Source: Phycisphaerae bacterium
GTDB taxonomy: Bacteria; Planctomycetota; Phycisphaerae; Sedimentisphaerales; Anaerobacaceae
Direction: 5' to 3'
DNA: 64,000 nt
Assembly: GCA_030615025.1 (NCBI GenBank)
Contig: JAUXAB010000013.1
Coordinates: 3,655-67,654, forward strand
Shown here: positions 1 to 64,000 of the stretch, piece after piece
Position numbering within the stretch: the first letter of the stretch is position 1
Layout: each line of letters begins with the position of its first letter
The notes under the pieces: generated by a model
What the model was told of the DNA's origin: nothing
What the model saw: only the letters and a program-made list of their open reading frames with translations
Databases searched by the model: none
Made by a program: the position numbers and the translations under genes

Positions 1-26
1 AATGTCCGTATTTCAGGGAGGTTATT

Positions 27-3000
27 TTGCCTTTACGCAAAGGGCTCACAGAAAAGAATACCATTGAGATGCTAAAGACATTAAATGCCAGACCAGAAAT
101 AGAGGGTGCTTTTCCAATCTTTGTTTTTGCTCGTAGTGAAATAATCTCGACGGACGAATTCATTGTTAAGTTTGGCCCGAACGTCTCGAAAGCAGAAATT
201 GATGCTTTTAATGTGTTAAACGGAGTCGAAATTGAAGATAAAATAGAAGGGATAGAGCTTTATATACTAAGAGTAAAAGACCCCAAAAATATGAATACGT
301 TAAAAATGGCAAATCTGTATGATGAAAACCCCATTACTATATTTAGTGTTTTTAACTATATTGTAAGGACTAAAGACATGCCGAGTAGTGTAACTCCTGA
401 TGATAAATACTTCGAAGAAGATGAGCAGTGGCCACTGCATAATACGGGACAGGACCCGCCGGCAGGTAGTTATGATGCCGATATAGATGCACCTGAAGGA
501 TGGAGTATAAGTACCGGCAGTTCAGATATAATAATTGCTGTTTTAGATACGGGAGTGGATTTAGCTCATGAAGATTTGGTTAACAAATTGGTGCAGGGTT
601 ACAATGCTTATGACGACAATGATGATCCAAGACCCGGCGCTCACTGGGCAAATGGCCATGGGACGGCATGTGCCGGCCTGGCCGCCGCTGAAACAGATAA
701 TGGAATTGGAATCGCTGGCGTTTCCTGGGATTGCAGGCTGATGCCGATTAAAGTTGCTTATGTGGACGATAACGGTACGCTTAATTTCCCATTTATGAGT
801 TTTGTAAGAGGTATTAATTGGGCGGCTGGTCACGGAGCAGATGTGTTAAGCTGCAGCGTGGCAGAACTTGGGATTAATCCTAACCCCGTGGTTCAGTATG
901 CCATTAGAGACGCGAAAAATAATGGCAGAGAAGGGAAAGGATGCGTATTAGTAATCGCCGCCCACAATTATAATTGCCCTCTTATATTTCCATCAGCATA
1001 CCCAGAGGTAATAGCGGTTGGAGCAACTGACCATGACGATGTGAGATGGAACATCTGTCCTTGTAGCTTCCCTAAGATTAACGGTTGCGGAAGTAACTTT
1101 GGGCCTGAATTGGATGTTGTAGCACCCAGTGGCTGGCCGGGCCAAGGGGTAATCATGTGGACTACGGATATCAGTGGAGGCGGCGGATATAATCCTGGCG
1201 ATCTGAATCAAGGTGATGAGGATGGGCATTATTTGAAATGGATGAGCGGCACTTCTGCTGCTACACCGGAAGTAGCAGGACTTGCGGGTCTGATTCTTTC
1301 CGTCAATCCTGGCCTTACATCTAATGAAGTTCAATTCATTATCCAGTATACGGCCGATGATCAGATAGGCGATCCTTCAGAGGATACAGAAGGCTGGGAC
1401 CAGTATTATGGCTGGGGAAGAATCAATACTGACAATGCGCTTGAGGCGGTTGAATTACAGCCTGGTGCCTGGTGTGTTGCCAGGTGGAAGTTTAACGAAG
1501 GTGAAGGAACAATAGCATACGATTCGGCCAGCGGCTATGATGGGACTCTTATTGGGGACCCACAGTGGGTAAGCGGGGAGATTGGAGGCAACGCACTTGA
1601 CTTTGATGGTGCCGGGGATGGCGTAGATTCGTATGGAAGTTACGGGTTTGGTTCTCCCCTGAACATCTATAACAGCGATCTAACAATTTCAGCTTGGGTC
1701 AAAGTCAGATCTGGCGGTACAATCGTGGCCAGAGCAAAGCCATCCTATATTACCTATAGGTTAGGAGTTGCAGGAGGAAAAGCCTATATCAATACTTATA
1801 AGAGTGGATCTGGACACTGGATTTTGTATGGCGATGAAATACTCGACCTGAACACTTGGTACCATATAGTCGGCGTCTTTGATAGGGCCGGAGATAAAGG
1901 GTACGTGTATATTGATGGAATTCAAAGGGCTGATGGGACAATGACAATTGACCCTTATTCAAATGACGCCACGACGAAAATAGGGTGTAGAAATAGCGTT
2001 TCTGATTCGCCTTTCAATGGAGTAATCGACGATGTTCGCATCTACGACAAAGCCTTATCTGCTGAGAAAATAGAGCAGCTTTATCAGAATCAGAATGGGC
2101 TTGTAGGCTGGTGGAAGTTTGACGATGGTTCTGATGGTCCTAGTCAGACTGCCTCCGATTCAAGCGGCTACGGGAAGCATGGGCAGTTGGGTTCCACGCC
2201 GGATCCCGATGAGAACGACCCGGCCTGGGTGGATGATCTGGATCGCGGGTGGTGCCTTGATTTTGATGGAAGCGATTATGTTTCTCTTCCTCCAATCGGT
2301 GCTTTAGTAACAGATAACGTAACTATATCCGCATGGATAAAAGCAGATAACCTAACCGAAGTTTATTATCCTATTGTTTCAACATACGATAATGATGGGT
2401 CGGATGATTACGGCTACTTCCTTTATGTAAAGAAGAATCCTTCTTCTGAATACAAACCGAGATTTTACATTGCTACTGGAACGGGCATACCAGTAGAGTC
2501 AGATGTTTCAATTGATACTCTTGGCTGGTTTCACATTGCCGGAACATATGATGGTTATAATTTGAGAGTCTATGTCGATGGTGAACTAAAAAACGAACCT
2601 GCAAGCGGCTATACTGGTTATTATGAGAATTACGATACCACTTATATTGGTTATGAGGATGATATTCCCGGCACAGGTGCTGTTTTTTTCGACGGTAAAA
2701 TCGACGATGTCCGGGTATACAACAACGCACTAAGTAAATTTGAGATCTGGGATGCGATGTCCGGTGATTCATCCAGGTTCCGCATAAAAAATAGTTCGGA
2801 CGAGACGGTCGCCTGGTTTGACAATTATGGTAACATCTTCTTAAAGGGAACATTAACATCAGGCGGAACGTGCGACAACTATCCTTCGGGGTCATTTATA
2901 ATAGCTACTTCTACTGACGTGGCAGTAGCTTATATCGATAATGAAGGAAATATGTGTATCGAAGGAAGGTGGTTGGAACCACCCTATTACCCAATAGGAG

Positions 3001-3104
3001 ATGTTTTTATGATTATAGGTTCATCTGCTCCTGTGAGCCATATTGATTCTGAGGGAAACTTATGGTACGCAGGGAAATTATGTCAGCATAATCCAAATCC
3101 GTAA
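27..3104 (+). CDS. Subtilisin-like (S8) serine peptidase with I9-like propeptide and two LamG/concanavalin-like domains
   Basis: Catalytic triad motifs DTGVDLAHEDL, HGTACAGLAAA and SGTSAATPEVAGLAG. Two LamG_3-type domain ends (IDDVRIYDKALS, IDDVRVYNNALS). TTG start at 27 is preceded by AGGGAGG (15-21), but the frame stays open back to position 3, so the gene may begin upstream of the window. Confidence 0.85.
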   Translation: MPLRKGLTEKNTIEMLKTLNARPEIEGAFPIFVFARSEIISTDEFIVKFGPNVSKAEIDAFNVLNGVEIEDKIEGIELYILRVKDPKNMNTLKMANLYDENPITIFSVFNYIVRTKDMPSSVTPDDKYFEEDEQWPLHNTGQDPPAGSYDADIDAPEGWSISTGSSDIIIAVLDTGVDLAHEDLVNKLVQGYNAYDDNDDPRPGAHWANGHGTACAGLAAAETDNGIGIAGVSWDCRLMPIKVAYVDDNGTLNFPFMSFVRGINWAAGHGADVLSCSVAELGINPNPVVQYAIRDAKNNGREGKGCVLVIAAHNYNCPLIFPSAYPEVIAVGATDHDDVRWNICPCSFPKINGCGSNFGPELDVVAPSGWPGQGVIMWTTDISGGGGYNPGDLNQGDEDGHYLKWMSGTSAATPEVAGLAGLILSVNPGLTSNEVQFIIQYTADDQIGDPSEDTEGWDQYYGWGRINTDNALEAVELQPGAWCVARWKFNEGEGTIAYDSASGYDGTLIGDPQWVSGEIGGNALDFDGAGDGVDSYGSYGFGSPLNIYNSDLTISAWVKVRSGGTIVARAKPSYITYRLGVAGGKAYINTYKSGSGHWILYGDEILDLNTWYHIVGVFDRAGDKGYVYIDGIQRADGTMTIDPYSNDATTKIGCRNSVSDSPFNGVIDDVRIYDKALSAEKIEQLYQNQNGLVGWWKFDDGSDGPSQTASDSSGYGKHGQLGSTPDPDENDPAWVDDLDRGWCLDFDGSDYVSLPPIGALVTDNVTISAWIKADNLTEVYYPIVSTYDNDGSDDYGYFLYVKKNPSSEYKPRFYIATGTGIPVESDVSIDTLGWFHIAGTYDGYNLRVYVDGELKNEPASGYTGYYENYDTTYIGYEDDIPGTGAVFFDGKIDDVRVYNNALSKFEIWDAMSGDSSRFRIKNSSDETVAWFDNYGNIFLKGTLTSGGTCDNYPSGSFIIATSTDVAVAYIDNEGNMCIEGRWLEPPYYPIGDVFMIIGSSAPVSHIDSEGNLWYAGKLCQHNPNP

Positions 3105-3230
3105 ATAAAGACAGAGGACAGATTAAAAGTTAATGAGAATTCGTGGCTAAAAATAAATCCGTGTAAACTTGTGCCCGCACAGGTGGGTATCCGTGTTAAA
3201 AAAGGAAAAGAAAGGAAAAAGGTGGTTGAA

Positions 3231-3902
3231 ATGAAGAAGGTATTAAAAAGTAAATTGGTGACATGTATTTTGATCCTGGTTTTGGCTTCTACGATTTTTG
3301 TTTTTGCAGGGGATGTTACAGTCAAAGAGGGGAACTTGACCGTGGAGGCGAACTTGTATGTTGATGGAAACATAACCGGCCGGGGGGGTGATTACCCTGA
3401 CGCCTACATCAACTACTTATATGTTGACTACAATGCTTCGATTTATAGCAGTCTTAATGTTGGTTATTCCGTAAATTGCTACAAATTACATTGTCATGTG
3501 GTGGACCCGGCGGGTGTGTTATACGACCTGCAAACAAGGCAGGAAATAATAGACCTTATTAAGGTAACTATCTCTCCGGATAAACAGGGCGGAGCGCTGG
3601 TTTTCTTTAACAAAGACACAAAAAGTCTGGAAACGTACGTCCCCAATGAGGGCAAATTCTATGACTTACAAGGAAATCTGGCTTTCACTATGCCCTCGAT
3701 AGACGTAGCAACAGAATATAAGACGCACTATTATCTGGATCCCTTGGCAGGAGAAGTCAAGGCAAGACAGGAAGTAGCCGTTGACAAGTATATAGTCAAA
3801 AAAGGATTTAGATTGGATGAAAAAACAGGACATTTCATAAATATGGCTACCGGCGAGGTAGTCCCGATAGAAACGGCTGTCGAAATTAAACCTGGTTCAT
3901 GA
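3231..3902 (+). CDS. Hypothetical secreted or membrane-anchored protein
   Basis: ORF-track frame 3171..3902. The internal ATG at 3231 follows AGGTGG and gives MKKVLKSKLVTCILILVLASTIFVFAG, which looks like a signal peptide or anchor. No family recognised. Confidence 0.5.
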   Translation: MKKVLKSKLVTCILILVLASTIFVFAGDVTVKEGNLTVEANLYVDGNITGRGGDYPDAYINYLYVDYNASIYSSLNVGYSVNCYKLHCHVVDPAGVLYDLQTRQEIIDLIKVTISPDKQGGALVFFNKDTKSLETYVPNEGKFYDLQGNLAFTMPSIDVATEYKTHYYLDPLAGEVKARQEVAVDKYIVKKGFRLDEKTGHFINMATGEVVPIETAVEIKPGS

Positions 3903-4089
3903 ACTAAGATCGCCTCGCCAAGGACGAATTAGTCACGTGTGAGGATAAGGCCCGGAAATAAGATCACGTTCAGGGTGTAGCAGACGCCTGATGGGAATAA
4001 GCCAAAGGGCCTTGCCCCAAAGCTTGGATTTTCAAAGACAGACCCAGGAAAAGAAGTGAACAGAACAAGCATGGGAGGGCACTCAGACT

Positions 4090-6066
4090 GTGATAGAAGA
4101 AGCCAGGAACCACATGGAGGGGACGCGTCTTCAGGAAACATCTCCGCAAAAACGAATTCTGGCGAATTTAGTTATCATTGTTTGCATTTTGGTTTTCGCA
4201 GCCCATTTGCCGGCGCTCTCGACGCGGGCACTATTAATTGACGATGACCAATACCTCACTAAAAACGTATTGGTGCAAAATCCGAGTTGGAGTGCTGCCC
4301 GGCGGTTCCTTACCGAAGTTCTGGAACCCTCAACTGTTAAAGGGTACTATCAGCCGCTGACGATGATCTCGCTAATGGGCGATTACGCCCTGGGGGGACG
4401 GCCTTATAACCTGAAACCATTCCATCGTACCAGCCTTCTCTTGCACATGGCTAATACTGCGTTGGTTATCGTGCTTTTGTATCTATTATTTGGCCACGCC
4501 TGGATTGCCGCAGGAGTGGGCCTGCTTTTTGGTCTTCACCCTATGACCGTCGAATGTGTTGCGTGGATTAGCCAGCGTAAGACAGTGTTGTCGGCGTTTT
4601 TCGCGTTGTGGTCCTTGATTCTATATGTGTACTTTGCTCGCAGCAGAAGTTGGAAATTTTACGTTGGCTGCCTTTTAATGTACATCCTTGCCTTAATGTC
4701 TAAACCAACCGCCATACCTTTGCCGGTTCTGATGTTACTGCTGGACTATTGGCCGCTCAGACGCCTGAATCGTCAGGCTGTCAAAGAAAAGCTGCCTCTT
4801 ATTACGTTGGGAGTCATCTTCGCAATCCTAACATACATTTCGCAGAGTCGAACTTTCGGTGTTACATTACCAGGTCAGTACAATCTGAAGTATGCTCTCC
4901 TTGTCTTTTGCCACAATACAGCGTTCTATCTTTTCAAGATAATCTGGCCGATGAATCTGTCGCCATACTACGCATATACTAAACCTATGGGATTATCAGA
5001 TCCTGTGATTCTCGCAGGCATCTTCATCATCTGCATAATGGTTAATTTGATGATTCTTTCGTCACGCCGAACCAGGAGTGTCCTGACAGGCGGCCTGTTT
5101 TTTTGGGTGGCTCTGCTTCCCGCAATGGGCATCGTTCGATTCGCTCGAATGATTGCGGGCGATAGGTATGTCTATCTGCCTTCGATAGGATTACTGATGT
5201 TATTGGCGATGCTGCTTGGTTGGCTCTGGCGCATCGGCGGCAAAAAGAAGCTAACTGCGATGCGCGTGGCAGTTATAACTATTGTGTTGATGTTGGCTTC
5301 TGCTGAGGCGATTTCTACACGAAAACACCTGCAACACTGGCGCGATACAGCGACGCTTTACAGGCACATGCTGACTATTACCCCAGGCGTAGTATTATTG
5401 CATAATGACTTGGGTGTCGCGCTGGTTTCACAGGGTAAGCTCGATGAAGCAGCGGAGCAGTTCCGCAAGGTACTACAGATTGCGCCTCGTCATACTCGAG
5501 CACACGTCAACTTGGGTAATGTCCTCTTGGCAGATGAGAAGTTTGACGAAGCAATCAGCCACTACAACCAGGCACTTCAGGCTGACACAGACTATCCTGA
5601 AGCTCACTACCACCTGGCAGTTGTACAGATGAGAATAGATAAGCTTGATGAGGCATTAAAGCATTTTCGAGAAGCGATTCGACTAACCAAAAATCCCCCG
5701 TGGTACTTCTTGCACGGCCTGGCTTGGATATCGGCCGCACATCCCGACCCAGAGGTACGCGATGCCAATGAGGCAATTCAGCTTGCCAGGCGAGCTCAGT
5801 TATTGACCTTTACCGAGCGTGACGAAATGAGGGTACTTGATACGTTGGCGGCAGCGTACGCAGCGACGGGCCAGTTCGATCTTGCCGTTTCGACTGTGCA
5901 AGAAGCCCTCGCTTTAGTCTCCCCCGCCCATCATGATGAGATAAGCAAACAAATTCGCGAGCGACTGGAACTCTACAAACAAGGAAAACCATACAGGCTG
6001 GACCCAAGCAAGCGCAAGACACAACTTGGCCCTGATGTTGACAAGACAGGTGAAGAGCAAAAATGA
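4090..6066 (+). CDS. Polytopic membrane protein with C-terminal TPR repeats (TMTC/PMT-like GT-C glycosyltransferase candidate)
   Basis: About 420 aa of hydrophobic helices including HPMTVECVAWISQRKTVLSAFF, followed by TPR repeats (LGVALVSQGKLDEAAEQFRKVLQIAPRH...). GTG start at 4090; the ATG at 4114 is an alternative. Confidence 0.6.
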   Translation: MIEEARNHMEGTRLQETSPQKRILANLVIIVCILVFAAHLPALSTRALLIDDDQYLTKNVLVQNPSWSAARRFLTEVLEPSTVKGYYQPLTMISLMGDYALGGRPYNLKPFHRTSLLLHMANTALVIVLLYLLFGHAWIAAGVGLLFGLHPMTVECVAWISQRKTVLSAFFALWSLILYVYFARSRSWKFYVGCLLMYILALMSKPTAIPLPVLMLLLDYWPLRRLNRQAVKEKLPLITLGVIFAILTYISQSRTFGVTLPGQYNLKYALLVFCHNTAFYLFKIIWPMNLSPYYAYTKPMGLSDPVILAGIFIICIMVNLMILSSRRTRSVLTGGLFFWVALLPAMGIVRFARMIAGDRYVYLPSIGLLMLLAMLLGWLWRIGGKKKLTAMRVAVITIVLMLASAEAISTRKHLQHWRDTATLYRHMLTITPGVVLLHNDLGVALVSQGKLDEAAEQFRKVLQIAPRHTRAHVNLGNVLLADEKFDEAISHYNQALQADTDYPEAHYHLAVVQMRIDKLDEALKHFREAIRLTKNPPWYFLHGLAWISAAHPDPEVRDANEAIQLARRAQLLTFTERDEMRVLDTLAAAYAATGQFDLAVSTVQEALALVSPAHHDEISKQIRERLELYKQGKPYRLDPSKRKTQLGPDVDKTGEEQK

Positions 6067-6365
6067 TAATTTCAAAGAAGTGCCGTTACGAAATTTGATG
6101 TGCGAAAGTAAAATCATTGCATTCTGGGTGCTATTCACACCTGAAATCTTAATCCAAGCGGTGATACGCCCCCTCCAATGATCAGTTGGCAAACTCGGGA
6201 CAATAATGCTACCCGGAATGGCTGCGGGATATAAAAACCTTTGGGAGTGTCTCGTTCCCTGCCAAGCTGTAATATCCAGCATATGACACAAGCTTTCAGG
6301 CAAGACCCTTAGAAAAGAACGGACATTCCTGTAGCATGTGTTTAGAACAAGAAAAGGTTGAAATT

Positions 6366-6382
6366 TCGTAAGAAATGTGAAA
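6366..6382. repeat. Left arm of a 17-bp perfect inverted repeat (TCGTAAGAAATGTGAAA)
   Basis: The exact reverse complement occurs at 8537-8553. Together the arms bracket the AbiEi/AbiEii pair. Confidence 0.7.
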
Positions 6383-6777
6383 CCTTCCTATCCATGTCCC
6401 AAGGCGAGAATGCGCCTAAATGAAGTGATGTATGTCATTATCAGAATTCGACTTAGGCTTGAGATGCCTCGAAAATTGGGTGGACTACTGCTGGAATAGA
6501 TGGCATAGTGTTCGTCGAAGAGTTTGTGAGTGAGCAGTGGATACTGAGTTATTTACGACATGTTATTCACTTGTTAACGACTTGTAAGCTTAATTTCTGA
6601 GCCAAAATCGAGTTATAAGTCTTCTTTTTCGTGGGACTTATAGCCAGACGGGGGGGGTGTCTTTTTGCGGGATAATCCCCCTTGAAATTCTCTGGCTAAG
6701 ACCCTAAATTTTGGCGAACAATGTGAAAAATGACGACATATATTGCATTACGTTAGCGTTTATGATAATGTACTGCA

Positions 6778-7413
6778 ATGAAATGGGAAAATCTATTACT
6801 GAAGGTGGCGGATGAACCGGTCTTTCGTACTGGCTTCCTAGCTGCGAACGGAGGAGGCTTAGGAGAGTTACGTCTGCAACTGAGTCGCTGGGTTAAAGCT
6901 GGCAAGCTTACCCAGCTTACAAAAGGGCTGTATACTTTGGCTGAGCCCTATAGAAAAGTAACACCGCATCCTTTTGTTCTCGCGAATGCTATTAAGAAGG
7001 CTTCTTACGTCAGCTTACAGTCCGCACTGGGGTACTACGGGATGATCCCCGAGCATGTACCTACGGTAACAAGCGTTACCACACAAAGACCTGAAAGGGT
7101 GGAAACCCTGTTAGGCCAATTTGCATTTCGGCACATTAAAAAGAGCTGGTTTCACAGTTATCAGCAAATCGATTTTGGTTCAGGTCAAAGGGCATTTATC
7201 GCCACCCCTGAAAAAGCCCTATTGGATCTGGTATACTTGACGCCTGGTGCCGACAATTATGATTTCTTAACCGAGCTTAGACTTCAGGGTCCCGAACAGC
7301 TTGATCTTGATGCAATTCTAGAACTGGCAGACAAGAGCAAGAGCACAAAACTGCGGCGGGCTGCTGAACTCATCACAAAATTAGCCAACCAGGAGGCAGG
7401 AGAGGAATTATGA
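6778..7413 (+). CDS. AbiEi-family antitoxin (type IV TA system) candidate
   Basis: N-terminal wHTH-like segment (LSRWVKAGKLTQLTKGLYTL). The motif SYVSLQSALGYYGMIPE and the ending PEKALLDLVYL are typical of AbiEi. The stop overlaps the downstream start (ATGA at 7410-7413). Confidence 0.7.
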   Translation: MKWENLLLKVADEPVFRTGFLAANGGGLGELRLQLSRWVKAGKLTQLTKGLYTLAEPYRKVTPHPFVLANAIKKASYVSLQSALGYYGMIPEHVPTVTSVTTQRPERVETLLGQFAFRHIKKSWFHSYQQIDFGSGQRAFIATPEKALLDLVYLTPGADNYDFLTELRLQGPEQLDLDAILELADKSKSTKLRRAAELITKLANQEAGEEL

Positions 7414-8216
7414 AAGAGTTTCTTAGGCAGATTCTAAATGGCGTTGGCAATCAGCTCCTAGCACGCTGTGTCATGAGAGAATATCTACAGGCCCAATTGC
7501 TTCAATCGTTGCAGGACCGTGGGGTCTTCAATACGTGGGTATTTCAAGGCGGAACCGCATTACGGTTTCTCTATTCGATGCCGCGCTTCTCCGAAGATCT
7601 GGATTTTGCCTTAGTTGAGCCGGGAATGGAAGATGATTTCCGGGAGAATCTGGCGAATGCCAAGAAGGTTTTCCAAGCAGAAAATTACGATGTCAATATT
7701 CGCGTTAATGACACAAGAACCGTCAAATCAGCCTTTGTACGTTTCAGAGGTTTGCTATTTGAGTTCGGTCTTTCTGCTCATGAATCTGAGACTCTTTCTA
7801 TCAAGGTGGAGGTAGATACGAACCCACCTTTAGGGGCAAACATTAGTTCAACCGTGGTTCGGCGACATGTCACCCTAAATATAAGACATCATGATAAAGC
7901 ATCTTTACTTGCTGGCAAGCTACATGCGGTCTTGTCACGTCGGTATGCCAAAGGCCGGGACATTTACGATCTTATCTGGTATCTATCAGACCGGACTTGG
8001 CCTGGACCGAATATCGAGCTACTAAATAATGCCTTGAAACAGACAGGCCGGAAGGGACCGGAGCTTACTGTGACGAATTGGCAACAACTTATCTGCCAGC
8101 GAGTTGAAACGTTTCACTGGAAACGGATCGTCGATGATGTAAGACCTTTCCTGGAGCGGCCCGAAGATATTAAGTTAATAACAAAGGAAAACCTTTTAAC
8201 ATTATTGCGACAGTAA
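7410..8216 (+). CDS. AbiEii/AbiGii-family nucleotidyltransferase toxin (DUF1814)
   Basis: Hallmark motif FQGGTALRFLYSMPRFSEDLDFAL. The size and the 4-nt overlap with the upstream AbiEi-like gene also fit. Confidence 0.8.
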   Translation: MKEFLRQILNGVGNQLLARCVMREYLQAQLLQSLQDRGVFNTWVFQGGTALRFLYSMPRFSEDLDFALVEPGMEDDFRENLANAKKVFQAENYDVNIRVNDTRTVKSAFVRFRGLLFEFGLSAHESETLSIKVEVDTNPPLGANISSTVVRRHVTLNIRHHDKASLLAGKLHAVLSRRYAKGRDIYDLIWYLSDRTWPGPNIELLNNALKQTGRKGPELTVTNWQQLICQRVETFHWKRIVDDVRPFLERPEDIKLITKENLLTLLRQ

Positions 8217-8536
8217 CGATTGCCATGAAGTTGGATAGGAGGACAAGATGTCCGTTCAACCCCGACTGGGCTGAGTTAAAGGCCAGCTTATAGAATATCA
8301 TGGTAATGTGTATTACTTAAGACCTCCTGCCCATTACGCAGGCACTCTTAATCATACAAGTTGTATAAAAGCGGTAGTAAAGGTCTTACTTTCAAATGTG
8401 TGCGTCGACTTCAGATTCATATCCAAAAGCTTAAAGATGTAATATCGAAGACCAACGGGGAATAAAACCGTTAGTTGCGCTGACCTTAATCCTGATCTTC
8501 CTGCCTCGAAGTGCCGTTATTCAAGACTCCTAATTT

Positions 8537-8553
8537 TTTCACATTTCTTACGA
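8537..8553. repeat. Right arm of the 17-bp inverted repeat (TTTCACATTTCTTACGA)
   Basis: Exact reverse complement of 6366-6382. Confidence 0.7.
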
Positions 8554-8575
8554 GAAGCGAACGCTTTTCACTTCC

Positions 8576-9238
8576 TCAAATCGTGGTTGCTCGCTTGCAA
8601 AGTGCCCAGCTAACGCCACATGCGAATTGAGCCATGCGGGCACACAATGGTTTGTGCCGTTTAATGCCCGGAAACAACTACACGGCAGGCCGCTTTATCT
8701 TCCAGTAAGAGCGCAGTTCACCAAGCAAGCATTTCGATAAAAGTGTATAGCGGTCTTTCTTTCCCTTACCCTGGTCCACCCGGATCATCATGCGGTCGCT
8801 GTGGATGTCGGTTACCTTCATGTGCACCAATTCATTAACTCGAAGGCCTCCACTGTAGGCGGTCATCAATAGGACCCGATGTTTTGGATTGCGCGGGGCA
8901 GCAAATACACGCTCCAGCTGCTCAGGGCCGAGGATCTCTGGAAGGCGGGTTTCTCTTTTGATTTGTGGGATTGTGACACTTGCTCCATTCTGTTCGAGCG
9001 TCACAACGTAGAAGAAACGAAGTGCAGTGATTATGGCGTGGCAGGTACCCACAGCCAGCTTATGCTCGCTCAACAGGTGCACAATGTAATCCTGGATTTC
9101 TTCTGTGCTGATTCTATCTGGCGACCGGTGGTAATACTCTGCCAAACCAGCTACTGCCCTGAGATATCCTCGTTGTGTTGCGGGTGAAAAGTTCCGCAAC
9201 TCCATATCTCTGATCATCCGTTTTCGTAGCTCTGACAT
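8576..9238 (-). pseudogene. Tyrosine recombinase/integrase, nonsense-mutated and 3'-truncated
   Basis: SAM-like N-terminal domain (MIRDMELRNFSPATQRGYLRAV...) and the first catalytic Arg region (GGLRVNELVHMKVTDI). The frame stops at TAG 8678-8680, exactly where integrases read W in WLFPG, and the next in-frame codons read LFPGIKRHKPL. The HxxR and Tyr catalytic motifs are absent downstream. Confidence 0.7.
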
Positions 9239-9930
9239 AATACGTCCTTTCTGTTTGATACTGCAAACTTAGACACTCCCTGTGAATGTCCTGTCAGAGA
9301 AATCTTAACAGATAATCGAGAAATGCCGAAAGCGTAGAAGGGCTAAGCGATATGAGAAATGAAGTTAAGGAAAAGAACGCCTATACCACCGCGAAGCGGT
9401 TTAGTTCTTGGTGTGAGCTGTGAACCTTTTAGCTTGCTCTTGCGGAAGTTAACTTCAAAAACCATATCCAGACATGTTTAACAGCTTAGAGCTTTGTCCA
9501 GCTTACGATCTATCTGCGACAGATACCGATCAATGGACTTACTGTCTGTTGCTCGCGCTAAAAATGTGCTTGGCCGATTGAAAATGCTGTGATACAAGTC
9601 CACTTGCATAAACCGCAGGTAATCAACACAAATTGAAGAAACTAGAAAAACAGAACAATAGGCAATGGATTTGGGCTTTTATTATGGGCGAGAAAATGGT
9701 ATAATTTTGACCGCTTCAAGGCATTGATGTGCTGCGTTTAAGCAGCGATAGTTTATGAAATTAGGAACCTATAGGTGAAAAAATTACCTGTCAGTTTGGT
9801 TTTCATATCGGGGGTGTTTTTGCACAGCTGCGACTGCACCACTAAATATCAGTGCGGGCATTTCAAAAAACCCAACCTAAGAATAGCGCAAGTTTGTCAG
9901 GATGATAACTTTTCCGCAGAGGGGTGAATT

Positions 9931-12900
9931 ATGAAAAATAGCCATCTATGTATAACAGCTACCTTAATATTATTATACGCCGCTGCTGTGGCAAATGGAG
10001 ACTGGTATGCTTTACGGTTTGATGGAGTCGATGATTATGTAGACTGCGGGAATAACCCAGTATTCGCTCTCAACGATGCAATTACACTTGTAGCATGGGT
10101 AAAAACAAATGATACCACCAATGGTGAGTTTAATTCCTTTATAACAAAAGGTGACCACGCTTATGGATTGAAGTCCAACACCCGTGACGCCATAGAGTTT
10201 GTTATTTATGATGGAATGTGGGTCACGGCTGAATATTCCGTAAATTCTTCGTTTAACGGCGTATGGCACCATTTAGCTGGGGTCTATGATGGAAGTGAGC
10301 TTAAGTTGTATATTGACGGAGAGCCAGTGGCCACCACAGCTCATACAGGGACTATAGGCAGCACCAGCGACGACGTTTATTTAGGAGGCAATTCCGAGAC
10401 GGCCGGTCATTTCTACGAAGGCCTTATTGACGAAGTTCGTATCTGGAACATAGCAAGAACACAGGAGGAGATTCAAATAAATATGTATGCTCTGTTTGAT
10501 GGTAATGAGCCAAATCTAGTCGGCTATTGGCAGCTCGATGAAGGAACTGGTCAGATTGCTAGCGATTCTTCCGGCAATGGAAATCATGGACAACTTGGTT
10601 CGACTTCTGGTTCGGATAGCGCTGATCCAGCATGGGTGGTCTCTAGCGCATCCTTTGAAACAGGACTATGGATTACCGGTCATGTTCCCAGCGGTATTGT
10701 AATGAATCCTGTCAGCTACATCGACGTGACATTTAGTAAGGATGTCAATGCGGTTACTTTTACTCTTGATGATGTCAACATGGTTGGCCCAAATGGAGCA
10801 ATTGCGGGGAATCCTCCGTTACACCAAGGGGCAAATGTCTGGCGCGTCAGTTTCCCCGAGCACTCCGCTGAGGGATTGTACTATGTTTACATTGGACCGC
10901 ACATTGAGGATTCCAACGGGAATGAAATGGATCAAGATAGAGATGGTATCCCCGGAGAATATCCCGATGATCGTTATGAGGGAACATTTACGATTTCGCG
11001 AAACACAGCGCTGCAATTTGATGGTGTCGATGATTATGTTGATTTGGGAAATGATCTAAGTTTAAGTATCAGCGACCACATAACCATTTCTGCGTGGGTT
11101 AAACATAACAGCGGAACGCCCGGCCAATGGGAAGACATAATCATGAAGGGTAACACAGCATATGGATTTCAACTTTACAATACTAGCGGAGAGTTTACAT
11201 TCCACATACACTCCGGGAGTTGGAAAAACCTTAAGTCTGACGTAGTTCCTGAGGCAGGTTCCTGGTATCACATAGCAGGGACCTATGATGGAAATGTACA
11301 AAAAGTATTCATTAATGGTGTTCTAAACAATACGGACTATTGGAGCGGGACCATAGATGAAAACTCTGATCATTTAACAGTAGGATATAAAGTTGCAGGT
11401 GATAACTCATGGTTTAACGGAGCGATAGACGAAATACGCATCTGGAATATTGCCCGCATACAGGAGCAGATTGCAGCAGGTATGAATCGAGCATTGGTGG
11501 GACAGGAGGCAGGGTTGGTGGGCTACTGGAGATTTGATGAAGGAGCGGGTCAGACTGCCAGTGATTCATCCGGCAACAGAAATGATGGGCAGCTTGGTTC
11601 AACATCTGGTCCAGATGATAATGATCCGGCGTGGGTGGTGTCCGCTGCTCCCGTGAGGAAAGAATTCTGGCTTACAGTTTATACTCCCAGTGGTTTTGTT
11701 ACGAATCCAGTCAGCTACGTTGATGTGACATTTAGTAAAGATGTCAACGGGCCAAGTTTCACTGTTGATGATGTGAACATGATGGGGCCCAGTGGACCAA
11801 TTTCTGTCAATTCTCCGTCATATCAGGGCAGAAACGTCTGGCGGGTTAGTTTCCCTGAGCAGTCTGAGGAAGGAGAGTATCATCTTTACATCGGCCCAGA
11901 CATTGAAGACTCTAATGGGAACAAAATGGACCAAGACGGTGATGGCATTGCTGGAGAAGTTCCTGACGATATATATGATGCCATCTTCACGGTAGTTCAA
12001 GGCATATTGTTTACGAGTGATACATTGATTGATGTTGGGGATGCCAACTATGAAGGAGAGGACATTGTTGTCTCAGGGTGCACATTGACGGTCAATGGCG
12101 AACATGAGTTCAATACTCTACATCTAATTAACAGTGGAGTCGTGACTCATTCGGCGGCCACAGATGGCCAAGCAGATTACAAAGTCTATCTGAACATCGC
12201 AGGAGACGTTACGGTTGCTGCAGGATGCGAGATCTCTGCAGACGCCAAGGGTTATGGGTATGACCGTGGCCCCGGTGCCGGCGGATATATATTTATACGT
12301 TCGGGTTATGTCAAAAGGGTTAGGAGCGGCGGTGGCGGGTACGGTGGTTCTGGGGGAATCGGTGAGTTTTCAAATGTAGTGTATGGTGCCCCCTACGGTT
12401 CAATCACGCAGCCGAATGAACCGGGCAGTGGCGGTGGCCATTGGAATGGAGGAACAGGTGGCGGTGTTGTTCACCTGACTATAGGAGGTGCCTTTTTGCT
12501 AGATGGGCGCATTACAGCCAACGGGACGAACGGAACGTGGTCAAGCTACATGGATTATTCATATTCTGGGGGCGGTGGCTCTGGGGGAAGCATATACATC
12601 GGTGCCGAGACGTTTACCGGGCAAGGCTTGATTGCAGCGAATGGAGGTGCAGGTGCAGGCGGCTCTGGCGGGGGCGCTGGTGGCAGAATCGCTATCCACT
12701 ACAATACAAACACATTCACGGGGACCTCTTCAGCATATGGTGGATCAGGGTATGAGTACGGTGGAGCAGGGACAATCTTCACAAAGTCCCCCACTCAAAT
12801 CTGGGGCGATCTGCTAGTCGACAATGACGACAATCTGGGGGCGACCACCCCCCTCTTGAACAACGATTGGACTTTTGACGCTATGGAGGTTGTTGAGAAG

Positions 12901-15900
12901 GGCAACTTGGAAGTCCCTGCTGATGTGAATCTCACTTTAATTCCTGACGTCCTGACTGTGGACAGCAATGGACAAATGATTGTAAGAGGTCAAGTACTCT
13001 ATGAAGGTGACATCAACGGTAGATTCTCACTGGTTGAACTTACATCAGGGGGGACGCTGGTCCTTGACGACGATGGTCAGATTTCTTGCGGCCACGCAGA
13101 GCTATCAGGAGGCACGCTGATCATAAATGACAGCGGCCGCCTCGACCTACAGCACGTGGAAGTTCTCTCCGGTGGTACATTAATACTGAACACATTGCAG
13201 GCCTTCCCGAGCATGCACATTGGTCCAGGGGGATTGTTGACCCATGCACAAAGCGTGGATGGTTTTGACCTGAGGATCTCCGCCGATCTGACCGTTGATG
13301 CAGGGGGCTCGGTTTCAGTTGACGCGAAGGGCTACGGGGTAGTTAGCGGTCCGGGGGCAGGTGGTTTTGGCAAAGTTGACGCCCTGCTTGCTACGAATCT
13401 ATTTGGTGGTGGAGGTGGGTATGGTGGTACCGGGGGAGATAGTCGTGGAGGTGCCACAGGTGGTTCAGTGTACGGCTCGCTGACTGAGCCGACAGATTGG
13501 GGTAGCGGCGGTGGCTTACAGTGTTGCGGAGGTGTAGGTGGGGGGGCCGTACGTTTAGCAGTAGGTGGAACATTTTTGTTCAATGGCGAGATCACCGCTA
13601 ATGGCACCAACGGCTTCTACAATTACCAACCCGGATCCCATCGATACGGCGGCGGAGGCTCAGGTGGGAGTGTCTTCGTAGCCACGGAGACTTGGGCTGG
13701 CTCGGGTACGATTGTGGCAAACGGCGGCCAAGGAGCAGGTGGTGGAGGGGGCGGTGGCAGAATCGCCATATACTACAATGATGACAGTTTCAGCGGAACA
13801 ATTAGCGCAGCAGGCGGTGCGGGCGGTGGGCCCGGTCAGCCAGGAACGGTCTTTCTTGGACGGGATCTGCCCCCCATGGTTAGCTCGGATATGGCCCCGA
13901 GGGGCCAGGTGCGGACACCGCTGGATCACATAGACTTTGTATTCACACGGCCAATTGATCCCAATACATTCACACTAGAGGATATTCAGCTGTGGGGACC
14001 CGATGGCGAGGTTTTCATAACGAGTATTGCGCTCGTGAATGAATTTGCAGGTCGGCAGACCTACCGCATCAGTTTCCCGATCCTGGTGGCAAACGGGGGA
14101 TACCGGCTATCGATAGGTCCTAACATAACCGATGAAGAAGGTAACCTTCTGGACCAAGACTATGATGGAGTCGGTGGAGAGGCTATCGATGACGTGTACG
14201 AGGTTCGCTGGACACTTGATACCATTGGCCCGCGAATTGCGAACCACTCTCCCGCAGGTGATATTGCCGGAACAGTTGGGTACGTTGATGTTTGGTTCTC
14301 TGAGAACTTAGACACGGCTACCTTTAGCCTGGACGATGTTAACATCGTCGGGCCAGGCGGAAACATAACGCCGACGGATCTGGCCGAAATTGGGAACAGC
14401 GTTTTTCGCATTACCTTCGACGCCCAAACTATGCAGGGACAATATCATGTGCTGATAAGGCCGGACGTCAACGATCTGGCAGGCAACATTATGGACCAGG
14501 ATGACGATGGAACACAAGGGGAACCGAATGATGACACCTACGACGCTTCGTTCTATCTGGCGGATGTGGACCTCACGCTTAGCAATGTGGTCGTTGATCC
14601 TAACGAGCTCTTGGCAGGCGAGGAGGTTACTGTTTCATGGTATGGATCCAACCAGAGCGGCATGCCGCTGCTGGGGGATTGGACAGATGCTGTCTACTTA
14701 TCGGCGGATGATCAGTGGGACATTGAGGATGAATTGTTGGCAACCATCCCGCATAGCAATGGTCTTGCCCAGGACGAGACGTACTCGAGGTCTGTGGACG
14801 TGCTTGTGCCCGGGAGAATTCCAGGTAACTACCACATCATAGTCCGCACCGACCTGTACAACCAGGAGAAGGAGGCCGGCGATGAAGGCAATAACATCGT
14901 AGCCATCGGACCGCTCTCATTAGATGTGCGTGAGCTTTTGGCTGATGCGGTGCCAGTAACCGGCACCCTGACAGATTCGAACTGGCTTGATTACTATGAG
15001 ATTAACACGCAAGATGGGAATAACTTGGCTATTATATTGGATCAGTTGGACCCCAACGCGAGTGTTGATTTCTTCGTGAGCTACGAACGAATTCCAACTG
15101 TATTAGATTATGACTTCCGCTCAAGTGTTAACGTTCAGGGTAACCTGCAGGTAACGATTACTGGGACTTTGGCCGGGGCATATTATGTCCTGGTTGATGG
15201 CGATCAGTTTGTGGGACCAAGCTCTTATGATCTGATGGCTGACACACCTGAGATCGTCGTAACCAGTATCAATCCTGACCATCACGGCGTTGGTTCGGCG
15301 TGCACGATCACAATAGTGGGTGGGGGTTTTGACGACAGTAGTACCGTCGAGTTCATAGGTTCTGACGATAGCATCTGGGCCCCAAGCCAAATTAGAGTCA
15401 TTTCGCCCACGACGATGACAGTCGACCTTGATTTGCCTGCCTGGCCACAAGATGCTTACGACCTGATTGTCGCTAAGCCAGGTGTTGACCCACACGAGGT
15501 TGTAAATGCCTTTGAAGTAACAACGGCAGTTCCAGCGATTTTGGATGCACGTGTTGTTGTTCCCAGCGCACTGGGACGGCACTGGTATGCCACTCTCTGG
15601 ATTGAATATGCCAACACTGGCGAGGCATCGATGCCAGCCCCCTTGTTTAAGCTGCACGGTAGCGATGATGCGATTCTTACTCTCGATTCATCGCTTGCTG
15701 GAAGGGGGCTTTGGACTAACACTTCTCCGGCTGGCACAAGCGATACCGTTCAAGTTATGGCCACCGGCTCCGGTGCTACTCCAGGCATACTGCAGCCTGG
15801 CGACTCTGGCCGCATTCCGGTGTACTACCTTGGCTTAAAGCTGCCTTGGGATTTCTCAGACGGTACGGTCAAGTTCGATCTCGGTGTCCTGACGGCTGAT

Positions 15901-18900
15901 GGCACCGAGCCCATCAACTGGGCTTCGCTCAAAGACGAAGTGCGTCCTAAGTCCATACTCCCCGATGCCTGGGATGCTATCTGGGTAAACTTAACCGAAC
16001 AAATAGGCGACACTTGGGGTGATTATGTTGCCATGCTCGACGAGAATATGAATTATCTGCACACCGTTGGCCAAGATGTGAGCGATGTTAAGTCTTTGCT
16101 GGCTTTTGGAATTCAGCAGGCTCAGGCACTGAGTCCGTTTTCATATCTGGCGGGCGCAGCCGAACTGTACTCCCTCGCACCGGGTATCCCGCTCACGTTT
16201 AGCCGTGTCTATGGGCAATCAATCGATTCACGCTACGAGTTTGGACCGCTGGGCCGAGGCTGGAGACACAATTGGGACATCTATATCGAAGAGTTTCCCG
16301 ACGGCGATGTGATCGTCCGTGGCCCGCTTGGTATAGACCGTTACTTCAACCGCGACAGTGGCGGCTATACCGCTTCGCCAGGAGATTACGGCACGTTAAC
16401 CTTAAGCGACGGTAAGTACAACCTAACCGAGAAGTACGGAGCCGTCTGGCAGTTTCGCTCGGACAACCTTTTGGACTACGTCGAGGACAGAAACGGCAAT
16501 CGCATTACCGCTGGTTATGCCACAGGACAACTCATAAGTATCACGCATTCCAATGGTGACCAGCTTCTGTTTGACTACAACGGCGAAGGTCGTATCTGGC
16601 ACGTTACTGACCCGCGAGGCCCCGGCCCGGAAGATGACTACGTGGTTATATATGAATATGATGTTTCCCGCGAGCACTTAGTCAACGCTAATGAACCCAA
16701 CAATCGCGTCACAAGGTATACCTACAACACAGGAAATGGTTTGCAACGTGAACATGCCCTTCTGTCTGTGGAGTATCCTGATGGCAGAGACGTTCACTTC
16801 TCATACGACGCCAAGGGTCGTCTGGTCGAAACACACCGCGGAGGTGGGGTGGAGTCAGTTACCTACAGTTATGATCCTACTGGGACCGTAACAGTCACGG
16901 ATGCTACCGGGCGGCAGGCCGTTCTTTACTTTGGTTTAGGCGGACAGCTTGCTCAGTTGCGCGATGGGGAAGGCAATGTCATTAGACTTGCCTATGACCG
17001 CAACTACGAACTTACTCAATTGACCGGCGCAAGTGGCCAGCAGTACAACTACTCCTACGACTCACTGGGTAACTTGACCACCATCGAGGACCCCCTTCGG
17101 CGGATCACAGCTCTCACACACAGTTCATCCTTCAATGACTTGACCTTGGTTATTGACGCGCGAAACAATGGTATAGATTATGACTATGATTCCTCGGGCA
17201 ACCTGACGGCGATTACCTACGAAGATGGAACTACCGAATCCTTCACATATGATGCTAGTGGCAACGTTCTGACCTGGACTAACCGCCGAGGCGATACCGT
17301 AACATACAGCTACGACAGCCGAGGTCAGCTAACCAGCAAAGACTACTCCAACACGCCAGAAGCAAACGACTGCACTTATGTTTATGATGACGCCGGTAAT
17401 CTTATCTCAGCCACGGATGCCAGTAGTATGATCGCTATGACGTATGATCCCAGCACAGATTGGCTGACAAGGATTGATTATCCTGGTGGTTATTTTTTTA
17501 CATTCGAGTACGACAATGTGGGGCGACGCACCCAGCGAACCGACCAAAATGACAACGTGGTGAAGTACATCTACGATACTGTTGGCCAGTTGGGCCAAAT
17601 GACCGATGGCAATGATGCACTTATAGTTGATTATGACTATGATGCAGGCGGGCGTTTAAGTCGTAAGACACTGGGTAATGGCGTCTATACTAATTATGAG
17701 TACGATAATGCCGGGCGTCTGACACACCTTATAAATCACGGTTCCGATGCAAGTGTTATCTCCCGATTTGACTACACTTATGATGCCTCTGGAAGGCGAA
17801 CCTCGATAACAACGTTGGACGGCACCTACAGCTATGACTATGACCCGCTTGACCAGCTAACCGACGTGACCTATCCCGATGGGCGTATTGTAGAGTACGT
17901 CTACGACGCCGTGGGCAATCGCATCGCAGTTATCGACGACGCAGTAGCTACTTCCTATACCACCAACAACATAAATCAGTACACTAATGTGGGCGAGATC
18001 ACATATACTTGTGATGCCGATGGTAATCTCCAGGCTAAGACAGAAGGTGGCATAACAACGACATATACTTATGACGTGGAGAATCGTTTGGTCGGTGTGA
18101 GCACTCCGACGGATACCTGGACTTACACCTATGACGTCTTCGGAAACCGCATCTCTTCCAGTCACAACAGCGTAACCACGCAATACGTCGTGGATCCGAT
18201 AGGCTATGGCGATGTGGCGGCTGAGTATGACAATGCCGGGAGTCTCATAGCGACGTATGACCACGGTTTTGGACTATTGAGTCGAACAGATGCTTTGGGG
18301 GCTTCTGCTTACTATACTTTTGACGTTATTGGCTCAACCAGCGAGCTGACTGATGCAAACGGTACCATCCTTAACACCTACGCCTATGACCCATTCGGCA
18401 TCTCGCTCAGCAAATTAGAATCAATACCTAATCCGTTCCAGTACGTCGGTGAGTACGGCGCGATGCACGAAAATCACGGCCTGGAGTTCATGCGAGCGAG
18501 ATTCTATGAAGCAACCACTGGTCGGTTTATTACAGGAGATCCGCTGGGAATAGCAACAGGGGACGTAAATTTTTACAGGTATGTACACAATAATCCACTG
18601 AACTCCATCGACCCAAAGGGGCTGGACCTTTGGGACTTCTATGATGAATATCGGAAGTGGTCGTGGAAACAAACTAAGAAAACGCTGGAAGACATACTCA
18701 AACCGCCTCCAGCCACTCCTCTCTCCGAATATGAAGATTTAGATTATCCTGAGGAGGATGAGGAAGAAGGATGGCGAGATCCGTTAAGACATGCTCTAGA
18801 CGATCTTATCCCTATCCTACCTCCGACAGAACCAATGGTGGGAGACCGTCCCCTCTCCGAACTTGGCAAAACACCCCAGAAAATGCCACCTGAGCTGCCT

Positions 18901-20358
18901 GATCCGTGCACTACTCCGGTCGGCGATGCCGATACTGCTGTGAGTCAACCAGTCGATCCGAGTGACAAGCTCGGGCCTACGGGCTGCGGCGCGGCGAGGT
19001 TCGTCCGAGGGGACGATTTACTTGCGTACAAGATACGATTCGAAAATGAATCCGACGCCACTGCACCAGCCCATATCATTAACGTCACAGATACGCTCGA
19101 CGAAGATCTGGACCTCAGTACATTTGAACTTACAGAGATTTCCTTTGCCAATCACATTATTATTGTGCCCGAGGGCCTGAATCACTACGAGACGACCATG
19201 AATCTCGTTGTTGAGAATGAGTTCGTCAGCGAAACCGAACTTGTTGTTGAAATAGACGTTTTTCTGGACATGGGCTTGCGAGAGCTAACCTTCACCATGA
19301 TCGGAGTCGATCCTAACACGGGTTGGTTGCCCGAAGACATTATGGTAGGGATGCTTTATCCTAACGACGACACAGGACGCGGTGACGGCCACATTAGCTT
19401 CACTGTCAAGCCAATCCCGGGCCTCCCATCAGGAACTGAGATTACCAATAAGGCGACCATCAAGTTCGACTGGGAAGACCCACTTTTGACGCCATTAGTA
19501 CTGAACACAATTGATGCTGCCCCCCCAGTCAGTCAGGTCAACGCTCTGCCCCCAGAGGCAAATGACATTTCCATCCTTATCTCATGGGGCGGCCAGGATG
19601 ATGCCAACGGCTCAGGTATCGCCAGTTATGACATCTATGTTTCAGATAACGGAGGTGCATATATTCTTTGGCTGGATGACACAAATGCGATCTCCGCTAC
19701 CTTTGTTGGTGAGCATGGGCATACCTATTCGTTCTACAGCGTGGCCACAGATAATGCGGGCCATGTGGAAGAAGCGCCGACAGTACCGGATGTGATTATA
19801 GCCCTTTACGACCGCACTTCCCCTCGAGTCATAAACGCGATCGTGAATGAAAGTCGGCCCCAACGTTCTACTATCGGAATGCTGGGGATTCAGTTCAGTG
19901 AGCATCTTGAGGTCACCAAAGAAATATTGACGCTATATAACAACACGGATGGCAATTATGTGGACCTATCAGGCTTGACTGAATCAGACTTTGATTATAG
20001 CGAATCAACTTATACAACCATATGGAACGTGTCAGGTCTGATACTCTCGGACGACAATTATACTGCCACTATTTTGGCATCCGCTGTTATTGATACGGGA
20101 GGCAATCAGCTGGATGGAAATGGTGACGGCACCGGCGGAGATGATTATACATTTGATCTCTTCCGCCTATTTGGTGACTTTGACGGCAGTGAGAGTGTTG
20201 ACTTTATTGACTTCTCGGCCTTTGCAGAAAAATGGCGAACTACTGATTGTGTTGAGCCATACTGGTGCGGTGGGGCTGACTGTGAGCCAGATGGGGATGT
20301 AGATTTTCCTGACCTTGCCGCATTTGTTCAGCGCTGGCTTGAAGGCGTAGGGCAGTAA
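9931..20358 (+). CDS. Giant secreted multidomain protein: 2x(LamG + Ig-like), 2x Gly-rich beta-helix-like module, Ig-like/CARDB/PPC/IPT domains, RHS/YD shell, C-terminal beta-sandwich domains and dockerin-like tail
   Basis: Signal-like N-terminus MKNSHLCITATLILLYAAAVANG. LamG_3 domain ends (IDEVRIWNIAR, twice). Internal duplication of about 330 aa. GGGGYGGSGG...RIAIHYN modules, twice. CARDB-like segment DLTLSNVVVDP...GNYHIIVRTD. Many YDxxGRL repeats. RHS core ending RFYEATTGRFITGDPLGI...YRYVHNNPLNSIDPKGL. Good SD (GAGGGGTG) before the ATG. Confidence 0.9.
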   Translation: MKNSHLCITATLILLYAAAVANGDWYALRFDGVDDYVDCGNNPVFALNDAITLVAWVKTNDTTNGEFNSFITKGDHAYGLKSNTRDAIEFVIYDGMWVTAEYSVNSSFNGVWHHLAGVYDGSELKLYIDGEPVATTAHTGTIGSTSDDVYLGGNSETAGHFYEGLIDEVRIWNIARTQEEIQINMYALFDGNEPNLVGYWQLDEGTGQIASDSSGNGNHGQLGSTSGSDSADPAWVVSSASFETGLWITGHVPSGIVMNPVSYIDVTFSKDVNAVTFTLDDVNMVGPNGAIAGNPPLHQGANVWRVSFPEHSAEGLYYVYIGPHIEDSNGNEMDQDRDGIPGEYPDDRYEGTFTISRNTALQFDGVDDYVDLGNDLSLSISDHITISAWVKHNSGTPGQWEDIIMKGNTAYGFQLYNTSGEFTFHIHSGSWKNLKSDVVPEAGSWYHIAGTYDGNVQKVFINGVLNNTDYWSGTIDENSDHLTVGYKVAGDNSWFNGAIDEIRIWNIARIQEQIAAGMNRALVGQEAGLVGYWRFDEGAGQTASDSSGNRNDGQLGSTSGPDDNDPAWVVSAAPVRKEFWLTVYTPSGFVTNPVSYVDVTFSKDVNGPSFTVDDVNMMGPSGPISVNSPSYQGRNVWRVSFPEQSEEGEYHLYIGPDIEDSNGNKMDQDGDGIAGEVPDDIYDAIFTVVQGILFTSDTLIDVGDANYEGEDIVVSGCTLTVNGEHEFNTLHLINSGVVTHSAATDGQADYKVYLNIAGDVTVAAGCEISADAKGYGYDRGPGAGGYIFIRSGYVKRVRSGGGGYGGSGGIGEFSNVVYGAPYGSITQPNEPGSGGGHWNGGTGGGVVHLTIGGAFLLDGRITANGTNGTWSSYMDYSYSGGGGSGGSIYIGAETFTGQGLIAANGGAGAGGSGGGAGGRIAIHYNTNTFTGTSSAYGGSGYEYGGAGTIFTKSPTQIWGDLLVDNDDNLGATTPLLNNDWTFDAMEVVEKGNLEVPADVNLTLIPDVLTVDSNGQMIVRGQVLYEGDINGRFSLVELTSGGTLVLDDDGQISCGHAELSGGTLIINDSGRLDLQHVEVLSGGTLILNTLQAFPSMHIGPGGLLTHAQSVDGFDLRISADLTVDAGGSVSVDAKGYGVVSGPGAGGFGKVDALLATNLFGGGGGYGGTGGDSRGGATGGSVYGSLTEPTDWGSGGGLQCCGGVGGGAVRLAVGGTFLFNGEITANGTNGFYNYQPGSHRYGGGGSGGSVFVATETWAGSGTIVANGGQGAGGGGGGGRIAIYYNDDSFSGTISAAGGAGGGPGQPGTVFLGRDLPPMVSSDMAPRGQVRTPLDHIDFVFTRPIDPNTFTLEDIQLWGPDGEVFITSIALVNEFAGRQTYRISFPILVANGGYRLSIGPNITDEEGNLLDQDYDGVGGEAIDDVYEVRWTLDTIGPRIANHSPAGDIAGTVGYVDVWFSENLDTATFSLDDVNIVGPGGNITPTDLAEIGNSVFRITFDAQTMQGQYHVLIRPDVNDLAGNIMDQDDDGTQGEPNDDTYDASFYLADVDLTLSNVVVDPNELLAGEEVTVSWYGSNQSGMPLLGDWTDAVYLSADDQWDIEDELLATIPHSNGLAQDETYSRSVDVLVPGRIPGNYHIIVRTDLYNQEKEAGDEGNNIVAIGPLSLDVRELLADAVPVTGTLTDSNWLDYYEINTQDGNNLAIILDQLDPNASVDFFVSYERIPTVLDYDFRSSVNVQGNLQVTITGTLAGAYYVLVDGDQFVGPSSYDLMADTPEIVVTSINPDHHGVGSACTITIVGGGFDDSSTVEFIGSDDSIWAPSQIRVISPTTMTVDLDLPAWPQDAYDLIVAKPGVDPHEVVNAFEVTTAVPAILDARVVVPSALGRHWYATLWIEYANTGEASMPAPLFKLHGSDDAILTLDSSLAGRGLWTNTSPAGTSDTVQVMATGSGATPGILQPGDSGRIPVYYLGLKLPWDFSDGTVKFDLGVLTADGTEPINWASLKDEVRPKSILPDAWDAIWVNLTEQIGDTWGDYVAMLDENMNYLHTVGQDVSDVKSLLAFGIQQAQALSPFSYLAGAAELYSLAPGIPLTFSRVYGQSIDSRYEFGPLGRGWRHNWDIYIEEFPDGDVIVRGPLGIDRYFNRDSGGYTASPGDYGTLTLSDGKYNLTEKYGAVWQFRSDNLLDYVEDRNGNRITAGYATGQLISITHSNGDQLLFDYNGEGRIWHVTDPRGPGPEDDYVVIYEYDVSREHLVNANEPNNRVTRYTYNTGNGLQREHALLSVEYPDGRDVHFSYDAKGRLVETHRGGGVESVTYSYDPTGTVTVTDATGRQAVLYFGLGGQLAQLRDGEGNVIRLAYDRNYELTQLTGASGQQYNYSYDSLGNLTTIEDPLRRITALTHSSSFNDLTLVIDARNNGIDYDYDSSGNLTAITYEDGTTESFTYDASGNVLTWTNRRGDTVTYSYDSRGQLTSKDYSNTPEANDCTYVYDDAGNLISATDASSMIAMTYDPSTDWLTRIDYPGGYFFTFEYDNVGRRTQRTDQNDNVVKYIYDTVGQLGQMTDGNDALIVDYDYDAGGRLSRKTLGNGVYTNYEYDNAGRLTHLINHGSDASVISRFDYTYDASGRRTSITTLDGTYSYDYDPLDQLTDVTYPDGRIVEYVYDAVGNRIAVIDDAVATSYTTNNINQYTNVGEITYTCDADGNLQAKTEGGITTTYTYDVENRLVGVSTPTDTWTYTYDVFGNRISSSHNSVTTQYVVDPIGYGDVAAEYDNAGSLIATYDHGFGLLSRTDALGASAYYTFDVIGSTSELTDANGTILNTYAYDPFGISLSKLESIPNPFQYVGEYGAMHENHGLEFMRARFYEATTGRFITGDPLGIATGDVNFYRYVHNNPLNSIDPKGLDLWDFYDEYRKWSWKQTKKTLEDILKPPPATPLSEYEDLDYPEEDEEEGWRDPLRHALDDLIPILPPTEPMVGDRPLSELGKTPQKMPPELPDPCTTPVGDADTAVSQPVDPSDKLGPTGCGAARFVRGDDLLAYKIRFENESDATAPAHIINVTDTLDEDLDLSTFELTEISFANHIIIVPEGLNHYETTMNLVVENEFVSETELVVEIDVFLDMGLRELTFTMIGVDPNTGWLPEDIMVGMLYPNDDTGRGDGHISFTVKPIPGLPSGTEITNKATIKFDWEDPLLTPLVLNTIDAAPPVSQVNALPPEANDISILISWGGQDDANGSGIASYDIYVSDNGGAYILWLDDTNAISATFVGEHGHTYSFYSVATDNAGHVEEAPTVPDVIIALYDRTSPRVINAIVNESRPQRSTIGMLGIQFSEHLEVTKEILTLYNNTDGNYVDLSGLTESDFDYSESTYTTIWNVSGLILSDDNYTATILASAVIDTGGNQLDGNGDGTGGDDYTFDLFRLFGDFDGSESVDFIDFSAFAEKWRTTDCVEPYWCGGADCEPDGDVDFPDLAAFVQRWLEGVGQ
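16168..18624 (+). other. RHS/YD-repeat shell and RHS-associated core inside the giant CDS
   Basis: YDAKGRLVE, YDSRGQLTS, YDDAGNLIS, YDNVGRRTQ, YDAGGRLSR, YDNAGRLTH, YDASGRRTS and others, ending with the canonical core motif ...NPLNSIDPKGL at 18610-18624. Confidence 0.85.
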
Positions 20359-20677
20359 ATTGAGACCTTCGACCTAGATAGCCAGTGGTCATTGAGGCGC
20401 AAGGTTGTTCCAATGTGAGCCTTACGACTTCCGAACGGCGCATACGTACCGCGTATACGTACCACGTGCGCTTGTCAAGCGGGCGTCGGACCACTGAAAA
20501 ACAGCGTAATTCCAATAATTGCTCTTTGAAAAGAGAATATTCAGGTATGTGTCAGTGAATAAAAGCCCTCGGACATATCAAACTCAATCAAAATGAAAGA
20601 GTTGTGCTTCAATGTTTGAAGTTTTGAGGGACTTTCCATGTGTTAAGCCAACATGAAAACCGAGACGAGTCCGTAAA

Positions 20678-20940
20678 CTACGCAGCTCTTTTAAGCCGAT
20701 ACCCAGTGATCCGTGTTTCCTGGAATCGATGATGTTCGATATTACACGGAACCGTTTTTGCGTCACGTTTCGGCTTCTCCGGCTTTTTCTCGTAATAGAC
20801 ATCATCAGGTCGAAGACCATCCAATGTCATGTGTGGCCGCCAGATATTGTACCAGCTCTCAAATTCTTTACAGAGAAAGGTCAGATGATCAAAGTCTTTA
20901 ATGGTCGGTGCCGATTGTACACGGCGCTCAATACCTGATG
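20678..20940 (-). mobile_element. 3' fragment of a DDE (rve/integrase-core) transposase gene
   Basis: My translation of the minus strand gives ...IKDFDHLTFLCKEFESWYNIWRPHMTLDGLRPDDVYYEKKPEKPKRD...RLKRAA*. This contains the WYNxxRPHxxLxGxxP motif typical of the rve C-terminus. There is no start codon, and an in-frame stop lies just upstream (about 20957), so it is a remnant. Confidence 0.6.
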
Positions 20941-21186
20941 GTAAACGGCCAGGACGTCACTTCAATTACGTTAGAGCTGGGCCAGTCGCGGGGTGTCGAA
21001 ATTCGCATTTCACAATTGCGAAGTATGGTTTGAGGGGGCAGGTGTTTGGTCGGTGGGGTGTGGTAAGTTGAGATACTTTTTCGGGTTCTGGGGGAGCGGA
21101 GAAGCTCGATCAACACTCAAAAACGACGTTTTGGCACAGTAAGCACATATAAATAGGGATATTTGGGGCTTATGTGATATTTTTTC

Positions 21187-21215
21187 TTGAATTTTATTCG
21201 ATAAGAGTGTATATT
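21187..21215 (+). promoter_or_regulatory. Sigma70-like promoter candidate (TTGAAT-17-TATATT)
   Basis: Hexamers at 21187-21192 and 21210-21215 in an AT-rich stretch about 150 nt upstream of the Hcp-domain gene. Promoter rules for this lineage are uncertain. Confidence 0.3.
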
Positions 21216-21355
21216 TATTATAATAAACTACCAGACTAACAAGAAGTGTTGAGAACTTCGGTTTTGAGTATTCGGGGGATGCCAGCGGTTTTTGTATCCC
21301 CTGGGTTGTTGTATATTCGTAAAGGAATTCGCAGTTAAAGAGGAATTGTGCTTTT

Positions 21356-22054
21356 TTGGAGGACACAAAAGTGGAAACAAAATACATAACAACGAAGGTG
21401 GTAATGGTCTGTCTGGTGTCACTTGTGCTGGTGCTGATATCTTTCAATGCCGGGGTCGGAGGGCTTGAGCCGCCCGGTCCGCCCGGTTCGCCCGAGTCGT
21501 CGATGCCAAGTCTTGGCGAGATCTATGCGGCGGCTTCGGGGACGCCGGGCGATGTTGCGGCTTATGATTGTTTTTTGAAAGTTGATGGGGTTCTGGGCGA
21601 AAGTACGGATGACAAGCATCAGGAGTGGATTGAGCTGCTGTCGTACAGTCACGGCGTTTCGCAGCCGGGCGCAGGGTCGACAAGTGGCGGCGTGAGGCGG
21701 TCCGCGGAGCGTTGTGACCACGCGGACTTTTCGATTGTCAAGACGCTGGACAAAGCAAGCCCAAAGCTGGCCCTATTCTGCTGCAATGGCAGCCACATCG
21801 GCACGGTGGTTGTTGAGCTTTGCAGGGCAACGGGTGACAAGCAGAAGTATATGGAGTACCGTTTGTCTGATGTGATAGTTACCGTGGTCCGGCCTGGTGG
21901 CAGTGCCCAGGGTGGTGAGGCGCTGCCGTTAGAGGAAGTCAGCTTCAACTATGGGAAGATTGAGTGGATATACACGGAGACCGACCATAAAACCGGAGAA
22001 CCCAAGGGGGACGTTATAGCCCATTGGGACTTAGTGGCGAATAAAGGCAGTTAA
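21356..22054 (+). CDS. Hcp-domain (T6SS tube protein family) protein with N-terminal signal/anchor extension
   Basis: Residues from about 77 onward align by eye along the full length of Hcp1: FLKVDGVLGESTDDKHQEWIELLSYSHGVSQPG...DFSIVKTLDKASPKLALFCCNGSHI...YRLSDVIVTVV..GGS..GGE...EEVSFNYGKIEWIY......G...HWDLVANK. The N-terminus carries the hydrophobic helix VVMVCLVSLVLVLISF plus PPGPPGSPES. TTG start at 21356; the in-frame GTG at 21371 lies 7 nt after GGAGGA and is probably the better start. Confidence 0.8.
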   Translation: MEDTKVETKYITTKVVMVCLVSLVLVLISFNAGVGGLEPPGPPGSPESSMPSLGEIYAAASGTPGDVAAYDCFLKVDGVLGESTDDKHQEWIELLSYSHGVSQPGAGSTSGGVRRSAERCDHADFSIVKTLDKASPKLALFCCNGSHIGTVVVELCRATGDKQKYMEYRLSDVIVTVVRPGGSAQGGEALPLEEVSFNYGKIEWIYTETDHKTGEPKGDVIAHWDLVANKGS

Positions 22055-22143
22055 AGAATTAAGCCGAAATGAAATTCGAGCTTTCTGAGAGTTGCCCGGG
22101 TTAATCCCCGGGCAAAATTCGGGCAGTAGGGAGGCAGGTTAAA

Positions 22144-22764
22144 ATGAGGTCAACAAAGTTACTGCTCGTTGTGGTTTTGTTGATGTTGTTGTCGGCCCCG
22201 GTCGGCTTGTGCGAGAATATTGACCCTTATGAAGACGACTCGCAGTACGCCTACGGTGCGAACGTCGGCTGGCTGAACTTTGAGCCGAACGAAGGGCCCG
22301 GCGTCACGGTCACCGAGACGGAGCTTAGCGGCTATGTCTGGGGGGCACAAATCGGCTGGATAAACCTCGACCCGAATTTCGGCGGGGTTGTAAACGACGG
22401 GACCGGCCGTTTGTCCGGTCACGCCTGGGGCGAAAATGTCGGCTGGATAAACTTTGACCCAAATGTTCCCGACGACCCCAATCGTTATGGTGTTACCGTC
22501 GATGAGCTTGGCAAGTTCGCCGGGTGGGCCTGGGGGCAAAATATCGGCTGGATAAACTTCAACTCGGCTGAGCTTTTTGACCAGGGTGTTCGGGCATGCA
22601 AGGTGGCTTTTGACGACCTTGCGAATTTTACCGACCACTGGCTCTCAATAGACCCCACTTCGCCCGGCAATCTAATCGCACCTACAGGTGTCGATGAACA
22701 TGACTACGCGGTCTTTGCCTGGTACTGGCGCTGTTTCTGCCCCGACGGCTGGCAACTTAAGTAG
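22144..22764 (+). CDS. Secreted protein with four G-x-N-[IV]-G-W-[IL]-N-[FL] repeats and dockerin-like CPxGW tail
   Basis: Signal peptide MRSTKLLLVVVLLMLLSAPVGLC. Repeats GANVGWLNFEPN, GAQIGWINLDPN, GENVGWINFDPN and GQNIGWINFNS. C-terminus ...FAWYWRCFCPDGWQLK. SD GGAGG before the ATG. Confidence 0.7.
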   Translation: MRSTKLLLVVVLLMLLSAPVGLCENIDPYEDDSQYAYGANVGWLNFEPNEGPGVTVTETELSGYVWGAQIGWINLDPNFGGVVNDGTGRLSGHAWGENVGWINFDPNVPDDPNRYGVTVDELGKFAGWAWGQNIGWINFNSAELFDQGVRACKVAFDDLANFTDHWLSIDPTSPGNLIAPTGVDEHDYAVFAWYWRCFCPDGWQLK

Positions 22765-22815
22765 GCCAAGGGCCCGCTCCGTCAACAGCGCTGTGCCTAA
22801 GGTATTGGTCCGTGT

Positions 22816-25107
22816 TCACTGCTTTTGTTCCTGGCTGCGTTTCCACTTCTTGAACTCCAAGACTTCGAGGTATATGCGTAACTGAGCGACATCGTCGCTG
22901 CGTCCGTTGCGCTGCATGTAATCAATTGCCTTTTGCAGTAGAGAGATTCCCTCATCGTAGCGTTCCTGGAATTCAAGGACCTTTGCAAGATTGACATAAT
23001 TGGCCAAATCATCGGGGTTTAGGTCGACAGCCCGTTTGAAAGCTTGGGCGGCGGCACTGAAATCGGCGATTTTGACGAGGGCGCTGCCCAGTCTGGAGTA
23101 GAGTTCAGGTGAGTCGGGGTGTTTTTGCGTATCCGTGCGGAAGCCCTGCACCGCCTTGAGTAAATGGTCTGTTGCCTCTTTTTCGTGTCCGGAGTTTTGC
23201 AGGGCGATGCCCAAATTGAAATGAACGTTTGGGATGTTGCGTTCTGCTTTGGTCTGTTCGTTGTATTCAACAGCTTTTTTGAAGGCCTCAACGGCTTTGG
23301 TGTAATCTCCCTGTTGAGCGCAAAGAAGGCCTATTTCCCTATACGCTTCTATTGCCAGTTGCGGTTTAGCGTGGGCAGCTTTTTTGTAACAGGCGATACT
23401 TTTTTGGAGCCTGCCCTGTTTGGCAAGCTTTTGCGCCTCTTTGAAATATTTGTGTGCCAGGAATCCTTTAGCACTTTTGCGAACCACCGGAGCAAGTAGA
23501 TTTTCAGCAGGGACATAGTCATCGGTCAAAACTATACCGTGGGATTTTTCTTTGAGGTAATCCATACCGGAGCTGCTTAAGCACCACAGTTGGATATCTT
23601 CCTTGTATCCTGAGATAATATCCTCGAAGTCGAGCTGTCGTTTAGCGGCAACAACGACAAAGGTATTGCGAGCCCACATGGGCATACGGGCCTCTGTTAT
23701 AACATAAACTTCAGCAAAGGTTTGCTGCAGGGTATTCACAACAGCACCGAGAAACTTTGCGCAGTCGTAGATGTCTATAAGGGTTACCATATAGACGCCG
23801 TCGTCGGTAAGGATATCTGAGATTTTATCATTGAATTCTTTTGTTACGAGCTGGTAAGGTACGGAATAATCATTAATGGCATCTTCGTAGATGAAGTCAT
23901 AAAGTTTTTTCTTACCGGTCTGACGCTGCTGTTGTAGAAGCTGATGGAGATAATTTCGTGCATCCATCGTGAGGGTTTTAATGGTGGTATCGCGTTTTAG
24001 GCCGAAGGCCTGCATAGCCGCCTCTGTGACGCCGGGGTCTATTTCCACCACCTCTATTAAGCTGCCGGGCCACATTTTTTCGACATATCTGGGATATACG
24101 TAGCCGCCCCCTCCGATTACCATCACGGAGAGTTTTTCTTTGCCGGCACTGAGACCATGCGTTATGGCGGCGTAAATTTTCGTATAGAAATATTGCAGGT
24201 CGGTTATATCACCCATTACTATTTTGCTGTGTGTCAGCTTGTCCTGGACGAACTCGCGTTTGTCGGGGTCTTGGGAGAGGCGTTTGACGGAGACATAGCA
24301 GTATGGCGTTTCGTCCTGATATATTACCTGAGGGTCGGGTTGCTCGCGAAGAGACAGGGCTGCAGCGGCAGCTTGACACCAATCCATCGGTGCCATTGCT
24401 ATTGCCATCGCGGACAGGAATACTACGGCCCAGATGCAGAATGGCCAAAGACGTATAGAGTAAAGAATGGCCATAAGCAAAAGTACCCCGCCGACGACCC
24501 AGACAATCTCTACGGTTCCCATCGCACCGATGAGCCAATATCCTGCAGCGAATGTACCCGCGATACTTCCGATGGCTCCCCAGGCATAGATAGTGCCGAC
24601 GGTTCTTCCAGTGGGCAGGTCCCTGTCGAGCGCCATTTTGGCCACTACGGGACTTATTGTTCCCAATAGCGTTGACGGCAGCATAAAAACAAGGAAAACG
24701 TGCGTGAATACTCGCGTCGGCCAACTAAGCTGCCATAACCAGATCCATTCGCCCACAAGGTTGTTGAGAATGACAATAGCTACACACGTACCCGATGAAG
24801 CCACAAAAAGCGCTGCCAAGACTTTTCGGGCTTGGAAGCGATCTGCGACTCGGCCCCCAAGGTAGTTACCCAAAGAAATCCCTGCGAGGACCACGCCAAT
24901 GACCGCCGTCCAGGTGTATAGAGACGATCCGAGGTGCCTGGCGATGAGCCGAGCCGCAACCAGCTCGAGGACCATGATACAAAAACTTGAAATAAAGACT
25001 GTCGCACTGGGGATTAACAAGGAAGTCGCCGGAGGAGTTTTGGGATTGTTTTGGGCATTTTCCATAATTATAGAGTTTAAGAACCTTATCGTTGTTAATG
25101 CAAGCAA
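22816..25107 (-). CDS. Fused polytopic membrane / spermidine-synthase-like / TPR protein
   Basis: About 230 aa of TM helices. Spermidine-synthase-type Rossmann motif (LSVMVIGGGGYVYPRY...VVEIDPGV...DAINDYSVPYQLVTKEF). C-terminal TPR repeats. The ATG at 25065 (MENAQNN) is an alternative start. Confidence 0.75.
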   Translation of the reverse strand: MLALTTIRFLNSIIMENAQNNPKTPPATSLLIPSATVFISSFCIMVLELVAARLIARHLGSSLYTWTAVIGVVLAGISLGNYLGGRVADRFQARKVLAALFVASSGTCVAIVILNNLVGEWIWLWQLSWPTRVFTHVFLVFMLPSTLLGTISPVVAKMALDRDLPTGRTVGTIYAWGAIGSIAGTFAAGYWLIGAMGTVEIVWVVGGVLLLMAILYSIRLWPFCIWAVVFLSAMAIAMAPMDWCQAAAAALSLREQPDPQVIYQDETPYCYVSVKRLSQDPDKREFVQDKLTHSKIVMGDITDLQYFYTKIYAAITHGLSAGKEKLSVMVIGGGGYVYPRYVEKMWPGSLIEVVEIDPGVTEAAMQAFGLKRDTTIKTLTMDARNYLHQLLQQQRQTGKKKLYDFIYEDAINDYSVPYQLVTKEFNDKISDILTDDGVYMVTLIDIYDCAKFLGAVVNTLQQTFAEVYVITEARMPMWARNTFVVVAAKRQLDFEDIISGYKEDIQLWCLSSSGMDYLKEKSHGIVLTDDYVPAENLLAPVVRKSAKGFLAHKYFKEAQKLAKQGRLQKSIACYKKAAHAKPQLAIEAYREIGLLCAQQGDYTKAVEAFKKAVEYNEQTKAERNIPNVHFNLGIALQNSGHEKEATDHLLKAVQGFRTDTQKHPDSPELYSRLGSALVKIADFSAAAQAFKRAVDLNPDDLANYVNLAKVLEFQERYDEGISLLQKAIDYMQRNGRSDDVAQLRIYLEVLEFKKWKRSQEQKQ

Positions 25108-25155
25108 AAAAACCGCTTTAGTGCCGATTTAGGCGAGAGTCCCGCACCTATTCTA

Positions 25156-25184
25156 TTGACGAGCCTTGTAATTCTTAGTATAAT
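25156..25184 (+). promoter_or_regulatory. Near-consensus sigma70 promoter (TTGACG-17-TATAAT)
   Basis: TTGACG at 25156-25161, a 17-nt spacer, then TATAAT at 25179-25184, in the divergent intergenic region upstream of the PD40 operon. Confidence 0.45.
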
Positions 25185-25247
25185 ATACACGTTGCGATAG
25201 GCGGTTTCGCCATACAGGGCATATAGCCAATAAAGGAATATCGCAGC

Positions 25248-25305
25248 AGGGAGACAGGGTGACGATAAGTTAGTTCTTTACAAATAGCCTGAGTCTCCCT
25301 TTTTC
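25248..25305 (+). terminator. Hairpin plus T-run (intrinsic-terminator-like or attenuator)
   Basis: AGGGAGAC (25248-25255) pairs with GTCTCCCT (25293-25300), with a further 3-bp extension, followed by TTTTT (25301-25305). The loop is long, about 30 nt. Confidence 0.35.
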
Positions 25306-25538
25306 TATGCCCGTTACGTCCTCTGTGGCTGGCTGCGCATAGGTTTTCTGTGCAATAGGTGTACGTTAGAATTTGAAGACGGCAAGTATGAGAATCGGTC
25401 AGATAAAACAATTAGCCACGAATTAACACCAATGGAAACAAATAAAAGAAAAAAATTAGAGCAAATTCGTAAAAATTCGTGGCAAAAATCTGTCCCGCCT
25501 ACCGGCGGGCAAAATGGGGTCACAGAACGGGGTTACCC

Positions 25539-26585
25539 ATGAAAAGCGCAGCCATTTTTATCTCTCTGATACTGACTCTCTCTGTAGTCAATGGAGCTGT
25601 TCGCGGACCGCGAACGCCAAACAGGCTAAGGCTCAGAAAGGTTCCGTCGCCGCGAGATGAGCTGAAGCTTGAAGAAATCCCTTTTAAGATAGTGTACGAA
25701 ACCTACCGCAAAACCAACGGCAGAAACAATTGGGAGCTGTACCTTATAAATGCCGATGGTTCCGATTCCGTCAATCTCACCCGGACCCCTGATACCGACG
25801 AGATGTATCCGCACGTTTCTCCTGATGGCACGAAGATTTGTTTCGTTTCTGATGAAGGGACAGGAAGAAGAAAGGTTCGAAGTGTCTACTACATGAACAT
25901 CGATGGGACTGGCCGAGTCATGGTTGCCAAAAATGCTCGCCAGCCCTGCTGGGGTCCGGACGGGAAAAGTATCGCATATCTAAAAGGAGAGTATGAGCGC
26001 TATAGTACCAGGGAGTACGCAACCTCGGGACTTTTCATCTATGATTTGCAGACTCGTCAGCATCGGCAGCACCCGAATAGGGCTTTGCACCACATTTATG
26101 CGATTTGCTGGTCGCCGGATGGCAACTGGTTTGTTGGTGCCGTGCACGGAGGCATGGATTACAGCGATACCATTCTGGCTCTTGAAGCAAATGGGACAAG
26201 AGTCTTCGATCTGGAACGATGGGCGGTCAAGGGCTGTAGGCCCGACCTCAGTCTCGACGGCAAGAGGATAGTATGGGGGGAGACTGATTGGAATCTATGT
26301 GTTGGCGATATCGACCTGAAGTCCCGTACCCCGCGGGTCGCTAATATTCGTGATGTTGTCAACTGCCTGCGCAAATCTAAAGTTTATCACGTTGACATCT
26401 CACCGGATGGCAGGTATATCGCTTTCAGCTATGGCCCTTTTAAAGGAGGGCAGCAGGTAGCGGGCAAAGCCAGAGGCTGGAATATCTGCGTCGGTGATTT
26501 GACAGGCAAATGGGTGCAAATCACCACTGATGGAAACCACAATAAGGAGCCCGATTGGGTGCCGATTGCGGCTCTGAGCCGTTAG
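25539..26585 (+). CDS. PD40/TolB-like beta-propeller protein, secreted (paralog 1)
   Basis: PD40 motifs SPDGTKICFVSD, GPDGKSIAYL, SPDGNWF, SLDGKRIVW and SPDGRYIAFS. The start at 25539 gives the signal peptide MKSAAIFISLILTLSVVNGA; the track ORF begins at 25479. Confidence 0.8.
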   Translation: MKSAAIFISLILTLSVVNGAVRGPRTPNRLRLRKVPSPRDELKLEEIPFKIVYETYRKTNGRNNWELYLINADGSDSVNLTRTPDTDEMYPHVSPDGTKICFVSDEGTGRRKVRSVYYMNIDGTGRVMVAKNARQPCWGPDGKSIAYLKGEYERYSTREYATSGLFIYDLQTRQHRQHPNRALHHIYAICWSPDGNWFVGAVHGGMDYSDTILALEANGTRVFDLERWAVKGCRPDLSLDGKRIVWGETDWNLCVGDIDLKSRTPRVANIRDVVNCLRKSKVYHVDISPDGRYIAFSYGPFKGGQQVAGKARGWNICVGDLTGKWVQITTDGNHNKEPDWVPIAALSR

Positions 26586-26643
26586 GCGAAGGCGAAGTAG
26601 AAATAATGTGGTCAAAAAGAATCAAAGCGAAAAAGGAGGCAAT

Positions 26644-27672
26644 ATGGCAAAGACTAAGTTGTCTTCAACAGGTATAGGCATTATTTTCCCACTTTTGTTA
26701 ATTCTCTTTACGGTAAATGAAGATGTTTGCGGGTTACCATCGCTTTCTGAGGAGAAGTTAAAGGAAATCCCCTTTAAAATAGTGTACGAAACCTACCGTA
26801 AAACCAATGGCAGGGAGAACTGGGAATTGTACCTGATAAATGCGGATGGTTCCAACCCTGTTAATCTCACCAATACCCCTGATGTGGATGAGATGTATCC
26901 CCACGCCTCTCCTGATGGTACGAAAATCTGCTTCGTTGCGGATGAAGGTGCAGGAAACAGGAGAGTCCGAAATGTCTACTATATGAACATCGACGCCAGT
27001 GGACGCGTCAAGGTTGCTGATAACGCACGGCAGCCGTGTTGGGGGCCCGATGGGAAAACTATCGCCTATCTAAAGGGAGAATTTGCCCGTTACACTATTA
27101 AGGACTACGCCACTAAAGGGCTTTTCTTTTACGATATAGAGACGCGCAAACACAGAGAACACCCAAATAGAAGTTTACATCACCTTTACAATATTTGCTG
27201 GTCACCCGATGGTAACTGGTTTCTCGCCACCGTGCATGGTGGAATGGGTTTCAAACATGCAAACCTAACTTTTGAAGCCAATGGAACCAGAGTCTTTGAT
27301 TTAACAAAGTATGGGGTCACGGGTTGTAGGCCTGATTGTAGTCTCGATGGCAAGAAGATAACGTGGGGATTGACTGATTGGGATTTATGCACGGCCAGGA
27401 TCGACTTAACATCCTCAGTACCGCGAGTAACTGACGTTCGGCGCGTTATCAAGTGTGGAAAAGAGCATGAGGTTTATCACTCTGACTTCTCACCGGATGG
27501 CAGGTACCTCGCATTTAGTTACGGCCCCAAGGCACAAGAGATGGTCGGTGGTAAGGCGCCGGGCTGGAATATATGTGTCAGTGATATGACAGGCAAATGG
27601 GTGAAAGTCACCACTGATGGAAACCACAATAAGGAGCCTGATTGGGTGCCGACCGGGACTGTGAGCCGTTAA
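26644..27672 (+). CDS. PD40/TolB-like beta-propeller protein, secreted (paralog 2)
   Basis: About three quarters aa identity to the upstream gene by eye. The ATG at 26644 follows AAGGAGG; the track ORF begins at 26608. Confidence 0.8.
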   Translation: MAKTKLSSTGIGIIFPLLLILFTVNEDVCGLPSLSEEKLKEIPFKIVYETYRKTNGRENWELYLINADGSNPVNLTNTPDVDEMYPHASPDGTKICFVADEGAGNRRVRNVYYMNIDASGRVKVADNARQPCWGPDGKTIAYLKGEFARYTIKDYATKGLFFYDIETRKHREHPNRSLHHLYNICWSPDGNWFLATVHGGMGFKHANLTFEANGTRVFDLTKYGVTGCRPDCSLDGKKITWGLTDWDLCTARIDLTSSVPRVTDVRRVIKCGKEHEVYHSDFSPDGRYLAFSYGPKAQEMVGGKAPGWNICVSDMTGKWVKVTTDGNHNKEPDWVPTGTVSR

Positions 27673-27720
27673 GTGAATGCGAAACTTACGACAAAAAGTC
27701 CTTGTTCAGGAATATAGCGG

Positions 27721-29634
27721 ATGGACATGAGATTTACTAAACTGACCGCACTTGTACCTGCGGTTACGCAAGTGCAGGCAAGAATCTTTTGTCCGTTGCT
27801 GATATTATTATTAATGATGCCTGGCTGCCGCCGTGCAAAGGACGCCACCGACGTGCCACAGGTTGTAAAGACAAAGACCGGTATAGAAATGGTTGTACTT
27901 CCTGGAGGCTTCTTTGAGATGGGAAGCAAAAAAGGACCGCCTGACGAGTCACCCGTACACAGGGTATGGCTCAGCCCTTTTTGGATGGACAGATTCGAAG
28001 TAGTTCAGGAACAATTCAAAAAGTATCAAATCTCTGACCCCTCTCATTTCAAGAATCCAAAGCATCCCTTAGAACAGATAAACTGGACTGATGCAGCCCG
28101 ATATTGCAATGAGCGTTCACTCGCAGAGGGCCTTGAGCCTTGCTACGATGAAGAAACTTGGAAATGCAACTTTCAGGCAAACGGATACAGGCTGCCGACA
28201 GAAGCAGAATGGGAGTATGCCTGTCGGGCAGGCACGAGCGCGAAGTACAGCTTTGGTAATGATGTACGCAAACTCAAAGCATATGCCTGGTTCGCCGCTA
28301 ACTCATCCGGAAAGACACATCCTGTCGGGACAAAGAGGCCAAATCCATGGGGGCTTTATGATATGTATGGGAATGTGGCAGAGTGGTGCAGCGATTTTTA
28401 TTCCGAGAATTATTACAAGCAAAGCCCCCGGAAAAACCCAAAAGGGCTGGCGAAAGGCCAGGAAAGGGTCCTGAGAGGTGGCGCATGGAACTGGAGCGCC
28501 GATAGCCTCCGGTCATCTTATCGTGCGAGCGACCCTTCTATTGATGATACCTGTCTTGCCAGCGATGCTATAGGCTTTCGCTGCGTAAGAAATGCCCCTG
28601 ATAACATATCTGCCGAACAGGATACGATAAAAGGAAATCAGCCTCAAAGAACGGCAAAAACAGGATTTGTTTACGATGATATTTACCTCGAGCACAAAAC
28701 GACCGCAGGCCATCCCGAGGCGCCGCAAAGATTGGTCGCAATAGTCGAGAGGTTAAAAGCGAAGGCCTTGTACTCTCAATTATTCATGCTCACGCCGTCG
28801 CCGTCCGCGGTGGAATGGCTTACAATGGTTCACAGCCCTGAGTATATACAGCGGGCCGGAGACAGTTGCGAAGACGGCACAAGATATTTGGATTCCATGG
28901 ACACTCCAATATCGCCGAAATCCTATGATGTGGCGTTAATGGCCGTAGGGGGAGTATTTTCCGCCATTGATGCGGTTATGCAGAAGAAGGTCACGAATGC
29001 CTTTTGCGCTGTCCGTCCCCCGGGTCACCACGCAGTACGGGACGGGGCAATGGGGTTCTGCATCTTCAATAATATTGCCATTGGCGCCCGCTATATTCAA
29101 AAAAAATACAACCTGTCAAAGATACTCATTGTGGATTGGGACGTGCACCATGGCAACGGTACTCAAGCAGCGTTTTATGATGACCCTAACGTCTTATACT
29201 TTAGCGTGCACCAGTATCCCTTCTATCCGGGCACCGGAAGTGAAGCAGAAAGGGGAAGTGGAAAAGGTCTGAATTACAATATTAACGTGCCCTTGCCGGC
29301 CGGTTCCACAGACGCCGATTACCTGCGGGTCTTTGAAGAGAAACTTGAGCCCGCAGCCCTTGCCTTCTCTCCGGACTTTGTGCTTATCTCTGCGGGATTC
29401 GATGCCCACAAAGATGACTTGCTCGGCGGTATGAAGGTCACTGCCCAAGGATTTGCGGAACTGACGCAAATCGTCAAGCAGATAGCGGAGAAGTGCTGCG
29501 AAGGTCGCCTCGTTTCTGTTCTTGAAGGAGGGTATGATTTGGAAGCACTGGCTGACTCGGTAGAAGCACACATTCGTGTTTTGATGAGAGGGACCCCATT
29601 TTGCAAAAAGATCGCAAAATGGGAGCCCAGATAG
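27721..29634 (+). CDS. Fusion protein: FGE-sulfatase (SUMF1-like) domain + class II HDAC/acetylpolyamine-amidohydrolase-like deacetylase domain, with N-terminal signal-like segment
   Basis: FGE motifs GYRLPTEAEWEYACRAGT, NPWGLYDMYGNVAEWCSDFY and RVLRGGAW. HDAC motifs VRPPGHHA, DWDVHHGNGTQ, SAGFDAHKDD and EGGY. N-terminus ...IFCPLLILLLMMPGCRR, a possible lipobox. Confidence 0.85.
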   Translation: MDMRFTKLTALVPAVTQVQARIFCPLLILLLMMPGCRRAKDATDVPQVVKTKTGIEMVVLPGGFFEMGSKKGPPDESPVHRVWLSPFWMDRFEVVQEQFKKYQISDPSHFKNPKHPLEQINWTDAARYCNERSLAEGLEPCYDEETWKCNFQANGYRLPTEAEWEYACRAGTSAKYSFGNDVRKLKAYAWFAANSSGKTHPVGTKRPNPWGLYDMYGNVAEWCSDFYSENYYKQSPRKNPKGLAKGQERVLRGGAWNWSADSLRSSYRASDPSIDDTCLASDAIGFRCVRNAPDNISAEQDTIKGNQPQRTAKTGFVYDDIYLEHKTTAGHPEAPQRLVAIVERLKAKALYSQLFMLTPSPSAVEWLTMVHSPEYIQRAGDSCEDGTRYLDSMDTPISPKSYDVALMAVGGVFSAIDAVMQKKVTNAFCAVRPPGHHAVRDGAMGFCIFNNIAIGARYIQKKYNLSKILIVDWDVHHGNGTQAAFYDDPNVLYFSVHQYPFYPGTGSEAERGSGKGLNYNINVPLPAGSTDADYLRVFEEKLEPAALAFSPDFVLISAGFDAHKDDLLGGMKVTAQGFAELTQIVKQIAEKCCEGRLVSVLEGGYDLEALADSVEAHIRVLMRGTPFCKKIAKWEPR

Positions 29635-29645
29635 AAGGACTCGAA

Positions 29646-31022
29646 ATGTTATTTCATACCTGGCCGTTCGTATTATTCTTCCTGATTGCATATCCGACCT
29701 ACCTGGCTCTCAAGCCAACCAGGTTTAGACTTCCCTGGCTTTTGGCTATCTCCTATTTTTTCTACGCATGTTTCAATCCCCTTTATCTGATTCTGATAGC
29801 ATATTCGACTATACTTGACTACTCAGTAGTTGCAATCATGGAAAAGAGCAGACGCAGAAAGGTGTGGCTGTCCATAAGCATAGTAAACAATCTCGGCCTG
29901 CTGGGCTTTTTCAAATACGCCGGCTTCATCACTGAGAACCTGAACGCTCTCTTATCGTCATTGAATATCCCTTATGTCATCCCCGCACCCGGCATATTTC
30001 TGCCTGTCGGCTTATCGTTCTACATCTTCCAGTCGATGAGCTACACCATAGATTACTATCGTGGTAACATAGAAAGGGAGAGGAGCCTCATAAGGTATGC
30101 CGCTTTCGTCTCGCTTTTTCCCCGGCTGCTGATGGGACCAATCGAAAGAGCCAGGAACCTGCTTCCGCAGCTACACAAGAGGCCCAGGATTTCCAAACAG
30201 GACATCACTGATGGCCTTTCCCTCTTCATTGTCGGGCTCTTCAAAAAAGTGGCCTTGGCGGACTACCTGGCTCTTTACGTGGACAAAGTGTATTCTGCTC
30301 CTGACCAATTTCAGTCGCCCGCCTTGATGCTAGCTACTTTCCTGTTTTGTTGGCAGATTTATTTCGACTTCAGCGGCTACACCGACATGGCGCGGGGCGT
30401 GGCGCGGATGATGGGCTTTCGCCTGATGCTGAACTTCAATAACCCATATTTAGCAACGAGTCTGGGTGATTTCTGGTCAAGGTGGCACATCAGTCTTTCT
30501 TCCTGGTTCAAGGACTACGTGTATATTCCCTTGGGAGGCAACCGCAAGGGGAAGTTTAACACTTACAGAAACATGTTTCTGACTATGGTGATTTCGGGAT
30601 TGTGGCATGGTGCGGCCTGGACTTTTGTCATCTGGGGCGCAGCGCACGCTCTCGGCCGCTTTTGCACGCGGGAGTTGGAAAGGACTTCGTTCTACAGGGA
30701 AAGAATACCCAAATTCGTCAAGCAACTGCTTGTGTTTGTCTTCGTCACCTTTACGTGGATTTTCTTCCGAGCGGAAGGTATCGGTGACGCATGGGTGATT
30801 ATAACGAGGATATTCACCTCCGGACTGGCAAATCCTTATTGCCCATTGCTGGCTTTGGCTTTGATTTTCTCTGTCTGGCTCTATCAGTTTGCTTATGAAT
30901 CCAGGGTTAAGTGGGTCCTTGAGCTGAGACCTGTGCGCATAGGAATCGTTGTTCTCATGGTTTTATACCTGGCCCTTTTTGCTCCCTCAGGTGAACAGCC
31001 GTTTATCTATTTACAGTTCTGA
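29646..31022 (+). CDS. MBOAT-family membrane O-acyltransferase (AlgI/DltB/PatA-like)
   Basis: MLFHTWPFVLFF start typical of AlgI-like proteins. Invariant-His region FWSRWHISLSSWFKDYVYIPLGGNRKG, and SGLWHGAAW. The track ORF starts at 29601 and overlaps the upstream gene, so 29646 is preferred. Confidence 0.85.
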   Translation: MLFHTWPFVLFFLIAYPTYLALKPTRFRLPWLLAISYFFYACFNPLYLILIAYSTILDYSVVAIMEKSRRRKVWLSISIVNNLGLLGFFKYAGFITENLNALLSSLNIPYVIPAPGIFLPVGLSFYIFQSMSYTIDYYRGNIERERSLIRYAAFVSLFPRLLMGPIERARNLLPQLHKRPRISKQDITDGLSLFIVGLFKKVALADYLALYVDKVYSAPDQFQSPALMLATFLFCWQIYFDFSGYTDMARGVARMMGFRLMLNFNNPYLATSLGDFWSRWHISLSSWFKDYVYIPLGGNRKGKFNTYRNMFLTMVISGLWHGAAWTFVIWGAAHALGRFCTRELERTSFYRERIPKFVKQLLVFVFVTFTWIFFRAEGIGDAWVIITRIFTSGLANPYCPLLALALIFSVWLYQFAYESRVKWVLELRPVRIGIVVLMVLYLALFAPSGEQPFIYLQF

Positions 31023-31047
31023 GCGGTTGCAAAAGAGGTGGTAGTTA

Positions 31048-32211
31048 ATGCAGAAAAAAGACATACTTGACTTGAAAATTCGAAATTCCGTGCCCGAAGG
31101 GCACGGCTCGGAAGTCCCTTACGGCTCCAATTGTGTGCGATTATCGGCGCGAGAGTGGCTCATCATTGGAATTATCCTCTCGGCATTATTCTATTTTGTG
31201 CCCACACTCTGGGAACGGATGGAGAAATTTGAGCCTGAGCCGGACTACCGCTTGCCTTACGTGTTAAGCAGCGACTATTGGTTATTCGACCGTTATTGCC
31301 GATGGGCCACTTCAGAGTACGAGACGCTTGTTATCGGGGATTCGGTCGTTTGGGGGCATTTCGTGTCCGAGCATAACACATTGTCACATTATCTCAACGA
31401 AGCTGTCGGCCAGGATCGGTTTGTTAACTTAGGTGTGGACGGCATACATCCGGTCGCATTAGCAGGGTTGCTGAGATATTATGGTAGGGATATCACCGGC
31501 AAGAGCGTTATTCTGCATTTTAATCCTTTATGGATGAGCTCCAGGAAGCAAGATTTGCAAATTGAGAAGGAGTTCCACTTCAATCATCCTAAGCTCGTCC
31601 CGCAGTTTATTCCAAGCATTCCTTGCTACAAAGATTCGTATTCCAGGCGGCTCTCCGCTGTGGTCGTGCGATATGTGCCTTTCTTGAGCTGGACTTCCCA
31701 TTTGAAGATTGCCTATTTCGAGAGTATGGACCTGCCCACATGGACACTGGAGCACCCTTACGAGAGTCCCTTAAAGGCTCTTACCCTGCAACTTCCCGCT
31801 TCTGAGAATGACGACCAGAACGAACATATTTCCTGGACCGAGAAGGGTATAATCAAAAAGGATTTCCAATGGGTTGAGCTTAAGACGTCATTGCAGTGGA
31901 AATCTTTTCAGCAGTCGATCGAGATGTTAAAGGCAAGAGACAACAGGATATTCGTCCTCGTCGGCCCCTTTAATGAGCACATGCTTAAAGGAAAGAGTAT
32001 CGACACTTATCGAAAGATGAAAAGCGAGATTAAGGCTTGGCTTCAGCGCAACAATGTCCCCTACTATATGCCTGAGGCATTACCCAGTGAGTTTTACCGC
32101 GATGCCAGTCATCCGTTGGGTGAAGGATATGCTGTGCTTGCCAAACAGCTCTCTGAAAATGAGTCTTTCAGGTCAAGTATCTTATCCATCAGCAACAATG
32201 GCACAGATTAA
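31048..32211 (+). CDS. Membrane-anchored SGNH/GDSL-like protein, probable partner of the MBOAT
   Basis: One N-terminal TM helix (WLIIGIILSALFYFVPTLW). GDS block LVIGDSVVWG. Sits 25 nt after the MBOAT gene, with SD GAGGTGG before the ATG. Family assignment is tentative. Confidence 0.55.
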   Translation: MQKKDILDLKIRNSVPEGHGSEVPYGSNCVRLSAREWLIIGIILSALFYFVPTLWERMEKFEPEPDYRLPYVLSSDYWLFDRYCRWATSEYETLVIGDSVVWGHFVSEHNTLSHYLNEAVGQDRFVNLGVDGIHPVALAGLLRYYGRDITGKSVILHFNPLWMSSRKQDLQIEKEFHFNHPKLVPQFIPSIPCYKDSYSRRLSAVVVRYVPFLSWTSHLKIAYFESMDLPTWTLEHPYESPLKALTLQLPASENDDQNEHISWTEKGIIKKDFQWVELKTSLQWKSFQQSIEMLKARDNRIFVLVGPFNEHMLKGKSIDTYRKMKSEIKAWLQRNNVPYYMPEALPSEFYRDASHPLGEGYAVLAKQLSENESFRSSILSISNNGTD

Positions 32212-33794
32212 GAGCTTATCCGAATAACCGGGTCGTTATGAGGCCGAGTCCCGATATATCGGGAAGGCCAAGGCGGCAGGCCAAAAATGCTCGGAGGCGT
32301 GGTTTTTTCCACGTTGAGAACGTTTTTGACCGACAACGCAGGCATCGGGCTTTGCAGCCGGCCGCAATAGAGCGGGTTATTTGGATAGGCTCTAAGGCTT
32401 TCGCCCAGGGCCACGGGCCTTACAAAAAAAAGCCCCTGCGAGGCAGGCACGAGTGTATTCCTTGAATTGCTTCTTTGTTATGTTTGAAATACTCGCCTTC
32501 TACTCGGCAGGGGCAAAACTAAACTGATAGCGGCTCTTTCCTTTATCCTTCTTAGCCTTGACTTGCTATGTCCGCATTACCATCTGACTTGTGGGCAATA
32601 CCCTTAAGGTGGACAACACAAGTTCAAACTAACATGGCCCTATTGGTCATTTATCAGAGCCGCTTATCTTATTCTCTCAATAGCGCATCGGCAGATTCTG
32701 TTCTTGTTCTTGAACCTTTTTATATGCCCGCGCCGCGGATGCTCTCTGCGGGTTTAACACAGGCAAAAATGCCACCGCTCTGAAAGCTTATCAGCCTTTC
32801 TACGCTACTCCAAATTCCCAACTTGATAGCTTTCCTCTATTCTCGCAGACTAACCAATTTACCCTGCTTAACCCCGATAATGAGGAATCTTCCTGGCAAA
32901 GATTTTTTTTAGCCAGGCAAAAAAATACAGGTATTTTTGCCTTTCCAATTTTGCTGCTCGGCTTGGGTGGGATGGTGGCGAGAAAAAGACACTAAAAGCG
33001 TCTAACAGAACCTCTAATACCTTGAGTATTCAACACAGCCGTCATTCCGAGCGAAGCGATACGCAGTATCGCGAAGTCGAGGAATCTGATAAAATGAACT
33101 TTTTAACAGACCCCTCGGCTTTGCTTGGGGTGACCATCAAGGAGTTTTGTTATAGGCTCTAAAAGAATCGGCTCTTTTTTCCCTTGACTTGCAGCCCAAG
33201 GAGAGACTACAATTCTGTCAAATTACACTTGGGCCAATTCTGAAAGCCTCGATTGTAAAAGCGAAGAAGTATCCGATTCTTGCTATAAGCTTGGCCGTGT
33301 GTTTACCGTAGTTGGCAATCATCTAAAAAGTTGGCAATTATCTAAAAAAGATATTGACGAGTATGATTTTTTGGGGATAATGGTGAATCCTTTAGTGTAA
33401 GCAAGGATGATATTAAAAGTTAAGTTTATTTATTTATTTTGAAAGGAGACGAATCACATGGTTTGCGAAGAAAAACCTCAGGTTCCGGAAGAGCCTCAAC
33501 AGGCACCGGCCGAAGCACCTCAAGAGGCACCATCGCAAGAGCCTCAAGATGCACCGGCAGAACCGGAACAAAGTTAGTATTGTTTTTGGGGATGGAGTCA
33601 GATGAGCAGTCTGGCTCCATCCTGTAGTTACAGTAGCCGGCTCAGTGCTCGCATTGTGCGCAATAGTGTTACACCAGAGACGCCAATCGCTCATATCTCA
33701 ATAGTCCGCAACTTTCGTTTATGACGGGTGTGTGCAATTGGAATCACGCTGTGGAAAATAGCGAGTGGCTCAAGCCCAAAAATAACAGGGGCCC

Positions 33795-36461
33795 CTACCA
33801 GGGAAATTCTTTCAGCGCCGTCCCTTTTGCCACAAAATAGACAGGCCGTTCTGACAGTGTCACATTATCGACTTTCAACTCATTGCCTTGCAAATCCACC
33901 GCCCGCCAGCGTTTTCCAGTCAGAGATATGTCCCTTCGCTCTGCGCCTTCTTCCATCCATGCGACAATTACTGTCCGCCCGTCGCTTTCGAAACCGTAGG
34001 CTCTTATCATTTCAGGGCCTTTGAGGGGACCAAGCGACTTTACCGGAGGCAAAAGCAAATTTGACATCGCCGACTGCGTTACTAACATCTTTCGGGGCGA
34101 CCCTGCCCACTCGAAAAAAATCCCCGAAAGGCTCTCATTGTTAAGGCTGCCTGGCGTGCCGGAGTGGTAGATGATTTTCTCCGCTCCATAAGCTAATAAT
34201 AGAGTGTTGAACTTGACCTGCCACTCGGCGGCTTCTATCTCGGAGTCGACCGGCTTAAGCCATGTGCTATGGTACGGCTCAAAAGGCTTGTCATCATCGG
34301 CATAGTATGCACCTTCGGTGAACCAGATAGGTTTGTCCGCTCCGGCAGAACGCATTCGCTCACGCAGCCGACGTAATGGTTCTTCATACACTTCAGGCGT
34401 TGTTAAGCCGGGGTAGGTATGCAGATTGAGGACATCTACCCAGCGCAGGCCGCCGGCGTCGATAAACTCTTTCGTGTAGGTAGTCGCGCTGCCGGCGATG
34501 CCCCCGACGACTAACGCATCAGGGTCAGCTTGTTTCACCGCCTCGTAGGCTGCACGCAGCAGCTCGACATAGTCCTCGACCCGATAACCTTTTCCCCGCG
34601 GCAGAGCGTACGAGGTATAAATAGGTTCGTTTAGTATTTCCCACACATGAAGCCGATTCCGGTGGTGTTGCACCGTTTTGCGCACGTAAGTGGCAAACTC
34701 CTCCAGATCCTGCGGCATGTAGGCTATCCGCTCCCTGCTGACGGGGTAGCGCTCGCTTATTTCCACCTCGGGTCCGGCGCTTGATGACCAATTACTGGAA
34801 GGGAAGGGCAGCAGCGGGAGCACGTTCAGACCTCGTTCCAAAACGCGGTTAATTTGGTAATCCGATTGTGTGAATTCGAATTTTCCCTCCTCCTGCTCCA
34901 CGTCGTGCCATTTCAGTGACCAGTCACGGAACCAGCAGAGACCGATTTGTTTGCTCAAATCTAATAAGTGCGGCCAGGGGTAAGCATGGTTCATTCCGAA
35001 CAAACTGTCTGACTTCGTGTAGGCCTCGATAACGGCGAAACGCATCGGCTGGCTAACTACTACTTCCGCACCTTCAGCGCGCAGGTGCAGGCGGTAAAAA
35101 CCCTTCTGTCGCACGTTGGGGTGAATGGGTACCCTCATCTTCTGACCCGGCCAAATGTCAACCCGAACGGCAGCTTCGTGTACGACGGCGTCATCGAAGT
35201 TCGTTGTACGCACGTGCAGCGTAACAGATCGGGGAACCTGCTCGGCGTTGAAAACTGTAGCAGTCATCTTCGGCTCATTGCCGTAAGGGAAAAGGTTTCC
35301 TAAGCGCTCCGTTTCTAACCCAACCTCTGCCCTCGTCCTTGGTCGGTAAGGTGTCGCATCAGAGCCTCTCTCTAACTGGACTCCGTCAATCCATACTGTC
35401 CCCGCATCTTGTTTCGATGCTTCTAAATCCAGGCCCAAGGCGGCGAAAACCTGTTCAGCCTGTGGTTGAAAGCTAAAAGTGTGCCGCTGCCATTTAGTTG
35501 TGAGTTCCACTTCCTGCCGCAAACTTCGTCGGAAGGCTTGCCGTATTGATAGCACTCCGACCGAACCTTTCGAATCAGCCTTCATGTAGGCGGACAGCGT
35601 GTAATCCGCGCCTGGCTCCACGGTAATCCAGCCCCGATTAGCCAGCAGCGGAGCTTTCACCGGCACACGGTAGAGTGGAAAATAATCGAAATAGAAGACA
35701 GGAATGGTTTTCGGCCTCAGAGCGATTTTGAAACTCGACCTATGAAACTTCCCGGTGGTGGTGTCCACCGTGCCCACGGGCAGATTCAAATTGCCTCCCC
35801 AACCGGGTAAGTCGGCAATGCTTCCCCAGCCACTCATCCCACACTCGAAGCTGCTATTGGGTAGAAGGTTCACAGCCGTAGTGGGCAAAACTACTTCCTT
35901 GAATCTTTTTGCTATTGGTTTGGATTGTACCAATCGAACGTTGTCCAGCCAGAAGCTTCCTGTTGACGTGTACCAGAATTGAAGGCGGACTTGCTCCGAG
36001 ATTGTCTCCGTGGCCCTGAAGACAAACTCAAATTCCTTCCACTTACGGTATACGCGGAAAGATTCCCGCAGGCCGCAGTTTCGCCAGGGTTTCATATTCG
36101 ATATAGCCACCTGAACCGCTCTGCTGGTCATATTCTCATGCTTGGCAGCAAAAGAAATCTTGTACCACTTACCTTTTTCCAGCCGCACGGTGTTCATCTG
36201 ACAAAGCATTACGTGGCTTGCCGGCGAAAGGCTCCTAAAGTGTGTGCAGTTAAGCTTCTGGCTAAACCGTCCCGCGAACCCTTTATCTCGCTTCCACGTA
36301 ACAGTTACTCCACTATCCCCTGAGAACTGCCAGGGTTCGGCCATACCATCACCATTCGTATCCTCCTCGAACCCTCCGTTCTTAACCATGTTTTCGTTTT
36401 GGATAGCGCTAACCGATGAAGCCATGAAAATAACTAACACGGTCACTAACAGATTTTTCAT
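33795..36461 (-). CDS. Secreted glycoside hydrolase (clan GH-A TIM barrel) with N-terminal CBM-like beta-sandwich domains
   Basis: Signal peptide MKNLLVTVLVIFMASSVSA. CBM4/9-style starts (NGGFEEDTNGDG..., NSSFECGMSGWG). Catalytic-type motif VWEILNEP within a FGMNHAYPW...WFRDW...TIM-barrel-like region. Confidence 0.7.
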   Translation of the reverse strand: MKNLLVTVLVIFMASSVSAIQNENMVKNGGFEEDTNGDGMAEPWQFSGDSGVTVTWKRDKGFAGRFSQKLNCTHFRSLSPASHVMLCQMNTVRLEKGKWYKISFAAKHENMTSRAVQVAISNMKPWRNCGLRESFRVYRKWKEFEFVFRATETISEQVRLQFWYTSTGSFWLDNVRLVQSKPIAKRFKEVVLPTTAVNLLPNSSFECGMSGWGSIADLPGWGGNLNLPVGTVDTTTGKFHRSSFKIALRPKTIPVFYFDYFPLYRVPVKAPLLANRGWITVEPGADYTLSAYMKADSKGSVGVLSIRQAFRRSLRQEVELTTKWQRHTFSFQPQAEQVFAALGLDLEASKQDAGTVWIDGVQLERGSDATPYRPRTRAEVGLETERLGNLFPYGNEPKMTATVFNAEQVPRSVTLHVRTTNFDDAVVHEAAVRVDIWPGQKMRVPIHPNVRQKGFYRLHLRAEGAEVVVSQPMRFAVIEAYTKSDSLFGMNHAYPWPHLLDLSKQIGLCWFRDWSLKWHDVEQEEGKFEFTQSDYQINRVLERGLNVLPLLPFPSSNWSSSAGPEVEISERYPVSRERIAYMPQDLEEFATYVRKTVQHHRNRLHVWEILNEPIYTSYALPRGKGYRVEDYVELLRAAYEAVKQADPDALVVGGIAGSATTYTKEFIDAGGLRWVDVLNLHTYPGLTTPEVYEEPLRRLRERMRSAGADKPIWFTEGAYYADDDKPFEPYHSTWLKPVDSEIEAAEWQVKFNTLLLAYGAEKIIYHSGTPGSLNNESLSGIFFEWAGSPRKMLVTQSAMSNLLLPPVKSLGPLKGPEMIRAYGFESDGRTVIVAWMEEGAERRDISLTGKRWRAVDLQGNELKVDNVTLSERPVYFVAKGTALKEFPW

Positions 36462-37004
36462 TTCTACCTCAATTTTTAGCCATGGATTTCACGGATTTTA
36501 GTTTTTTATTTTTTATTTTATCCGCGTAATCCGCGTAATCTGTGGTTAATTACTTTCTATTCGACTTCTGCAGAACAAGTTACTCACCTGCCTGCACCTG
36601 TGGTTGCCTGCACACGTTACGCAGGCACAGCTGAACCGACATTCCCACATGAGAAATGTCGCTAAAGGCAACGCATCGCATATTGTACGCTATTTTCGAA
36701 CCTTTCGCACCCCAAAACAAAGACCTACAACCTCGCGCTACGGCAGCCGCGTTTTGCGACGCGAGTCGCTGCGGCTCGTAGGCTCTTATTCATCGTGCGG
36801 GAACTTTCAGCTTTTCTTTATCCGATTTAGCGGGTAAAATGAATTGGCAAAGTTGAATTCGATTTTGGGTATTGTATAGTTCGAAAGTGAGACGTCGATG
36901 ACTGATGCTCGAGAAGGAAACAATAAACGCACAGGTGAGCACGAATCCCCTTCGACCGGCAGTTTTGGACTCAAGATGGGAGAAATTTGATTTAGAGCAC
37001 ACGC

Positions 37005-37229
37005 ATGGGTGATGTTACCCGCATTCTAATTGCAATCGAGCAAGGCGACGCTCACGCTGCGGATGAGCTGCTTCTGGTGGTTTATAAGGAACTGCGCCGT
37101 CTGGCCGCTCAGAAGCTATCGCAGGAGCAGCCTGGCCAGACGCTGCAGGCGACCGCTCTGGTCCACGAAGCCTACATCCGGCTGGTCGGGGTGGAAACGC
37201 AGAATTGGAGCAGTCGCGGCCCGCTATGA
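37005..37229 (+). pseudogene. N-terminal fragment (74 aa) of a TIGR02999-type ECF sigma factor
   Basis: MGDVTRILIAIEQGDAHAADELLLVVYKELRRLAAQKLSQEQPGQTLQATALVHEAYIRLVG...NWSSRG matches the characteristic N-terminus of this ECF family. Region 2 is incomplete and region 4 is missing. The frame ends at 37229. Confidence 0.7.
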
Positions 37230-37245
37230 GACGGCGAAGGCTTAT

Positions 37246-39129
37246 ATGCGTGTAGGCGACATCCATGATATACTCGGTGAGTATGAGCAGGAGATAGAGG
37301 CCTATCGTAACGCACGCCGGGCTTTTGAAAAGCTCGTCGATGAGTTCCCGCAAGCAGCCGATTACAGAAAGGAGCTCGCTGAGAGCAACAATAATCTGGG
37401 TTATTCCTATTGGCGTCTAAGTCGATACGAGGAGGCAGAGCAGGTCTTCAGGCGTGCAATCGATTTATCTCACAAGCTTGTAACTGAGTTTGGCCAAGAC
37501 CCCGCTTACCGGAAGGTACTATCTGACAGTTACCACGGACTGGGGGTTGTGGCAATGGACCAAGGCGAGCTTGACGAGGCGGAGCAGGCCTATCGCAGCG
37601 CCTTAGCCATCCGGGAGGAACTGGCCCGCCAGTCTCCCAATGTGCCCGAATACCGGTCAGACCTGGCTGCCACCCACAACAACCTGGCGATTGTGCTAAG
37701 TAAGAAAGGCGAGCTTAACAAGGTGGAACAAGCCCATCGCACCGCCTTAGCCATCAAGGTGGAACTGGCACGGGAGTTTCCCAATGTGACCGGATACTGG
37801 TCAGACCTGGCTATAAGCCACAACAACCTGGGGGTTGTGTTAGGGAAGAAAGGCCAGCTTAACAAGGCGGAGCAGGCCTATCGCAGCGCCATAGCCATCT
37901 GGGAGGAACTGGCCCGGGACTTTCCCAATGTGCTCGAATATAGTCATAGGCTGGCAGCAAGCCACTACAACCTGGGGATTCTGCTGAAAGACAAAGGCGA
38001 GCTTGACGAGGCGGAGCAGGTTTATCGCAGCTCCTTAGCTATCCGGGAGGAACTGGCCCGCGAGTCTCCCGATGTGCCCGAATACCGGTCATACCTGGCT
38101 GCCAGCCATAACAACCTGGGGGTTGTGCTAAAAGACAAAGGCGAGCTTGACGAGGCGGAGCAAGCCTATCGCAGCTCCTTAGCAATCCGGGAGGAACTGG
38201 CCCACGAGTTTCCGACTGTGCCCGAATATAGAGACGGTCTGGCAGAAAGCCACGGCAACCTGGGGGGTGTGTTAGAGAAGAAAGGCCAGCTTGACGAGGC
38301 GGAGAATGCCTTTCGCAGCGCCTTAGCCTTCTATGAGGAACTGGCCCGGGAGTTTCCCAATGTGCCCAAATATAGGGACAGTCTGGCAAAAATCCACAAC
38401 AACCTGGGGGTTGTGTTAGAGAAGAAAGGCCAGCTTGACGAGGCGGTGGAGTACTGTCGCAGCACCTTAGCCATCCGGGAGGAACTGGCCAGCGAGTTTC
38501 CCAATGTGCCCGAATACCGGCGCTGGCAAGCCGCGGCCCTCAATAATTTAGGCTTTCTGCTGAAGCAGGACAACAATCGGCTGGAGGAGACAAAGGACTG
38601 CTACCTCAAGGCCCTCAAGATTGCCCGGGGACTGGTGAACAAGCTGCCGCAAGTGCCTCCTCATTACCGCGAATGTTTGACCGACATTCTCTGGAACACC
38701 AACAACCTGGCCTGGCGCCTTGTCACAAGCCCTGATGTTAAGCTGCGCGACCCCACCTCTGCGGTTGAGTTAGCCGGGAAAGCAGTCCAGGCAGCGCCAG
38801 AGAAGGCAGCATTCTGGAACACGCTGGGCGTGGCGCACTACCGGTCAGGACAGTGGGAAGATACAATCACGGCGTTACGAAAATCAAGGGAATTGGGCGC
38901 AGGTGGCCACGAGGGGATTGATCTATTTTTCATAGCTATGGCTCACTGGCAACTCGGTAACCAGGACGAGGCCCGCAAGTTTTACGACCGGGCTGTCAAG
39001 TGGATGGAGAAAAAGCACGCCGGCACCAATGAAGAAGATAACCGCCGCTTCCGCGCCGAAGCGGCCGAACTGTTGGGCGTCTCTGAACAGCCGATTGGAA
39101 AGGAGGTGGTGCCTGAGCAGAACGAGTAA
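37246..39129 (+). CDS. TPR-repeat protein (probable remnant of a kinase-associated TPR protein)
   Basis: Regular 48-aa repeats (EAEQAYRSALAIREELAR.FPNVPEYR..LA.SHNNLGVVL..KG.LD). The first 72 codons of track ORF 37030.. overlap the sigma fragment out of frame and look non-coding. The first plausible ATG is at 37246. Confidence 0.6.
   Translation: MRVGDIHDILGEYEQEIEAYRNARRAFEKLVDEFPQAADYRKELAESNNNLGYSYWRLSRYEEAEQVFRRAIDLSHKLVTEFGQDPAYRKVLSDSYHGLGVVAMDQGELDEAEQAYRSALAIREELARQSPNVPEYRSDLAATHNNLAIVLSKKGELNKVEQAHRTALAIKVELAREFPNVTGYWSDLAISHNNLGVVLGKKGQLNKAEQAYRSAIAIWEELARDFPNVLEYSHRLAASHYNLGILLKDKGELDEAEQVYRSSLAIREELARESPDVPEYRSYLAASHNNLGVVLKDKGELDEAEQAYRSSLAIREELAHEFPTVPEYRDGLAESHGNLGGVLEKKGQLDEAENAFRSALAFYEELAREFPNVPKYRDSLAKIHNNLGVVLEKKGQLDEAVEYCRSTLAIREELASEFPNVPEYRRWQAAALNNLGFLLKQDNNRLEETKDCYLKALKIARGLVNKLPQVPPHYRECLTDILWNTNNLAWRLVTSPDVKLRDPTSAVELAGKAVQAAPEKAAFWNTLGVAHYRSGQWEDTITALRKSRELGAGGHEGIDLFFIAMAHWQLGNQDEARKFYDRAVKWMEKKHAGTNEEDNRRFRAEAAELLGVSEQPIGKEVVPEQNE
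37567..38574 (+). repeat. Seven tandem 144-nt coding repeats (TPR units)
   Basis: Unit starts at 37567, 37711, 37855, 37999, 38143, 38287 and 38431, with high nucleotide similarity between units. Confidence 0.8.
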
Positions 39130-39150
39130 GGTGGGCTTTGACCCATCGTT

Positions 39151-39176
39151 GTCATTCCGTGCTTGACACGGAATCC
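39151..39176 (+). terminator. GTCATTCC...GGAATCC hairpin after the TPR gene
   Basis: ATTCCGTG / CACGGAAT 8-bp stem with a 5-nt loop, 22 nt after the stop, followed by ATTTAAAAAA. Member of a dispersed hairpin family (also at 33041-33086 and 58081-58121). Confidence 0.4.
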
Positions 39177-39445
39177 ATTTAAAAAAGTGGCTGGTGAGCC
39201 TTATCTACCAGGCAAAGCACTCACCAGCCTGGCCCGACCCGGGCGGTTTGGTTTGCGCGCCCGGATCAAGGGCTGTTTAATTGTACCGCAAACCGAGAAC
39301 TAAAACAACATTGGAGGTAATGCCTATGGAAAAAACGTTGTACCCAACCAAAGGGACTGAATTGGGCAATGGATTGAGAAATTCTGGCGGCGGGCGGCGT
39401 TCGCCCGCGCCACGTACAGTAAAACCTTTTTTAGGAGAATTACAA

Positions 39446-40828
39446 ATGTTGTGTAACAAACAAACAAAACAAAATCTGGCTATCTTGTTGATAGCCGCAG
39501 CGGTGCTGGCGTCAGGATTTGCCCTGACCGCCTGGGCCAAGAAGCCCGACAAGCCGCCCGGAGGCGGCAAGGAAGAACCTCGCTACACCATCGTTGACCT
39601 CGGTAATTTTGGGGGCTGGGCCGGCACCGCCTTTAGCATCAACGAATCCGGCCAGGTGGTTGGCCAGTCATATAATGCGGGCAACCTCCAGCGAGCGTTC
39701 CTGGTTACGCCGGAAGATAGCGATGGCGATGGTGTCCCGGATACCTGGTTCCGCGACGACAATAGTGACGGAATCAATGATTTGATGACCGACCTCGGAA
39801 CACTCGGGCTCGGGGGCAACAGTAGTGTCGCTTTGGGAATCAACGACCTCGGGCAAGTGGTCGGTTACTCCTCCGTTTATGTGAATGGAATATATCGTCA
39901 GCATGCCTTCCTCCTGACCCCGGAAGATTGCGATGGCGATGGTGTCCCGGATACCTGGTTTCGCGACGACGGTCAGGGCGGCAATGCTCTTATGATTGAC
40001 CTGGGGACTGTCGGGGGCGACAACAGCAAAGCGTACGGCATCAGCAATTCAGGATACGTGGTCGGCTATGTACCCTGGGGAGCCAACGCCATTCAGGGGG
40101 ATGCATTCATCATCGTGCCGGAAGATACTGATGGCGATGGTGTCCCGGACACCTGGTTCCGCGACGATGACGGTGACGGATACAACGATTTGATGATCAA
40201 ACTGACGACGCTCGGGGTCAGCCAGGCCCACGGCGTCAACGACTCCGGGCAGGTGGTCGGGTGGTCATCTGAATACAGCTACCTAAGGGGTCGAGCATTC
40301 CTCGTTACGCCGGATGATGTTGATGGCGACGGAGATCTCGACTGGTTCGCTGACATGGACGAAGACGGAATCAATGACCTAATGATCGAACTGGGCCCCT
40401 TCCGTGGTGACACCGGTTGCCGTGCTGAGGCGATCAACTCTATCAGCTCTGGTAAGGTGCAGGTGGTCGGGTCGTCATGGTTCATGGGAAGCTCGGTGAG
40501 CAGTGGGTGGCACGGCGTCCGGTGGGAGGTTGATGAGTTGGGCAACGTTACGCTCACTGACCTGGGCCACGTGTATCCTACGGACATCAATGACAAAGGC
40601 CAGGTGGTCGGATACTGGGGCTCAGGATCGCTTAAGCGTAGGCACTACACCGCGTTGCTCTGGGAAAATGGAACGATGACTAAACTTAAAGACCTGCTCG
40701 CAAACAGCGAAGGGATTGGTTACCTTACCGCATTCGGTATCAACGAGTACGGTGAGATTGTAGGCACCATCTATGGTGACGATTATCGGCACGCCTACAT
40801 TGCCCTTCCAATTCCTGCTGCCCCGTAG
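39446..40828 (+). CDS. Secreted HAF-family extracellular-repeat protein with thrombospondin-type-3-like DxDxDG motifs
   Basis: The ATG at 39446 follows AGGAG and gives the signal peptide MLCNKQTKQNLAILLIAAAVLASGFALTAWA. Repeats GGNSSVALGINDLGQVVGYSS...HAFLLTPEDCDGDGVPDTWFRDD occur four times, with near-identical DNA for the DGDGVPDTWFRDD segments. Confidence 0.8.
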   Translation: MLCNKQTKQNLAILLIAAAVLASGFALTAWAKKPDKPPGGGKEEPRYTIVDLGNFGGWAGTAFSINESGQVVGQSYNAGNLQRAFLVTPEDSDGDGVPDTWFRDDNSDGINDLMTDLGTLGLGGNSSVALGINDLGQVVGYSSVYVNGIYRQHAFLLTPEDCDGDGVPDTWFRDDGQGGNALMIDLGTVGGDNSKAYGISNSGYVVGYVPWGANAIQGDAFIIVPEDTDGDGVPDTWFRDDDGDGYNDLMIKLTTLGVSQAHGVNDSGQVVGWSSEYSYLRGRAFLVTPDDVDGDGDLDWFADMDEDGINDLMIELGPFRGDTGCRAEAINSISSGKVQVVGSSWFMGSSVSSGWHGVRWEVDELGNVTLTDLGHVYPTDINDKGQVVGYWGSGSLKRRHYTALLWENGTMTKLKDLLANSEGIGYLTAFGINEYGEIVGTIYGDDYRHAYIALPIPAAP

Positions 40829-41169
40829 AGCAGCCAATGTCGGCAACGGCGAGTCGTGCTGAGCTGAGAGATTAACAATCGGCCGGTGGGTTGGTTCGGC
40901 CAGACCGAACCCTCACCGGCCACATCCTACGGATAACTGGTTTGCGCACCCGCCTTAAAAGCTAAAAGTTCAAAACTAAAAACTGTCGAATTTAGGGTTC
41001 GGCAACTTTTCCCGAAAGACACAGGCCAGCAGACATCCGGTAATGAGACCGGAGCTTTCCCGAAAAAAATGGGCTTTCAGTCCAGTCACTACACCTTTTT
41101 GACGCCCATGCCATCGAGCATCCCCGGTGTCCTTGCCTTTATGCCGGGGATTTAGATTACAGCTTTTTC

Positions 41170-42111
41170 TCACGCTCGCCACGGGCGTTCTCTGCTTATG
41201 TTTTTTAATATATTTTTTGTAATAATTACATCTTCTCGAATCTGAAAATCAAACATTCCCACACAAACAAAATCGGCTCCATTTTCAAAAGCATACTTAA
41301 AACCTTCTCTGGGATGGGTAACCCCTGCACCTAAAACCTTATAAGCAATCCACGGCTTCTTCACTTCCTTCATGAATTCGATAGTCCGTTGCGGGGTAGC
41401 ACAGTTATAATTCACATTATTTAAGGTCTTGAAATAAAAATCGGGCTCTATTCCCTCTTTTTCGCACGTCGTAGGCACGTCTATTGAATGCCCCCCAACG
41501 CCTGCGATTAATCCATTTTTTTTGATAAAGTCGACAACCTTTCCGAGCAGGTCAACACGACCATCTTTGACAAAACTATCTCCAACGCCGCCCTGTATAA
41601 AAGCTCCAACAGCTCCATTATCGACGGCCTTTTTTATACTGCTTGTCAGGTCATTTACTCTCGGGTTGGTTTGTGCAATCCACTGAATTCGGCCACCCCT
41701 TTCGTTCCAATATTTGTTGAGGATTCTAACTGTATTCTCAACCATATTATCGCCTGCACCGCCACGCACATTTGCTATGGCGGTATTTACCCCGTTTTCT
41801 TCGCTTATCTCGTAAGTTTCAATGACTTTTTCATCGGTAAAATAGTGCTTTAATAATTCTGATACGTAGACTAAATCTCTGCTGTGTGCATAGCCGTTGG
41901 TTAGATTGCCGCCGCAGATTAACCTGCTGATTTTAACATTGCCGATTTTACCCATCGGCATACCTTTAACAGAATCGGCTGGCGCGGCAGCGCGAGGCTT
42001 TTTCGTTGCTGCCAATAGAGCTTTTTCCTCAAGACTCAAAGCCGACGTAACTGCTGCGGAAGTAACGATGGATTTTTTCAAAAACTGGCGGCGATTCAGG
42101 CATTTCGACAT
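41170..42111 (-). CDS. Tat-signal protein of unknown function (possible TIM-barrel enzyme)
   Basis: Twin-arginine motif NRRQFLKKSIVTSAAVTSALS. SD GAGAGG before the ATG. The segment MPMGKIGNVKISRLICGG weakly recalls aldo/keto-reductase N-termini, but I cannot assign a family. Confidence 0.6.
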   Translation of the reverse strand: MSKCLNRRQFLKKSIVTSAAVTSALSLEEKALLAATKKPRAAAPADSVKGMPMGKIGNVKISRLICGGNLTNGYAHSRDLVYVSELLKHYFTDEKVIETYEISEENGVNTAIANVRGGAGDNMVENTVRILNKYWNERGGRIQWIAQTNPRVNDLTSSIKKAVDNGAVGAFIQGGVGDSFVKDGRVDLLGKVVDFIKKNGLIAGVGGHSIDVPTTCEKEGIEPDFYFKTLNNVNYNCATPQRTIEFMKEVKKPWIAYKVLGAGVTHPREGFKYAFENGADFVCVGMFDFQIREDVIITKNILKNISRERPWRA

Positions 42112-42589
42112 TTTTGACCTCTCTTTAATTATGGTTCAAAAGTTTTTTTGGTAGTCATGCCCGCGATTCCAAGCCAAAAGTAGTAATATTAAGCGAATTG
42201 TAGAAATTTTCAATAATTTTGGCAAATTTGCCGAAATTTTATTTGGCAGGGAATTTACTTTGTGCTAATATTAGGGATAGAAATAGGTAGGTTTGAAAAG
42301 TCTATTATTATAATTTAAGCCGTCATCATATTCGATTTGTATCTCATATCCTTAACCTGCCTGCCAAAAAGAGGTTCTTTGCAGCGCGGCTTGGTTTCGT
42401 ATCCGGAGTTTCTCGACAGTTTACTTGACTGTGACGTTCAAAAGTCATATACTTCGTCCGGCTTAAGTGACTTTGCCGGAGGCGTAAGTGATGTCAAAAG
42501 GCCGTTCTATTACCGTAATTTCGCCAAATTACCAGCAGATAGCGGTGTGCGCAGTGTGAAATATTAACAATTTTTGAAAGGGTGAAACA

Positions 42590-44860
42590 ATGAAAACGAC
42601 AAAAATGTCAACAATTTTGGTTTTGGGCCTTGTGGTCTGGCCGGCATCAATGGCCTGCGGGGATATATCTCTGACGGTGAACAACCAGCCGCTGAATTCG
42701 GTTACCCTGAAGCTGGGCCAGTCGTACAGTGTTGAAGTCGTGTCAGCCGACAATAAGTCCTACGTGGCGTATGTCGGCTTTGATTATGGTCTGATCCTCG
42801 GCAGTTTTTCACATCTCGAGACTAAGCCGGAAGCCGGTAACTTTGCCACTGCAGCAGAATATGTGCCACCGACTTTCTACGGCTACTATCTTAACGCTGC
42901 CGGGTTTAGTCCCGTGCCATCTGCCGGAGTTCATTTTGTCTTCGAATACGTGGTGCAACAAGTTGGTGAAACCGATGTGAAACTTTATGATGAGACTCTT
43001 ACATCGGTGATAGATTCGGTACACATCACGGTTATCGCTGCGCCAATGCGGACTGGCTTTACTTACCAGGGCCGGCTGATGGACGCCAACAGGCCGGCAG
43101 ATGGCCTCTATGACTTCCAGTTCAAGCCCTACGATAGTCCTGACCCCGTGTTTGCCATGCAGTTGAGAAGCACGATTGACATAGATGACCTTGATGTCAT
43201 AGACGGCTACTTTACGGTGGAACTGAATTTTGGCAGTGATGTGTTCGACGGCGATGCACGCTGGCTGGAGATTGGCGTTCGGCCGGGGGACAGCACCGGC
43301 AGCTTTACCACCCTCAGTCCGCGGATAGAGATAACACCCGTACCATACGCACTGCAAACGCGTGGGATATTTGTAGACAATATCGGCAATGTCGGCATCG
43401 GGACGACAAGCCCTGAAAAGAAGTTGCACGTAGACGGGCAGTCGAGGTTTTCTGGAACGCAATCGGCTTTTGAGATCAACGCGGATACAACGGCGAATAC
43501 TGTGCAGTTCTTTGCGGACGGGACAGATAAGTTGTATTTCGGAAGCAAGATGGGGTCGAGTTTCATTTACTTCGACGGTGACGCACTCTGCGGGATTGGA
43601 GATTTCAGCCCGGATGCAAAATTTGAGGTCAGCGCTGACGGCGGCACCTCAGATCTGTTCATGCTTTCGAGCGACGACGAGAACGACGGGGATCTGTTTA
43701 CTGTTAAAAACGCCGGCAACGTCGGCATCGGCACCACCAGTCCCGGTGCAAAGCTCCACGTAACCACTTCTGATGTCAACGCTGTCCGCGGCGAGGCCAC
43801 TGGAACCGGCAATGTCACCAACTATGGCGGATACTTTCAGGCCGCAGGCATGGGGGGCCGGGGCGTCTACGGCGCAGCTACCAGTACAGAAGCAGGTGCC
43901 GCCAACTACGGCGGCTTCTTTGAGGCCGCCGGCAGCAATGGCCGGGGCGTCTACGGGTATGCCACGGGCAGCTCCGCCTGGGGCAACTACGGCGCGGCTA
44001 CGAGTACGGAAGTGGGTGCCCTCACCTACGGCGGCTACTTTGAGGCCGCCGGCAGCAATGGCCGGGGCGTCTACGGCTGTGCCAGTAATACGGGCGATCA
44101 CCGCAGCTACGGCGGTTACTTTGAGGCCAGAGGCACGCAGGGCCGGGGCGTCTACGGCGCGGCTACGAGTACGGAAGTGGGTGCCCTCACCTCCGGCGGC
44201 TACTTTACAGCAGCAGGCGACACAGGCTTGGGCGTCTACGGCTGTGCCAGTAATATGGGCGATTACCGCAACTACGGCGGCTACTTTGAGGCCGCCGGCA
44301 AATATGGCCGGGGCGCCTACGGGTATGCCACAGGCAGCAATGGCCGGGGCGTCTGTGGTGAGGCCGCGGGCGAACGTGGCTCCGGCGGCTACTTTGTCGC
44401 ACGTGGCAGCGATGGCTACGGCATGTACAGCGTGGCCATAGGCAGCTATAGCACAGCCGTCTATGGCTGGGGACAACAATATGACTTTTATGCCGCAGGC
44501 GATGGGATTAATTATGGCTCACCTTCTTCTATCCGTTGGAAGAGCGACATTCGCCCCATCGACGACCCGCTGAACAAGGTCATGAGTTTGCGGGGCGTCT
44601 ACTTTAATTGGGACGCCGAGCACGGCGGAGAGCACGATGTGGGTATGATCGCCGAAGAGGTCGGAGAGGTGCTGCCGGAGATAGTGGAGTACGAAGCGGA
44701 CGGCAAATATACCAGCGGCATGGACTATAGCAAGCTGACGCCGCTTCTTGTCGAAGCCGTCAAGGAACTTAAGGGAGAAAATGACAGATTGAAAGAAAGA
44801 GTGGAAGCTCTGGAAAGAACGATACACCAGCTTGCAAAAGTGAAGGAGTTAGAGCTATGA
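42590..44860 (+). CDS. Secreted tail-fibre-like protein with Gly-rich repeats and C-terminal S74 intramolecular-chaperone domain (cassette 1, large gene)
   Basis: Signal peptide MKTTKMSTILVLGLVVWPASMA. FTYQGRL...ARWLEIGVRPGD...ITPVPYAL module. NVGIGTTSP..KLHV motifs, twice. GRGVYG repeats. C-terminus SSIRWKSDIRPIDDPLNKVMSLRGVYFNWD...GMIAEEVGEVLPEIV...MDYSKLTPLLVEAVKEL. Confidence 0.85.
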   Translation: MKTTKMSTILVLGLVVWPASMACGDISLTVNNQPLNSVTLKLGQSYSVEVVSADNKSYVAYVGFDYGLILGSFSHLETKPEAGNFATAAEYVPPTFYGYYLNAAGFSPVPSAGVHFVFEYVVQQVGETDVKLYDETLTSVIDSVHITVIAAPMRTGFTYQGRLMDANRPADGLYDFQFKPYDSPDPVFAMQLRSTIDIDDLDVIDGYFTVELNFGSDVFDGDARWLEIGVRPGDSTGSFTTLSPRIEITPVPYALQTRGIFVDNIGNVGIGTTSPEKKLHVDGQSRFSGTQSAFEINADTTANTVQFFADGTDKLYFGSKMGSSFIYFDGDALCGIGDFSPDAKFEVSADGGTSDLFMLSSDDENDGDLFTVKNAGNVGIGTTSPGAKLHVTTSDVNAVRGEATGTGNVTNYGGYFQAAGMGGRGVYGAATSTEAGAANYGGFFEAAGSNGRGVYGYATGSSAWGNYGAATSTEVGALTYGGYFEAAGSNGRGVYGCASNTGDHRSYGGYFEARGTQGRGVYGAATSTEVGALTSGGYFTAAGDTGLGVYGCASNMGDYRNYGGYFEAAGKYGRGAYGYATGSNGRGVCGEAAGERGSGGYFVARGSDGYGMYSVAIGSYSTAVYGWGQQYDFYAAGDGINYGSPSSIRWKSDIRPIDDPLNKVMSLRGVYFNWDAEHGGEHDVGMIAEEVGEVLPEIVEYEADGKYTSGMDYSKLTPLLVEAVKELKGENDRLKERVEALERTIHQLAKVKELEL
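44520..44857 (+). other. Peptidase_S74-type intramolecular chaperone (auto-processing) domain
   Basis: Motif string as in phage endosialidase/tail-fibre chaperone domains: S-x-R-x-K-x-[DN]-I, GxIAqEV..vlPe, Y..L.p.L+.A+qeL, then a coiled coil. Confidence 0.75.
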
Positions 44861-45276
44861 GGCTTGACAAGGGCATTTTGACAAATATTGTACTCCCAGT
44901 TCTCACCATTTGTTTACTGCTGCTTTCACCTGCATCGGCCCAAACCGGCGGACACTATGAGTTGAGCTGGAGTACGATTGACGGCGGTGGTGGAGTAAGC
45001 AGTGGTGGGCAATACGAACTTGTCGGTACGATTGGTCAGCCGGATGCGGCCTGGAGCAGCGGCGGCAGCTATGAATTGCTCGGCGGCTTCTGGCCGGGTG
45101 GGCCCTTGTGTATAGTTTCTTTTGACGACTATGCAAGATTCGCTGAACTATGGCGTCTTGAGGGAACTGGTCTGCCGGCGGACCTGGACGGCAGCGGACA
45201 CGTAGACTTTGGCGACTTGGGTCAGTTTGCTGATTTATGGCTGCGCTGCTGCCCGACGGGCTGGCCGTTGAGGTGA
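44857..45276 (+). CDS. Small secreted GGxYEL-repeat protein with dockerin-like CPxGWPL tail (cassette 1, small gene)
   Basis: The ATGA overlap with the upstream stop suggests translational coupling. Hydrophobic N-terminus. GGHYELSWSTIDGGGGVSSGGQYELVGTIGQPDAAWSSGGSYELLGGFWPGGPLC, ending ...DLDGSGHVDFGDLGQFADLWLRCCPTGWPLR. Confidence 0.75.
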   Translation: MRLDKGILTNIVLPVLTICLLLLSPASAQTGGHYELSWSTIDGGGGVSSGGQYELVGTIGQPDAAWSSGGSYELLGGFWPGGPLCIVSFDDYARFAELWRLEGTGLPADLDGSGHVDFGDLGQFADLWLRCCPTGWPLR

Positions 45277-45394
45277 GAGTAAGAAAACCCGCAGTGAAAT
45301 TGCGAGCCCAATACAGAGATTCTTCGCGGAGTTTATCCTTGAGCGAAGTGAAGGGCCCACGATGACATTTTCGTATTGCGTTGGCTCATTGCTT

Positions 45395-46687
45395 TCACTT
45401 GCCAGAGGGCTTGATCTGTGCCTTCTCTTGCTCTGTGAACTTACTATTTGCGATAGGGCCGGGTTCCCAGCACTGCTCCAGCTTGCTCAGCTTTGGCTTT
45501 CGGACCGGAATGACAAAGACTTCCTGGCCGTCCGCATTCTTCTCTACCCGTCCGCCGGCGCGCTTGACCGCCTGCCGGACAAGTTTTTCGCACACATTGA
45601 CCAGCGTCGGGAAGTTGTACGGCGTATGGCTGAACTTGCCCTCCGGATTCAAAGCGGATTTGAACCTTTCAGGCAGATTCTTAAACCCCATCGTCGTAAA
45701 CAGCACACCACCGGAGTTCGATGGGTTGCAATCGGAGTCCTGTCCGCAGCGGGTCGAGATAATGATTGTTTTGTCCGGGTCTCCTTTACCGTACAACAGA
45801 CCCATCACGATGTAAGCCCCGTTGATTTTGGCGTCAATATTAAATTCGCCCTTCGGGCCGCTGCAGGAGAAGCGGCGATACGCTGGATTCAGGTGATACT
45901 TTTCGTTGATGAGCTGCCAGGTTTTCTCCCAGTCGTTCGGGTTCTGCTTGTACCACACAAGCACGTCACGGATACATTCAGCGTATTGGCTGTCCCGGGG
46001 GATGGATTTGAGAGCGGTGCGGACGATCCTTTCCATATCATTTTCAAAGAAGGCCTCGGCGTACATTGCGCCGACGAACTGACCGCCGTACACTCCGTCG
46101 CCGTAGTTCATCAGCCGGCCGAATTTTTCACCGAGCTCGATGACCACGTTCGGCAGACCCGGCGCAATCAGGCCCGAGTAGTCCGCCTCTATCTGGTAAT
46201 CGATGTCGTCGGCGTGCCTGTTAAACTTTGGGTGGCCCGAGTCCGGTGGAGCAATCCCTTTCCGCAAATTATCACGGCCATTCTTGTTGGCATGCCAGAG
46301 GTTGTAGCCGCTGTTGGCAAAGTCGATACCCGCCTGTCGGAGCGAACAATCCAGCCCATACTGCTCCAGCGTGTGTAGAAACGTCATTTCAACGTAGATA
46401 TCATCCTGCCCGAACTGGTTGATCATTTCCGGACGCCACTTTGGCATCTTGTCGGCAGGCATGATTACGCCTTTGTAGTGAAACTCGGTAGGTCCTCCCC
46501 AGCCTACGCCCGCCATTTGCCCGACCCAGCCTGCCTTCATCTTGTCCGCATAATCCTCGACGGTTATGCGGCGAGCGGCCGGACCGATACCAAGACCACG
46601 CAGCGCATCGCCCTGACAGCCGGCAACAAATACTAAGCCCAAGCTCACCACAGCCACCATCGCAGTTGTCAGGAAACCTTTAGCCAT
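45395..46687 (-). CDS. ADP-ribosylglycohydrolase-family lipoprotein
   Basis: The ATG at 46687 follows GGAGGTG. Lipobox LVFVAGCQG. ARH-family features DDIYVEMTFL and GQDSDCNPSNSGG. Confidence 0.75.
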   Translation of the reverse strand: MAKGFLTTAMVAVVSLGLVFVAGCQGDALRGLGIGPAARRITVEDYADKMKAGWVGQMAGVGWGGPTEFHYKGVIMPADKMPKWRPEMINQFGQDDIYVEMTFLHTLEQYGLDCSLRQAGIDFANSGYNLWHANKNGRDNLRKGIAPPDSGHPKFNRHADDIDYQIEADYSGLIAPGLPNVVIELGEKFGRLMNYGDGVYGGQFVGAMYAEAFFENDMERIVRTALKSIPRDSQYAECIRDVLVWYKQNPNDWEKTWQLINEKYHLNPAYRRFSCSGPKGEFNIDAKINGAYIVMGLLYGKGDPDKTIIISTRCGQDSDCNPSNSGGVLFTTMGFKNLPERFKSALNPEGKFSHTPYNFPTLVNVCEKLVRQAVKRAGGRVEKNADGQEVFVIPVRKPKLSKLEQCWEPGPIANSKFTEQEKAQIKPSGK

Positions 46688-46859
46688 TTTGCACCTCCAA
46701 AGCATTAACCTCTTTCAACAAAACATGACCGATTGACCAATTTAACAGATTGTTTTTGCGTATCGCATATATCATATTGGGTATATCGAATAAAGTAAAA
46801 AGTAAAAATAACATTAAAGAATTTGGGCCTGGCTCGGTGAATGAGGAGGCGTCGGGTTT

Positions 46860-47120
46860 GAAATTGGGTTTGATTGGCTTTGTATTGGGTTTGTTTTCAA
46901 AAAGTGCCCAATTTAACTTATTTTCATAATCCTTTGTTAAGAAAGTAGTTACGTTAATTTGGGCATTTAGCAAATTGGCTTTGATTGGGTTCGTTTGGGT
47001 TCGTATTGGGTTCGTTTTGGGTTCGTTTTTCCCGCGTCCACTAAGTGTCTTATTTTCATAATCCCCTGTTAATACTTTATTTACGTTCATCTTGACTTTT
47101 CGGAAATTGGGTTCGTTTTG
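46860..47120. repeat. Cluster of short TTGGGTTCGTT-type repeats with two copies of a TTTTCATAATCC element
   Basis: TGGGTTCGT occurs four times in tandem at 46986-47028, again at 47108-47116, with variants at 46863-46897. TTATTTTCATAATCC occurs at about 46919 and about 47050. Track ORF 46680..47282 (-) is built from these repeats. Confidence 0.6.
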
Positions 47121-47943
47121 CATAAAAAGGTTGATTTGTAGAGACATCTTTACAAGTGTAAAGATGCCGAAGGCACGTAAATAGTTCATTAATCGCGGAT
47201 TGCGCAGATTAAACAGATTTTTGGCCATTAATAAGCCTGCTACTACTACAAAACCATATAATTGTGTTGGCTGTATCATCATATTGGGTAAGGAGTTATA
47301 TAGTAGTTTGAAATCCGAAATCCTTAATTTTCAAAACAAAGGCTTCGGGATGACGGTCCCGAAATGAGGGCTGTAAAAAAAAGACGTCCCTCTATAATTG
47401 CACGAATGTGCGCGTTTGATTCGAAAAATGGCTTGTTTTTGACAGGATTTACAGGATTAACTTGTTGTGGGCAAAGCAGTTAAAATTTTTTTATTTTTTT
47501 CAGATTTGGCCGATTACTATGTGCGCTTTTGGTCGCGCATTTTACCTATTTTAACGCGACAGGAAGGCACAAAGAATATAGCCACAGAGGGCACTGAGAG
47601 AAAAAAGTTTATCAGGTAATCAGGTAAACAGGAAGTGGATATCAGGGGAACAGGATATCAGGAGTTTTGGCCGCGAAAAGGCACAAAATGCACAAAAGAG
47701 ACAAAAAAATGACCAAAAAAGTGCTTTATTAACCACAGATTTCACAGATTTTTAACCGCAGATTGCGCAGATTATTAAGGATTACAGGCGGTGGAAGACC
47801 CCCTTAGAGTGGAGGGCACTCTAAAAAAGGGGGCAAGCGGTTTTTTGGTTTTGACTTTTGGGGGTGTTGGGGGTCCGCCTGAGGCGGATAAATCCGCCAG
47901 AAGAAAGGCGGATAAATGTTTTGGGGTGGTAGGAGGGACTAAG

Positions 47944-48151
47944 TGGATCCCCGCCATATCAATGATTAAGGATAATTGATGATTGATTATTGTTGGAGAT
48001 TCTTCGCCTTAGTAAGGAATATCGAATATCGAACAAGGAATTTCGAATGATGAAGGGAGAAACGCTGGGTCCCTGCCATATCAATGATTAAGGATAATTG
48101 ATGATTGATTATTGTTGGAGATTCTTCGTCTTAGTAAGGAATATCGAATAT
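47944..48151. repeat. Tandem direct repeat: 86-nt unit, two copies, period 122 nt
   Basis: 47944-48029 and 48066-48151 differ at 3 of 86 positions. A partial third start (TGGATCCCTGCC) is at about 48226. Confidence 0.8.
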
Positions 48152-48281
48152 TCCTTCGACTCCGCTCAGGATAAACTCAGAAATAAAACCGCTGCAAGGA
48201 ATGTTGAAAATCGAAGTGAGAAATGCTGGATCCCTGCCTAATACATGCAGGGACTCGGGACTTAGAAAAGGCGGATTTTTG

Positions 48282-48310
48282 TTGACAATGGGATACTAAA
48301 GCCATATCAT
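48282..48310 (+). promoter_or_regulatory. Sigma70-like promoter candidate (TTGACA-17-TATCAT)
   Basis: Hexamers at 48282-48287 and 48305-48310, about 190 nt upstream of the cassette-2 large gene. Confidence 0.35.
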
Positions 48311-48501
48311 TATATTGATTTTAATGGTTTTGTGATAGGAAGAGCGGTGAAAAAAACGCGATTCTATTGTCTCAGTTCTGGGAATTTTTACGAAAAGGTA
48401 TCGGTGCGCACAGTGTGCACCGTCAACCATTAATAGTTCCCTGCTGGAGTTTATCCCGCACAAGGATGCGGGGCGGGGACAAGCTTTGAAAGGAGAAAAC
48501 A

Positions 48502-51066
48502 ATGAAAAGTGCAAAAATGTCAACAATTGTGGTTCTGGTTTTTGGCCTGATGGTCTGGTCGGCGTCGATGGCCCACGGCAAGATACATCTGACCGTGAAC
48601 GGCAAGCCGCTCGATTCAATTACGTTAGAGCTGGGCCAGTCGTGTACTGTCGAGGTCGTATCGGATGACAGTACGTCTTACGAGGATGCTGTTGGCTTTG
48701 GTAATCCTGATGCGCCCCGGCCTCAGATACCCCGGGTTCTTGGGGATTTTTCGCATCTTGAGACCAGGCCGGAAGCTGGTAATTCCGCCACTGTAATAAA
48801 AATCACTGATCTTTATTTTTACGGTTATGGTGTTAAGGCTGCTGGTAGGGGTATAACACCCGGAGTTCATTTTGTCTTCGAATACGTGGCGCAACAGGTC
48901 GGTGAAACCGATGTGAAACTCTACGATAGTACATTTACGAATGTGATAGATTCGGTACACATCGCGGTTATACAGCCTCAACACCTGAGGGTAAACGGCC
49001 AGGACGTCCGTTCAATTACGTTAGAGCAGGGCCAGACGTGTACTGTTGAAGTCGTATCTACCGTCAGTACGTCTTACACAGACTATGTCGGCTTTGATAA
49101 TGGCGTAGTCCTTGGGAGTTTTTCGCATTATGAAACGACACCCTTGGCTGGTGATATGGCAAGAGTAACAGAATATAATAAGCCGGATTTTTACGGCTAT
49201 TATGTTGTGGCTGCCGGGTTTAAACCCCCGCCATCTGCCGGGGTTCATTTCATCTTCGAATACGAGGCACTACAGGTCGGTGAAACGGATGTGAAACTCT
49301 ATGACGAGACACTTACATCAGAGTTAGATTCTGTACACGTCACGGTAATGACTCCGGCGCCAATGGGCACGGCCTTTACCTATCAGGGACGTCTGCTGGA
49401 TGCCGGCAGCCCTGCGGACGGCCTATATGACTTTGAGTTTAAACTCTATCGCGCCCCTAATGGAGGTATCCAGGAAGGAAATGCGATTGATATAAACGAT
49501 GTTGATGTTATCGATGGGCAGTTTGCAGTGGAATTGGATTTCGGCAGCGATGTTTTTGCCGGCGATGCCCGCTGGCTCCAAATCGGTGTTCGGCCAGGTG
49601 ACAGCAGCGGCGGCTTTACCACTCTAAGTCCGCGGCAGGAGATAACACCTGTGCCTTACGCTCTGCATGCGTCGAGCAGTAAGGTAAAACAGCTTATTGC
49701 GGATTTTGTAGTTGCTTCCGGCGAAAGTGTTACTGCCGGGGATGTGGTCGTTTTCCTTAACGGATATGTTCAAAAAGGGTTTGCTGCGACAGGCGATAGG
49801 ATTAGCTGTGGCTCAGAGTATGTGTTTAATCCATCCTACACCGGTTACATGTCAGCTGCCGCCCTGTCTTCAACCAAATTCGTGGTGGCCTGCATGGATA
49901 AGGGATACTATGATTACGGCATAGCGGTCATCGGCGATGTTTCAGGTAGTAGTATTACCTATGGCTCAAAATATGTGTTTGACCTCTTCACTGGCGCCAT
50001 CTCAGTTGCCGCCCTTTCTTCAGATAAGTTCGTGGTGTCCTATAGGGCTACTGGATACTATGATTACGGCGTAGCGGTCATCGGCGATGTTAGCGGTAAT
50101 ACTATTGCCTACGGCTCAACATATATATTTAATGAAGCTACGACTGACTGGACCAAAGTTGCTGCCCTTTCTTCAACTAAGTTCGTGGTAGCTTACAGGG
50201 ATTATGGCAACTTTGATTACGGCACGGCGGTCATCGGCGATGTTTCAGGGGATAGCATTACGTATGGCTCAGAATATGTGTTTAACCAAGCCGTCACTTC
50301 CCACACCTCAGTTGCTGCCCTTTCTTCAAATGAGTTCGTGGTAGCCTATAGGGATGGAGGTACTAGCGGCACTGCGGTCATCGGCGACGTTTCCGGTAAT
50401 ACTATTACCTACGGCTCGGAGTATGTGTTTAGCTCAGCCGGCCCCTACTGTATCTCAGTTGCCGCCCTTTCTTCAGCTAAGTTCGTGGTAGCTTACAGGG
50501 TTTATGGCAACTTTGATTACGGCACTGCAGTCATCGGCGATGTTTCAGGTAGTAGTATTACCTATGGCTCAGAATATGTGTTTAATCCAGCCCCCACCGG
50601 CCCATACATTGGAGTCGCTGCCCTCTCCTCAACCAAATTCGTGGTAACATACGAGGATGAGGAGGGATACTATGATTACGGCAGGGCAGTCATCGGCGAT
50701 GTTTCAGGGAATAGTATTACCTATGGCTCAGAAAACGTGTTTAATGAAGCCTTCACTGGCTCCATCTCAGTTGCTGTGCTTTCTTCAACTAAGTTCGTGG
50801 TAGCCTACAGGGATGAGGGCAACTCTGATTACGGCACGGCCTGTATCGGAACCCTTCTTGCTGGCAATATAGTAGGAATTGCTAAGGAATCAGCAACAGA
50901 TGGCCAAACAGTCCCTGTAATCATTGACGGTGTTTCCGACGTGCATTCGGGTTTAATACCGGGAGTAGTTTATTATAGAGATGCAAATGGCGATTTGACC
51001 ACTGACCAAACTGTTTACAGGGTAGGTCTGGCTATCTCTTCTACCGAGATTCTTTTAGATAGATAG
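48502..51066 (+). CDS. Secreted fibre-like protein with duplicated N-terminal domain and about seven 50-aa repeats (cassette 2, large gene)
   Basis: The signal peptide and head are homologous to 42590-43357 at both aa and nt level. The N-terminal approximately 130-aa domain is present twice (aa about 25-157 and 160-285). After ...ITPVPYALHA come repeats VIGDVSG..ITYGSEYVFN...VAALSS.KFVVAYRD. SD AAGGAG before the ATG. Confidence 0.85.
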   Translation: MKSAKMSTIVVLVFGLMVWSASMAHGKIHLTVNGKPLDSITLELGQSCTVEVVSDDSTSYEDAVGFGNPDAPRPQIPRVLGDFSHLETRPEAGNSATVIKITDLYFYGYGVKAAGRGITPGVHFVFEYVAQQVGETDVKLYDSTFTNVIDSVHIAVIQPQHLRVNGQDVRSITLEQGQTCTVEVVSTVSTSYTDYVGFDNGVVLGSFSHYETTPLAGDMARVTEYNKPDFYGYYVVAAGFKPPPSAGVHFIFEYEALQVGETDVKLYDETLTSELDSVHVTVMTPAPMGTAFTYQGRLLDAGSPADGLYDFEFKLYRAPNGGIQEGNAIDINDVDVIDGQFAVELDFGSDVFAGDARWLQIGVRPGDSSGGFTTLSPRQEITPVPYALHASSSKVKQLIADFVVASGESVTAGDVVVFLNGYVQKGFAATGDRISCGSEYVFNPSYTGYMSAAALSSTKFVVACMDKGYYDYGIAVIGDVSGSSITYGSKYVFDLFTGAISVAALSSDKFVVSYRATGYYDYGVAVIGDVSGNTIAYGSTYIFNEATTDWTKVAALSSTKFVVAYRDYGNFDYGTAVIGDVSGDSITYGSEYVFNQAVTSHTSVAALSSNEFVVAYRDGGTSGTAVIGDVSGNTITYGSEYVFSSAGPYCISVAALSSAKFVVAYRVYGNFDYGTAVIGDVSGSSITYGSEYVFNPAPTGPYIGVAALSSTKFVVTYEDEEGYYDYGRAVIGDVSGNSITYGSENVFNEAFTGSISVAVLSSTKFVVAYRDEGNSDYGTACIGTLLAGNIVGIAKESATDGQTVPVIIDGVSDVHSGLIPGVVYYRDANGDLTTDQTVYRVGLAISSTEILLDR
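49770..50850 (+). repeat. About seven tandem coding repeats of roughly 150 nt
   Basis: GC(G/A)GTCATCGGCGA(T/C)GT recurs at 49924, 50074, 50227, 50374, 50527 and 50686. Some units share long near-identical stretches (49924-49975 versus 50527-50580). Confidence 0.8.
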
Positions 51067-51123
51067 AGACAATGATGACCAATTCTTTTAAGATGTGATG
51101 TGCAAAAAATCAGGAGTTTCACA

Positions 51124-51552
51124 ATGAAAACGATTATTGAAAATGGTTTTATCACGTTGGTAGCGGTATTGCTTTTAATGTATTCATCGGCTTTGGCGAT
51201 GAGCGGCGGAGACTATGAGTTGAGCTGGAGCACGATTGATGGCGGAGGCGGGCGGAGCAGTGGTGGGCCATACACGCTAACGGGCACTATTGGTCAGCCG
51301 GATGCGGCCTGGAGCAGTGGCGGCCAGTATGAGCTGTTAGGCGGCTTCTGGCCGGGCGGGCCGTTATGCTTTGTTGACTTCGCCAGCTTTGCAAAATTCG
51401 CTGAATGGTGGCTAGAGCCGGATTGTAAAGAAGACAATAACTGGTGTGGTGGAGCGGACCTTGACAAGTTGGGTAACGTTGACCATATCGACTTAGACCT
51501 GCTTGTAAAGCAGTGGCTGTGCTACTGCCCGCCGGGCTGGCCGTTGAAATAA
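51124..51552 (+). CDS. Small secreted GGxYEL-repeat protein with dockerin-like CPxGWPL tail (cassette 2, small gene)
   Basis: The ATG at 51124 follows AGGAG; the track ORF starts at GTG 51100. The core SGGDYELSWSTIDGGGGRSSGGPYTLTGTIGQPDAAWSSGGQYELLGGFWPGGPLC is a paralog of 44857-45276. Ends ...LLVKQWLCYCPPGWPLK. Confidence 0.75.
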   Translation: MKTIIENGFITLVAVLLLMYSSALAMSGGDYELSWSTIDGGGGRSSGGPYTLTGTIGQPDAAWSSGGQYELLGGFWPGGPLCFVDFASFAKFAEWWLEPDCKEDNNWCGGADLDKLGNVDHIDLDLLVKQWLCYCPPGWPLK

Positions 51553-52067
51553 GACTAACGGATGACAGACGACGGACGAGGGACGACGGACGATTGATGA
51601 CTGACGATAGACAACGAAGAGGGTTTTAATAGATTCCTCTGCGATCGGAATGACCCCGCACCTATTGCCCAGCACCAAGTTACGCAAGTTTGCTACTTGG
51701 GGCGGGACACGACGGCAGAAGCCTATCCTTCGATTACACTCAGGACAGGTTTCGTGCGGGGCAAGCAACGCCCGACAGTGCCGGGGGGGGGTAAAAAGGA
51801 CAAAAAAACCCCACCGCAGGGGTGGGGGCTAACCTAAAGAAGGGGGCAGGGGTGGGGAGGTTAATTCAAGACCTATCACCCCGGAAATTGCGGTGCTGTT
51901 GCCGGACGTCTATTACCCGACGCCGTTTCGGAAAAAGCACATCAAAAAGATTATTTTACACCAAGTGCGTCAATATTGCAATAAACTCGTATTTTGGGTA
52001 TTTTGACTGAGGTATTTGCGGCTGCTTTAGAAAAATCGACTTATGACAGTTTCCCTTAAAAAACAGC

Positions 52068-52619
52068 TTGCATATTTGCAACAACCAATATATAATTAAA
52101 ATGCAGGACTATTTTATGGGGCGAAAGGAGGCAGCTCCGATTGACGGCAACGGAATAAAAATTATGAGATATGGAACTGAAAAACGATGGTTACTGCCGG
52201 CGCTGATTGTCCTGGGCGTGTTGGTTGTGCTTTTTATAGGCAGCAAATTAGGCTCTCCGGCGACTGCCCAGGCAGAGCTGCAAACCGGCACAGACAGTGG
52301 GATTTTAGTGATTCCGGTCCAGATCGGACGCGATAGCTACGGGCTTGCGATGGTCGATACGGTTGGCCAAACCCTGTGGATCTACGAGCTGAACAGCCGT
52401 GGACCCGCCCACAGTCGCCTGAATCTATTAGCAGCACGAAGTTGGCGATACGATAGACTGCTGCAGCAGTACAACACCGCTGAGCCGAAACCGGAACAGG
52501 TCAAGATACTGCTGGAAAATTTAGGCCAAATGCAAAAAACGCCGAAGAAGGAAAAGCAGGATTCAGAAATGGACATTCTGGAAATAGCCGAGCCCGAGAG
52601 CAGAAAATCCGGTGGTTAG
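52068..52619 (+). CDS. Hypothetical protein with one TM helix
   Basis: Long ORF with TM helix WLLPALIVLGVLVVLFIG. The start is uncertain (52068, 52116 or 52164). No family recognised. Confidence 0.45.
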   Translation: MHICNNQYIIKMQDYFMGRKEAAPIDGNGIKIMRYGTEKRWLLPALIVLGVLVVLFIGSKLGSPATAQAELQTGTDSGILVIPVQIGRDSYGLAMVDTVGQTLWIYELNSRGPAHSRLNLLAARSWRYDRLLQQYNTAEPKPEQVKILLENLGQMQKTPKKEKQDSEMDILEIAEPESRKSGG

Positions 52620-52774
52620 CGGGTTCCCGTTTCACCTGTCCGGAGCAAATCTATCGATTTGCGAAAGATTGCAAAATGGGAACTCAGTGAAAAAATAAAA
52701 ATTCTTAAGTTTTTTGGCGAAAGCTAAAAAGGTATGTAAGGCCAAGTTGTTGGCTTGTGGGAGAATAAGTAACT

Positions 52775-54259
52775 ATGGCTACTATGTTCTATTCATTAAA
52801 GGAAGTTGCTGAGAAACTCAGTAAAACAGAGGATGAAGTAAGAGAAATAGCCAGGCAGGGCAGGCTGCGCGAGTTCCGTGAGGGCCCGAATTCGCTGTTT
52901 AAGGCCGATGAAGTCGAAGCATTGATGTCCGACACAAGTATTATGCCATCCACAGAGCCGCCTGCACCGTCAGAACAGAAACCAGAAGAGGATGAGATTT
53001 CATTGGCCCCGGAGCCAGTTGTGACACCGGAGCCAACCGAGATTCCGGTGCCACCTGAGACACCAGTGCCGACTGAGGCTCCGGAGCTAATCGAGACTCC
53101 ACAGCCAACCGAGACTCCGGCTCCGGCCGAGACTCCCAAACCTGCTGAGCCCCCGGCTCCACCATCTGAGACTCCAACGCCGCCTGAGACGCCGGAGCTA
53201 ATTGAGACGCCGGAGCCAGTTGTGACGCCGGAGCTAATTGAGACGCCGGAGCTAATCGAGACTCCACAGCCAACCGAGACTCCGGCTCCGACCGAGACTC
53301 CCGAACCTGCTGAGCCCCCGGCTCCACCATCTGAGACTCCAACGCCGCCCGAGACGCCGGAGCCAACCGCAGCGCCAGAGCCAATTGTCACGCCAGAGCT
53401 AACTGAGACGCCAGAACCAGCTGTGACTCCGGAACCAACTGTGACTCCGGAGCCAACCGCGGCACCACTGCCGGATGATAGTCTGGGGCTAATTGAGATT
53501 CCGGAACCGGATGTCACTCCGGAGCCGACCTTGGCGCCGGAGCTAAGCGGCACACCAGTAGAAGAAAGCGACCTGAGCGCCGCGGACACTGCCATAGCAG
53601 GCTCAGGTATCGACGTCCTCGATGAAACCGGCAGCCGTGCGCAGTCAACAGATGACACCGTAATAGAGGCCAAAGACACAACGGCTGAAACGCCATTGCA
53701 AGAGATTGAGGAAGATGTAAACCTGGATAGTTTTGGCAGTGGCTCGGGTCTGCTGGACCTCTCGCTGCAGGCTGACGATACTTCATTAGGCGGCATTCTT
53801 GACGAGATTTATGCGCCCGAGGCCGACGAAGGCGAGCAGGCCGGGGAAACAACTGGTTCAGCAGTGGAAATGGCCGCTGAGGCAGCGCAAATGCTGCCGG
53901 AAGAGGAGCTTACCGCCCCAGAACCGGCCCCAGCGGTACCGGCAATAGCTCAAGCGTATGTCGAGCCGGAGCCGGATACGGTAAGCAACACGCTCGGGAT
54001 TGTGCTGTTTTTGCCCTTGTTGGCCATTATTTACACAGCGATAGTGGCGGTGACAGGTTTCAGCGATATTATGCCTTCAATCCTGGAAAAGATTCAGGGT
54101 ATAATCTGGTACATCGCGGGCGGCGCCGTTGTGGTAGCAGTCTTGATAGTCGGGGCCGCTTTCATGCTCAGCGGCAAAGCTGCTACAGCGGGCAAAAAGA
54201 AAAAAGCCAAGAAAGCCAAAGAAGCCCCGCCGCCGGCTCCAGAGGACGCGACCACTTAG
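52775..54259 (+). CDS. Membrane-anchored protein with N-terminal excisionase/MerR-like HTH, Pro/Thr/Glu-rich repeats and C-terminal TM helices
   Basis: YSLKEVAEKLSKTEDEVREIARQGRLREF resembles HTH_17/excisionase-type DNA-binding domains. About 200 aa of PE(P/T)xVTPE repeats. Two hydrophobic helices (LGIVLFLPLLAIIYTAIVAV, IIWYIAGGAVVVAVLIVGAAFML) and a Lys-rich tail. Confidence 0.6.
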   Translation: MATMFYSLKEVAEKLSKTEDEVREIARQGRLREFREGPNSLFKADEVEALMSDTSIMPSTEPPAPSEQKPEEDEISLAPEPVVTPEPTEIPVPPETPVPTEAPELIETPQPTETPAPAETPKPAEPPAPPSETPTPPETPELIETPEPVVTPELIETPELIETPQPTETPAPTETPEPAEPPAPPSETPTPPETPEPTAAPEPIVTPELTETPEPAVTPEPTVTPEPTAAPLPDDSLGLIEIPEPDVTPEPTLAPELSGTPVEESDLSAADTAIAGSGIDVLDETGSRAQSTDDTVIEAKDTTAETPLQEIEEDVNLDSFGSGSGLLDLSLQADDTSLGGILDEIYAPEADEGEQAGETTGSAVEMAAEAAQMLPEEELTAPEPAPAVPAIAQAYVEPEPDTVSNTLGIVLFLPLLAIIYTAIVAVTGFSDIMPSILEKIQGIIWYIAGGAVVVAVLIVGAAFMLSGKAATAGKKKKAKKAKEAPPPAPEDATT

Positions 54260-54462
54260 AAACTATCTCAAAACTGTCACCCCCTCGGCAAACTCGGGAC
54301 AGGCTCTGAGCCTTTCGCTTCGCTCGAGGACAGGCTCCGCGAAAGGTCTGGTTGTTTTCCTCTCAGCCATTGCTTTTTCATGTTGACAAAATAAGGCCTT
54401 TAATGTATTATAATATGTTGGAGTTTTGTTGCGAAATGCCCTTTTTTTGAAAAGGTGCGGCT

Positions 54463-55452
54463 ATGGACTCTCCAAAAGATAGACCATCCTGGGAATTCAG
54501 TTGGCGTTTTATCGTCATTTACGCCGGATTAATGGTTTTGGCCCTGGTGCTTGTAGTGGTCACGCTCTTGACCGACATTTTCCGGACGTCTGAAGAGGGC
54601 CAAATACCGCCGGTCGTATGGCTCCTTGTCGCGGCGGTACTTATGATTGCGATTATAGCAGTGCTCTCAAAAATACTTAAAATACTTGAAACAGTTCAAG
54701 GCAACGGTACAAAGCTCGAAAGGTTGATCGATGCTCTGGAAAAGAACCGCTCCGTACTCACACAAATCAATCAGAGTACTCACCTTAGCGAAGCGGCAAA
54801 GGCAATTGTATTCCGCGATGCAGACAGACAGTCTCTTAGAGAAGCCGTTCTTGATAAGCTCCAACAGCATGATTTTGATACGGCCTATGAAATAATTGAT
54901 GAAATTGCTCACCGTGCAGGATATAAAGAGCTGGCTGAGCAGTTGCGAGCCGAGGTGGATAAATACCGCGGTGCGACCGACCAGGGACGGATAGATCGGG
55001 CTATCGCGGATATCGAAAGGCTATTCGAAAGCTATCAGTGGGCCAAGGCAAATGCCGAGATTGAAAGATTAATCGGGGTTTATCTCGACCCCGAAGAAGC
55101 AAAAGCAATACGACAAAGACTGCTTGATAAAAAGAGAGAACGCAAAAAAGTATTGCTCAACGCCTGGGATGATGCCGTAAAGCGCCGGGCCACCGACCGC
55201 AGCCTGGAGATTCTAAAAGAGCTTGACCTCTACCTGACCCCTGAGGAAGGTTTGGCCTTGCAGGAAGCAGCAAGGGATGTTTTCAAGGACAAGTTGCACA
55301 ACCTCGGCGTCCAATTCTCCCTCGCCGTCTCCGGAGAGCAATGGGGCAAAGCGCTTCAGATTGGCCAGAAGATCATTCGCGATTTCCCAAACAGCAGAAT
55401 GTCTGTGGAAATCCGTGAAAGAATGGATGTCTTGAAGCAAAAAGTCCGGTAG
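54463..55452 (+). CDS. Hypothetical membrane protein (two N-terminal TM helices, helical C-terminal region)
   Basis: Long ORF with SD AAAGGTG. TM helices FIVIYAGLMVLALVLVVVTLL and VWLLVAAVLMIAIIAVL. No family recognised. Confidence 0.55.
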   Translation: MDSPKDRPSWEFSWRFIVIYAGLMVLALVLVVVTLLTDIFRTSEEGQIPPVVWLLVAAVLMIAIIAVLSKILKILETVQGNGTKLERLIDALEKNRSVLTQINQSTHLSEAAKAIVFRDADRQSLREAVLDKLQQHDFDTAYEIIDEIAHRAGYKELAEQLRAEVDKYRGATDQGRIDRAIADIERLFESYQWAKANAEIERLIGVYLDPEEAKAIRQRLLDKKRERKKVLLNAWDDAVKRRATDRSLEILKELDLYLTPEEGLALQEAARDVFKDKLHNLGVQFSLAVSGEQWGKALQIGQKIIRDFPNSRMSVEIRERMDVLKQKVR

Positions 55453-55484
55453 CAGGGCAGTTAAACAAACTGTTGATTTTTATC

Positions 55485-56051
55485 TTATTGAAAATCGAAC
55501 AGGGATTGAGTCTTAATCATTGTTACCTGTTCCGGATAAGCTGCAAAAGTGTGGATGTGCAGCTCATTTCGTCTTGCCTCGAAGTCAATATAGCAGAAGG
55601 GCTGCAGCCCCCCGATTTCTAAACCCGGGAACTTAACGAACACACCGCGGTTCCGGGCGAAGCGGTCAAGGTCGACATAGCTCTGCCGATACAAATTCGG
55701 ACTCATCTTCTCGACCTGAAAATCGGTCATATAACTTAACCCTTGGCTCAAAGTGCATTTGTGAGAGCGTGGGCCGCGGAATTGAAAACGCTCAATCAAG
55801 CCGCGAGAGGGAAGCATCTGGCCGGGTGTACTTACAACCTCAGTCAGGCACGCATCCTCGGCAAACACGCTGACAACATGAGTGCAGCCTGTAACCCAGA
55901 TAATCGCCTCGTATTTGGCGGTCTTTAATCGCCGAATGGCATAAATTTGGAAAAGCTCCGGATGCAAAGATCTTTGAAAAAGGCTGAATGTCAATTCCTT
56001 AATAGCCACATTGATTTGTGGTAATTCCATAATCCCGATATCCCAAAACAA
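55485..56051 (-). CDS. Hypothetical cytoplasmic protein
   Basis: 188-codon ORF with non-repetitive composition. TTG start at 56051; the ATG at 56030 is an alternative. No family recognised with confidence. Confidence 0.45.
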   Translation of the reverse strand: MFWDIGIMELPQINVAIKELTFSLFQRSLHPELFQIYAIRRLKTAKYEAIIWVTGCTHVVSVFAEDACLTEVVSTPGQMLPSRGLIERFQFRGPRSHKCTLSQGLSYMTDFQVEKMSPNLYRQSYVDLDRFARNRGVFVKFPGLEIGGLQPFCYIDFEARRNELHIHTFAAYPEQVTMIKTQSLFDFQ

Positions 56052-56233
56052 AAAACCTAACTTACAATGTTGATATTATTATACAAAATTACCGCATCTT
56101 ATTCAAGGACAATATCAGTATTGATAAGGCCGATTCTTGCACTTATAGGACGATTATTTTGCAAGTTCTGCGGGCTAAATGACTAACGGCTGGGAATTTT
56201 TTTTCAAAAAAATTAAAAACGCAACCGCTCCGA

Positions 56234-57232
56234 CTAATTTCCACTGCCAAAGAAAGCCGCATTGATAATCGTCGCAATAATATCGTAAAAGGCGTGAGTC
56301 CCCGCTGTAATTCCAAAACCACGAATTGCAAAAAGAACAGCAAAATAAACACCTGCGATTGTCCGAAAACCAAACTCAGTCCAGTTAAATGCAACACTTA
56401 GTGCCAATTGCCCGTTCACAAAAACTATATGATGATGTGCACTGAACAACCCTGCCGAGACAAGAACCGAAAGTATAATCGAGTTCTTACGAGTGAGCCC
56501 CAGAACATCCTGGAACAACAGCATCAAAACGCATATCAAAATCAACCGAAAAACAAGTTCTTCATAAATCCCCGCTCCTATACCGGTAACAATACTCGCC
56601 ACCAGAGATTCACTTTTTACCTCACTGCTGCCGGTCTCCGTAGCCGCCGACGGTAAACTGTTTCCTGTAACCGAAGAACAGCTCGGCAACGCTTTGTCGT
56701 ATTGCGTATTGTGAATTTCGAATTTCGAATCATACATCACGCACGCCTGTCCTGAGCGCAGCCGAAGGGACGCCCGACGAAATCGTGTCGCATTGTTATC
56801 GAGCCGGCCAATATCACCTTGTGGCTCGGGCGGACTATTCAAAAACAAACTCAACACAATCAACGGCACTGCAAGCAGAATGCACTCGGCGGCCATCGGC
56901 CAAAGATCGCCAAAACCAAATTCCCACCGTTTGCGTGACGCTAACTGCAGTGCTGTCAAAATTACTATAATCGCCAAAGGAGGTGCCACCCACGCCAATT
57001 TGTCGCTGGAACCCAGATGTTCGAGCAAATTCTGCAGCCATACAAACGCCACAACTCGAACCTGAGATTGCTTCAGCACGTCGGTATTGATCAAAATCGT
57101 TCCCACCTCGTAGAAGACAATAAACGGCAGCAGAAAAACTATAGCATAAATCGGCCGAGACGTCCGTTCAAGATAGGAATCTTGCGCAAAGTTAAGCAAT
57201 TGGCTTGTGCTGTATCCGTATCTATCCTTCAT
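56234..57232 (-). CDS. CPBP-family intramembrane glutamic endopeptidase (CAAX protease-like)
   Basis: Motifs YEELVFRL, FSAHH and HAFYD in hydrophobic helices. A central loop contains repeat-derived sequence (see findings). Confidence 0.7.
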   Translation of the reverse strand: MKDRYGYSTSQLLNFAQDSYLERTSRPIYAIVFLLPFIVFYEVGTILINTDVLKQSQVRVVAFVWLQNLLEHLGSSDKLAWVAPPLAIIVILTALQLASRKRWEFGFGDLWPMAAECILLAVPLIVLSLFLNSPPEPQGDIGRLDNNATRFRRASLRLRSGQACVMYDSKFEIHNTQYDKALPSCSSVTGNSLPSAATETGSSEVKSESLVASIVTGIGAGIYEELVFRLILICVLMLLFQDVLGLTRKNSIILSVLVSAGLFSAHHHIVFVNGQLALSVAFNWTEFGFRTIAGVYFAVLFAIRGFGITAGTHAFYDIIATIINAAFFGSGN

Positions 57233-57393
57233 CCGGTTAGCTGTTCTGGACCTTATAACTTTTCTGAACTTTTGTCCTTAAACATCAAAAAATTAGTTGA
57301 CTGAATCGCTTAAATTTCAGAGAGTTTACTTCAAATAAATCGAAATTACAATAGTCAAACACAGCGGCTTCTTCACAACAATAATTAAGGCCA

Positions 57394-58059
57394 ATGATAA
57401 GCGAACAGTTAACCGAAATTTACCAGCTACTTTTCGACCGCTTTGGCCCCCAGCACTGGTGGCCCGGCCAAACCCAGTTCGAGATAATCACAGGCGCGAT
57501 ACTGACCCAGAATACAAGCTGGGCCAATGTCGAAAAGGCACTAACAAATCTAAAATCCGCTGACTGTTTAACCCCCGAGAAACTTCGGCGTCTCGACGTC
57601 TCACAGCTTGCCGAATTTATCCGGCCAGCCGGCTATTACAATATAAAGGCAAAACGACTCAAAAACTTCGTAAACTGGCTGTTCGACAATTACGATGGCA
57701 AACTGACTAATCTCGAAAGTCTTGACACCGACCGATTGAGAGCTGAATTCTTATCCATAAGGGGCATCGGTCACGAAACCGCCGACTCGATTTTACTTTA
57801 CGCCCTCAACAGGGCCATTTTCGTCGTGGACGCCTACACCGCTCGAATTGCTTTCCGTCACCAGCTAATCGAGCCGGACGCCGAGTACGAGCAGCTGCGC
57901 GAATTATTCCAGTCGAATCTGCCGCAGGATGCCCAGCTTTTCAATGAGTACCACGCATTGCTGGTAAGAGTCGGCAAAGAATTCTGCAAACCGACAGCCA
58001 GATGTCCCGGCTGCCCCCTCGAAAAGCTCCCTCACTCGCTCGACATCGAATATCTTTGA
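57394..58059 (+). CDS. Endonuclease III-related HhH-GPD family protein
   Basis: FGPQHWWPG..FEIITGAILTQNTSWANVEKA. HhH motif LSIRGIGHETADSILLYAL. C-terminal Cys cluster CKPTARCPGCPL. Confidence 0.8.
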   Translation: MISEQLTEIYQLLFDRFGPQHWWPGQTQFEIITGAILTQNTSWANVEKALTNLKSADCLTPEKLRRLDVSQLAEFIRPAGYYNIKAKRLKNFVNWLFDNYDGKLTNLESLDTDRLRAEFLSIRGIGHETADSILLYALNRAIFVVDAYTARIAFRHQLIEPDAEYEQLRELFQSNLPQDAQLFNEYHALLVRVGKEFCKPTARCPGCPLEKLPHSLDIEYL

Positions 58060-58207
58060 ACCTCCTCACGCCGTCTCTTTGTCATTCCCGCGTTTGGCAA
58101 CAGACCCGTAAGCGGGAATCCACTTCTCCGTTGCCGACAATCGCCTTTTATCGTATTTTGACCGTTAGTGTGTTTTTTTCTATTTGGACGTGTACTAATA
58201 AATATCA

Positions 58208-58227
58208 GGGGGCCAGCTCTGGCCCCC
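58208..58227. terminator. GC-rich hairpin between convergent genes
   Basis: GGGGGCCA / TGGCCCCC 8-bp stem with a 4-nt loop, between the stop codons at 58059 (+) and 58267 (-). AT-rich flanks but no clean T-run. Confidence 0.4.
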
Positions 58228-58266
58228 TAATATGTCAATCGTCACACACGTTTGGTGTGAATCAGA

Positions 58267-61200
58267 CTACGGAGTAGCGCCTTCCAACCAGTTGTCGGCG
58301 AAAATAGCAAAGTCGGCGAAGTCGACCTGGTCGTCGTGGCTCAAGTCACCGATTGGACACGGGTTGACCGTGTCGCCACAGACCCACCACGGGTCATAGT
58401 CAACCTTTACAGAGACCGTATCGCCACTTCCAGTACCTTCACCACTCGGTCCGCTGGGATCGCCCCACCAGTTGAGCGTGGCATCCACATCATAGACATC
58501 ATTGGCATTCGTCAGGCCGTCAGTGTTCTCAGTGATTCTGTTGTCTTTAATAACAAAGGTATCAGCTACAACGTCGTTACTATCGGAGACGTAAATCCCC
58601 ACAGTATTGAAAGACAATTCGTTGTCAGTAACGGTGACATCGCGCACCTCAGCGTTCCCTTCCGGATCAAATCCGAGACGGACACCTTTTACGCAATACC
58701 GTACACGGTTGTTGCTGATGGTTACATCAGACACGCCGGCCGACTCTTCAACGGTTTGTAGGAAAATCCCCGTCCCATAACCATCAATGGTATTGTTGGC
58801 GATATAGGACGCATTCATACCGTCGAATTGTACGGCGCAACCAGAGACCTTACCTGGACCTGTGAACGTGTTGCCGAAGACAGTCATATTGGTCGCACTC
58901 CATCCGTAGACAGAACAGTCACCCTCGTCTGCGATGAATTTGTTCTTTATGACCTGGAGGAGTCCGTCCGCGCCTACGATTCCTATAGAGGAAAGGCCGG
59001 TATTGTCAATGGTATTGTCGGAGATTACAACACCTGAGGGAGCGTCTGTCAACTGGATAACGCAGCCCGCAGAATCCTTTTTCATAGTGAAGCCATGACC
59101 AGCCTCGCCGCCCAGGACACAGTTGTCGGCACCAGCTCTAAAATCTACACCAATTTCACTATCGCTTTGATGTACTATGGTGGTCTTATCCCTTCCTTTT
59201 ATCGACCTAAGAGTGATGCCGCTCTTGTCTATGACAAGATTTGCGTTGTACGTCCCTGGCCCAGCGACGATGATATCACCGTCGAAGGCCGCGTCAATAG
59301 CGTCCTGGATGGTGACGAATATCGGCTCACCGCTATCGTGTGTATCATTTGCGTTGAAGTCGATAAATACACCCGTAAACATTTCTCCATCGGGAGCATT
59401 GAGCCAAGGCAGGTAAACTACATTATCACTTACCTCATCTCCTTTGCCGTAGGAATTTGTCGTCGGATGATATGGTCCGGATGCATGGCCCCACCAGTTC
59501 AGCGTAGCGTCAAGAACGCCCGTAGGCACCTCCTCCACCGCAGGCTGGCCGTTCGGGTCGCACGGGCTTTCCGGGTCTTCCGGGTCGAGCGTGTCGCAAG
59601 GAACATAAGGAATACCAGCATCAGTGTTTTCGACGCCATACGTGTTGCCGCTCATGTCGTTGTTGTTCACAACCACACCGCCGGCAGAGGCACGCACCTG
59701 AACGCCCACGCCATTGTCCTCCAGCGTGTTCCTGGTAACGACGATATTGGTCAGTGTCTGGCCCGTCGTTCCTATCCCTATGCCGTACTCGGAACCTGTT
59801 ATCGTGTTGCCCCGGATAACAGTGTTCGAGCGCTCCGTTACCACACCCTGAACAATGTTGCCGCCAAGAGTGTTGTCTTGAATAGTAACTGCTCCGGTTC
59901 CTACGTTTGTGTGGTTGATGAACACACCAACATATCCGCCTCCGGGAGTGCCAACGAATTCGTTGTCGTGGATATTGAGACCGGAGATGTCGCTCTCGGA
60001 CCCGGCGACATTCTGTATGACAACGCAGCTGCCATTACCCGCGGCGTTGGAGACAAACTTGTTGTTACAGAGCTCGATGTCCGTACCGGCAAGCACGATG
60101 CCGCTTGAACACTCTCCATCGGGGACATCCGGACTTTGAATCGTGAGCCCGCTAATCTTGACTCCATAGGTCTGGATGTCGATGTTAGGCACGCTCGTAA
60201 GAACACCCTTAATCGTAGCTCCAGCAGTCACAGCCACTATCTCCAAATCGTTATTGTCAATGAAAAGGTCCTCAGTGTAAGTTCCTGGCAGAACGTTCAC
60301 GGTGCCACCTTCATCAACAGCATCAATCGCCACCTGAACTTCATCAAAGGCATTGATCCCTATCCTGTAACCTGCGGGGTCAAAAAATGGTGCAGTTACG
60401 ATGGTACCGGGCTCAAGACCCTCCCAATCGTCATTCACTGCGACAACAGCAGTCTCGCCATAGGGGGGTTCAAAGTTCTCGCAGTCTGGGTCTATATACC
60501 AGGGGAAGAAGTCAACATTTCCAACAACCGCGTCGCCGGTTCCGGGTCCTGCGCCACTGGGTCCGCTGGCATCACCCCACCAGTTGTCGGTGGCGTCAAG
60601 AACAGCAGCATCGGTGTTTTCCACGCCGGAGGTGGCGTTGCCGATGATTTTGTTACAGTTGTTCACGACTACTCCAGAAGCACGCACCTGGATACCTTTA
60701 TCATTGCCCTGTACGGTATTGCCGGTAACGCTGATATTGGCCAGTGTCTGGCCCGCCGTTCCAATCCGCAGGCCTTGCGAAAAGCCGGAAGAGCCTGAGA
60801 TGGTGTTGCCGGCGACCGCCACGTCCCTCTGCTCGCGTCCGCTGAAGTCCATGACCAGGATACCCTGAAAGGCCCCGGCCCCCACCTCGCCGTCCCACGG
60901 ATCCAGAGTCGTTTCGACCGTATTGCCGGTGATCGCCATATTTGATCGCTCGGTCGTGATGCCGCGGAGCAGCACACCGCCGATCTGGTTATTCGCGATC
61001 GTGACCACCCCGGCCGGCGAGGCGCCGGAAGGAGTGTGATTGATAAAGATCGCCTCATAGCCATGCGTCCCGGCACCCAGTGCCGCGAACGTGTTGTCGT
61101 GAATGTTCAAGCCATCCAGGTCTCCCGCGCCAGCGTTACCATCACGGTACGTCTGGATTCCCTGGGAAATGTCATCGAGGGAGCTGGCATTGGTCACCTG

Positions 61201-61704
61201 GAAGACGTTGTGGTGGATTTCCACATTGTCGCCGCCAATGACGATGCCGCTGGAATACTTGCCGGCCACGGGGTCCGGGCCTTGGATGGTGAAGCCGTGA
61301 ATCTCCACGTTACTACCCACGACTTGGATGTTCGGGACCGCTAACGGGAACTCGCCCGCATCGACGTTCGCAACACCCTTGATAATGGTCGAAGCAGCTC
61401 CATCATCGCCCCACAAGTCCACGCTTATGTCAATGACAAGGTCCTCTTCGTAAGTCCCCGCCCCTACGTAAACAGTTCCACCATCTGCGACCTTTCCAAT
61501 GCCGCCGTTGATCTCCCAGTCGATGCACTTCTCCATGAATTCCCAGAATCCCAGAGAGCCTTCATATTCGTCCCGGTAGATCTCGAATGCCAGTTCTATG
61601 GTCATGTCATCATCTACCCAAACATCAGGCTCCAATGCCTGTGCCTGGCCACTGGCGACAAGCGCAAAGGCCACTACTGCACAAATTATTAATAACTTAT
61701 TCAT
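58267..61704 (-). CDS. Secreted right-handed parallel beta-helix (NosD/pectate-lyase-fold) repeat protein with dockerin-like tail
   Basis: Signal peptide MNKLLIICAVVAFALVASGQA with SD AAGGAG. Three beta-helix blocks, each followed by D-A-T-x-N-W-W-G-x-x-S-G-P ... PW. C-terminus DLSHDDQVDFADFAIFADNWLEG. Confidence 0.8.
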   Translation of the reverse strand: MNKLLIICAVVAFALVASGQAQALEPDVWVDDDMTIELAFEIYRDEYEGSLGFWEFMEKCIDWEINGGIGKVADGGTVYVGAGTYEEDLVIDISVDLWGDDGAASTIIKGVANVDAGEFPLAVPNIQVVGSNVEIHGFTIQGPDPVAGKYSSGIVIGGDNVEIHHNVFQVTNASSLDDISQGIQTYRDGNAGAGDLDGLNIHDNTFAALGAGTHGYEAIFINHTPSGASPAGVVTIANNQIGGVLLRGITTERSNMAITGNTVETTLDPWDGEVGAGAFQGILVMDFSGREQRDVAVAGNTISGSSGFSQGLRIGTAGQTLANISVTGNTVQGNDKGIQVRASGVVVNNCNKIIGNATSGVENTDAAVLDATDNWWGDASGPSGAGPGTGDAVVGNVDFFPWYIDPDCENFEPPYGETAVVAVNDDWEGLEPGTIVTAPFFDPAGYRIGINAFDEVQVAIDAVDEGGTVNVLPGTYTEDLFIDNNDLEIVAVTAGATIKGVLTSVPNIDIQTYGVKISGLTIQSPDVPDGECSSGIVLAGTDIELCNNKFVSNAAGNGSCVVIQNVAGSESDISGLNIHDNEFVGTPGGGYVGVFINHTNVGTGAVTIQDNTLGGNIVQGVVTERSNTVIRGNTITGSEYGIGIGTTGQTLTNIVVTRNTLEDNGVGVQVRASAGGVVVNNNDMSGNTYGVENTDAGIPYVPCDTLDPEDPESPCDPNGQPAVEEVPTGVLDATLNWWGHASGPYHPTTNSYGKGDEVSDNVVYLPWLNAPDGEMFTGVFIDFNANDTHDSGEPIFVTIQDAIDAAFDGDIIVAGPGTYNANLVIDKSGITLRSIKGRDKTTIVHQSDSEIGVDFRAGADNCVLGGEAGHGFTMKKDSAGCVIQLTDAPSGVVISDNTIDNTGLSSIGIVGADGLLQVIKNKFIADEGDCSVYGWSATNMTVFGNTFTGPGKVSGCAVQFDGMNASYIANNTIDGYGTGIFLQTVEESAGVSDVTISNNRVRYCVKGVRLGFDPEGNAEVRDVTVTDNELSFNTVGIYVSDSNDVVADTFVIKDNRITENTDGLTNANDVYDVDATLNWWGDPSGPSGEGTGSGDTVSVKVDYDPWWVCGDTVNPCPIGDLSHDDQVDFADFAIFADNWLEGATP

Positions 61705-61798
61705 TCTTGTTCTCCTTTTTACTTTTTAAGATTTCTGTTCTTTGCTGCGGACCGCCCGCAGCTAACAATATTCAGTTTTGTCAGCTCCATAGATTCAA

Positions 61799-61901
61799 CT
61801 CGTCTAATTACTGGTAATATTTCTCCATAGGCACCTCTCCTTTTTCTGTCGACTGTTAGCCAGCCAGCTCGTCTCATTACTGGTAATATTTCTCCATAGG
61901 C
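61799..61901. repeat. Two copies of a 34-bp direct repeat with an ATTAC-NN-GTAAT core
   Basis: 61799-61832 and 61868-61901 differ at 1 of 34 positions (CTCGTCT[A/C]ATTACTGGTAATATTTCTCCATAGGC). They lie 95-200 nt upstream of the beta-helix gene start. Confidence 0.75.
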
Positions 61902-62284
61902 CCCCATCCTTATCTGCCGACCGTCAGCCCGCCGGCGTTTTTCTGGTTGCTTATCTCGATTTGACCAGAGGGGCCCTCTGTATGGGCGCACTCGGAAAGC
62001 TCGCTACGGTTATGGCTGAGCCTGCACTTGAAACACAACACTCTCGCAAGTACCCACAGTGTTTTTATACACTCCTCCTTTCTGGTCTTGCCCTTTACGC
62101 GATGTCATTAAAGCCAAACTCGCGCAACCCAAAACTCTTTGTGAAAAAAAATCTTTCAAAGGGGGCTTGAGAGCCTTCTCAGCCTTCCCTTTCACCCATT
62201 CCTTTGAGTCATTATTCTACATCATGTTTGCAGCTAAATCAATACAAAAATTGCTAAAATTGTAAAAATATTCATTTTTTTTTT

Positions 62285-62507
62285 GCTTGCGCTAGTGTTT
62301 TTCGGTAAAAACCCGTATTGGGGCCGGGAAAACGCGTTATTGGCTGCTTTACGCCTGCATAATCGGATTCTGGCGTCGCACCGCATCACGACTTTTTTTG
62401 CTTGCGCAAGTGTTTTTCGGTAAAAACCCGTATTGGGGCCGGGAAAACGCGTTATTGGCTGCTTTACGCCTGCGTAATCGGATTCTGGCGTAGCACCGCA
62501 TCACGAC
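62285..62507. repeat. Tandem direct repeat: 108-nt unit, two copies, period 115 nt
   Basis: 62285-62392 and 62400-62507 differ at 3 of 108 positions. Each copy is preceded by a T-run. Confidence 0.85.
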
Positions 62508-62628
62508 AAAATTGTGTTTCACCCATTTAAGAGCCCCTTGACGGGCTGCAGTTTATAGTGGAGAATTTCAGATGGTCAACGAAGATTGTGCACCTAAAAT
62601 CGAAATTCTACTTGAAAGGTGATATATC

Positions 62629-64000
62629 ATGGTGAAAAAAATGCTCTGCTTAGCCCTGTTGCTTGTCAGTCAGATTGTTCTGGCTCAAACCAGCGATTAT
62701 TTCAACGCTCCCTATGGCGAGCTGCTTCCCGCTTCCACTGAGGGAGCTGCTTTATGGTGGGCCTCCTCCGGCTGGAAAATAAGCCGGGACAAGCCACTGC
62801 CTAAGGCAACCGCACGAGCTATTATGATACGCGCTGCCCGCAACGAAGCCGAAGCTGTGCAATTGGTAATTCGGCCGGTAGCTCCTTTAAGCGGCTTTAC
62901 CGTCCATGCTGGAGCGTTGACGGGACCCAGCGGGGCAGTTATCCCCGCTAAAAAAGTTGATGTGCTCAAGGTGCGGTACGTCAATGTCACCCGGCCGACC
63001 GATAAAAGCTCGGTACCTGGTCTGTGGCCGGACCCACTGCCACCGTTAAAGGGTCCCATTAATCTCGAAGCCAACAAGAATCAGCCGTTCTGGATTCGTG
63101 TGAAAGTTCCACGTTACTCTCCGGCAGGAATCTACACCGGCAAAATTCATCTTGCTGCGCAAAACTACAGTGCCGATGTCGCCCTGCGTGTTGAGGTGTA
63201 TGATTTTGTCCTTCCCGGCCGGATGACCTGCACCACCGCCTTTGGCTTCTCCCCACAAAATGTGTTCCGCTATCAGAAGCTCTCCGAACCCCAGCACAGG
63301 CGCCAGGTCATCGATAAGTATTGGGCCAGCTTCAGCGCCCATCACATCTCACCTTACAACCCCGCCCCGTTGGACGGATTCAAAGTCACCTGGCCCAAAA
63401 TCACCGAGTCAATCAAACCCCAGCAGCTCAAGCCGGTGTTCGACTGGACGGCCTGGGACAGGGCGATGGAACGAACTATTGATTACTACCACTTTAATTC
63501 CTTTCGGTTGAGCATACCGGGCCTCGGCGGCGGAAGTTTTCATTCCCGACGAGAGCCCCAACTACTTGGCTTCAGCGAGGATACGCCCCATTACAAAGCC
63601 GCCTTTAATGCCTACTGCCGCCAGCTCCAGCAGCACCTTCGCCACAAAGGCTGGCTCGACGAGGCCTATGTCTATTGGTTTGATGAGCCTGCCCCCAAGG
63701 ACTACGAGTTCGTTATGAATGGTTTTCGCAAGCTTAAACACGCAGCCCCGGATATCAATCGTATGCTCACCGAGCAGGTCGAGCCCAAACTCATCGGCGG
63801 CCCAAACATCTGGTGCTCTGTATCCTATAACTACAAACACGAACCGGCTCAACAGCGGCGCCGGCACGGCGAAAAGTTCTGGTGGTACATCTGCTGCGGA
63901 CCAAAGGCACCCTACTGCACCTTGTTTATCGACCATCCCGGCACCGAGCTGCGCGTCTGGCTCTGGCAAACCTGGAAACGAAGAATCGATGGCATCCTCG
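62629..64000 (+). CDS. Secreted DUF4091/GH123-like protein (3' end beyond window)
   Basis: Absent from the ORF track because it has no stop in the window. My translation from ATG 62629 gives MVKKMLCLALLLVSQIVLAQ... with no stop through 64000. The segment ...GWLDEAYVYWFDEP...FWWYICCGPKAPYCTLFIDHPGTELRVWLWQTW is typical of DUF4091-containing glycosidase-like proteins. The three minus-strand track ORFs here are antisense shadows. Confidence 0.7.
   Translation, partial: MVKKMLCLALLLVSQIVLAQTSDYFNAPYGELLPASTEGAALWWASSGWKISRDKPLPKATARAIMIRAARNEAEAVQLVIRPVAPLSGFTVHAGALTGPSGAVIPAKKVDVLKVRYVNVTRPTDKSSVPGLWPDPLPPLKGPINLEANKNQPFWIRVKVPRYSPAGIYTGKIHLAAQNYSADVALRVEVYDFVLPGRMTCTTAFGFSPQNVFRYQKLSEPQHRRQVIDKYWASFSAHHISPYNPAPLDGFKVTWPKITESIKPQQLKPVFDWTAWDRAMERTIDYYHFNSFRLSIPGLGGGSFHSRREPQLLGFSEDTPHYKAAFNAYCRQLQQHLRHKGWLDEAYVYWFDEPAPKDYEFVMNGFRKLKHAAPDINRMLTEQVEPKLIGGPNIWCSVSYNYKHEPAQQRRRHGEKFWWYICCGPKAPYCTLFIDHPGTELRVWLWQTWKRRIDGIL

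Follow-up and report, generated by a model that had tools for sequence, protein, structure and literature searches.

To our knowledge, Hcp is the textbook case of a protein that lacks a signal peptide and leaves the cell through a type VI secretion system (T6SS) only, and the extended or "evolved" Hcps that we know of (Hcp-ET) carry a C-terminal toxin and are also exported through the T6SS. Within the TssBC sheath, hexameric rings of canonical Hcp stack to form a tube, which contraction expels. Polypeptides placed N-terminal to Hcp occur in the solved structures 4KSS/4KSR (GspE-Hcp1), 6AP1 (Vps4-Hcp1) and 7O42 (TrwK-Hcp1), which we take to be engineered fusions with P. aeruginosa Hcp1 as a hexamerisation scaffold. 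Here, we analyze a gene within a 64-kb stretch of DNA (the window) that joins a complete Hcp domain to an N-terminal leader and is followed by a gene for a protein with GWINF repeats. This leader-Hcp resembles Hcp-ET in combining Hcp with an extra module; however, the module is a predicted N-terminal signal peptide with a short motif rather than a toxin domain. It shares polypeptide N-terminal to Hcp with the engineered fusions, but those are artificial and cytoplasmic, whereas the fusion described here is natural and carries a predicted export signal. The canonical 165-aa Hcp/TssD proteins of Sedimentisphaerales T6SS clusters share the full-length domain with the window protein at ∼80% identity over 163 residues. 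The window protein differs from them in having a 63-aa Sec-type leader instead of Met1, no T6SS cluster, a GWINF partner and a higher non-synonymous rate.

Other comparisons concern the leader. As one short terminal module on interchangeable cargos (beta-helix, Hcp, DUF1566 and small domains), which are co-encoded with a small repeat protein with a dockerin-like tail, it can be likened to cohesin-dockerin display and to the conserved N-terminal adaptors of phage tail fibres and spikes. The likeness is an analogy only: the leader/GWINF module has no detectable homology to cohesin, dockerin (E=0.79-0.91) or phage adaptors. DUF1566/Lcl_C proteins, to which the Legionella collagen-like adhesin Lcl belongs, carry this motif behind their signal peptide, in some cases more than once, and make up 25 of 107 leader-bearing representatives; their cargo fold differs from that of leader-Hcps.

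The leader-Hcp gene

The gene and its 5' region comprise the following features.

21187-21215, + strand: sigma-70-like promoter (TTGAAT, 17-nt spacer, TATATT), from a consensus scan; block kept in the syntenic loci L001, L002, L003, L006 and L011 (alignment A6)
21275-21301, + strand: conserved 5'UTR hairpin, in which GGGGAT (21275-21280) pairs with ATCCCC (21296-21301); both arms invariant in alignment A6
21358-21362, + strand: Shine-Dalgarno sequence GGAGG, 8 nt before GTG 21371 (read from the sequence; alignment A6)
21371-22054, + strand: leader-Hcp gene, 227 aa from GTG 21371; stop codon 22052-22054
21371-21463, + strand: predicted signal peptide of the Sec type, or else a signal anchor, spanning aa 1-31 (METKYITTK, VVMVCLVSLVLVLISF, NAGVGG), with n-h-c architecture and an AlphaFold2 helix at residues 3-28
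21464-21526, + strand: conserved motif at the predicted mature N-terminus, LEPPGPPGSPESSMPSLGEIY, aa 32-52 (regex over all loci, HMM and profile search), with a short AlphaFold2 helix at residues 48-55
21560-22051, + strand: complete Hcp domain, aa 64-227 (PF05638, E=9.7e-41); closest solved structure 7FCF (2e-49)

The initial annotation had read the C-terminal part of ORF 21356-22054 (+) as a full-length Hcp on inspection of the letters alone, and profile searches confirm it. Pfam T6SS_HCP (PF05638) aligns with residues 73-206 over its entire length (profile 1-129/129) at the E-value given above, with a score of 139.5 bits against a cutoff of 23.5, and NCBIfam TIGR03344 (TssD) matches the same ORF at 1.4e-24 (86.9 bits against 58.9). 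Every invariant core residue is retained relative to the 165-aa leaderless Hcps, and the closest of these are members of complete T6SS clusters. There is no extra C-terminal domain, the protein ending 21 residues past the Pfam match (residue 206 of 227+5), and Pfam and NCBIfam detect no toxin domain in the N-terminal extension. A single-domain Hcp spans ∼160-170 aa and starts at the first beta-strand with no Sec signal, whereas here a selected 63-aa leader, counted from GTG 21371, precedes the domain. The AlphaFold2 monomer model is of low confidence (pLDDT 57) and was used for secondary structure alone. The Hcp domain of leader-Hcps evolves faster than the canonical one, with Ka/Ks of 0.29-0.59 at low Ks compared to a median of 0.09 for canonical Hcps.

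Two start codons had been put forward, TTG 21356 and GTG 21371. The open frame 21356-22054 is present as described; however, GTG 21371 is the more likely start, because GGAGG lies 8 nt upstream of it and homologs begin with M/V-KTKYIT at the equivalent codon. The GGAGG is kept across the six A6 sequences save for its third base, where L003 and L006 have G (GGGGG). The product of the gene caller, at 216 aa, still includes the hydrophobic segment. At the canonical Hcp start, the sequence reads GAT GTT GCG GCT TAT, with no ATG, GTG or TTG, so the extension cannot be removed by choosing an alternative start. In the 5'UTR, the hairpin showed no covariation in alignment A6 and no Rfam match, and an Rfam search of the window as a whole returned nothing.

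The extension is translated and under purifying selection. It is retained in 15 close homologs, in which it replaces the canonical Met1 exactly. Leader Ka/Ks is 0.03-0.30 in five pairs with the L001, L003, L011 group and 0.37 for the window-L002 pair, which differs at six sites only. For the signal-peptide part, the values are 0.00-0.24, with the exception of 0.74 for the same nearly identical pair (3 substitutions). The lack of a start codon at the canonical position, the homologs and the pattern of selection speak against the possibility raised at the outset that the true start lies downstream of the hydrophobic segment.

The leader and the GWINF protein as a recurring pair

The hydrophobic stretch VVMVCLVSLVLVLISF and the segment LEPPGPPGSPES, both reported previously ahead of the Hcp domain, are found in the sequence and belong to a leader with a defined consensus: a ∼31-aa Sec-type signal peptide closing in [AG]G[SND], followed by LEPxxPPGxxMx[ST]Lx[ED][IV]Y. 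Among 72 N-terminal leaders, the median length ahead of LEP is 31 aa, and the c-region ends in AGS, GGN, GGS, AGN or AGD; the n-region has a net charge of +1 to +6, mostly +2 to +4, in 68 of the 72. The window leader has the architecture of a type I Sec signal peptide, in which a positively charged n-region and a hydrophobic h-region precede a c-region with small residues at -1 and -3; it shows K4 and K9, then VVMVCLVSLVLVLISF, then NAGVGG before LEP. Its hydrophobic core of 16 aa, or ∼21 uncharged residues with the c-region, is long for a cleaved signal peptide. A type IV pilin-like signal was rejected, since G is missing ahead of the hydrophobic stretch and Glu is missing at +5, as was a collagen-like triple helix for PPGPPG, which has just two G-x-y triplets.

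The leader is not Hcp-specific; on sequence grounds it is a lineage-specific modular element common to several cargo types. An exhaustive HMMER search of a 1.84-billion-protein library with the leader profile found 107 representative proteins, of which 25 have T6SS_HCP, 25 DUF1566/Lcl_C and 6 Beta_helix as cargo, the remainder having no Pfam match. This search was used in place of a word-indexed profile search, which was uninformative (one 64-aa fragment only), and a GTDB scan with leader peptide patterns reached one species representative only, the patterns being too specific. In the DUF1566 proteins, the hydrophobic core is short (12-16 aa) and the motif is also repeated internally, remote from any membrane segment. 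At 50% identity, leader-Hcps fall into no fewer than 25 clusters, and they belong to two Hcp subfamilies: the window type is nearest to 7FCF and the Hcp1 structures, and the L092 type is nearest to Hcp3 (3HE1) and V. cholerae Hcp. The leader, the small leader cargos and the tail-bearing small ORFs had no match in Pfam, NCBIfam or PHROG. A prophage origin of the leader/GWINF module was rejected, as no relatives of the leader or the GWINF protein were found in viral contigs. Sec-signal Hcps, the leader motif and GWINF proteins are not described in the databases and literature searched.

The features downstream of the Hcp gene are as follows.

22092-22115, + strand: intergenic stem-loop rich in GC (TTGCCCGGG, loop ttaat, CCCGGGCAA), no T-run (read from the sequence)
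22130-22134, + strand: Shine-Dalgarno sequence GGAGG, 9 nt before ATG 22144 (read from the sequence)
22144-22764, + strand: gene for the GWINF-repeat protein, 206 aa, starting 89 nt after the Hcp stop
22144-22212, + strand: predicted GWINF signal peptide, aa 1-23, with cleavage predicted just before ENIDP (alignment A4; AlphaFold2 helix at residues 2-21)
22255-22560, + strand: four GW beta-hairpin repeats, cores at 22255-22281, 22342-22368, 22429-22455 and 22534-22560
22597-22761, + strand: GWINF C-terminal module with Cys152, two helices and Cys199, ending in CPDGWQLK (alignment A4)
22816-25107, - strand: convergent neighbouring gene, whose product is a membrane protein with TPR and spermidine-synthase-like domains (Pfam)

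The stem-loop was not called by the terminator scan. As the initial annotation had stated, the partner on the same strand combines a signal peptide with four GW repeats. The cores are GANVGWLNF, GAQIGWINL, GENVGWINF and GQNIGWINF; the G and W of each are invariant in alignment A4, and AlphaFold2 models a pair of strands per repeat. ENIDP is likewise invariant apart from E24, which is kept in at least 90% of sequences. A lipoprotein signal was rejected: there is no lipobox, and a Cys at -1 is present in the window copy only, the family having A, G or S. The dockerin-like tail proposed earlier finds little support. The C-terminal module is dockerin/EF-hand-like in most family members and degenerate in the window copy; alignment A4 shows one EF-hand-like loop only, where a type I dockerin would have two Ca-binding repeats. 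Type I dockerin chains appear at E=0.79-0.91 when the PDB is searched by profile, and no Pfam family matches at E≤1. The same tail is found on the window ORFs 44857-45276 and 51100-51552. The family as a whole has no Pfam, NCBIfam or meaningful PHROG match, a PDB profile search with its alignment gave nothing significant, and Foldseek comparison of the low-confidence AlphaFold2 model (pLDDT 67.5) with the PDB gave no match below E=0.3. At least 569 relatives are found in GTDB species genomes, and GWINF proteins are 50-70% identical across hundreds of genomes.

The suggestion that anchored Hcp genes co-occur with GWINF genes proved to be correct and general. In GTDB species representatives of Sedimentisphaerales and related Phycisphaerae, 74 of 80 GWINF genes have an adjacent leader-bearing gene on the same strand (median gap 29 nt), and leader-bearing genes in turn nearly always lie a few tens of bases from a co-oriented GWINF gene. 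The cargo is a leader-Hcp in 21 of those 74 pairings, the adjacent leader genes in 79 GWINF loci having been classed as Hcp or by length alone; three quarters of GWINF proteins accompany non-Hcp cargos. The synteny of leader-Hcp and GWINF gene seen in the window is repeated in L001-L008 and L011, and in L091-L095 leader-Hcp and leader-beta-helix genes lie upstream of GWINF genes. In our definition of the two-gene module, the cargo has a signal peptide and LEPxxPPGxxMx[ST]Lx[ED][IV]Y, while its adjacent gene on the same strand encodes four or more GW hairpin repeats and, at the C-terminus, CPxGWxLK; the window pair has all of these (leader HMM 4e-13, GWINF HMM 9e-104, 89-nt gap). All-versus-all ORF clustering of 79 GWINF loci was used to look for a further conserved partner, for instance a sortase, transporter or peptidase; it revealed none, but only antisense shadows and scattered housekeeping genes. 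The convergent neighbour holds its position in the closest relatives only (L001, L002 and L003) and is not conserved in the wider set of GWINF loci. Just upstream in the window lies a gene for an Rhs protein with a signal peptide of its own; it lacks a PAAR domain, and its synteny is not kept in relatives.

Proposed export independently of a T6SS and its alternatives

No T6SS family was detected by Pfam scans of the window ORFs of at least 150 aa that do not merely overlap a better-supported gene, together with ORF 44857-45276. The core genes (TssA-M, VgrG, PAAR and ClpV), already reported as absent from the 64-kb window, are absent from the syntenic loci as well. Nineteen of 20 leader-Hcp assemblies do not appear among the 80 best TssC relatives, a count that refers to MAG data, exact-peptide seeding and 80-best lists; the sole exception, in that list or the canonical Hcp list, is JAFGTU01. 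The order Sedimentisphaerales does contain T6SS clusters, and in the MAG JAFGTU01 a leader-Hcp/GWINF pair and a T6SS cluster are both present.

Our main reading, to which we assign a probability of about 0.6, is that the product of gene 21371-22054, an Hcp-fold protein, exits the cytoplasm by the general Sec pathway, independently of a T6SS, and works with its GWINF partner. Export from the cytoplasm is the natural interpretation because the leader, where it occurs on DUF1566 and beta-helix proteins, is built like an ordinary Sec signal peptide; the conserved and selected extension, with n-h-c architecture common to these other cargos, supports the initial proposal of Sec export or membrane anchoring. 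That the Hcp fold may have been repurposed outside a T6SS, as also proposed there, is similarly supported by the Sec-like leader, the GWINF pairing and the lack of T6SS genes in the window. From these observations we infer export, cleavage, ring formation and GWINF binding as follows. The two genes would form one unit with its own promoter. The ∼31-aa signal peptide would probably be cut by signal peptidase I after [AG]G[SND], leaving the proline-rich segment and short helix of the LEP motif on the mature protein. On the cell surface or in the periplasm, the mature Hcp domain may then form the hexameric ring that is usual for Hcp. Ring formation need not be blocked by an N-terminal addition, because 4KSS, 6AP1 and 7O42, the N-terminal Hcp1 fusions in the PDB hit list, are presumably hexameric assemblies. 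Six flexible tails would project from one face, which is compatible with a ring but not with head-to-tail stacking into a tube, and the tail motif could be the handle by which the GWINF protein, with its four hairpin repeats and dockerin-like tail, binds or positions its cargo.

A variant of this reading rather than its opposite, and one that matches the anchoring option mentioned above, is that the signal anchor is not cleaved, so that the cytoplasmic membrane retains the hydrophobic segment and the proline-rich linker tethers the Hcp ring to its outer face. The uncharged run before LEP (median 21 aa), the single continuous helix that AlphaFold2 predicts for residues 3-28 and the conservation of the signal-peptide codons, which at Ka/Ks 0.00-0.24 match the motif and are unusual for a disposable signal peptide, would all fit an anchor. 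However, the c-region always has small residues right before LEP, like signal peptidase I sites, the 12-16-aa core of the DUF1566 members is typical of cleaved signal peptides, and their internal motif copies lie far from membrane segments. We consider cleavage at least as likely as anchoring, and a permanent anchor a possible but rather unlikely outcome. By contrast, we regard it as improbable that the protein is a specialised T6SS-dependent Hcp, in which the extension would be an effector or membrane-inserting module, the T6SS would be encoded elsewhere and the GWINF protein would be a periplasmic immunity protein. Such a scheme would account for the ∼80% identity to T6SS-cluster Hcps, the T6SS in the order and in JAFGTU01, the small secreted protein in the usual position of an immunity gene and the nearby Rhs protein. 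It does not explain why DUF1566 and beta-helix proteins, with their ordinary signal peptides, bear this leader too, nor why GWINF proteins are so widely conserved and mostly accompany non-Hcp cargos, unlike fast-evolving effector-specific immunity genes. Nor does it agree with the lack of a close TssC in 19 of 20 assemblies, among the 80 best relatives, with the C-terminal location of the toxin in the extended Hcps of which we are aware, or with the signal peptide, missing PAAR and missing synteny of the Rhs protein.

Two further explanations deny the leader or the gene a function, and we give both very little credence. If this were a normal T6SS tube gene whose start had been mis-called, the real protein would begin downstream of the hydrophobic segment; the Hcp domain is indeed complete and there is an in-frame ATG at 21503 (Met45). 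Met45, however, belongs to the conserved motif common to non-Hcp proteins and lacks the strong Shine-Dalgarno sequence that precedes 21371, codons 2-64 are under purifying selection, the canonical position has no start codon and even the shorter product of the gene caller keeps the hydrophobic segment. If the gene were instead left over from a lost T6SS, decaying and without function today, an Hcp-domain Ka/Ks above that of canonical Hcps and the absence of T6SS genes nearby would be expected, as observed; but many genomes have intact ORFs, Ka/Ks still lies well under 1, leader, promoter and partner gene are conserved, and two Hcp subfamilies in at least 25 clusters at 50% identity carry the same leader.

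Meaning for Sedimentisphaerales and for Hcp

Beyond the main reading, we tentatively propose, as a speculative extension that we hold to be doubtful, that the leader motif and the GWINF protein constitute an unrecognised two-component envelope display or assembly system of Sedimentisphaerales and related Phycisphaerae. Hcp would have been captured from the T6SS by this system at least twice, and the Hcp ring or a Sec-dependent Hcp fibre would act outside the cytoplasm, as an element of structure or for holding cargo, in bacteria that are mostly T6SS-free. By analogy, such a system might be compared to cohesin-dockerin, or be seen as a mirror-image, N-terminal counterpart of PEP-CTERM-type sorting signals.

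The automatic label "type VI secretion system tube protein" on leader-Hcps gives a false hint of T6SS capacity. Leader cargo and GWINF protein are a widespread two-gene module for which Pfam and NCBIfam have no model, and this module may explain how beta-helix, lectin-like and Hcp proteins are positioned in the envelope of these sediment Planctomycetes. If our main reading is true, the Hcp ring would have a second, T6SS-independent life outside the cytoplasm.

Identity, start and origin of the leader-Hcp gene

The window ORF 21356-22054 (+) matches, at residues 73-206, the full length of the Pfam T6SS_HCP profile (E=9.7e-41), as well as NCBIfam TIGR03344/TssD (1.4e-24), bearing out the initial annotation of an Hcp-domain ORF with an N-terminal extension. 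Of the two starts proposed, 21356 and 21371, the latter is favored; GTG 21371 is the likely start because GGAGG (21358-21362) lies 8 nt 5' of it and homologs begin, with M/V-KTKYIT, at the equivalent codon. Residues of leader-Hcp are numbered from this GTG. Two conserved features precede the gene:

21187-21215 (+): sigma-70-like promoter, TTGAAT / 17 nt / TATATT, conserved in syntenic loci
within 21187-21370 (+): 5'UTR of ~155 nt, conserved in syntenic loci, whose GGGGAT/ATCCCC hairpin is invariant

The region 21187-21370 has no Rfam match, and the comparison locus L011 carries a ~95-nt insertion inside it.

Matches among 5.8 billion proteins fell into two groups: fifteen sequences of 211-227 aa that align over the entire query, and 165-aa Hcps that are 75-84% identical to its C-terminal 70%. 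In the alignment, the extension exactly replaces the canonical Met1 (...PLPL-AFDMFLKID versus M-AFDCFLKID). A mis-called start, in which the protein would begin downstream of the hydrophobic segment, is excluded by the ribosome-binding sequence and the homologous starts, by the lack of a start codon at the canonical Hcp position in the window sequence, and by the constraint on leader codons 2-64. Ka/Ks of these codons is 0.03-0.30 among the window and the syntenic loci L001, L003 and L011 (Nei-Gojobori, codon alignments), while the nearly identical window-L002 pair gives 0.37 from only six substitutions. These low values across syntenic loci show that the extension is coding and constrained.

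The closest 165-aa relatives of the Hcp domain sit within complete T6SS clusters, one (L009) with TssA, TssB, TssC, Hcp, ImpE, TssE, TssF, TssG, TssK, TssL and TssM, and another (L010) with two VipB, TssE, TssF, TssG, Hcp, FHA, PAAR and VgrG. One cluster of such Hcps also bears a name from Sedimentisphaerales. The domain thus derives from a genuine Sedimentisphaerales tube protein. The closest PDB entry is 7FCF (2e-49), followed by Hcp1-type structures (about 1e-25). In a small sample, the Hcp domains of leader-Hcps show faster non-synonymous change (Ka/Ks 0.29-0.59 at Ks<0.4) than canonical Hcps (median 0.09; 0.08-0.19 at low Ks), and the long loop is shortened in one leader-Hcp subgroup. Small as the sample is, both traits fit a freedom from tube/sheath constraints. 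Separately, 165-aa Hcps that are ~75-80% identical occur at loci L012-L090 in MAGs labelled Planctomycetota, Desulfomonilia, Nitrospirae, Kiritimatiellae, Deltaproteobacteria and others, which indicates that this Hcp is exceptionally conserved or that its T6SS type has spread horizontally.

A modular leader paired with GWINF genes

The window ORF 22144-22764 (+), 89 nt after the leader-Hcp ORF, encodes the GWINF protein, with a signal-like segment at its N-terminus and four G-x-N-[VI]-G-W-[IL]-N-[FL] units, and no matching Pfam or NCBIfam family. The GWINF family is large and well conserved, with 1695 matches in a search, the top 120 of them 46-98% identical, and has no Pfam domain. In the family alignment, the signal peptide stops directly ahead of a near-invariant ENIDP; four hairpin repeats follow, in some members five, each with an invariant G and W; and the C-terminal module is bracketed by two invariant cysteines and ends in CPxGWxLK. 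The initial description of a signal peptide and four repeats stands; the tail, described as dockerin-like, has one EF-hand/dockerin-like loop in the family. An AlphaFold2 model of moderate confidence (pLDDT 67.5) consists of hairpins and two C-terminal helices, and a Foldseek search with it gave no significant match.

GWINF relatives occupy at least 569 stretches in GTDB species genomes. All 79 retained loci are from MAGs labelled Planctomycetota, mostly Sedimentisphaerales, Anaerohalosphaeraceae, other Phycisphaerae or "uncultured Pirellulales". Local HMM searches for leader, Hcp and GWINF over all ORFs of these loci, which hold 80 GWINF genes, found a directly adjacent, same-strand leader-bearing gene for 74 of the 80, upstream in 64 cases and downstream in 17 (median gap 29 nt); two of the six GWINF genes without such a neighbor are at contig edges. 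As to co-occurrence with Hcp, a leader-Hcp is part of the adjoining gene chain in 21 cases. Clustering of all ORFs of the 79 loci revealed no third conserved component. The pairing proposed initially is therefore not only present but general, and the recurrent adjacency without a third component identifies the window pair as one instance of a two-gene module. A convergent spermidine-synthase-like/TPR gene is kept beside the pair in the closest relatives, not more widely. The leader-Hcp that precedes the GWINF gene at L228 (2-1224) is broken into three overlapping ORFs, through either pseudogenization or misassembly.

Genes upstream of GWINF homologs share the N-terminus of the window's leader-Hcp, M-E/K-T-K-x-K, a hydrophobic stretch and GG[SN]-LEP-x-APPGPTM-x-TLDE[VI], on several cargos:

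L094 4692-5954: leader and right-handed beta-helix, in GWINF-homolog context
L095 3943-5091 and 5132-5974: leader and right-handed beta-helix, in GWINF-homolog context
L092 4833-5960 (+): leader and right-handed beta-helix, in GWINF-homolog context
L092 4090-4752 and L094 3681-4343: leader and a second, different Hcp subfamily

This second subfamily is closest to Hcp3 of P. aeruginosa (3HE1, 1.9e-34) and Hcp of V. cholerae. For L091/L092 4833-5960, the public call is a 344-aa minus-strand ORF, the real gene apparently being the plus-strand leader-beta-helix gene. When 1.84 billion representative proteins were searched exhaustively (HMMER) with a profile of the leader, 107 matched at E<=1e-3, including 25 with T6SS_HCP, 25 with Lcl_C (DUF1566), 6 with Beta_helix and 2 with NosD matches; most of the remainder are without a Pfam match. 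The extension is a modular leader and not Hcp-specific.

Among 72 leaders located at the N-terminus, the n-region is net positive, a median of 31 aa (range 22-42) precedes LEP, and the three residues directly before LEP are AGS, GGN, GGS, AGN or AGD. Judged by sequence, this layout is the n-h-c pattern of Sec signal peptides, with small residues in the c-region, in line with the Sec-dependent export or membrane anchoring envisaged initially. The motif recurs internally in DUF1566 members; it is therefore a part of the mature protein and does not serve for targeting alone.

Relation to the T6SS and models for leader-Hcp function

As initially reported, the window holds no T6SS component, by a Pfam scan of its other ORFs of >=150 aa, excluding those that do no more than overlap, in another frame or on the opposite strand, a gene with better support. 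Beyond the window, the evidence is indirect: the scans covered MAGs of GTDB species by exact-peptide seeding and best-80 lists, and their negative results hold within the limits of MAG completeness. The contig of the window is 68 kb, and its genome is not among the GTDB representatives. CAYGZM01, the only GTDB species with the close leader-Hcp, contributes no further, canonical Hcp to the 80 Hcp loci listed and is absent from the best 80 of 450 TssC relatives, which include many Sedimentisphaerales TssCs at 85-87% identity. Among the 20 assemblies with a leader-Hcp beside GWINF, only JAFGTU01 appears in the best-80 TssC or the listed Hcp loci; it carries a T6SS cluster and a leader-Hcp/GWINF pair in one assembly.

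A complete Hcp domain lies behind a conserved Sec-type leader, in an architecture common to several cargo folds, and the leader-Hcp gene and the secreted GWINF gene are predicted to be co-transcribed. We suggest that leader-Hcp is translocated by Sec, with probable cleavage before LEP, and would form rings in the periplasm or at the surface, one face of each bearing six N-terminal tails. Solved structures with N-terminal Hcp1 fusions are in the PDB match list (4KSS, 6AP1 and 7O42). Such fusions are hexamers, which makes ring formation plausible. A 32-residue tail per subunit should hinder head-to-tail stacking. The GWINF protein may be a binding or positioning partner through the shared leader motif, its dockerin-like tail possibly providing a second attachment point.

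For topology, a serious alternative to cleavage is a signal anchor whose hydrophobic part remains in the membrane; the uncharged run of the leader is long (median 21 aa) and its hydrophobic part strongly conserved. A specialized Hcp delivered by a T6SS, with the GWINF protein as immunity partner, is unlikely, since the leader and the GWINF protein mostly go with non-Hcp cargos and the conservation of GWINF proteins is too high for products of immunity genes. Purifying selection on leader-Hcp and the breadth of its family contradict a decaying remnant.

Neighboring genes, an independent case and novelty

Several other window genes are of note. The gene at 9931-20358 (+), 1 kb upstream of leader-Hcp in the window and not in syntenic relatives, encodes a protein of 3475 aa that combines a signal peptide, two LamG, Big_5, a core of DUF6531 and Rhs repeats, NPLNSIDPKGL as an Rhs cleavage-type motif, a ~600-aa C-terminal region (DUF7619) and a dockerin-like tail; it contains no PAAR domain. 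Two paralogous pairs (+), 42590-44860 with 44857-45276 and 48502-51066 with 51100-51552, each comprise a large secreted protein and, next after it, a small one with a signal peptide. One large protein ends in a Peptidase_S74 tail-fiber chaperone domain, and both small proteins carry GG.YEL.WSTIDGGGG...GTIGQPDA...GGFWPGG and a CPxGWPL[KR] C-terminal tail of the GWINF-protein type; these pairs may be a second cargo-plus-small-partner arrangement. At 6778-8216 (+) and 8678-9238 (-), an AbiEi/AbiEii toxin-antitoxin pair adjoins a truncated phage-type integrase. At 27721-29634 (+), an FGE-sulfatase domain is fused with a histone-deacetylase domain, with two PD40 beta-propeller paralogs ahead of it and an MBOAT gene after it, in an order identical in L002.

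An AT-rich contig binned as Woesearchaeota (CAYXTB010000009.1; L089 2203-2955) encodes a signal peptide, a ~70-aa coiled coil and an Hcp domain. The extension is unrelated to the leader, and the upstream neighbor is a secreted protein ending in a coiled coil. This is apparently an independent Sec-signal Hcp in a putative Woesearchaeota bin, and suggests that Sec-exported Hcp domains arose more than once.

Neither a family of Hcps with signal peptides nor the LEP...PPGPTM.TL.EIY motif nor GWINF proteins are described in Pfam, NCBIfam, PHROGs or the searchable literature, and viral contigs showed no link to leader or GWINF proteins. Leader-Hcp is an Hcp in a new architecture and a new context, and it is a real possibility that the leader/GWINF module represents a new kind of envelope display system.

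Follow-up and report, generated by a model that had tools for sequence, protein, structure and literature searches.

The window, a 64,000-nt stretch of Phycisphaerae DNA, holds two genes for large secreted proteins (L1 and L2) that begin alike and end differently, each followed on the same strand by a gene for a small secreted protein (S1 and S2). Such cassettes raise the question of whether the large proteins are phage-derived fibres or surface proteins of the cell itself, and of what the small partner does for them. The answer has a wider bearing, as a small secreted partner accompanies the conserved base of such proteins in most related genomes and may tether the fibre to the cell. All four open reading frames (ORFs) exist as described in an earlier note on this DNA, and the similarities between L1 and L2 and between S1 and S2 are far beyond chance. 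The large proteins and their shared parts are as follows:

42567 to 42589 (counterpart 48479 to 48501), + strand: onset of L1/L2 nucleotide similarity, the ribosome-binding region common to both cassettes (blastn)
42590 to 44860, + strand: L1, a 756-aa secreted S74-type chimeric fibre protein (ORF, Pfam, PHROGs)
42662 to 43039, + strand: beta-rich N-domain of L1, single copy, aa 25–150 (BLASTP, alignment, HMM survey)
43040 to 43357, + strand: head module of L1 (FTYQGRL...PVPYAL), aa 151–256, a predicted all-beta sandwich (BLASTP, AF2, weak Bdello_MAT_N matches)
48502 to 51066, + strand: L2, a secreted chimeric protein of 854 aa without S74, sharing its base with L1 (ORF, BLASTP)
48580 to 49359, + strand: beta-rich N-domain of L2, tandem pair at 48580–48975 and 48976–49359 (BLASTP, alignment)
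49360 to 49668, + strand: head module of L2, aa 287–389 (BLASTP, blastn; Bdello_MAT_N E 6e-4)

L1 and L2 have in common a signal peptide, a beta-rich N-domain and a module of about 105 aa running from FTYQGRL to PVPYAL. In protein comparison, L1 aa 28–256 aligns with L2 aa 162–389 at 67% identity (E 9e-97) and L1 aa 1–149 with L2 aa 1–157 at 62%, and the two alignments therefore give L1 a single N-domain and L2 a tandem pair. At the nucleotide level, 42567–43356 matches 48479–49667 with 70–73% similarity by blastn. This similarity begins 23 nt upstream of both ATGs, in keeping with the onset just before the start codon that the earlier note had reported, and it stops no more than 2 nt from the last PVPYAL codon (43354 and 49665), which bears out the description of one head with different tails and a breakpoint directly after that motif. 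The N-domain, about 130 aa long, is an optional extra carried by only 16 of the 173 head-bearing ORFs in an HMM survey; its earlier listing as a shared element is right for L1 and L2 but does not extend to most of their relatives.

Past the breakpoint, the two proteins continue with the following parts:

43358 to 44524, + strand: stalk of L1, containing NVGIGTTSP twice and six Gly-rich GRGVYG repeats (repeat and motif scan; weak PDB matches)
44525 to 44857, + strand: S74 intramolecular chaperone and self-cleaving domain of L1, with a C-terminal coiled-coil-like tail (Pfam PF13884 E 1.3e-13, PDB matches)
49796 to 50837, + strand: distal repeat array of L2, 6.8 copies of 51 aa (VIGDVSG..ITYGS.YVFN..VAALSS.KFVV; TRF)
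50857 to 51063, + strand: C-terminal domain of L2, a weak Phage_cement_2-like match (Pfam E 0.021, under the family cut-off)

The composition proposed for L1 was recovered by motif scan and Pfam. NVGIGTTSP occurs at aa 268 and aa 378, six GRGVYG-type units span aa 423–573, nucleotide repeats with periods of 81–165 nt lie at 43860–44330, and Peptidase_S74 covers aa 646–699, with SSIRWK at aa 646 as its Ser...Lys motif. A PDB sequence search matched the S74 region to MyRF (7dc3) and a phage long tail fibre (6f45), and the stalk weakly to the Bdellovibrio MAT chains 8ojn_C (E 7e-4) and 8ond_A, bd2133 (E 8e-4). The L2 array, described before as about seven repeats of 50 aa, is a 153-nt repeat and contains six exact copies of IGDVSG. 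This region by itself has homologues under Chloroflexota, Desulfobacteraceae and Planctomycetes names, and in relatives its position is filled by Kelch and RCC1 propellers; the predicted fold of the array is probably a beta-propeller-like tip. No fibre stalk is recognisable in L2, which may not be trimeric. The exchange of distal modules is general in related loci: among 62 head proteins (60 S-linked proteins of related genomes together with L1 and L2), the tips include S74 (18), collagen (3), C1q (2) and Sortilin/BNR (2), besides Kelch, RCC1, T4 gp5_C, T4 gp36 and Collar.

The head module family consists of 56,838 clusters and corresponds to no Pfam family. The head is confidently predicted to be all-beta (AF2 pLDDT 87, pTM 0.79) and its model has no strong PDB homologue, both of which agree with the relevant passages of the paper on the Bdellovibrio bacteriovorus MAT fibres (Caulton et al., 2024, PMC10769870; NCBIfam NF053851). 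The NCBIfam model Bdello_MAT_N weakly matches the head of L2 (E 6e-4) and of 18 of 24 family members (best 1e-5), at 19.6 bits against a cut-off of 60 bits and over about 40 residues. Judged by this sequence match, the head appears to resemble the N-domain of MAT fibres distantly. Earlier called the head of the fibre, the module is indeed the conserved part but is most likely the cell-proximal base, not the distal end.

The likeness to MAT proteins extends to the overall plan. As that paper describes them, they have a Sec signal peptide, a beta-rich N-module and a mosaic distal part whose end is either a self-cleaving S74 domain or a non-S74 tip, TNF/C1q-like ones included, and many paralogues occur per genome, chromosomal and not phage-borne (PMC10769870). 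The surface element bound by the MAT N-domain was left unidentified in the passages that deal with it (PMC10769870). Weak sequence links concern both the base module and the stalk. The present proteins differ in that their host is an anaerobic sediment planctomycete (Sedimentisphaerales) and not a known predator, their base scores far under the cut-off of the Bdellovibrio model, some of their tips are propeller-like repeats without a stalk, and the fibres are accompanied by a conserved small secreted partner gene, whereas the MAT paper's main-text passages and supplement keywords contain no mention of such a gene (PMC10769870). The optional extra N-domain upstream of the base in the window is a further difference; it fits the base being the most proximal part less simply.

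The S74 domain of L1 and its PHROGs tail-fibre matches, which are numerous and mostly confined to that domain (two extend into the stalk), also suggest a phage origin, in which the cassettes would be what is left of a decayed prophage, tailocin or contractile injection system, with L1 and L2 as its fibres. With its Ser/Lys motif, the C-terminus of L1 is a genuine S74 domain, as in phage fibres and tailspikes (K1F endosialidase, T5 L-shaped fibre; PF13884). Two further observations would fit such a remnant, namely an Hcp gene 20 kb upstream of the cassettes and a single relative of the head, on an IMG/VR contig, among 2.9 million viral contigs. The same contigs hold no relative of S, and PHROGs has no match for the N-domain, the head, L2, S1 or S2, so that the N-terminal parts differ from phage fibres, as does L2 in lacking S74. 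Both large proteins carry Sec signal peptides and there is no virion context: capsid, portal, terminase, sheath and baseplate genes are absent from the 26 window ORFs scanned, among them every neighbour between 33.8 and 61.7 kb that could be annotated, as the earlier note had observed of the surroundings. The neighbours are cellular (GH10/CBM, TPR, ADP-ribosylglycohydrolase, subtilase and FGE-sulfatase), related cassettes adjoin varied housekeeping genes (ribosomal-protein, tRNA-synthetase and LPS genes), and the very large family is multi-copy per genome. The locus is not a prophage, and the remnant explanation is very improbable. A receptor-binding-protein or polymorphic-adhesin logic outside a prophage, as proposed before, is supported by the surveys of related loci and the MAT resemblance.

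The small proteins are encoded as follows:

44857 to 45276, + strand: S1, a 139-aa secreted partner (ORF, protein comparison)
51124 to 51552, + strand: S2, a 142-aa secreted partner with the same core as S1 and an extra Cys pair in the tail (ORF, protein comparison)

The S1 start overlaps the L1 stop as ATGA, and the S2 ATG lies 57 nt past the L2 stop, with an alternative GTG start at 51100. S1 is composed of a signal peptide (aa 1–28), a core of three GGxYEL units (aa 30–84, nt 44944–45108) and a tail (aa 83–139, from nt 45103) with one Ca-loop-like motif and CCPTGWPLR. S1 and S2 each have three GGxYxL units, GTIGQPDA, GGFWPGG and a Cys-containing C-terminal tail, and they share 57% protein identity (E 2e-45). 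Their nucleotide identity is 66–71% overall, 82% in the best 150-nt core window and 85–87% in the best 60-nt windows, and the former estimate of about 85% therefore holds approximately for the core but not beyond it. They belong to an unnamed family of more than 2,000 members in Phycisphaerae/Sedimentisphaerales, with 35 invariant positions; no characterised family matched, in line with the failure of the earlier note to recognise it. The core and tail are separable modules: a core without the tail lies downstream of distant fibre genes at locus L169 (E 1.5e-13 to 3.6e-17) and, weakly, at locus L171 (17.8 bits), and the S-type tail alone terminates many unrelated large secreted proteins. S is also found fused to the end of a PD40 propeller protein.

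Two surveys, one seeded on S and one on the head, describe the linkage. In the former, 60 of the 62 genomic loci that could be tested (46 adjoining, 13 with one intervening gene, one far, two with none) have a head-bearing gene upstream of S and on its strand, and the two genes often overlap; the small genes are thus not scattered away from the head genes. In the latter, 31 head genes adjoin S, 13 have an S in common with other head genes, 12 are separated from S by another gene, three are far from it and 10 have no S within at least 2.5 kb, at least one of which has a degraded S. About 81% of head genes therein are in an array terminated by an S gene and about 14% have none within 2.5 kb, while a single S may serve an array of up to five head genes (e.g., locus L102). 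The partner, earlier called dedicated and obligate, is accordingly tied to the conserved module but not to each individual gene or tip.

This pattern bears on the possibility that S is an independent surface or matrix protein, such as a Ca-binding envelope component, that is merely co-regulated with the fibre without touching it. Its tail is a generic module, found on many secreted proteins, some head genes have no nearby S, and a protease or PLAT gene intervenes in about 20% of cassettes. However, besides the same-strand, often overlapping order, the S core was found in no other context in 171 loci, except for the one fusion, which also follows a head gene, and the pairing persists in distant lineages despite replacement of the S tail. 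Co-regulation alone is accordingly improbable. The order of fibre gene and small gene also mimics phage pairs of a fibre and Tfa, and the S74 end of L1 is of phage type, which would suit a tip-specific chaperone or distal accessory adhesin (cf. Tfa/gp38) acting on the variable end. Such a role is already disfavoured and has very little chance of being correct: S sequence is independent of tip type and follows the base (S identity 64.6% where the tips are unrelated and 66.1–66.3% where they are related), one S family stands behind tips of the S74, collagen, C1q, Kelch, RCC1 and repeat types, S has a signal peptide and neither a PHROGs match nor a viral relative, and S74 fibres already contain an intramolecular chaperone. 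In having a partner unlike Tfa or gp38 chaperones, too, the cassettes differ from S74 phage fibres.

Tentatively, and with somewhat less than an even chance of being right, L1 and L2 may be MAT-like mosaic surface fibres, with S as a trans-acting adaptor that attaches to the base and holds it at the envelope. They would belong to a multigene family of cell-surface proteins that are secreted, encoded on the chromosome and built on the plan Sec signal peptide, conserved beta-sandwich base of about 105 aa and freely exchanged distal part, the latter being a Gly-rich and possibly trimeric stalk ending in the self-cleaving S74 chaperone in L1, and a tip of seven 51-aa repeats with a small C-terminal domain in L2. 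The differing distal parts would bind different external ligands, and the base would be bound by the GGxYEL core of S1 or S2, whose low confidence in the monomer model is expected if it folds on a partner. Because the C-terminus would be the working tip, cut off in S74 fibres, no anchor could be placed there in cis, and the anchor would therefore come from a small co-translated adaptor, the tail of which, putatively a single Ca-loop helix-loop-helix ending in CCPxGWPLK, would fasten the complex to the envelope. This organism also has unrelated large secreted proteins that bear such a tail.

Alternatively, S may act transiently in the periplasm to assemble or export the base, as a pilotin- or chaperone-like factor that aids folding, trimerisation or outer-membrane crossing and is absent from the finished structure. 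S is small, secreted and, through a 4-nt overlap with the head gene, frequently translationally coupled to it, S tracks the conserved module and not the tip, its core is disordered alone in the model, one S per array suits a catalytic helper, and secretin pilotins are among the weak fold-search neighbours, albeit of the head and not of S. This role is rather unlikely, since the S tail is also found on large, clearly extracellular proteins such as an RHS giant, and the very high conservation of S together with the PD40 fusion suggests a structural module rather than a chaperone.

The adaptor reading places weight on the tail, which the earlier note had called dockerin-like. It resembles dockerins (PF00404; NF041540 GC-type) as a C-terminal helix-loop-helix of about 55 aa with a DxDxDGxVD-type loop and in its recurrence as the last part of various secreted proteins, and weak dockerin_GC matches were found in 25 of 35 S family members. 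The term is nevertheless only partly apt, as all matches are below the cut-offs, there is one Ca-loop instead of two, and the tail has invariant Cys residues and a terminal CCPxxWPL(K/R). The cassettes likewise resemble polymorphic toxin and adhesin loci (Rhs, CDI) in their conserved N-terminal part, abrupt breakpoint, swapped C-terminal modules and small gene directly downstream. They differ in that this gene is conserved, not variable, and secreted, and its product is therefore not an immunity protein, and in the variable parts, which are folds of a binding or structural kind and not toxins. We know of no cohesin-like partner for the S tail.

Copies of the tail and the N-domain occur elsewhere in the window:

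20197 to 20343, + strand: S-type dockerin-like tail at the C-terminus of a 3475-aa LamG/RHS-repeat protein (tblastn, sequence)
20902 to 21003, + strand: stop-interrupted remnant of the beta-rich N-domain (tblastn, translation)
22597 to 22761, + strand: S-type tail of a 206-aa GWINF-repeat protein, C-terminal and including CPDGWQLK (tblastn, sequence)

An orthologue of the GWINF-repeat protein with the same tail is encoded at locus L070 (7910–8530), and the N-domain remnant is possibly the relic of a third cassette.

The two large secreted chimeric proteins, L1 and L2, and their small secreted partners, S1 and S2, are encoded by four ORFs, whose coordinates agree with those given in an earlier note on this DNA:

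42590-44860: L1, large secreted protein of 756 aa
44857-45276: S1, small secreted protein of 139 aa, with an ATGA overlap with the L1 stop
48502-51066: L2, large secreted protein of 854 aa
51124-51552: S2, small secreted protein of 142 aa, starting 57 nt past the L2 stop (alternative GTG start at 51100)

The overlap and the 57-nt gap are also as described there. Both large proteins begin with a Sec signal peptide, as read from the sequence (L1, MKTTKMSTILVLGLVVWPASMA; L2, MKSAKMSTIVVLVFGLMVWSASMA). L1 aa 28-256 and L2 aa 162-389 share 67% identity (E 9e-97), and L1 aa 1-149 share 62% with L2 aa 1-157. Because both L1 segments align to separate regions of L2, the beta-rich N-domain of approximately 125–130 aa is present once in L1 and twice in L2, the arrangement that had been proposed before the proteins were aligned. 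The N-domain is followed by the head, or base, a shared module of approximately 105 aa that reads FTYQGRL...PVPYAL. At the DNA level, the two loci are 70-73% similar between 42567-43356 and 48479-49667; the similarity sets in 23 nt 5' of both start codons and stops no more than 2 nt from the final PVPYAL codon (43354 and 49665). Past this sharp recombination breakpoint, placed by the earlier note right after PVPYAL, the distal parts of L1 and L2 are unrelated. The distal part of L1 has two NVGIGTTSP motifs, six GRGVYG-type units, nucleotide repeats of 81-165 nt periods, and a Peptidase_S74 domain (PF13884) at aa 646-699 (Pfam, E 1.3e-13), in which the Ser...Lys motif is SSIRWK at aa 646. L2 has a non-S74 tip with a repeat of 153 nt in 6.8 copies (49796-50837), where the earlier note gave approximately seven, and a C-terminal domain that matches Phage_cement_2 below the Pfam threshold; a PDB sequence search with L2 gave no match.

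L1 and L2 belong to a mosaic family in which the head is retained and the tip is exchanged. Pfam analysis of 62 head proteins, comprising those that accompany 60 adjoining S genes (genes of the small-partner family) in other genomes together with L1 and L2, identified S74 tips in 18, collagen in three, C1q in two, and Sortilin/BNR-like repeats in two, with single cases of Kelch, RCC1, T4 gp5 C-terminal, T4 gp36, and Collar. The L2 repeat tip has homologues of its own at 46-65% identity over 54-67% of L2 under Chloroflexota, Desulfobacteraceae, and Planctomycetes labels, and the tip is therefore a mobile module. A propeller-like fold is plausible for the L2 repeats, as propeller-type tips occupy the same position in relatives.

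The head itself is widespread. A profile search of 1.84 billion representative proteins, from which architectures and family size were taken, found 56,838 matches at E <= 1e-3, of which 14,449 reach E <= 1e-30; it replaced a homologue search with the head fragment that had returned only proteins of 190 aa or shorter, with no architecture information. Among the best 150 of the 56,838 matches, the head nearly always lies in residues 1-150, straight after the signal peptide. Most relatives have the head directly behind the signal peptide, and in the window proteins one or two extra domains precede it; the N-domain is optional, as only 16 of the 173 ORFs that encode a head in the retrieved loci carry it. 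No Pfam model covers the head. Its sole named relative is NF053851, the N-terminal domain of the mosaic adhesive trimer (MAT) chimeric fibres of Bdellovibrio bacteriovorus, which is matched weakly and over approximately 40 residues by L2 (19.6 bits, E 6e-4) and L1 (12.9 bits, E 0.07), the cut-off being 60 bits. Weak matches to it were also obtained for 18 of 24 diverse members of the head family, the best at 1e-5 and all far below that cut-off. The L1 stalk (aa 260-405) weakly matches MAT chains in the PDB, namely 8ond_A (bd2133, E 8e-4) and 8ojn_C (E 7e-4), and L2 has no such stalk.

Passages of the MAT paper describe a plan of signal peptide, invariant beta-rich N-domain of approximately 130 aa without a PDB homologue, and trimeric fibre with an S74 end or alternative tips such as TNF-like, lectin, and new beta-sandwiches (PMC10769870). 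The AlphaFold2 model of the L1 head is all-beta (pLDDT 87, pTM 0.79), with only generic beta-sandwich neighbours in the PDB (best E 0.014, TM about 0.5), borderline matches to phage minor tail proteins in BFVD (E 8e-4, TM 0.55), and only noise in a PDB sequence search with the head profile; no fold family can be assigned from matches this weak, and the result agrees with the lack of a PDB homologue reported for the MAT N-domain. The MAT fibres and the window proteins have in common the Sec signal peptide and an S74 end (L1) or non-S74 tip (L2). L1 and L2 probably function in the way that MAT fibres do, and the two are probably remote members of a MAT superfamily. The MAT-like building plan is very common, with a base module that occurs in 56,838 clusters and has no Pfam model.

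The S proteins form a family of more than 2,000 members, none of them named, so that the partner that the earlier note could not recognize remains without a name; the homologues with an assigned organism are from metagenome-assembled genomes of Sedimentisphaerales and Phycisphaerae (Planctomycetota). S1 and S2 are 57% identical in protein sequence. Their DNA identity is 66-71% over the genes as a whole and rises to 82% in the best core window of 150 nt, so the approximately 85% estimated by eye holds for the core and not for the full length. The S layout consists of a signal peptide, a core of approximately 55 aa with three GGxYEL-like units, and a tail of approximately 55 aa, with 35 positions invariant across 35 diverse members, including W38, TIGQPDA, GFW, C85, and C132. 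The tail comprises a helix-loop-helix with one DxDxDGxVD loop and a CCPxxWPL(K/R) end. It had been called dockerin-like, which holds only at the level of weak matches to dockerin_GC (NF041540) in 25 of the 35 members (best 4.5e-4), all below cut-off (S1, 14.7 bits against 29); Dockerin_1 (PF00404) was matched by two of the 35 at E 0.04 or worse, and EF-hand models were matched below threshold only. Dockerins carry a duplicated calcium-binding F-hand, whereas the S alignment has a single DxDxDG loop, and no match above cut-off assigned the tail to type I or GC-type dockerins. S was also compared with PamT (NF058579), the tip pilin of CPR pili, which its family description presents as truncated and Ig-like. 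This identity was rejected, because S1 reaches 14.8 bits where the equivalog cut-off is 240 and is matched solely in the signal peptide and Gly-rich core. The AlphaFold2 monomer of S was poor (pLDDT 60 overall, below 50 in the core, 77-85 in the tail helices); Foldseek found no similar PDB structure for it (best E 2.6), and a PDB sequence search with the S profile gave no match.

The tips of phage type raise the question of whether the cassettes, each consisting of one or more head genes and a downstream S gene, are remnants of a phage or injection system. Matches to PHROGs are concentrated in the S74 C-terminus of L1, and two of them extend into the stalk; the N-domain, the head, L2, S1, and S2 have none. 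The gene context is cellular. The neighbours encode a CBM/GH10 enzyme, TPR proteins, an ADP-ribosylglycohydrolase, a subtilase, an FGE-sulfatase/deacetylase fusion, and an MBOAT protein, and the cassettes of related genomes adjoin ribosomal-protein, tRNA-synthetase, LPS-biosynthesis, or ribonucleotide-reductase genes. No virion structural gene was found among the window ORFs scanned, which accords with the earlier observation that capsid, portal, and terminase genes are missing nearby, and by gene context the loci do not lie inside a prophage; tRNA and Rfam scans of the window were empty. Among 2.9 million viral contigs, there was one head relative and no S relative. An identity as phage or prophage tail fibres was rejected on the virion-gene scan and the viral contigs, a prophage or injection-system origin was rejected on gene context, and a remnant of either is regarded as highly unlikely.

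The S gene is strongly and directionally linked to the head gene. In a survey of 79 loci from species-representative genomes seeded with S, in which 62 S genes could be evaluated, a head gene lies directly upstream on the same strand in 46, often with a 4-nt overlap; in 13, one gene lies between head and S, in one the head gene is farther upstream, and two S genes have no upstream head gene. Small genes are therefore not scattered without large ones, 60 of the 62 being downstream of a head gene, and several genomes contain at least three cassettes. A reciprocal survey of 80 metagenome loci, seeded with a narrower head alignment, found 31 head genes with an adjoining S, 13 with S after further head genes, 12 with one gene before S, three with S farther off, and 10 without S within 2.5 kb or more. 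At least one of these ten contains a frameshifted S fragment (L132); S fragments also occur in L102 and L118, and up to five head genes may share a single S, as in L102. Mere co-expression of S and the fibres, with no contact between them, would account for such gene order and is considered improbable.

The earlier picture of a conserved head with an exchangeable distal module and a small partner is supported by both surveys, and S goes with the head. Over 2,763 cassette pairs, the identity of S is 64.6% where the distal parts are unrelated and 66.1-66.3% where they are related, and mean S identity is 65.6% versus 58.9% for the head. As S identity is nearly equal in the two sets of pairs, S follows the invariant module and is independent of the tip, which argues against a tip-specific chaperone of the Tfa type. 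A Tfa/gp38-like role was rejected on this lack of co-variation (64.6% versus about 66%), the lack of a PHROGs match, and the signal peptide of S; that S is a tip chaperone is thus very improbable, as its identity does not track the relatedness of the tips.

The S core and the S tail have also spread separately. The tail alone occurs at the C-terminus of many unrelated secreted proteins, two of them in the window: a 3475-aa LamG/RHS giant and a 206-aa GWINF-repeat protein. A natural fusion occurs in L055 (4996-6324), shortly after a head gene, where a PD40/TolB-like repeat region of approximately 330 aa continues into the GGxYEL core and tail. In two loci with distant heads (L169 and L171; <=47% identical, like heads labelled Anaerolineae), the fibre genes are fragmented by frameshifts and probably Chloroflexota-like; they are followed by genes for 96-aa secreted proteins (L169 8856-9146; L171 11918-12208) that have the three-unit core up to GGFWSG without the dockerin-like tail. 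The core match is E 1.5e-13 to 3.6e-17 in L169 and weak in L171 (17.8 bits), and one of the two proteins ends in YLPLVLRGR, the other in a Pro-rich C-terminus.

Approximately 20% of related cassettes have a gene between the fibre gene and S that encodes a secreted cysteine protease or a PLAT protein, for example:

L014 4506-5987 and L012 4474-5934: Peptidase_C10 with I69 pro-domain
L029 4439-5911: Peptidase_C11
L006 4529-5920: PLAT-domain protein

Many of these products have a common C-terminal module of approximately 80 aa (FPYRYF...LQFLP...NGSI+F); the window cassettes have no intervening gene, and the module occurs nowhere in the window. The secreted C10 and C11 proteases that carry it are a hint that enzymes, and not adhesins alone, may be positioned by the system.

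The reading tentatively preferred, at somewhat short of an even chance, is that L1 and L2, as MAT-like fibres or display proteins, are exposed on the cell surface, with distal parts that bind different ligands and a base that S holds in place. The S core would be the part that contacts the conserved base, its three repeats perhaps, as an attractive possibility, facing a base of three-fold symmetry, and the S tail would link the complex to a component of the envelope. The C-terminus of L-type proteins would be the working end, which is cut off in the S74 types, and because of this a C-terminal anchor would have to come in trans. Other secreted proteins of the organism would carry the anchoring module in cis, and S would supply it in trans. 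The main rival makes S a periplasmic factor that acts transiently in assembling or exporting the base; it would fit the same linkage of S to the invariant module and is judged unlikely. The wider form of the anchoring model, in which S is the missing cell-side anchor or receptor of the MAT-type base, with three repeats on three subunits and a pairing that crosses phyla with lineage-specific tails, is rather unlikely. MAT-type chimeric fibres were described in 2024 from a single predator, in a paper whose passages leave open how the invariant N-domain is attached to the cell (PMC10769870). Its passages and the keyword-searched supplement mention no linked small gene, unlike L1 and L2 with their conserved S downstream (PMC10769870), and literature searches on the motifs and on Sedimentisphaerales fibres returned nothing relevant on the small partner or its linkage to the base.

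The base module is present in anaerobic polysaccharide-degrading planctomycetes. We know of no protein components described for surface fibres in such organisms. A highly conserved, unnamed S that is genetically tied to an invariant module provides a concrete candidate for an anchor or assembly partner. Should the anchoring model hold, it would show by what means bacteria present exchangeable receptor-binding modules, and it would provide a portable scaffold for display. If the S core were a general anchor, it would point to a widespread, unrecognized two-component display system for swappable binding modules (>56,000 sequence clusters) and answer the question that the MAT work left open.

Several other features were observed in the window. 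The 3475-aa secreted giant (9931-20358) has LamG-like N-terminal domains, RHS/YD repeats, and a C-terminal helix-loop-helix of the S1/S2 type. Approximately 1 kb downstream of it lies an orphan Hcp gene (21356-22054; Pfam T6SS_HCP, E 1e-40), no other T6SS gene being found among the scanned window ORFs, and between the two, at 20902-21003, a 34-aa N-domain remnant with a stop (MVNGQDVTSITLELGQSRGVE) may be the relic of a third cassette. The 206-aa secreted protein (22144-22764), which has no Pfam match, is made up of G(W/E)N(I/V)GWINF repeats and a complete CPxGWxLK tail; an orthologue that shares this tail lies near another cassette (L070 7910-8530). The approximately 1.8 kb upstream of L2 (46706-48500) contains no credible ORF and no Rfam or tRNA match, with short tandem repeats of 11-mers at 46854 and 46985 and a 23-mer at 47726. 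An ACGGACG heptamer is repeated approximately five times at 51558-51593, beginning 6 nt past the S2 stop. At 52775-54259, a 494-aa protein without a Pfam match consists mostly of Pro/Thr/Glu-rich repeats (TPEPxxTPE); its C-terminal part has a transmembrane segment and finishes in Lys-rich sequence. An AbiEii nucleotidyltransferase toxin gene (7410-8216; Pfam E 1e-28) is preceded, with a 4-nt overlap, by a 211-aa ORF that is likely its antitoxin. The gene at 39281-40828, 1.7 kb upstream of L1, encodes a secreted DUF3466 protein of 515 aa in which DGDGVPDTWFRDD motifs recur, and a TPR protein precedes it; the cassette of L001 likewise has a TPR protein directly upstream of the fibre gene.
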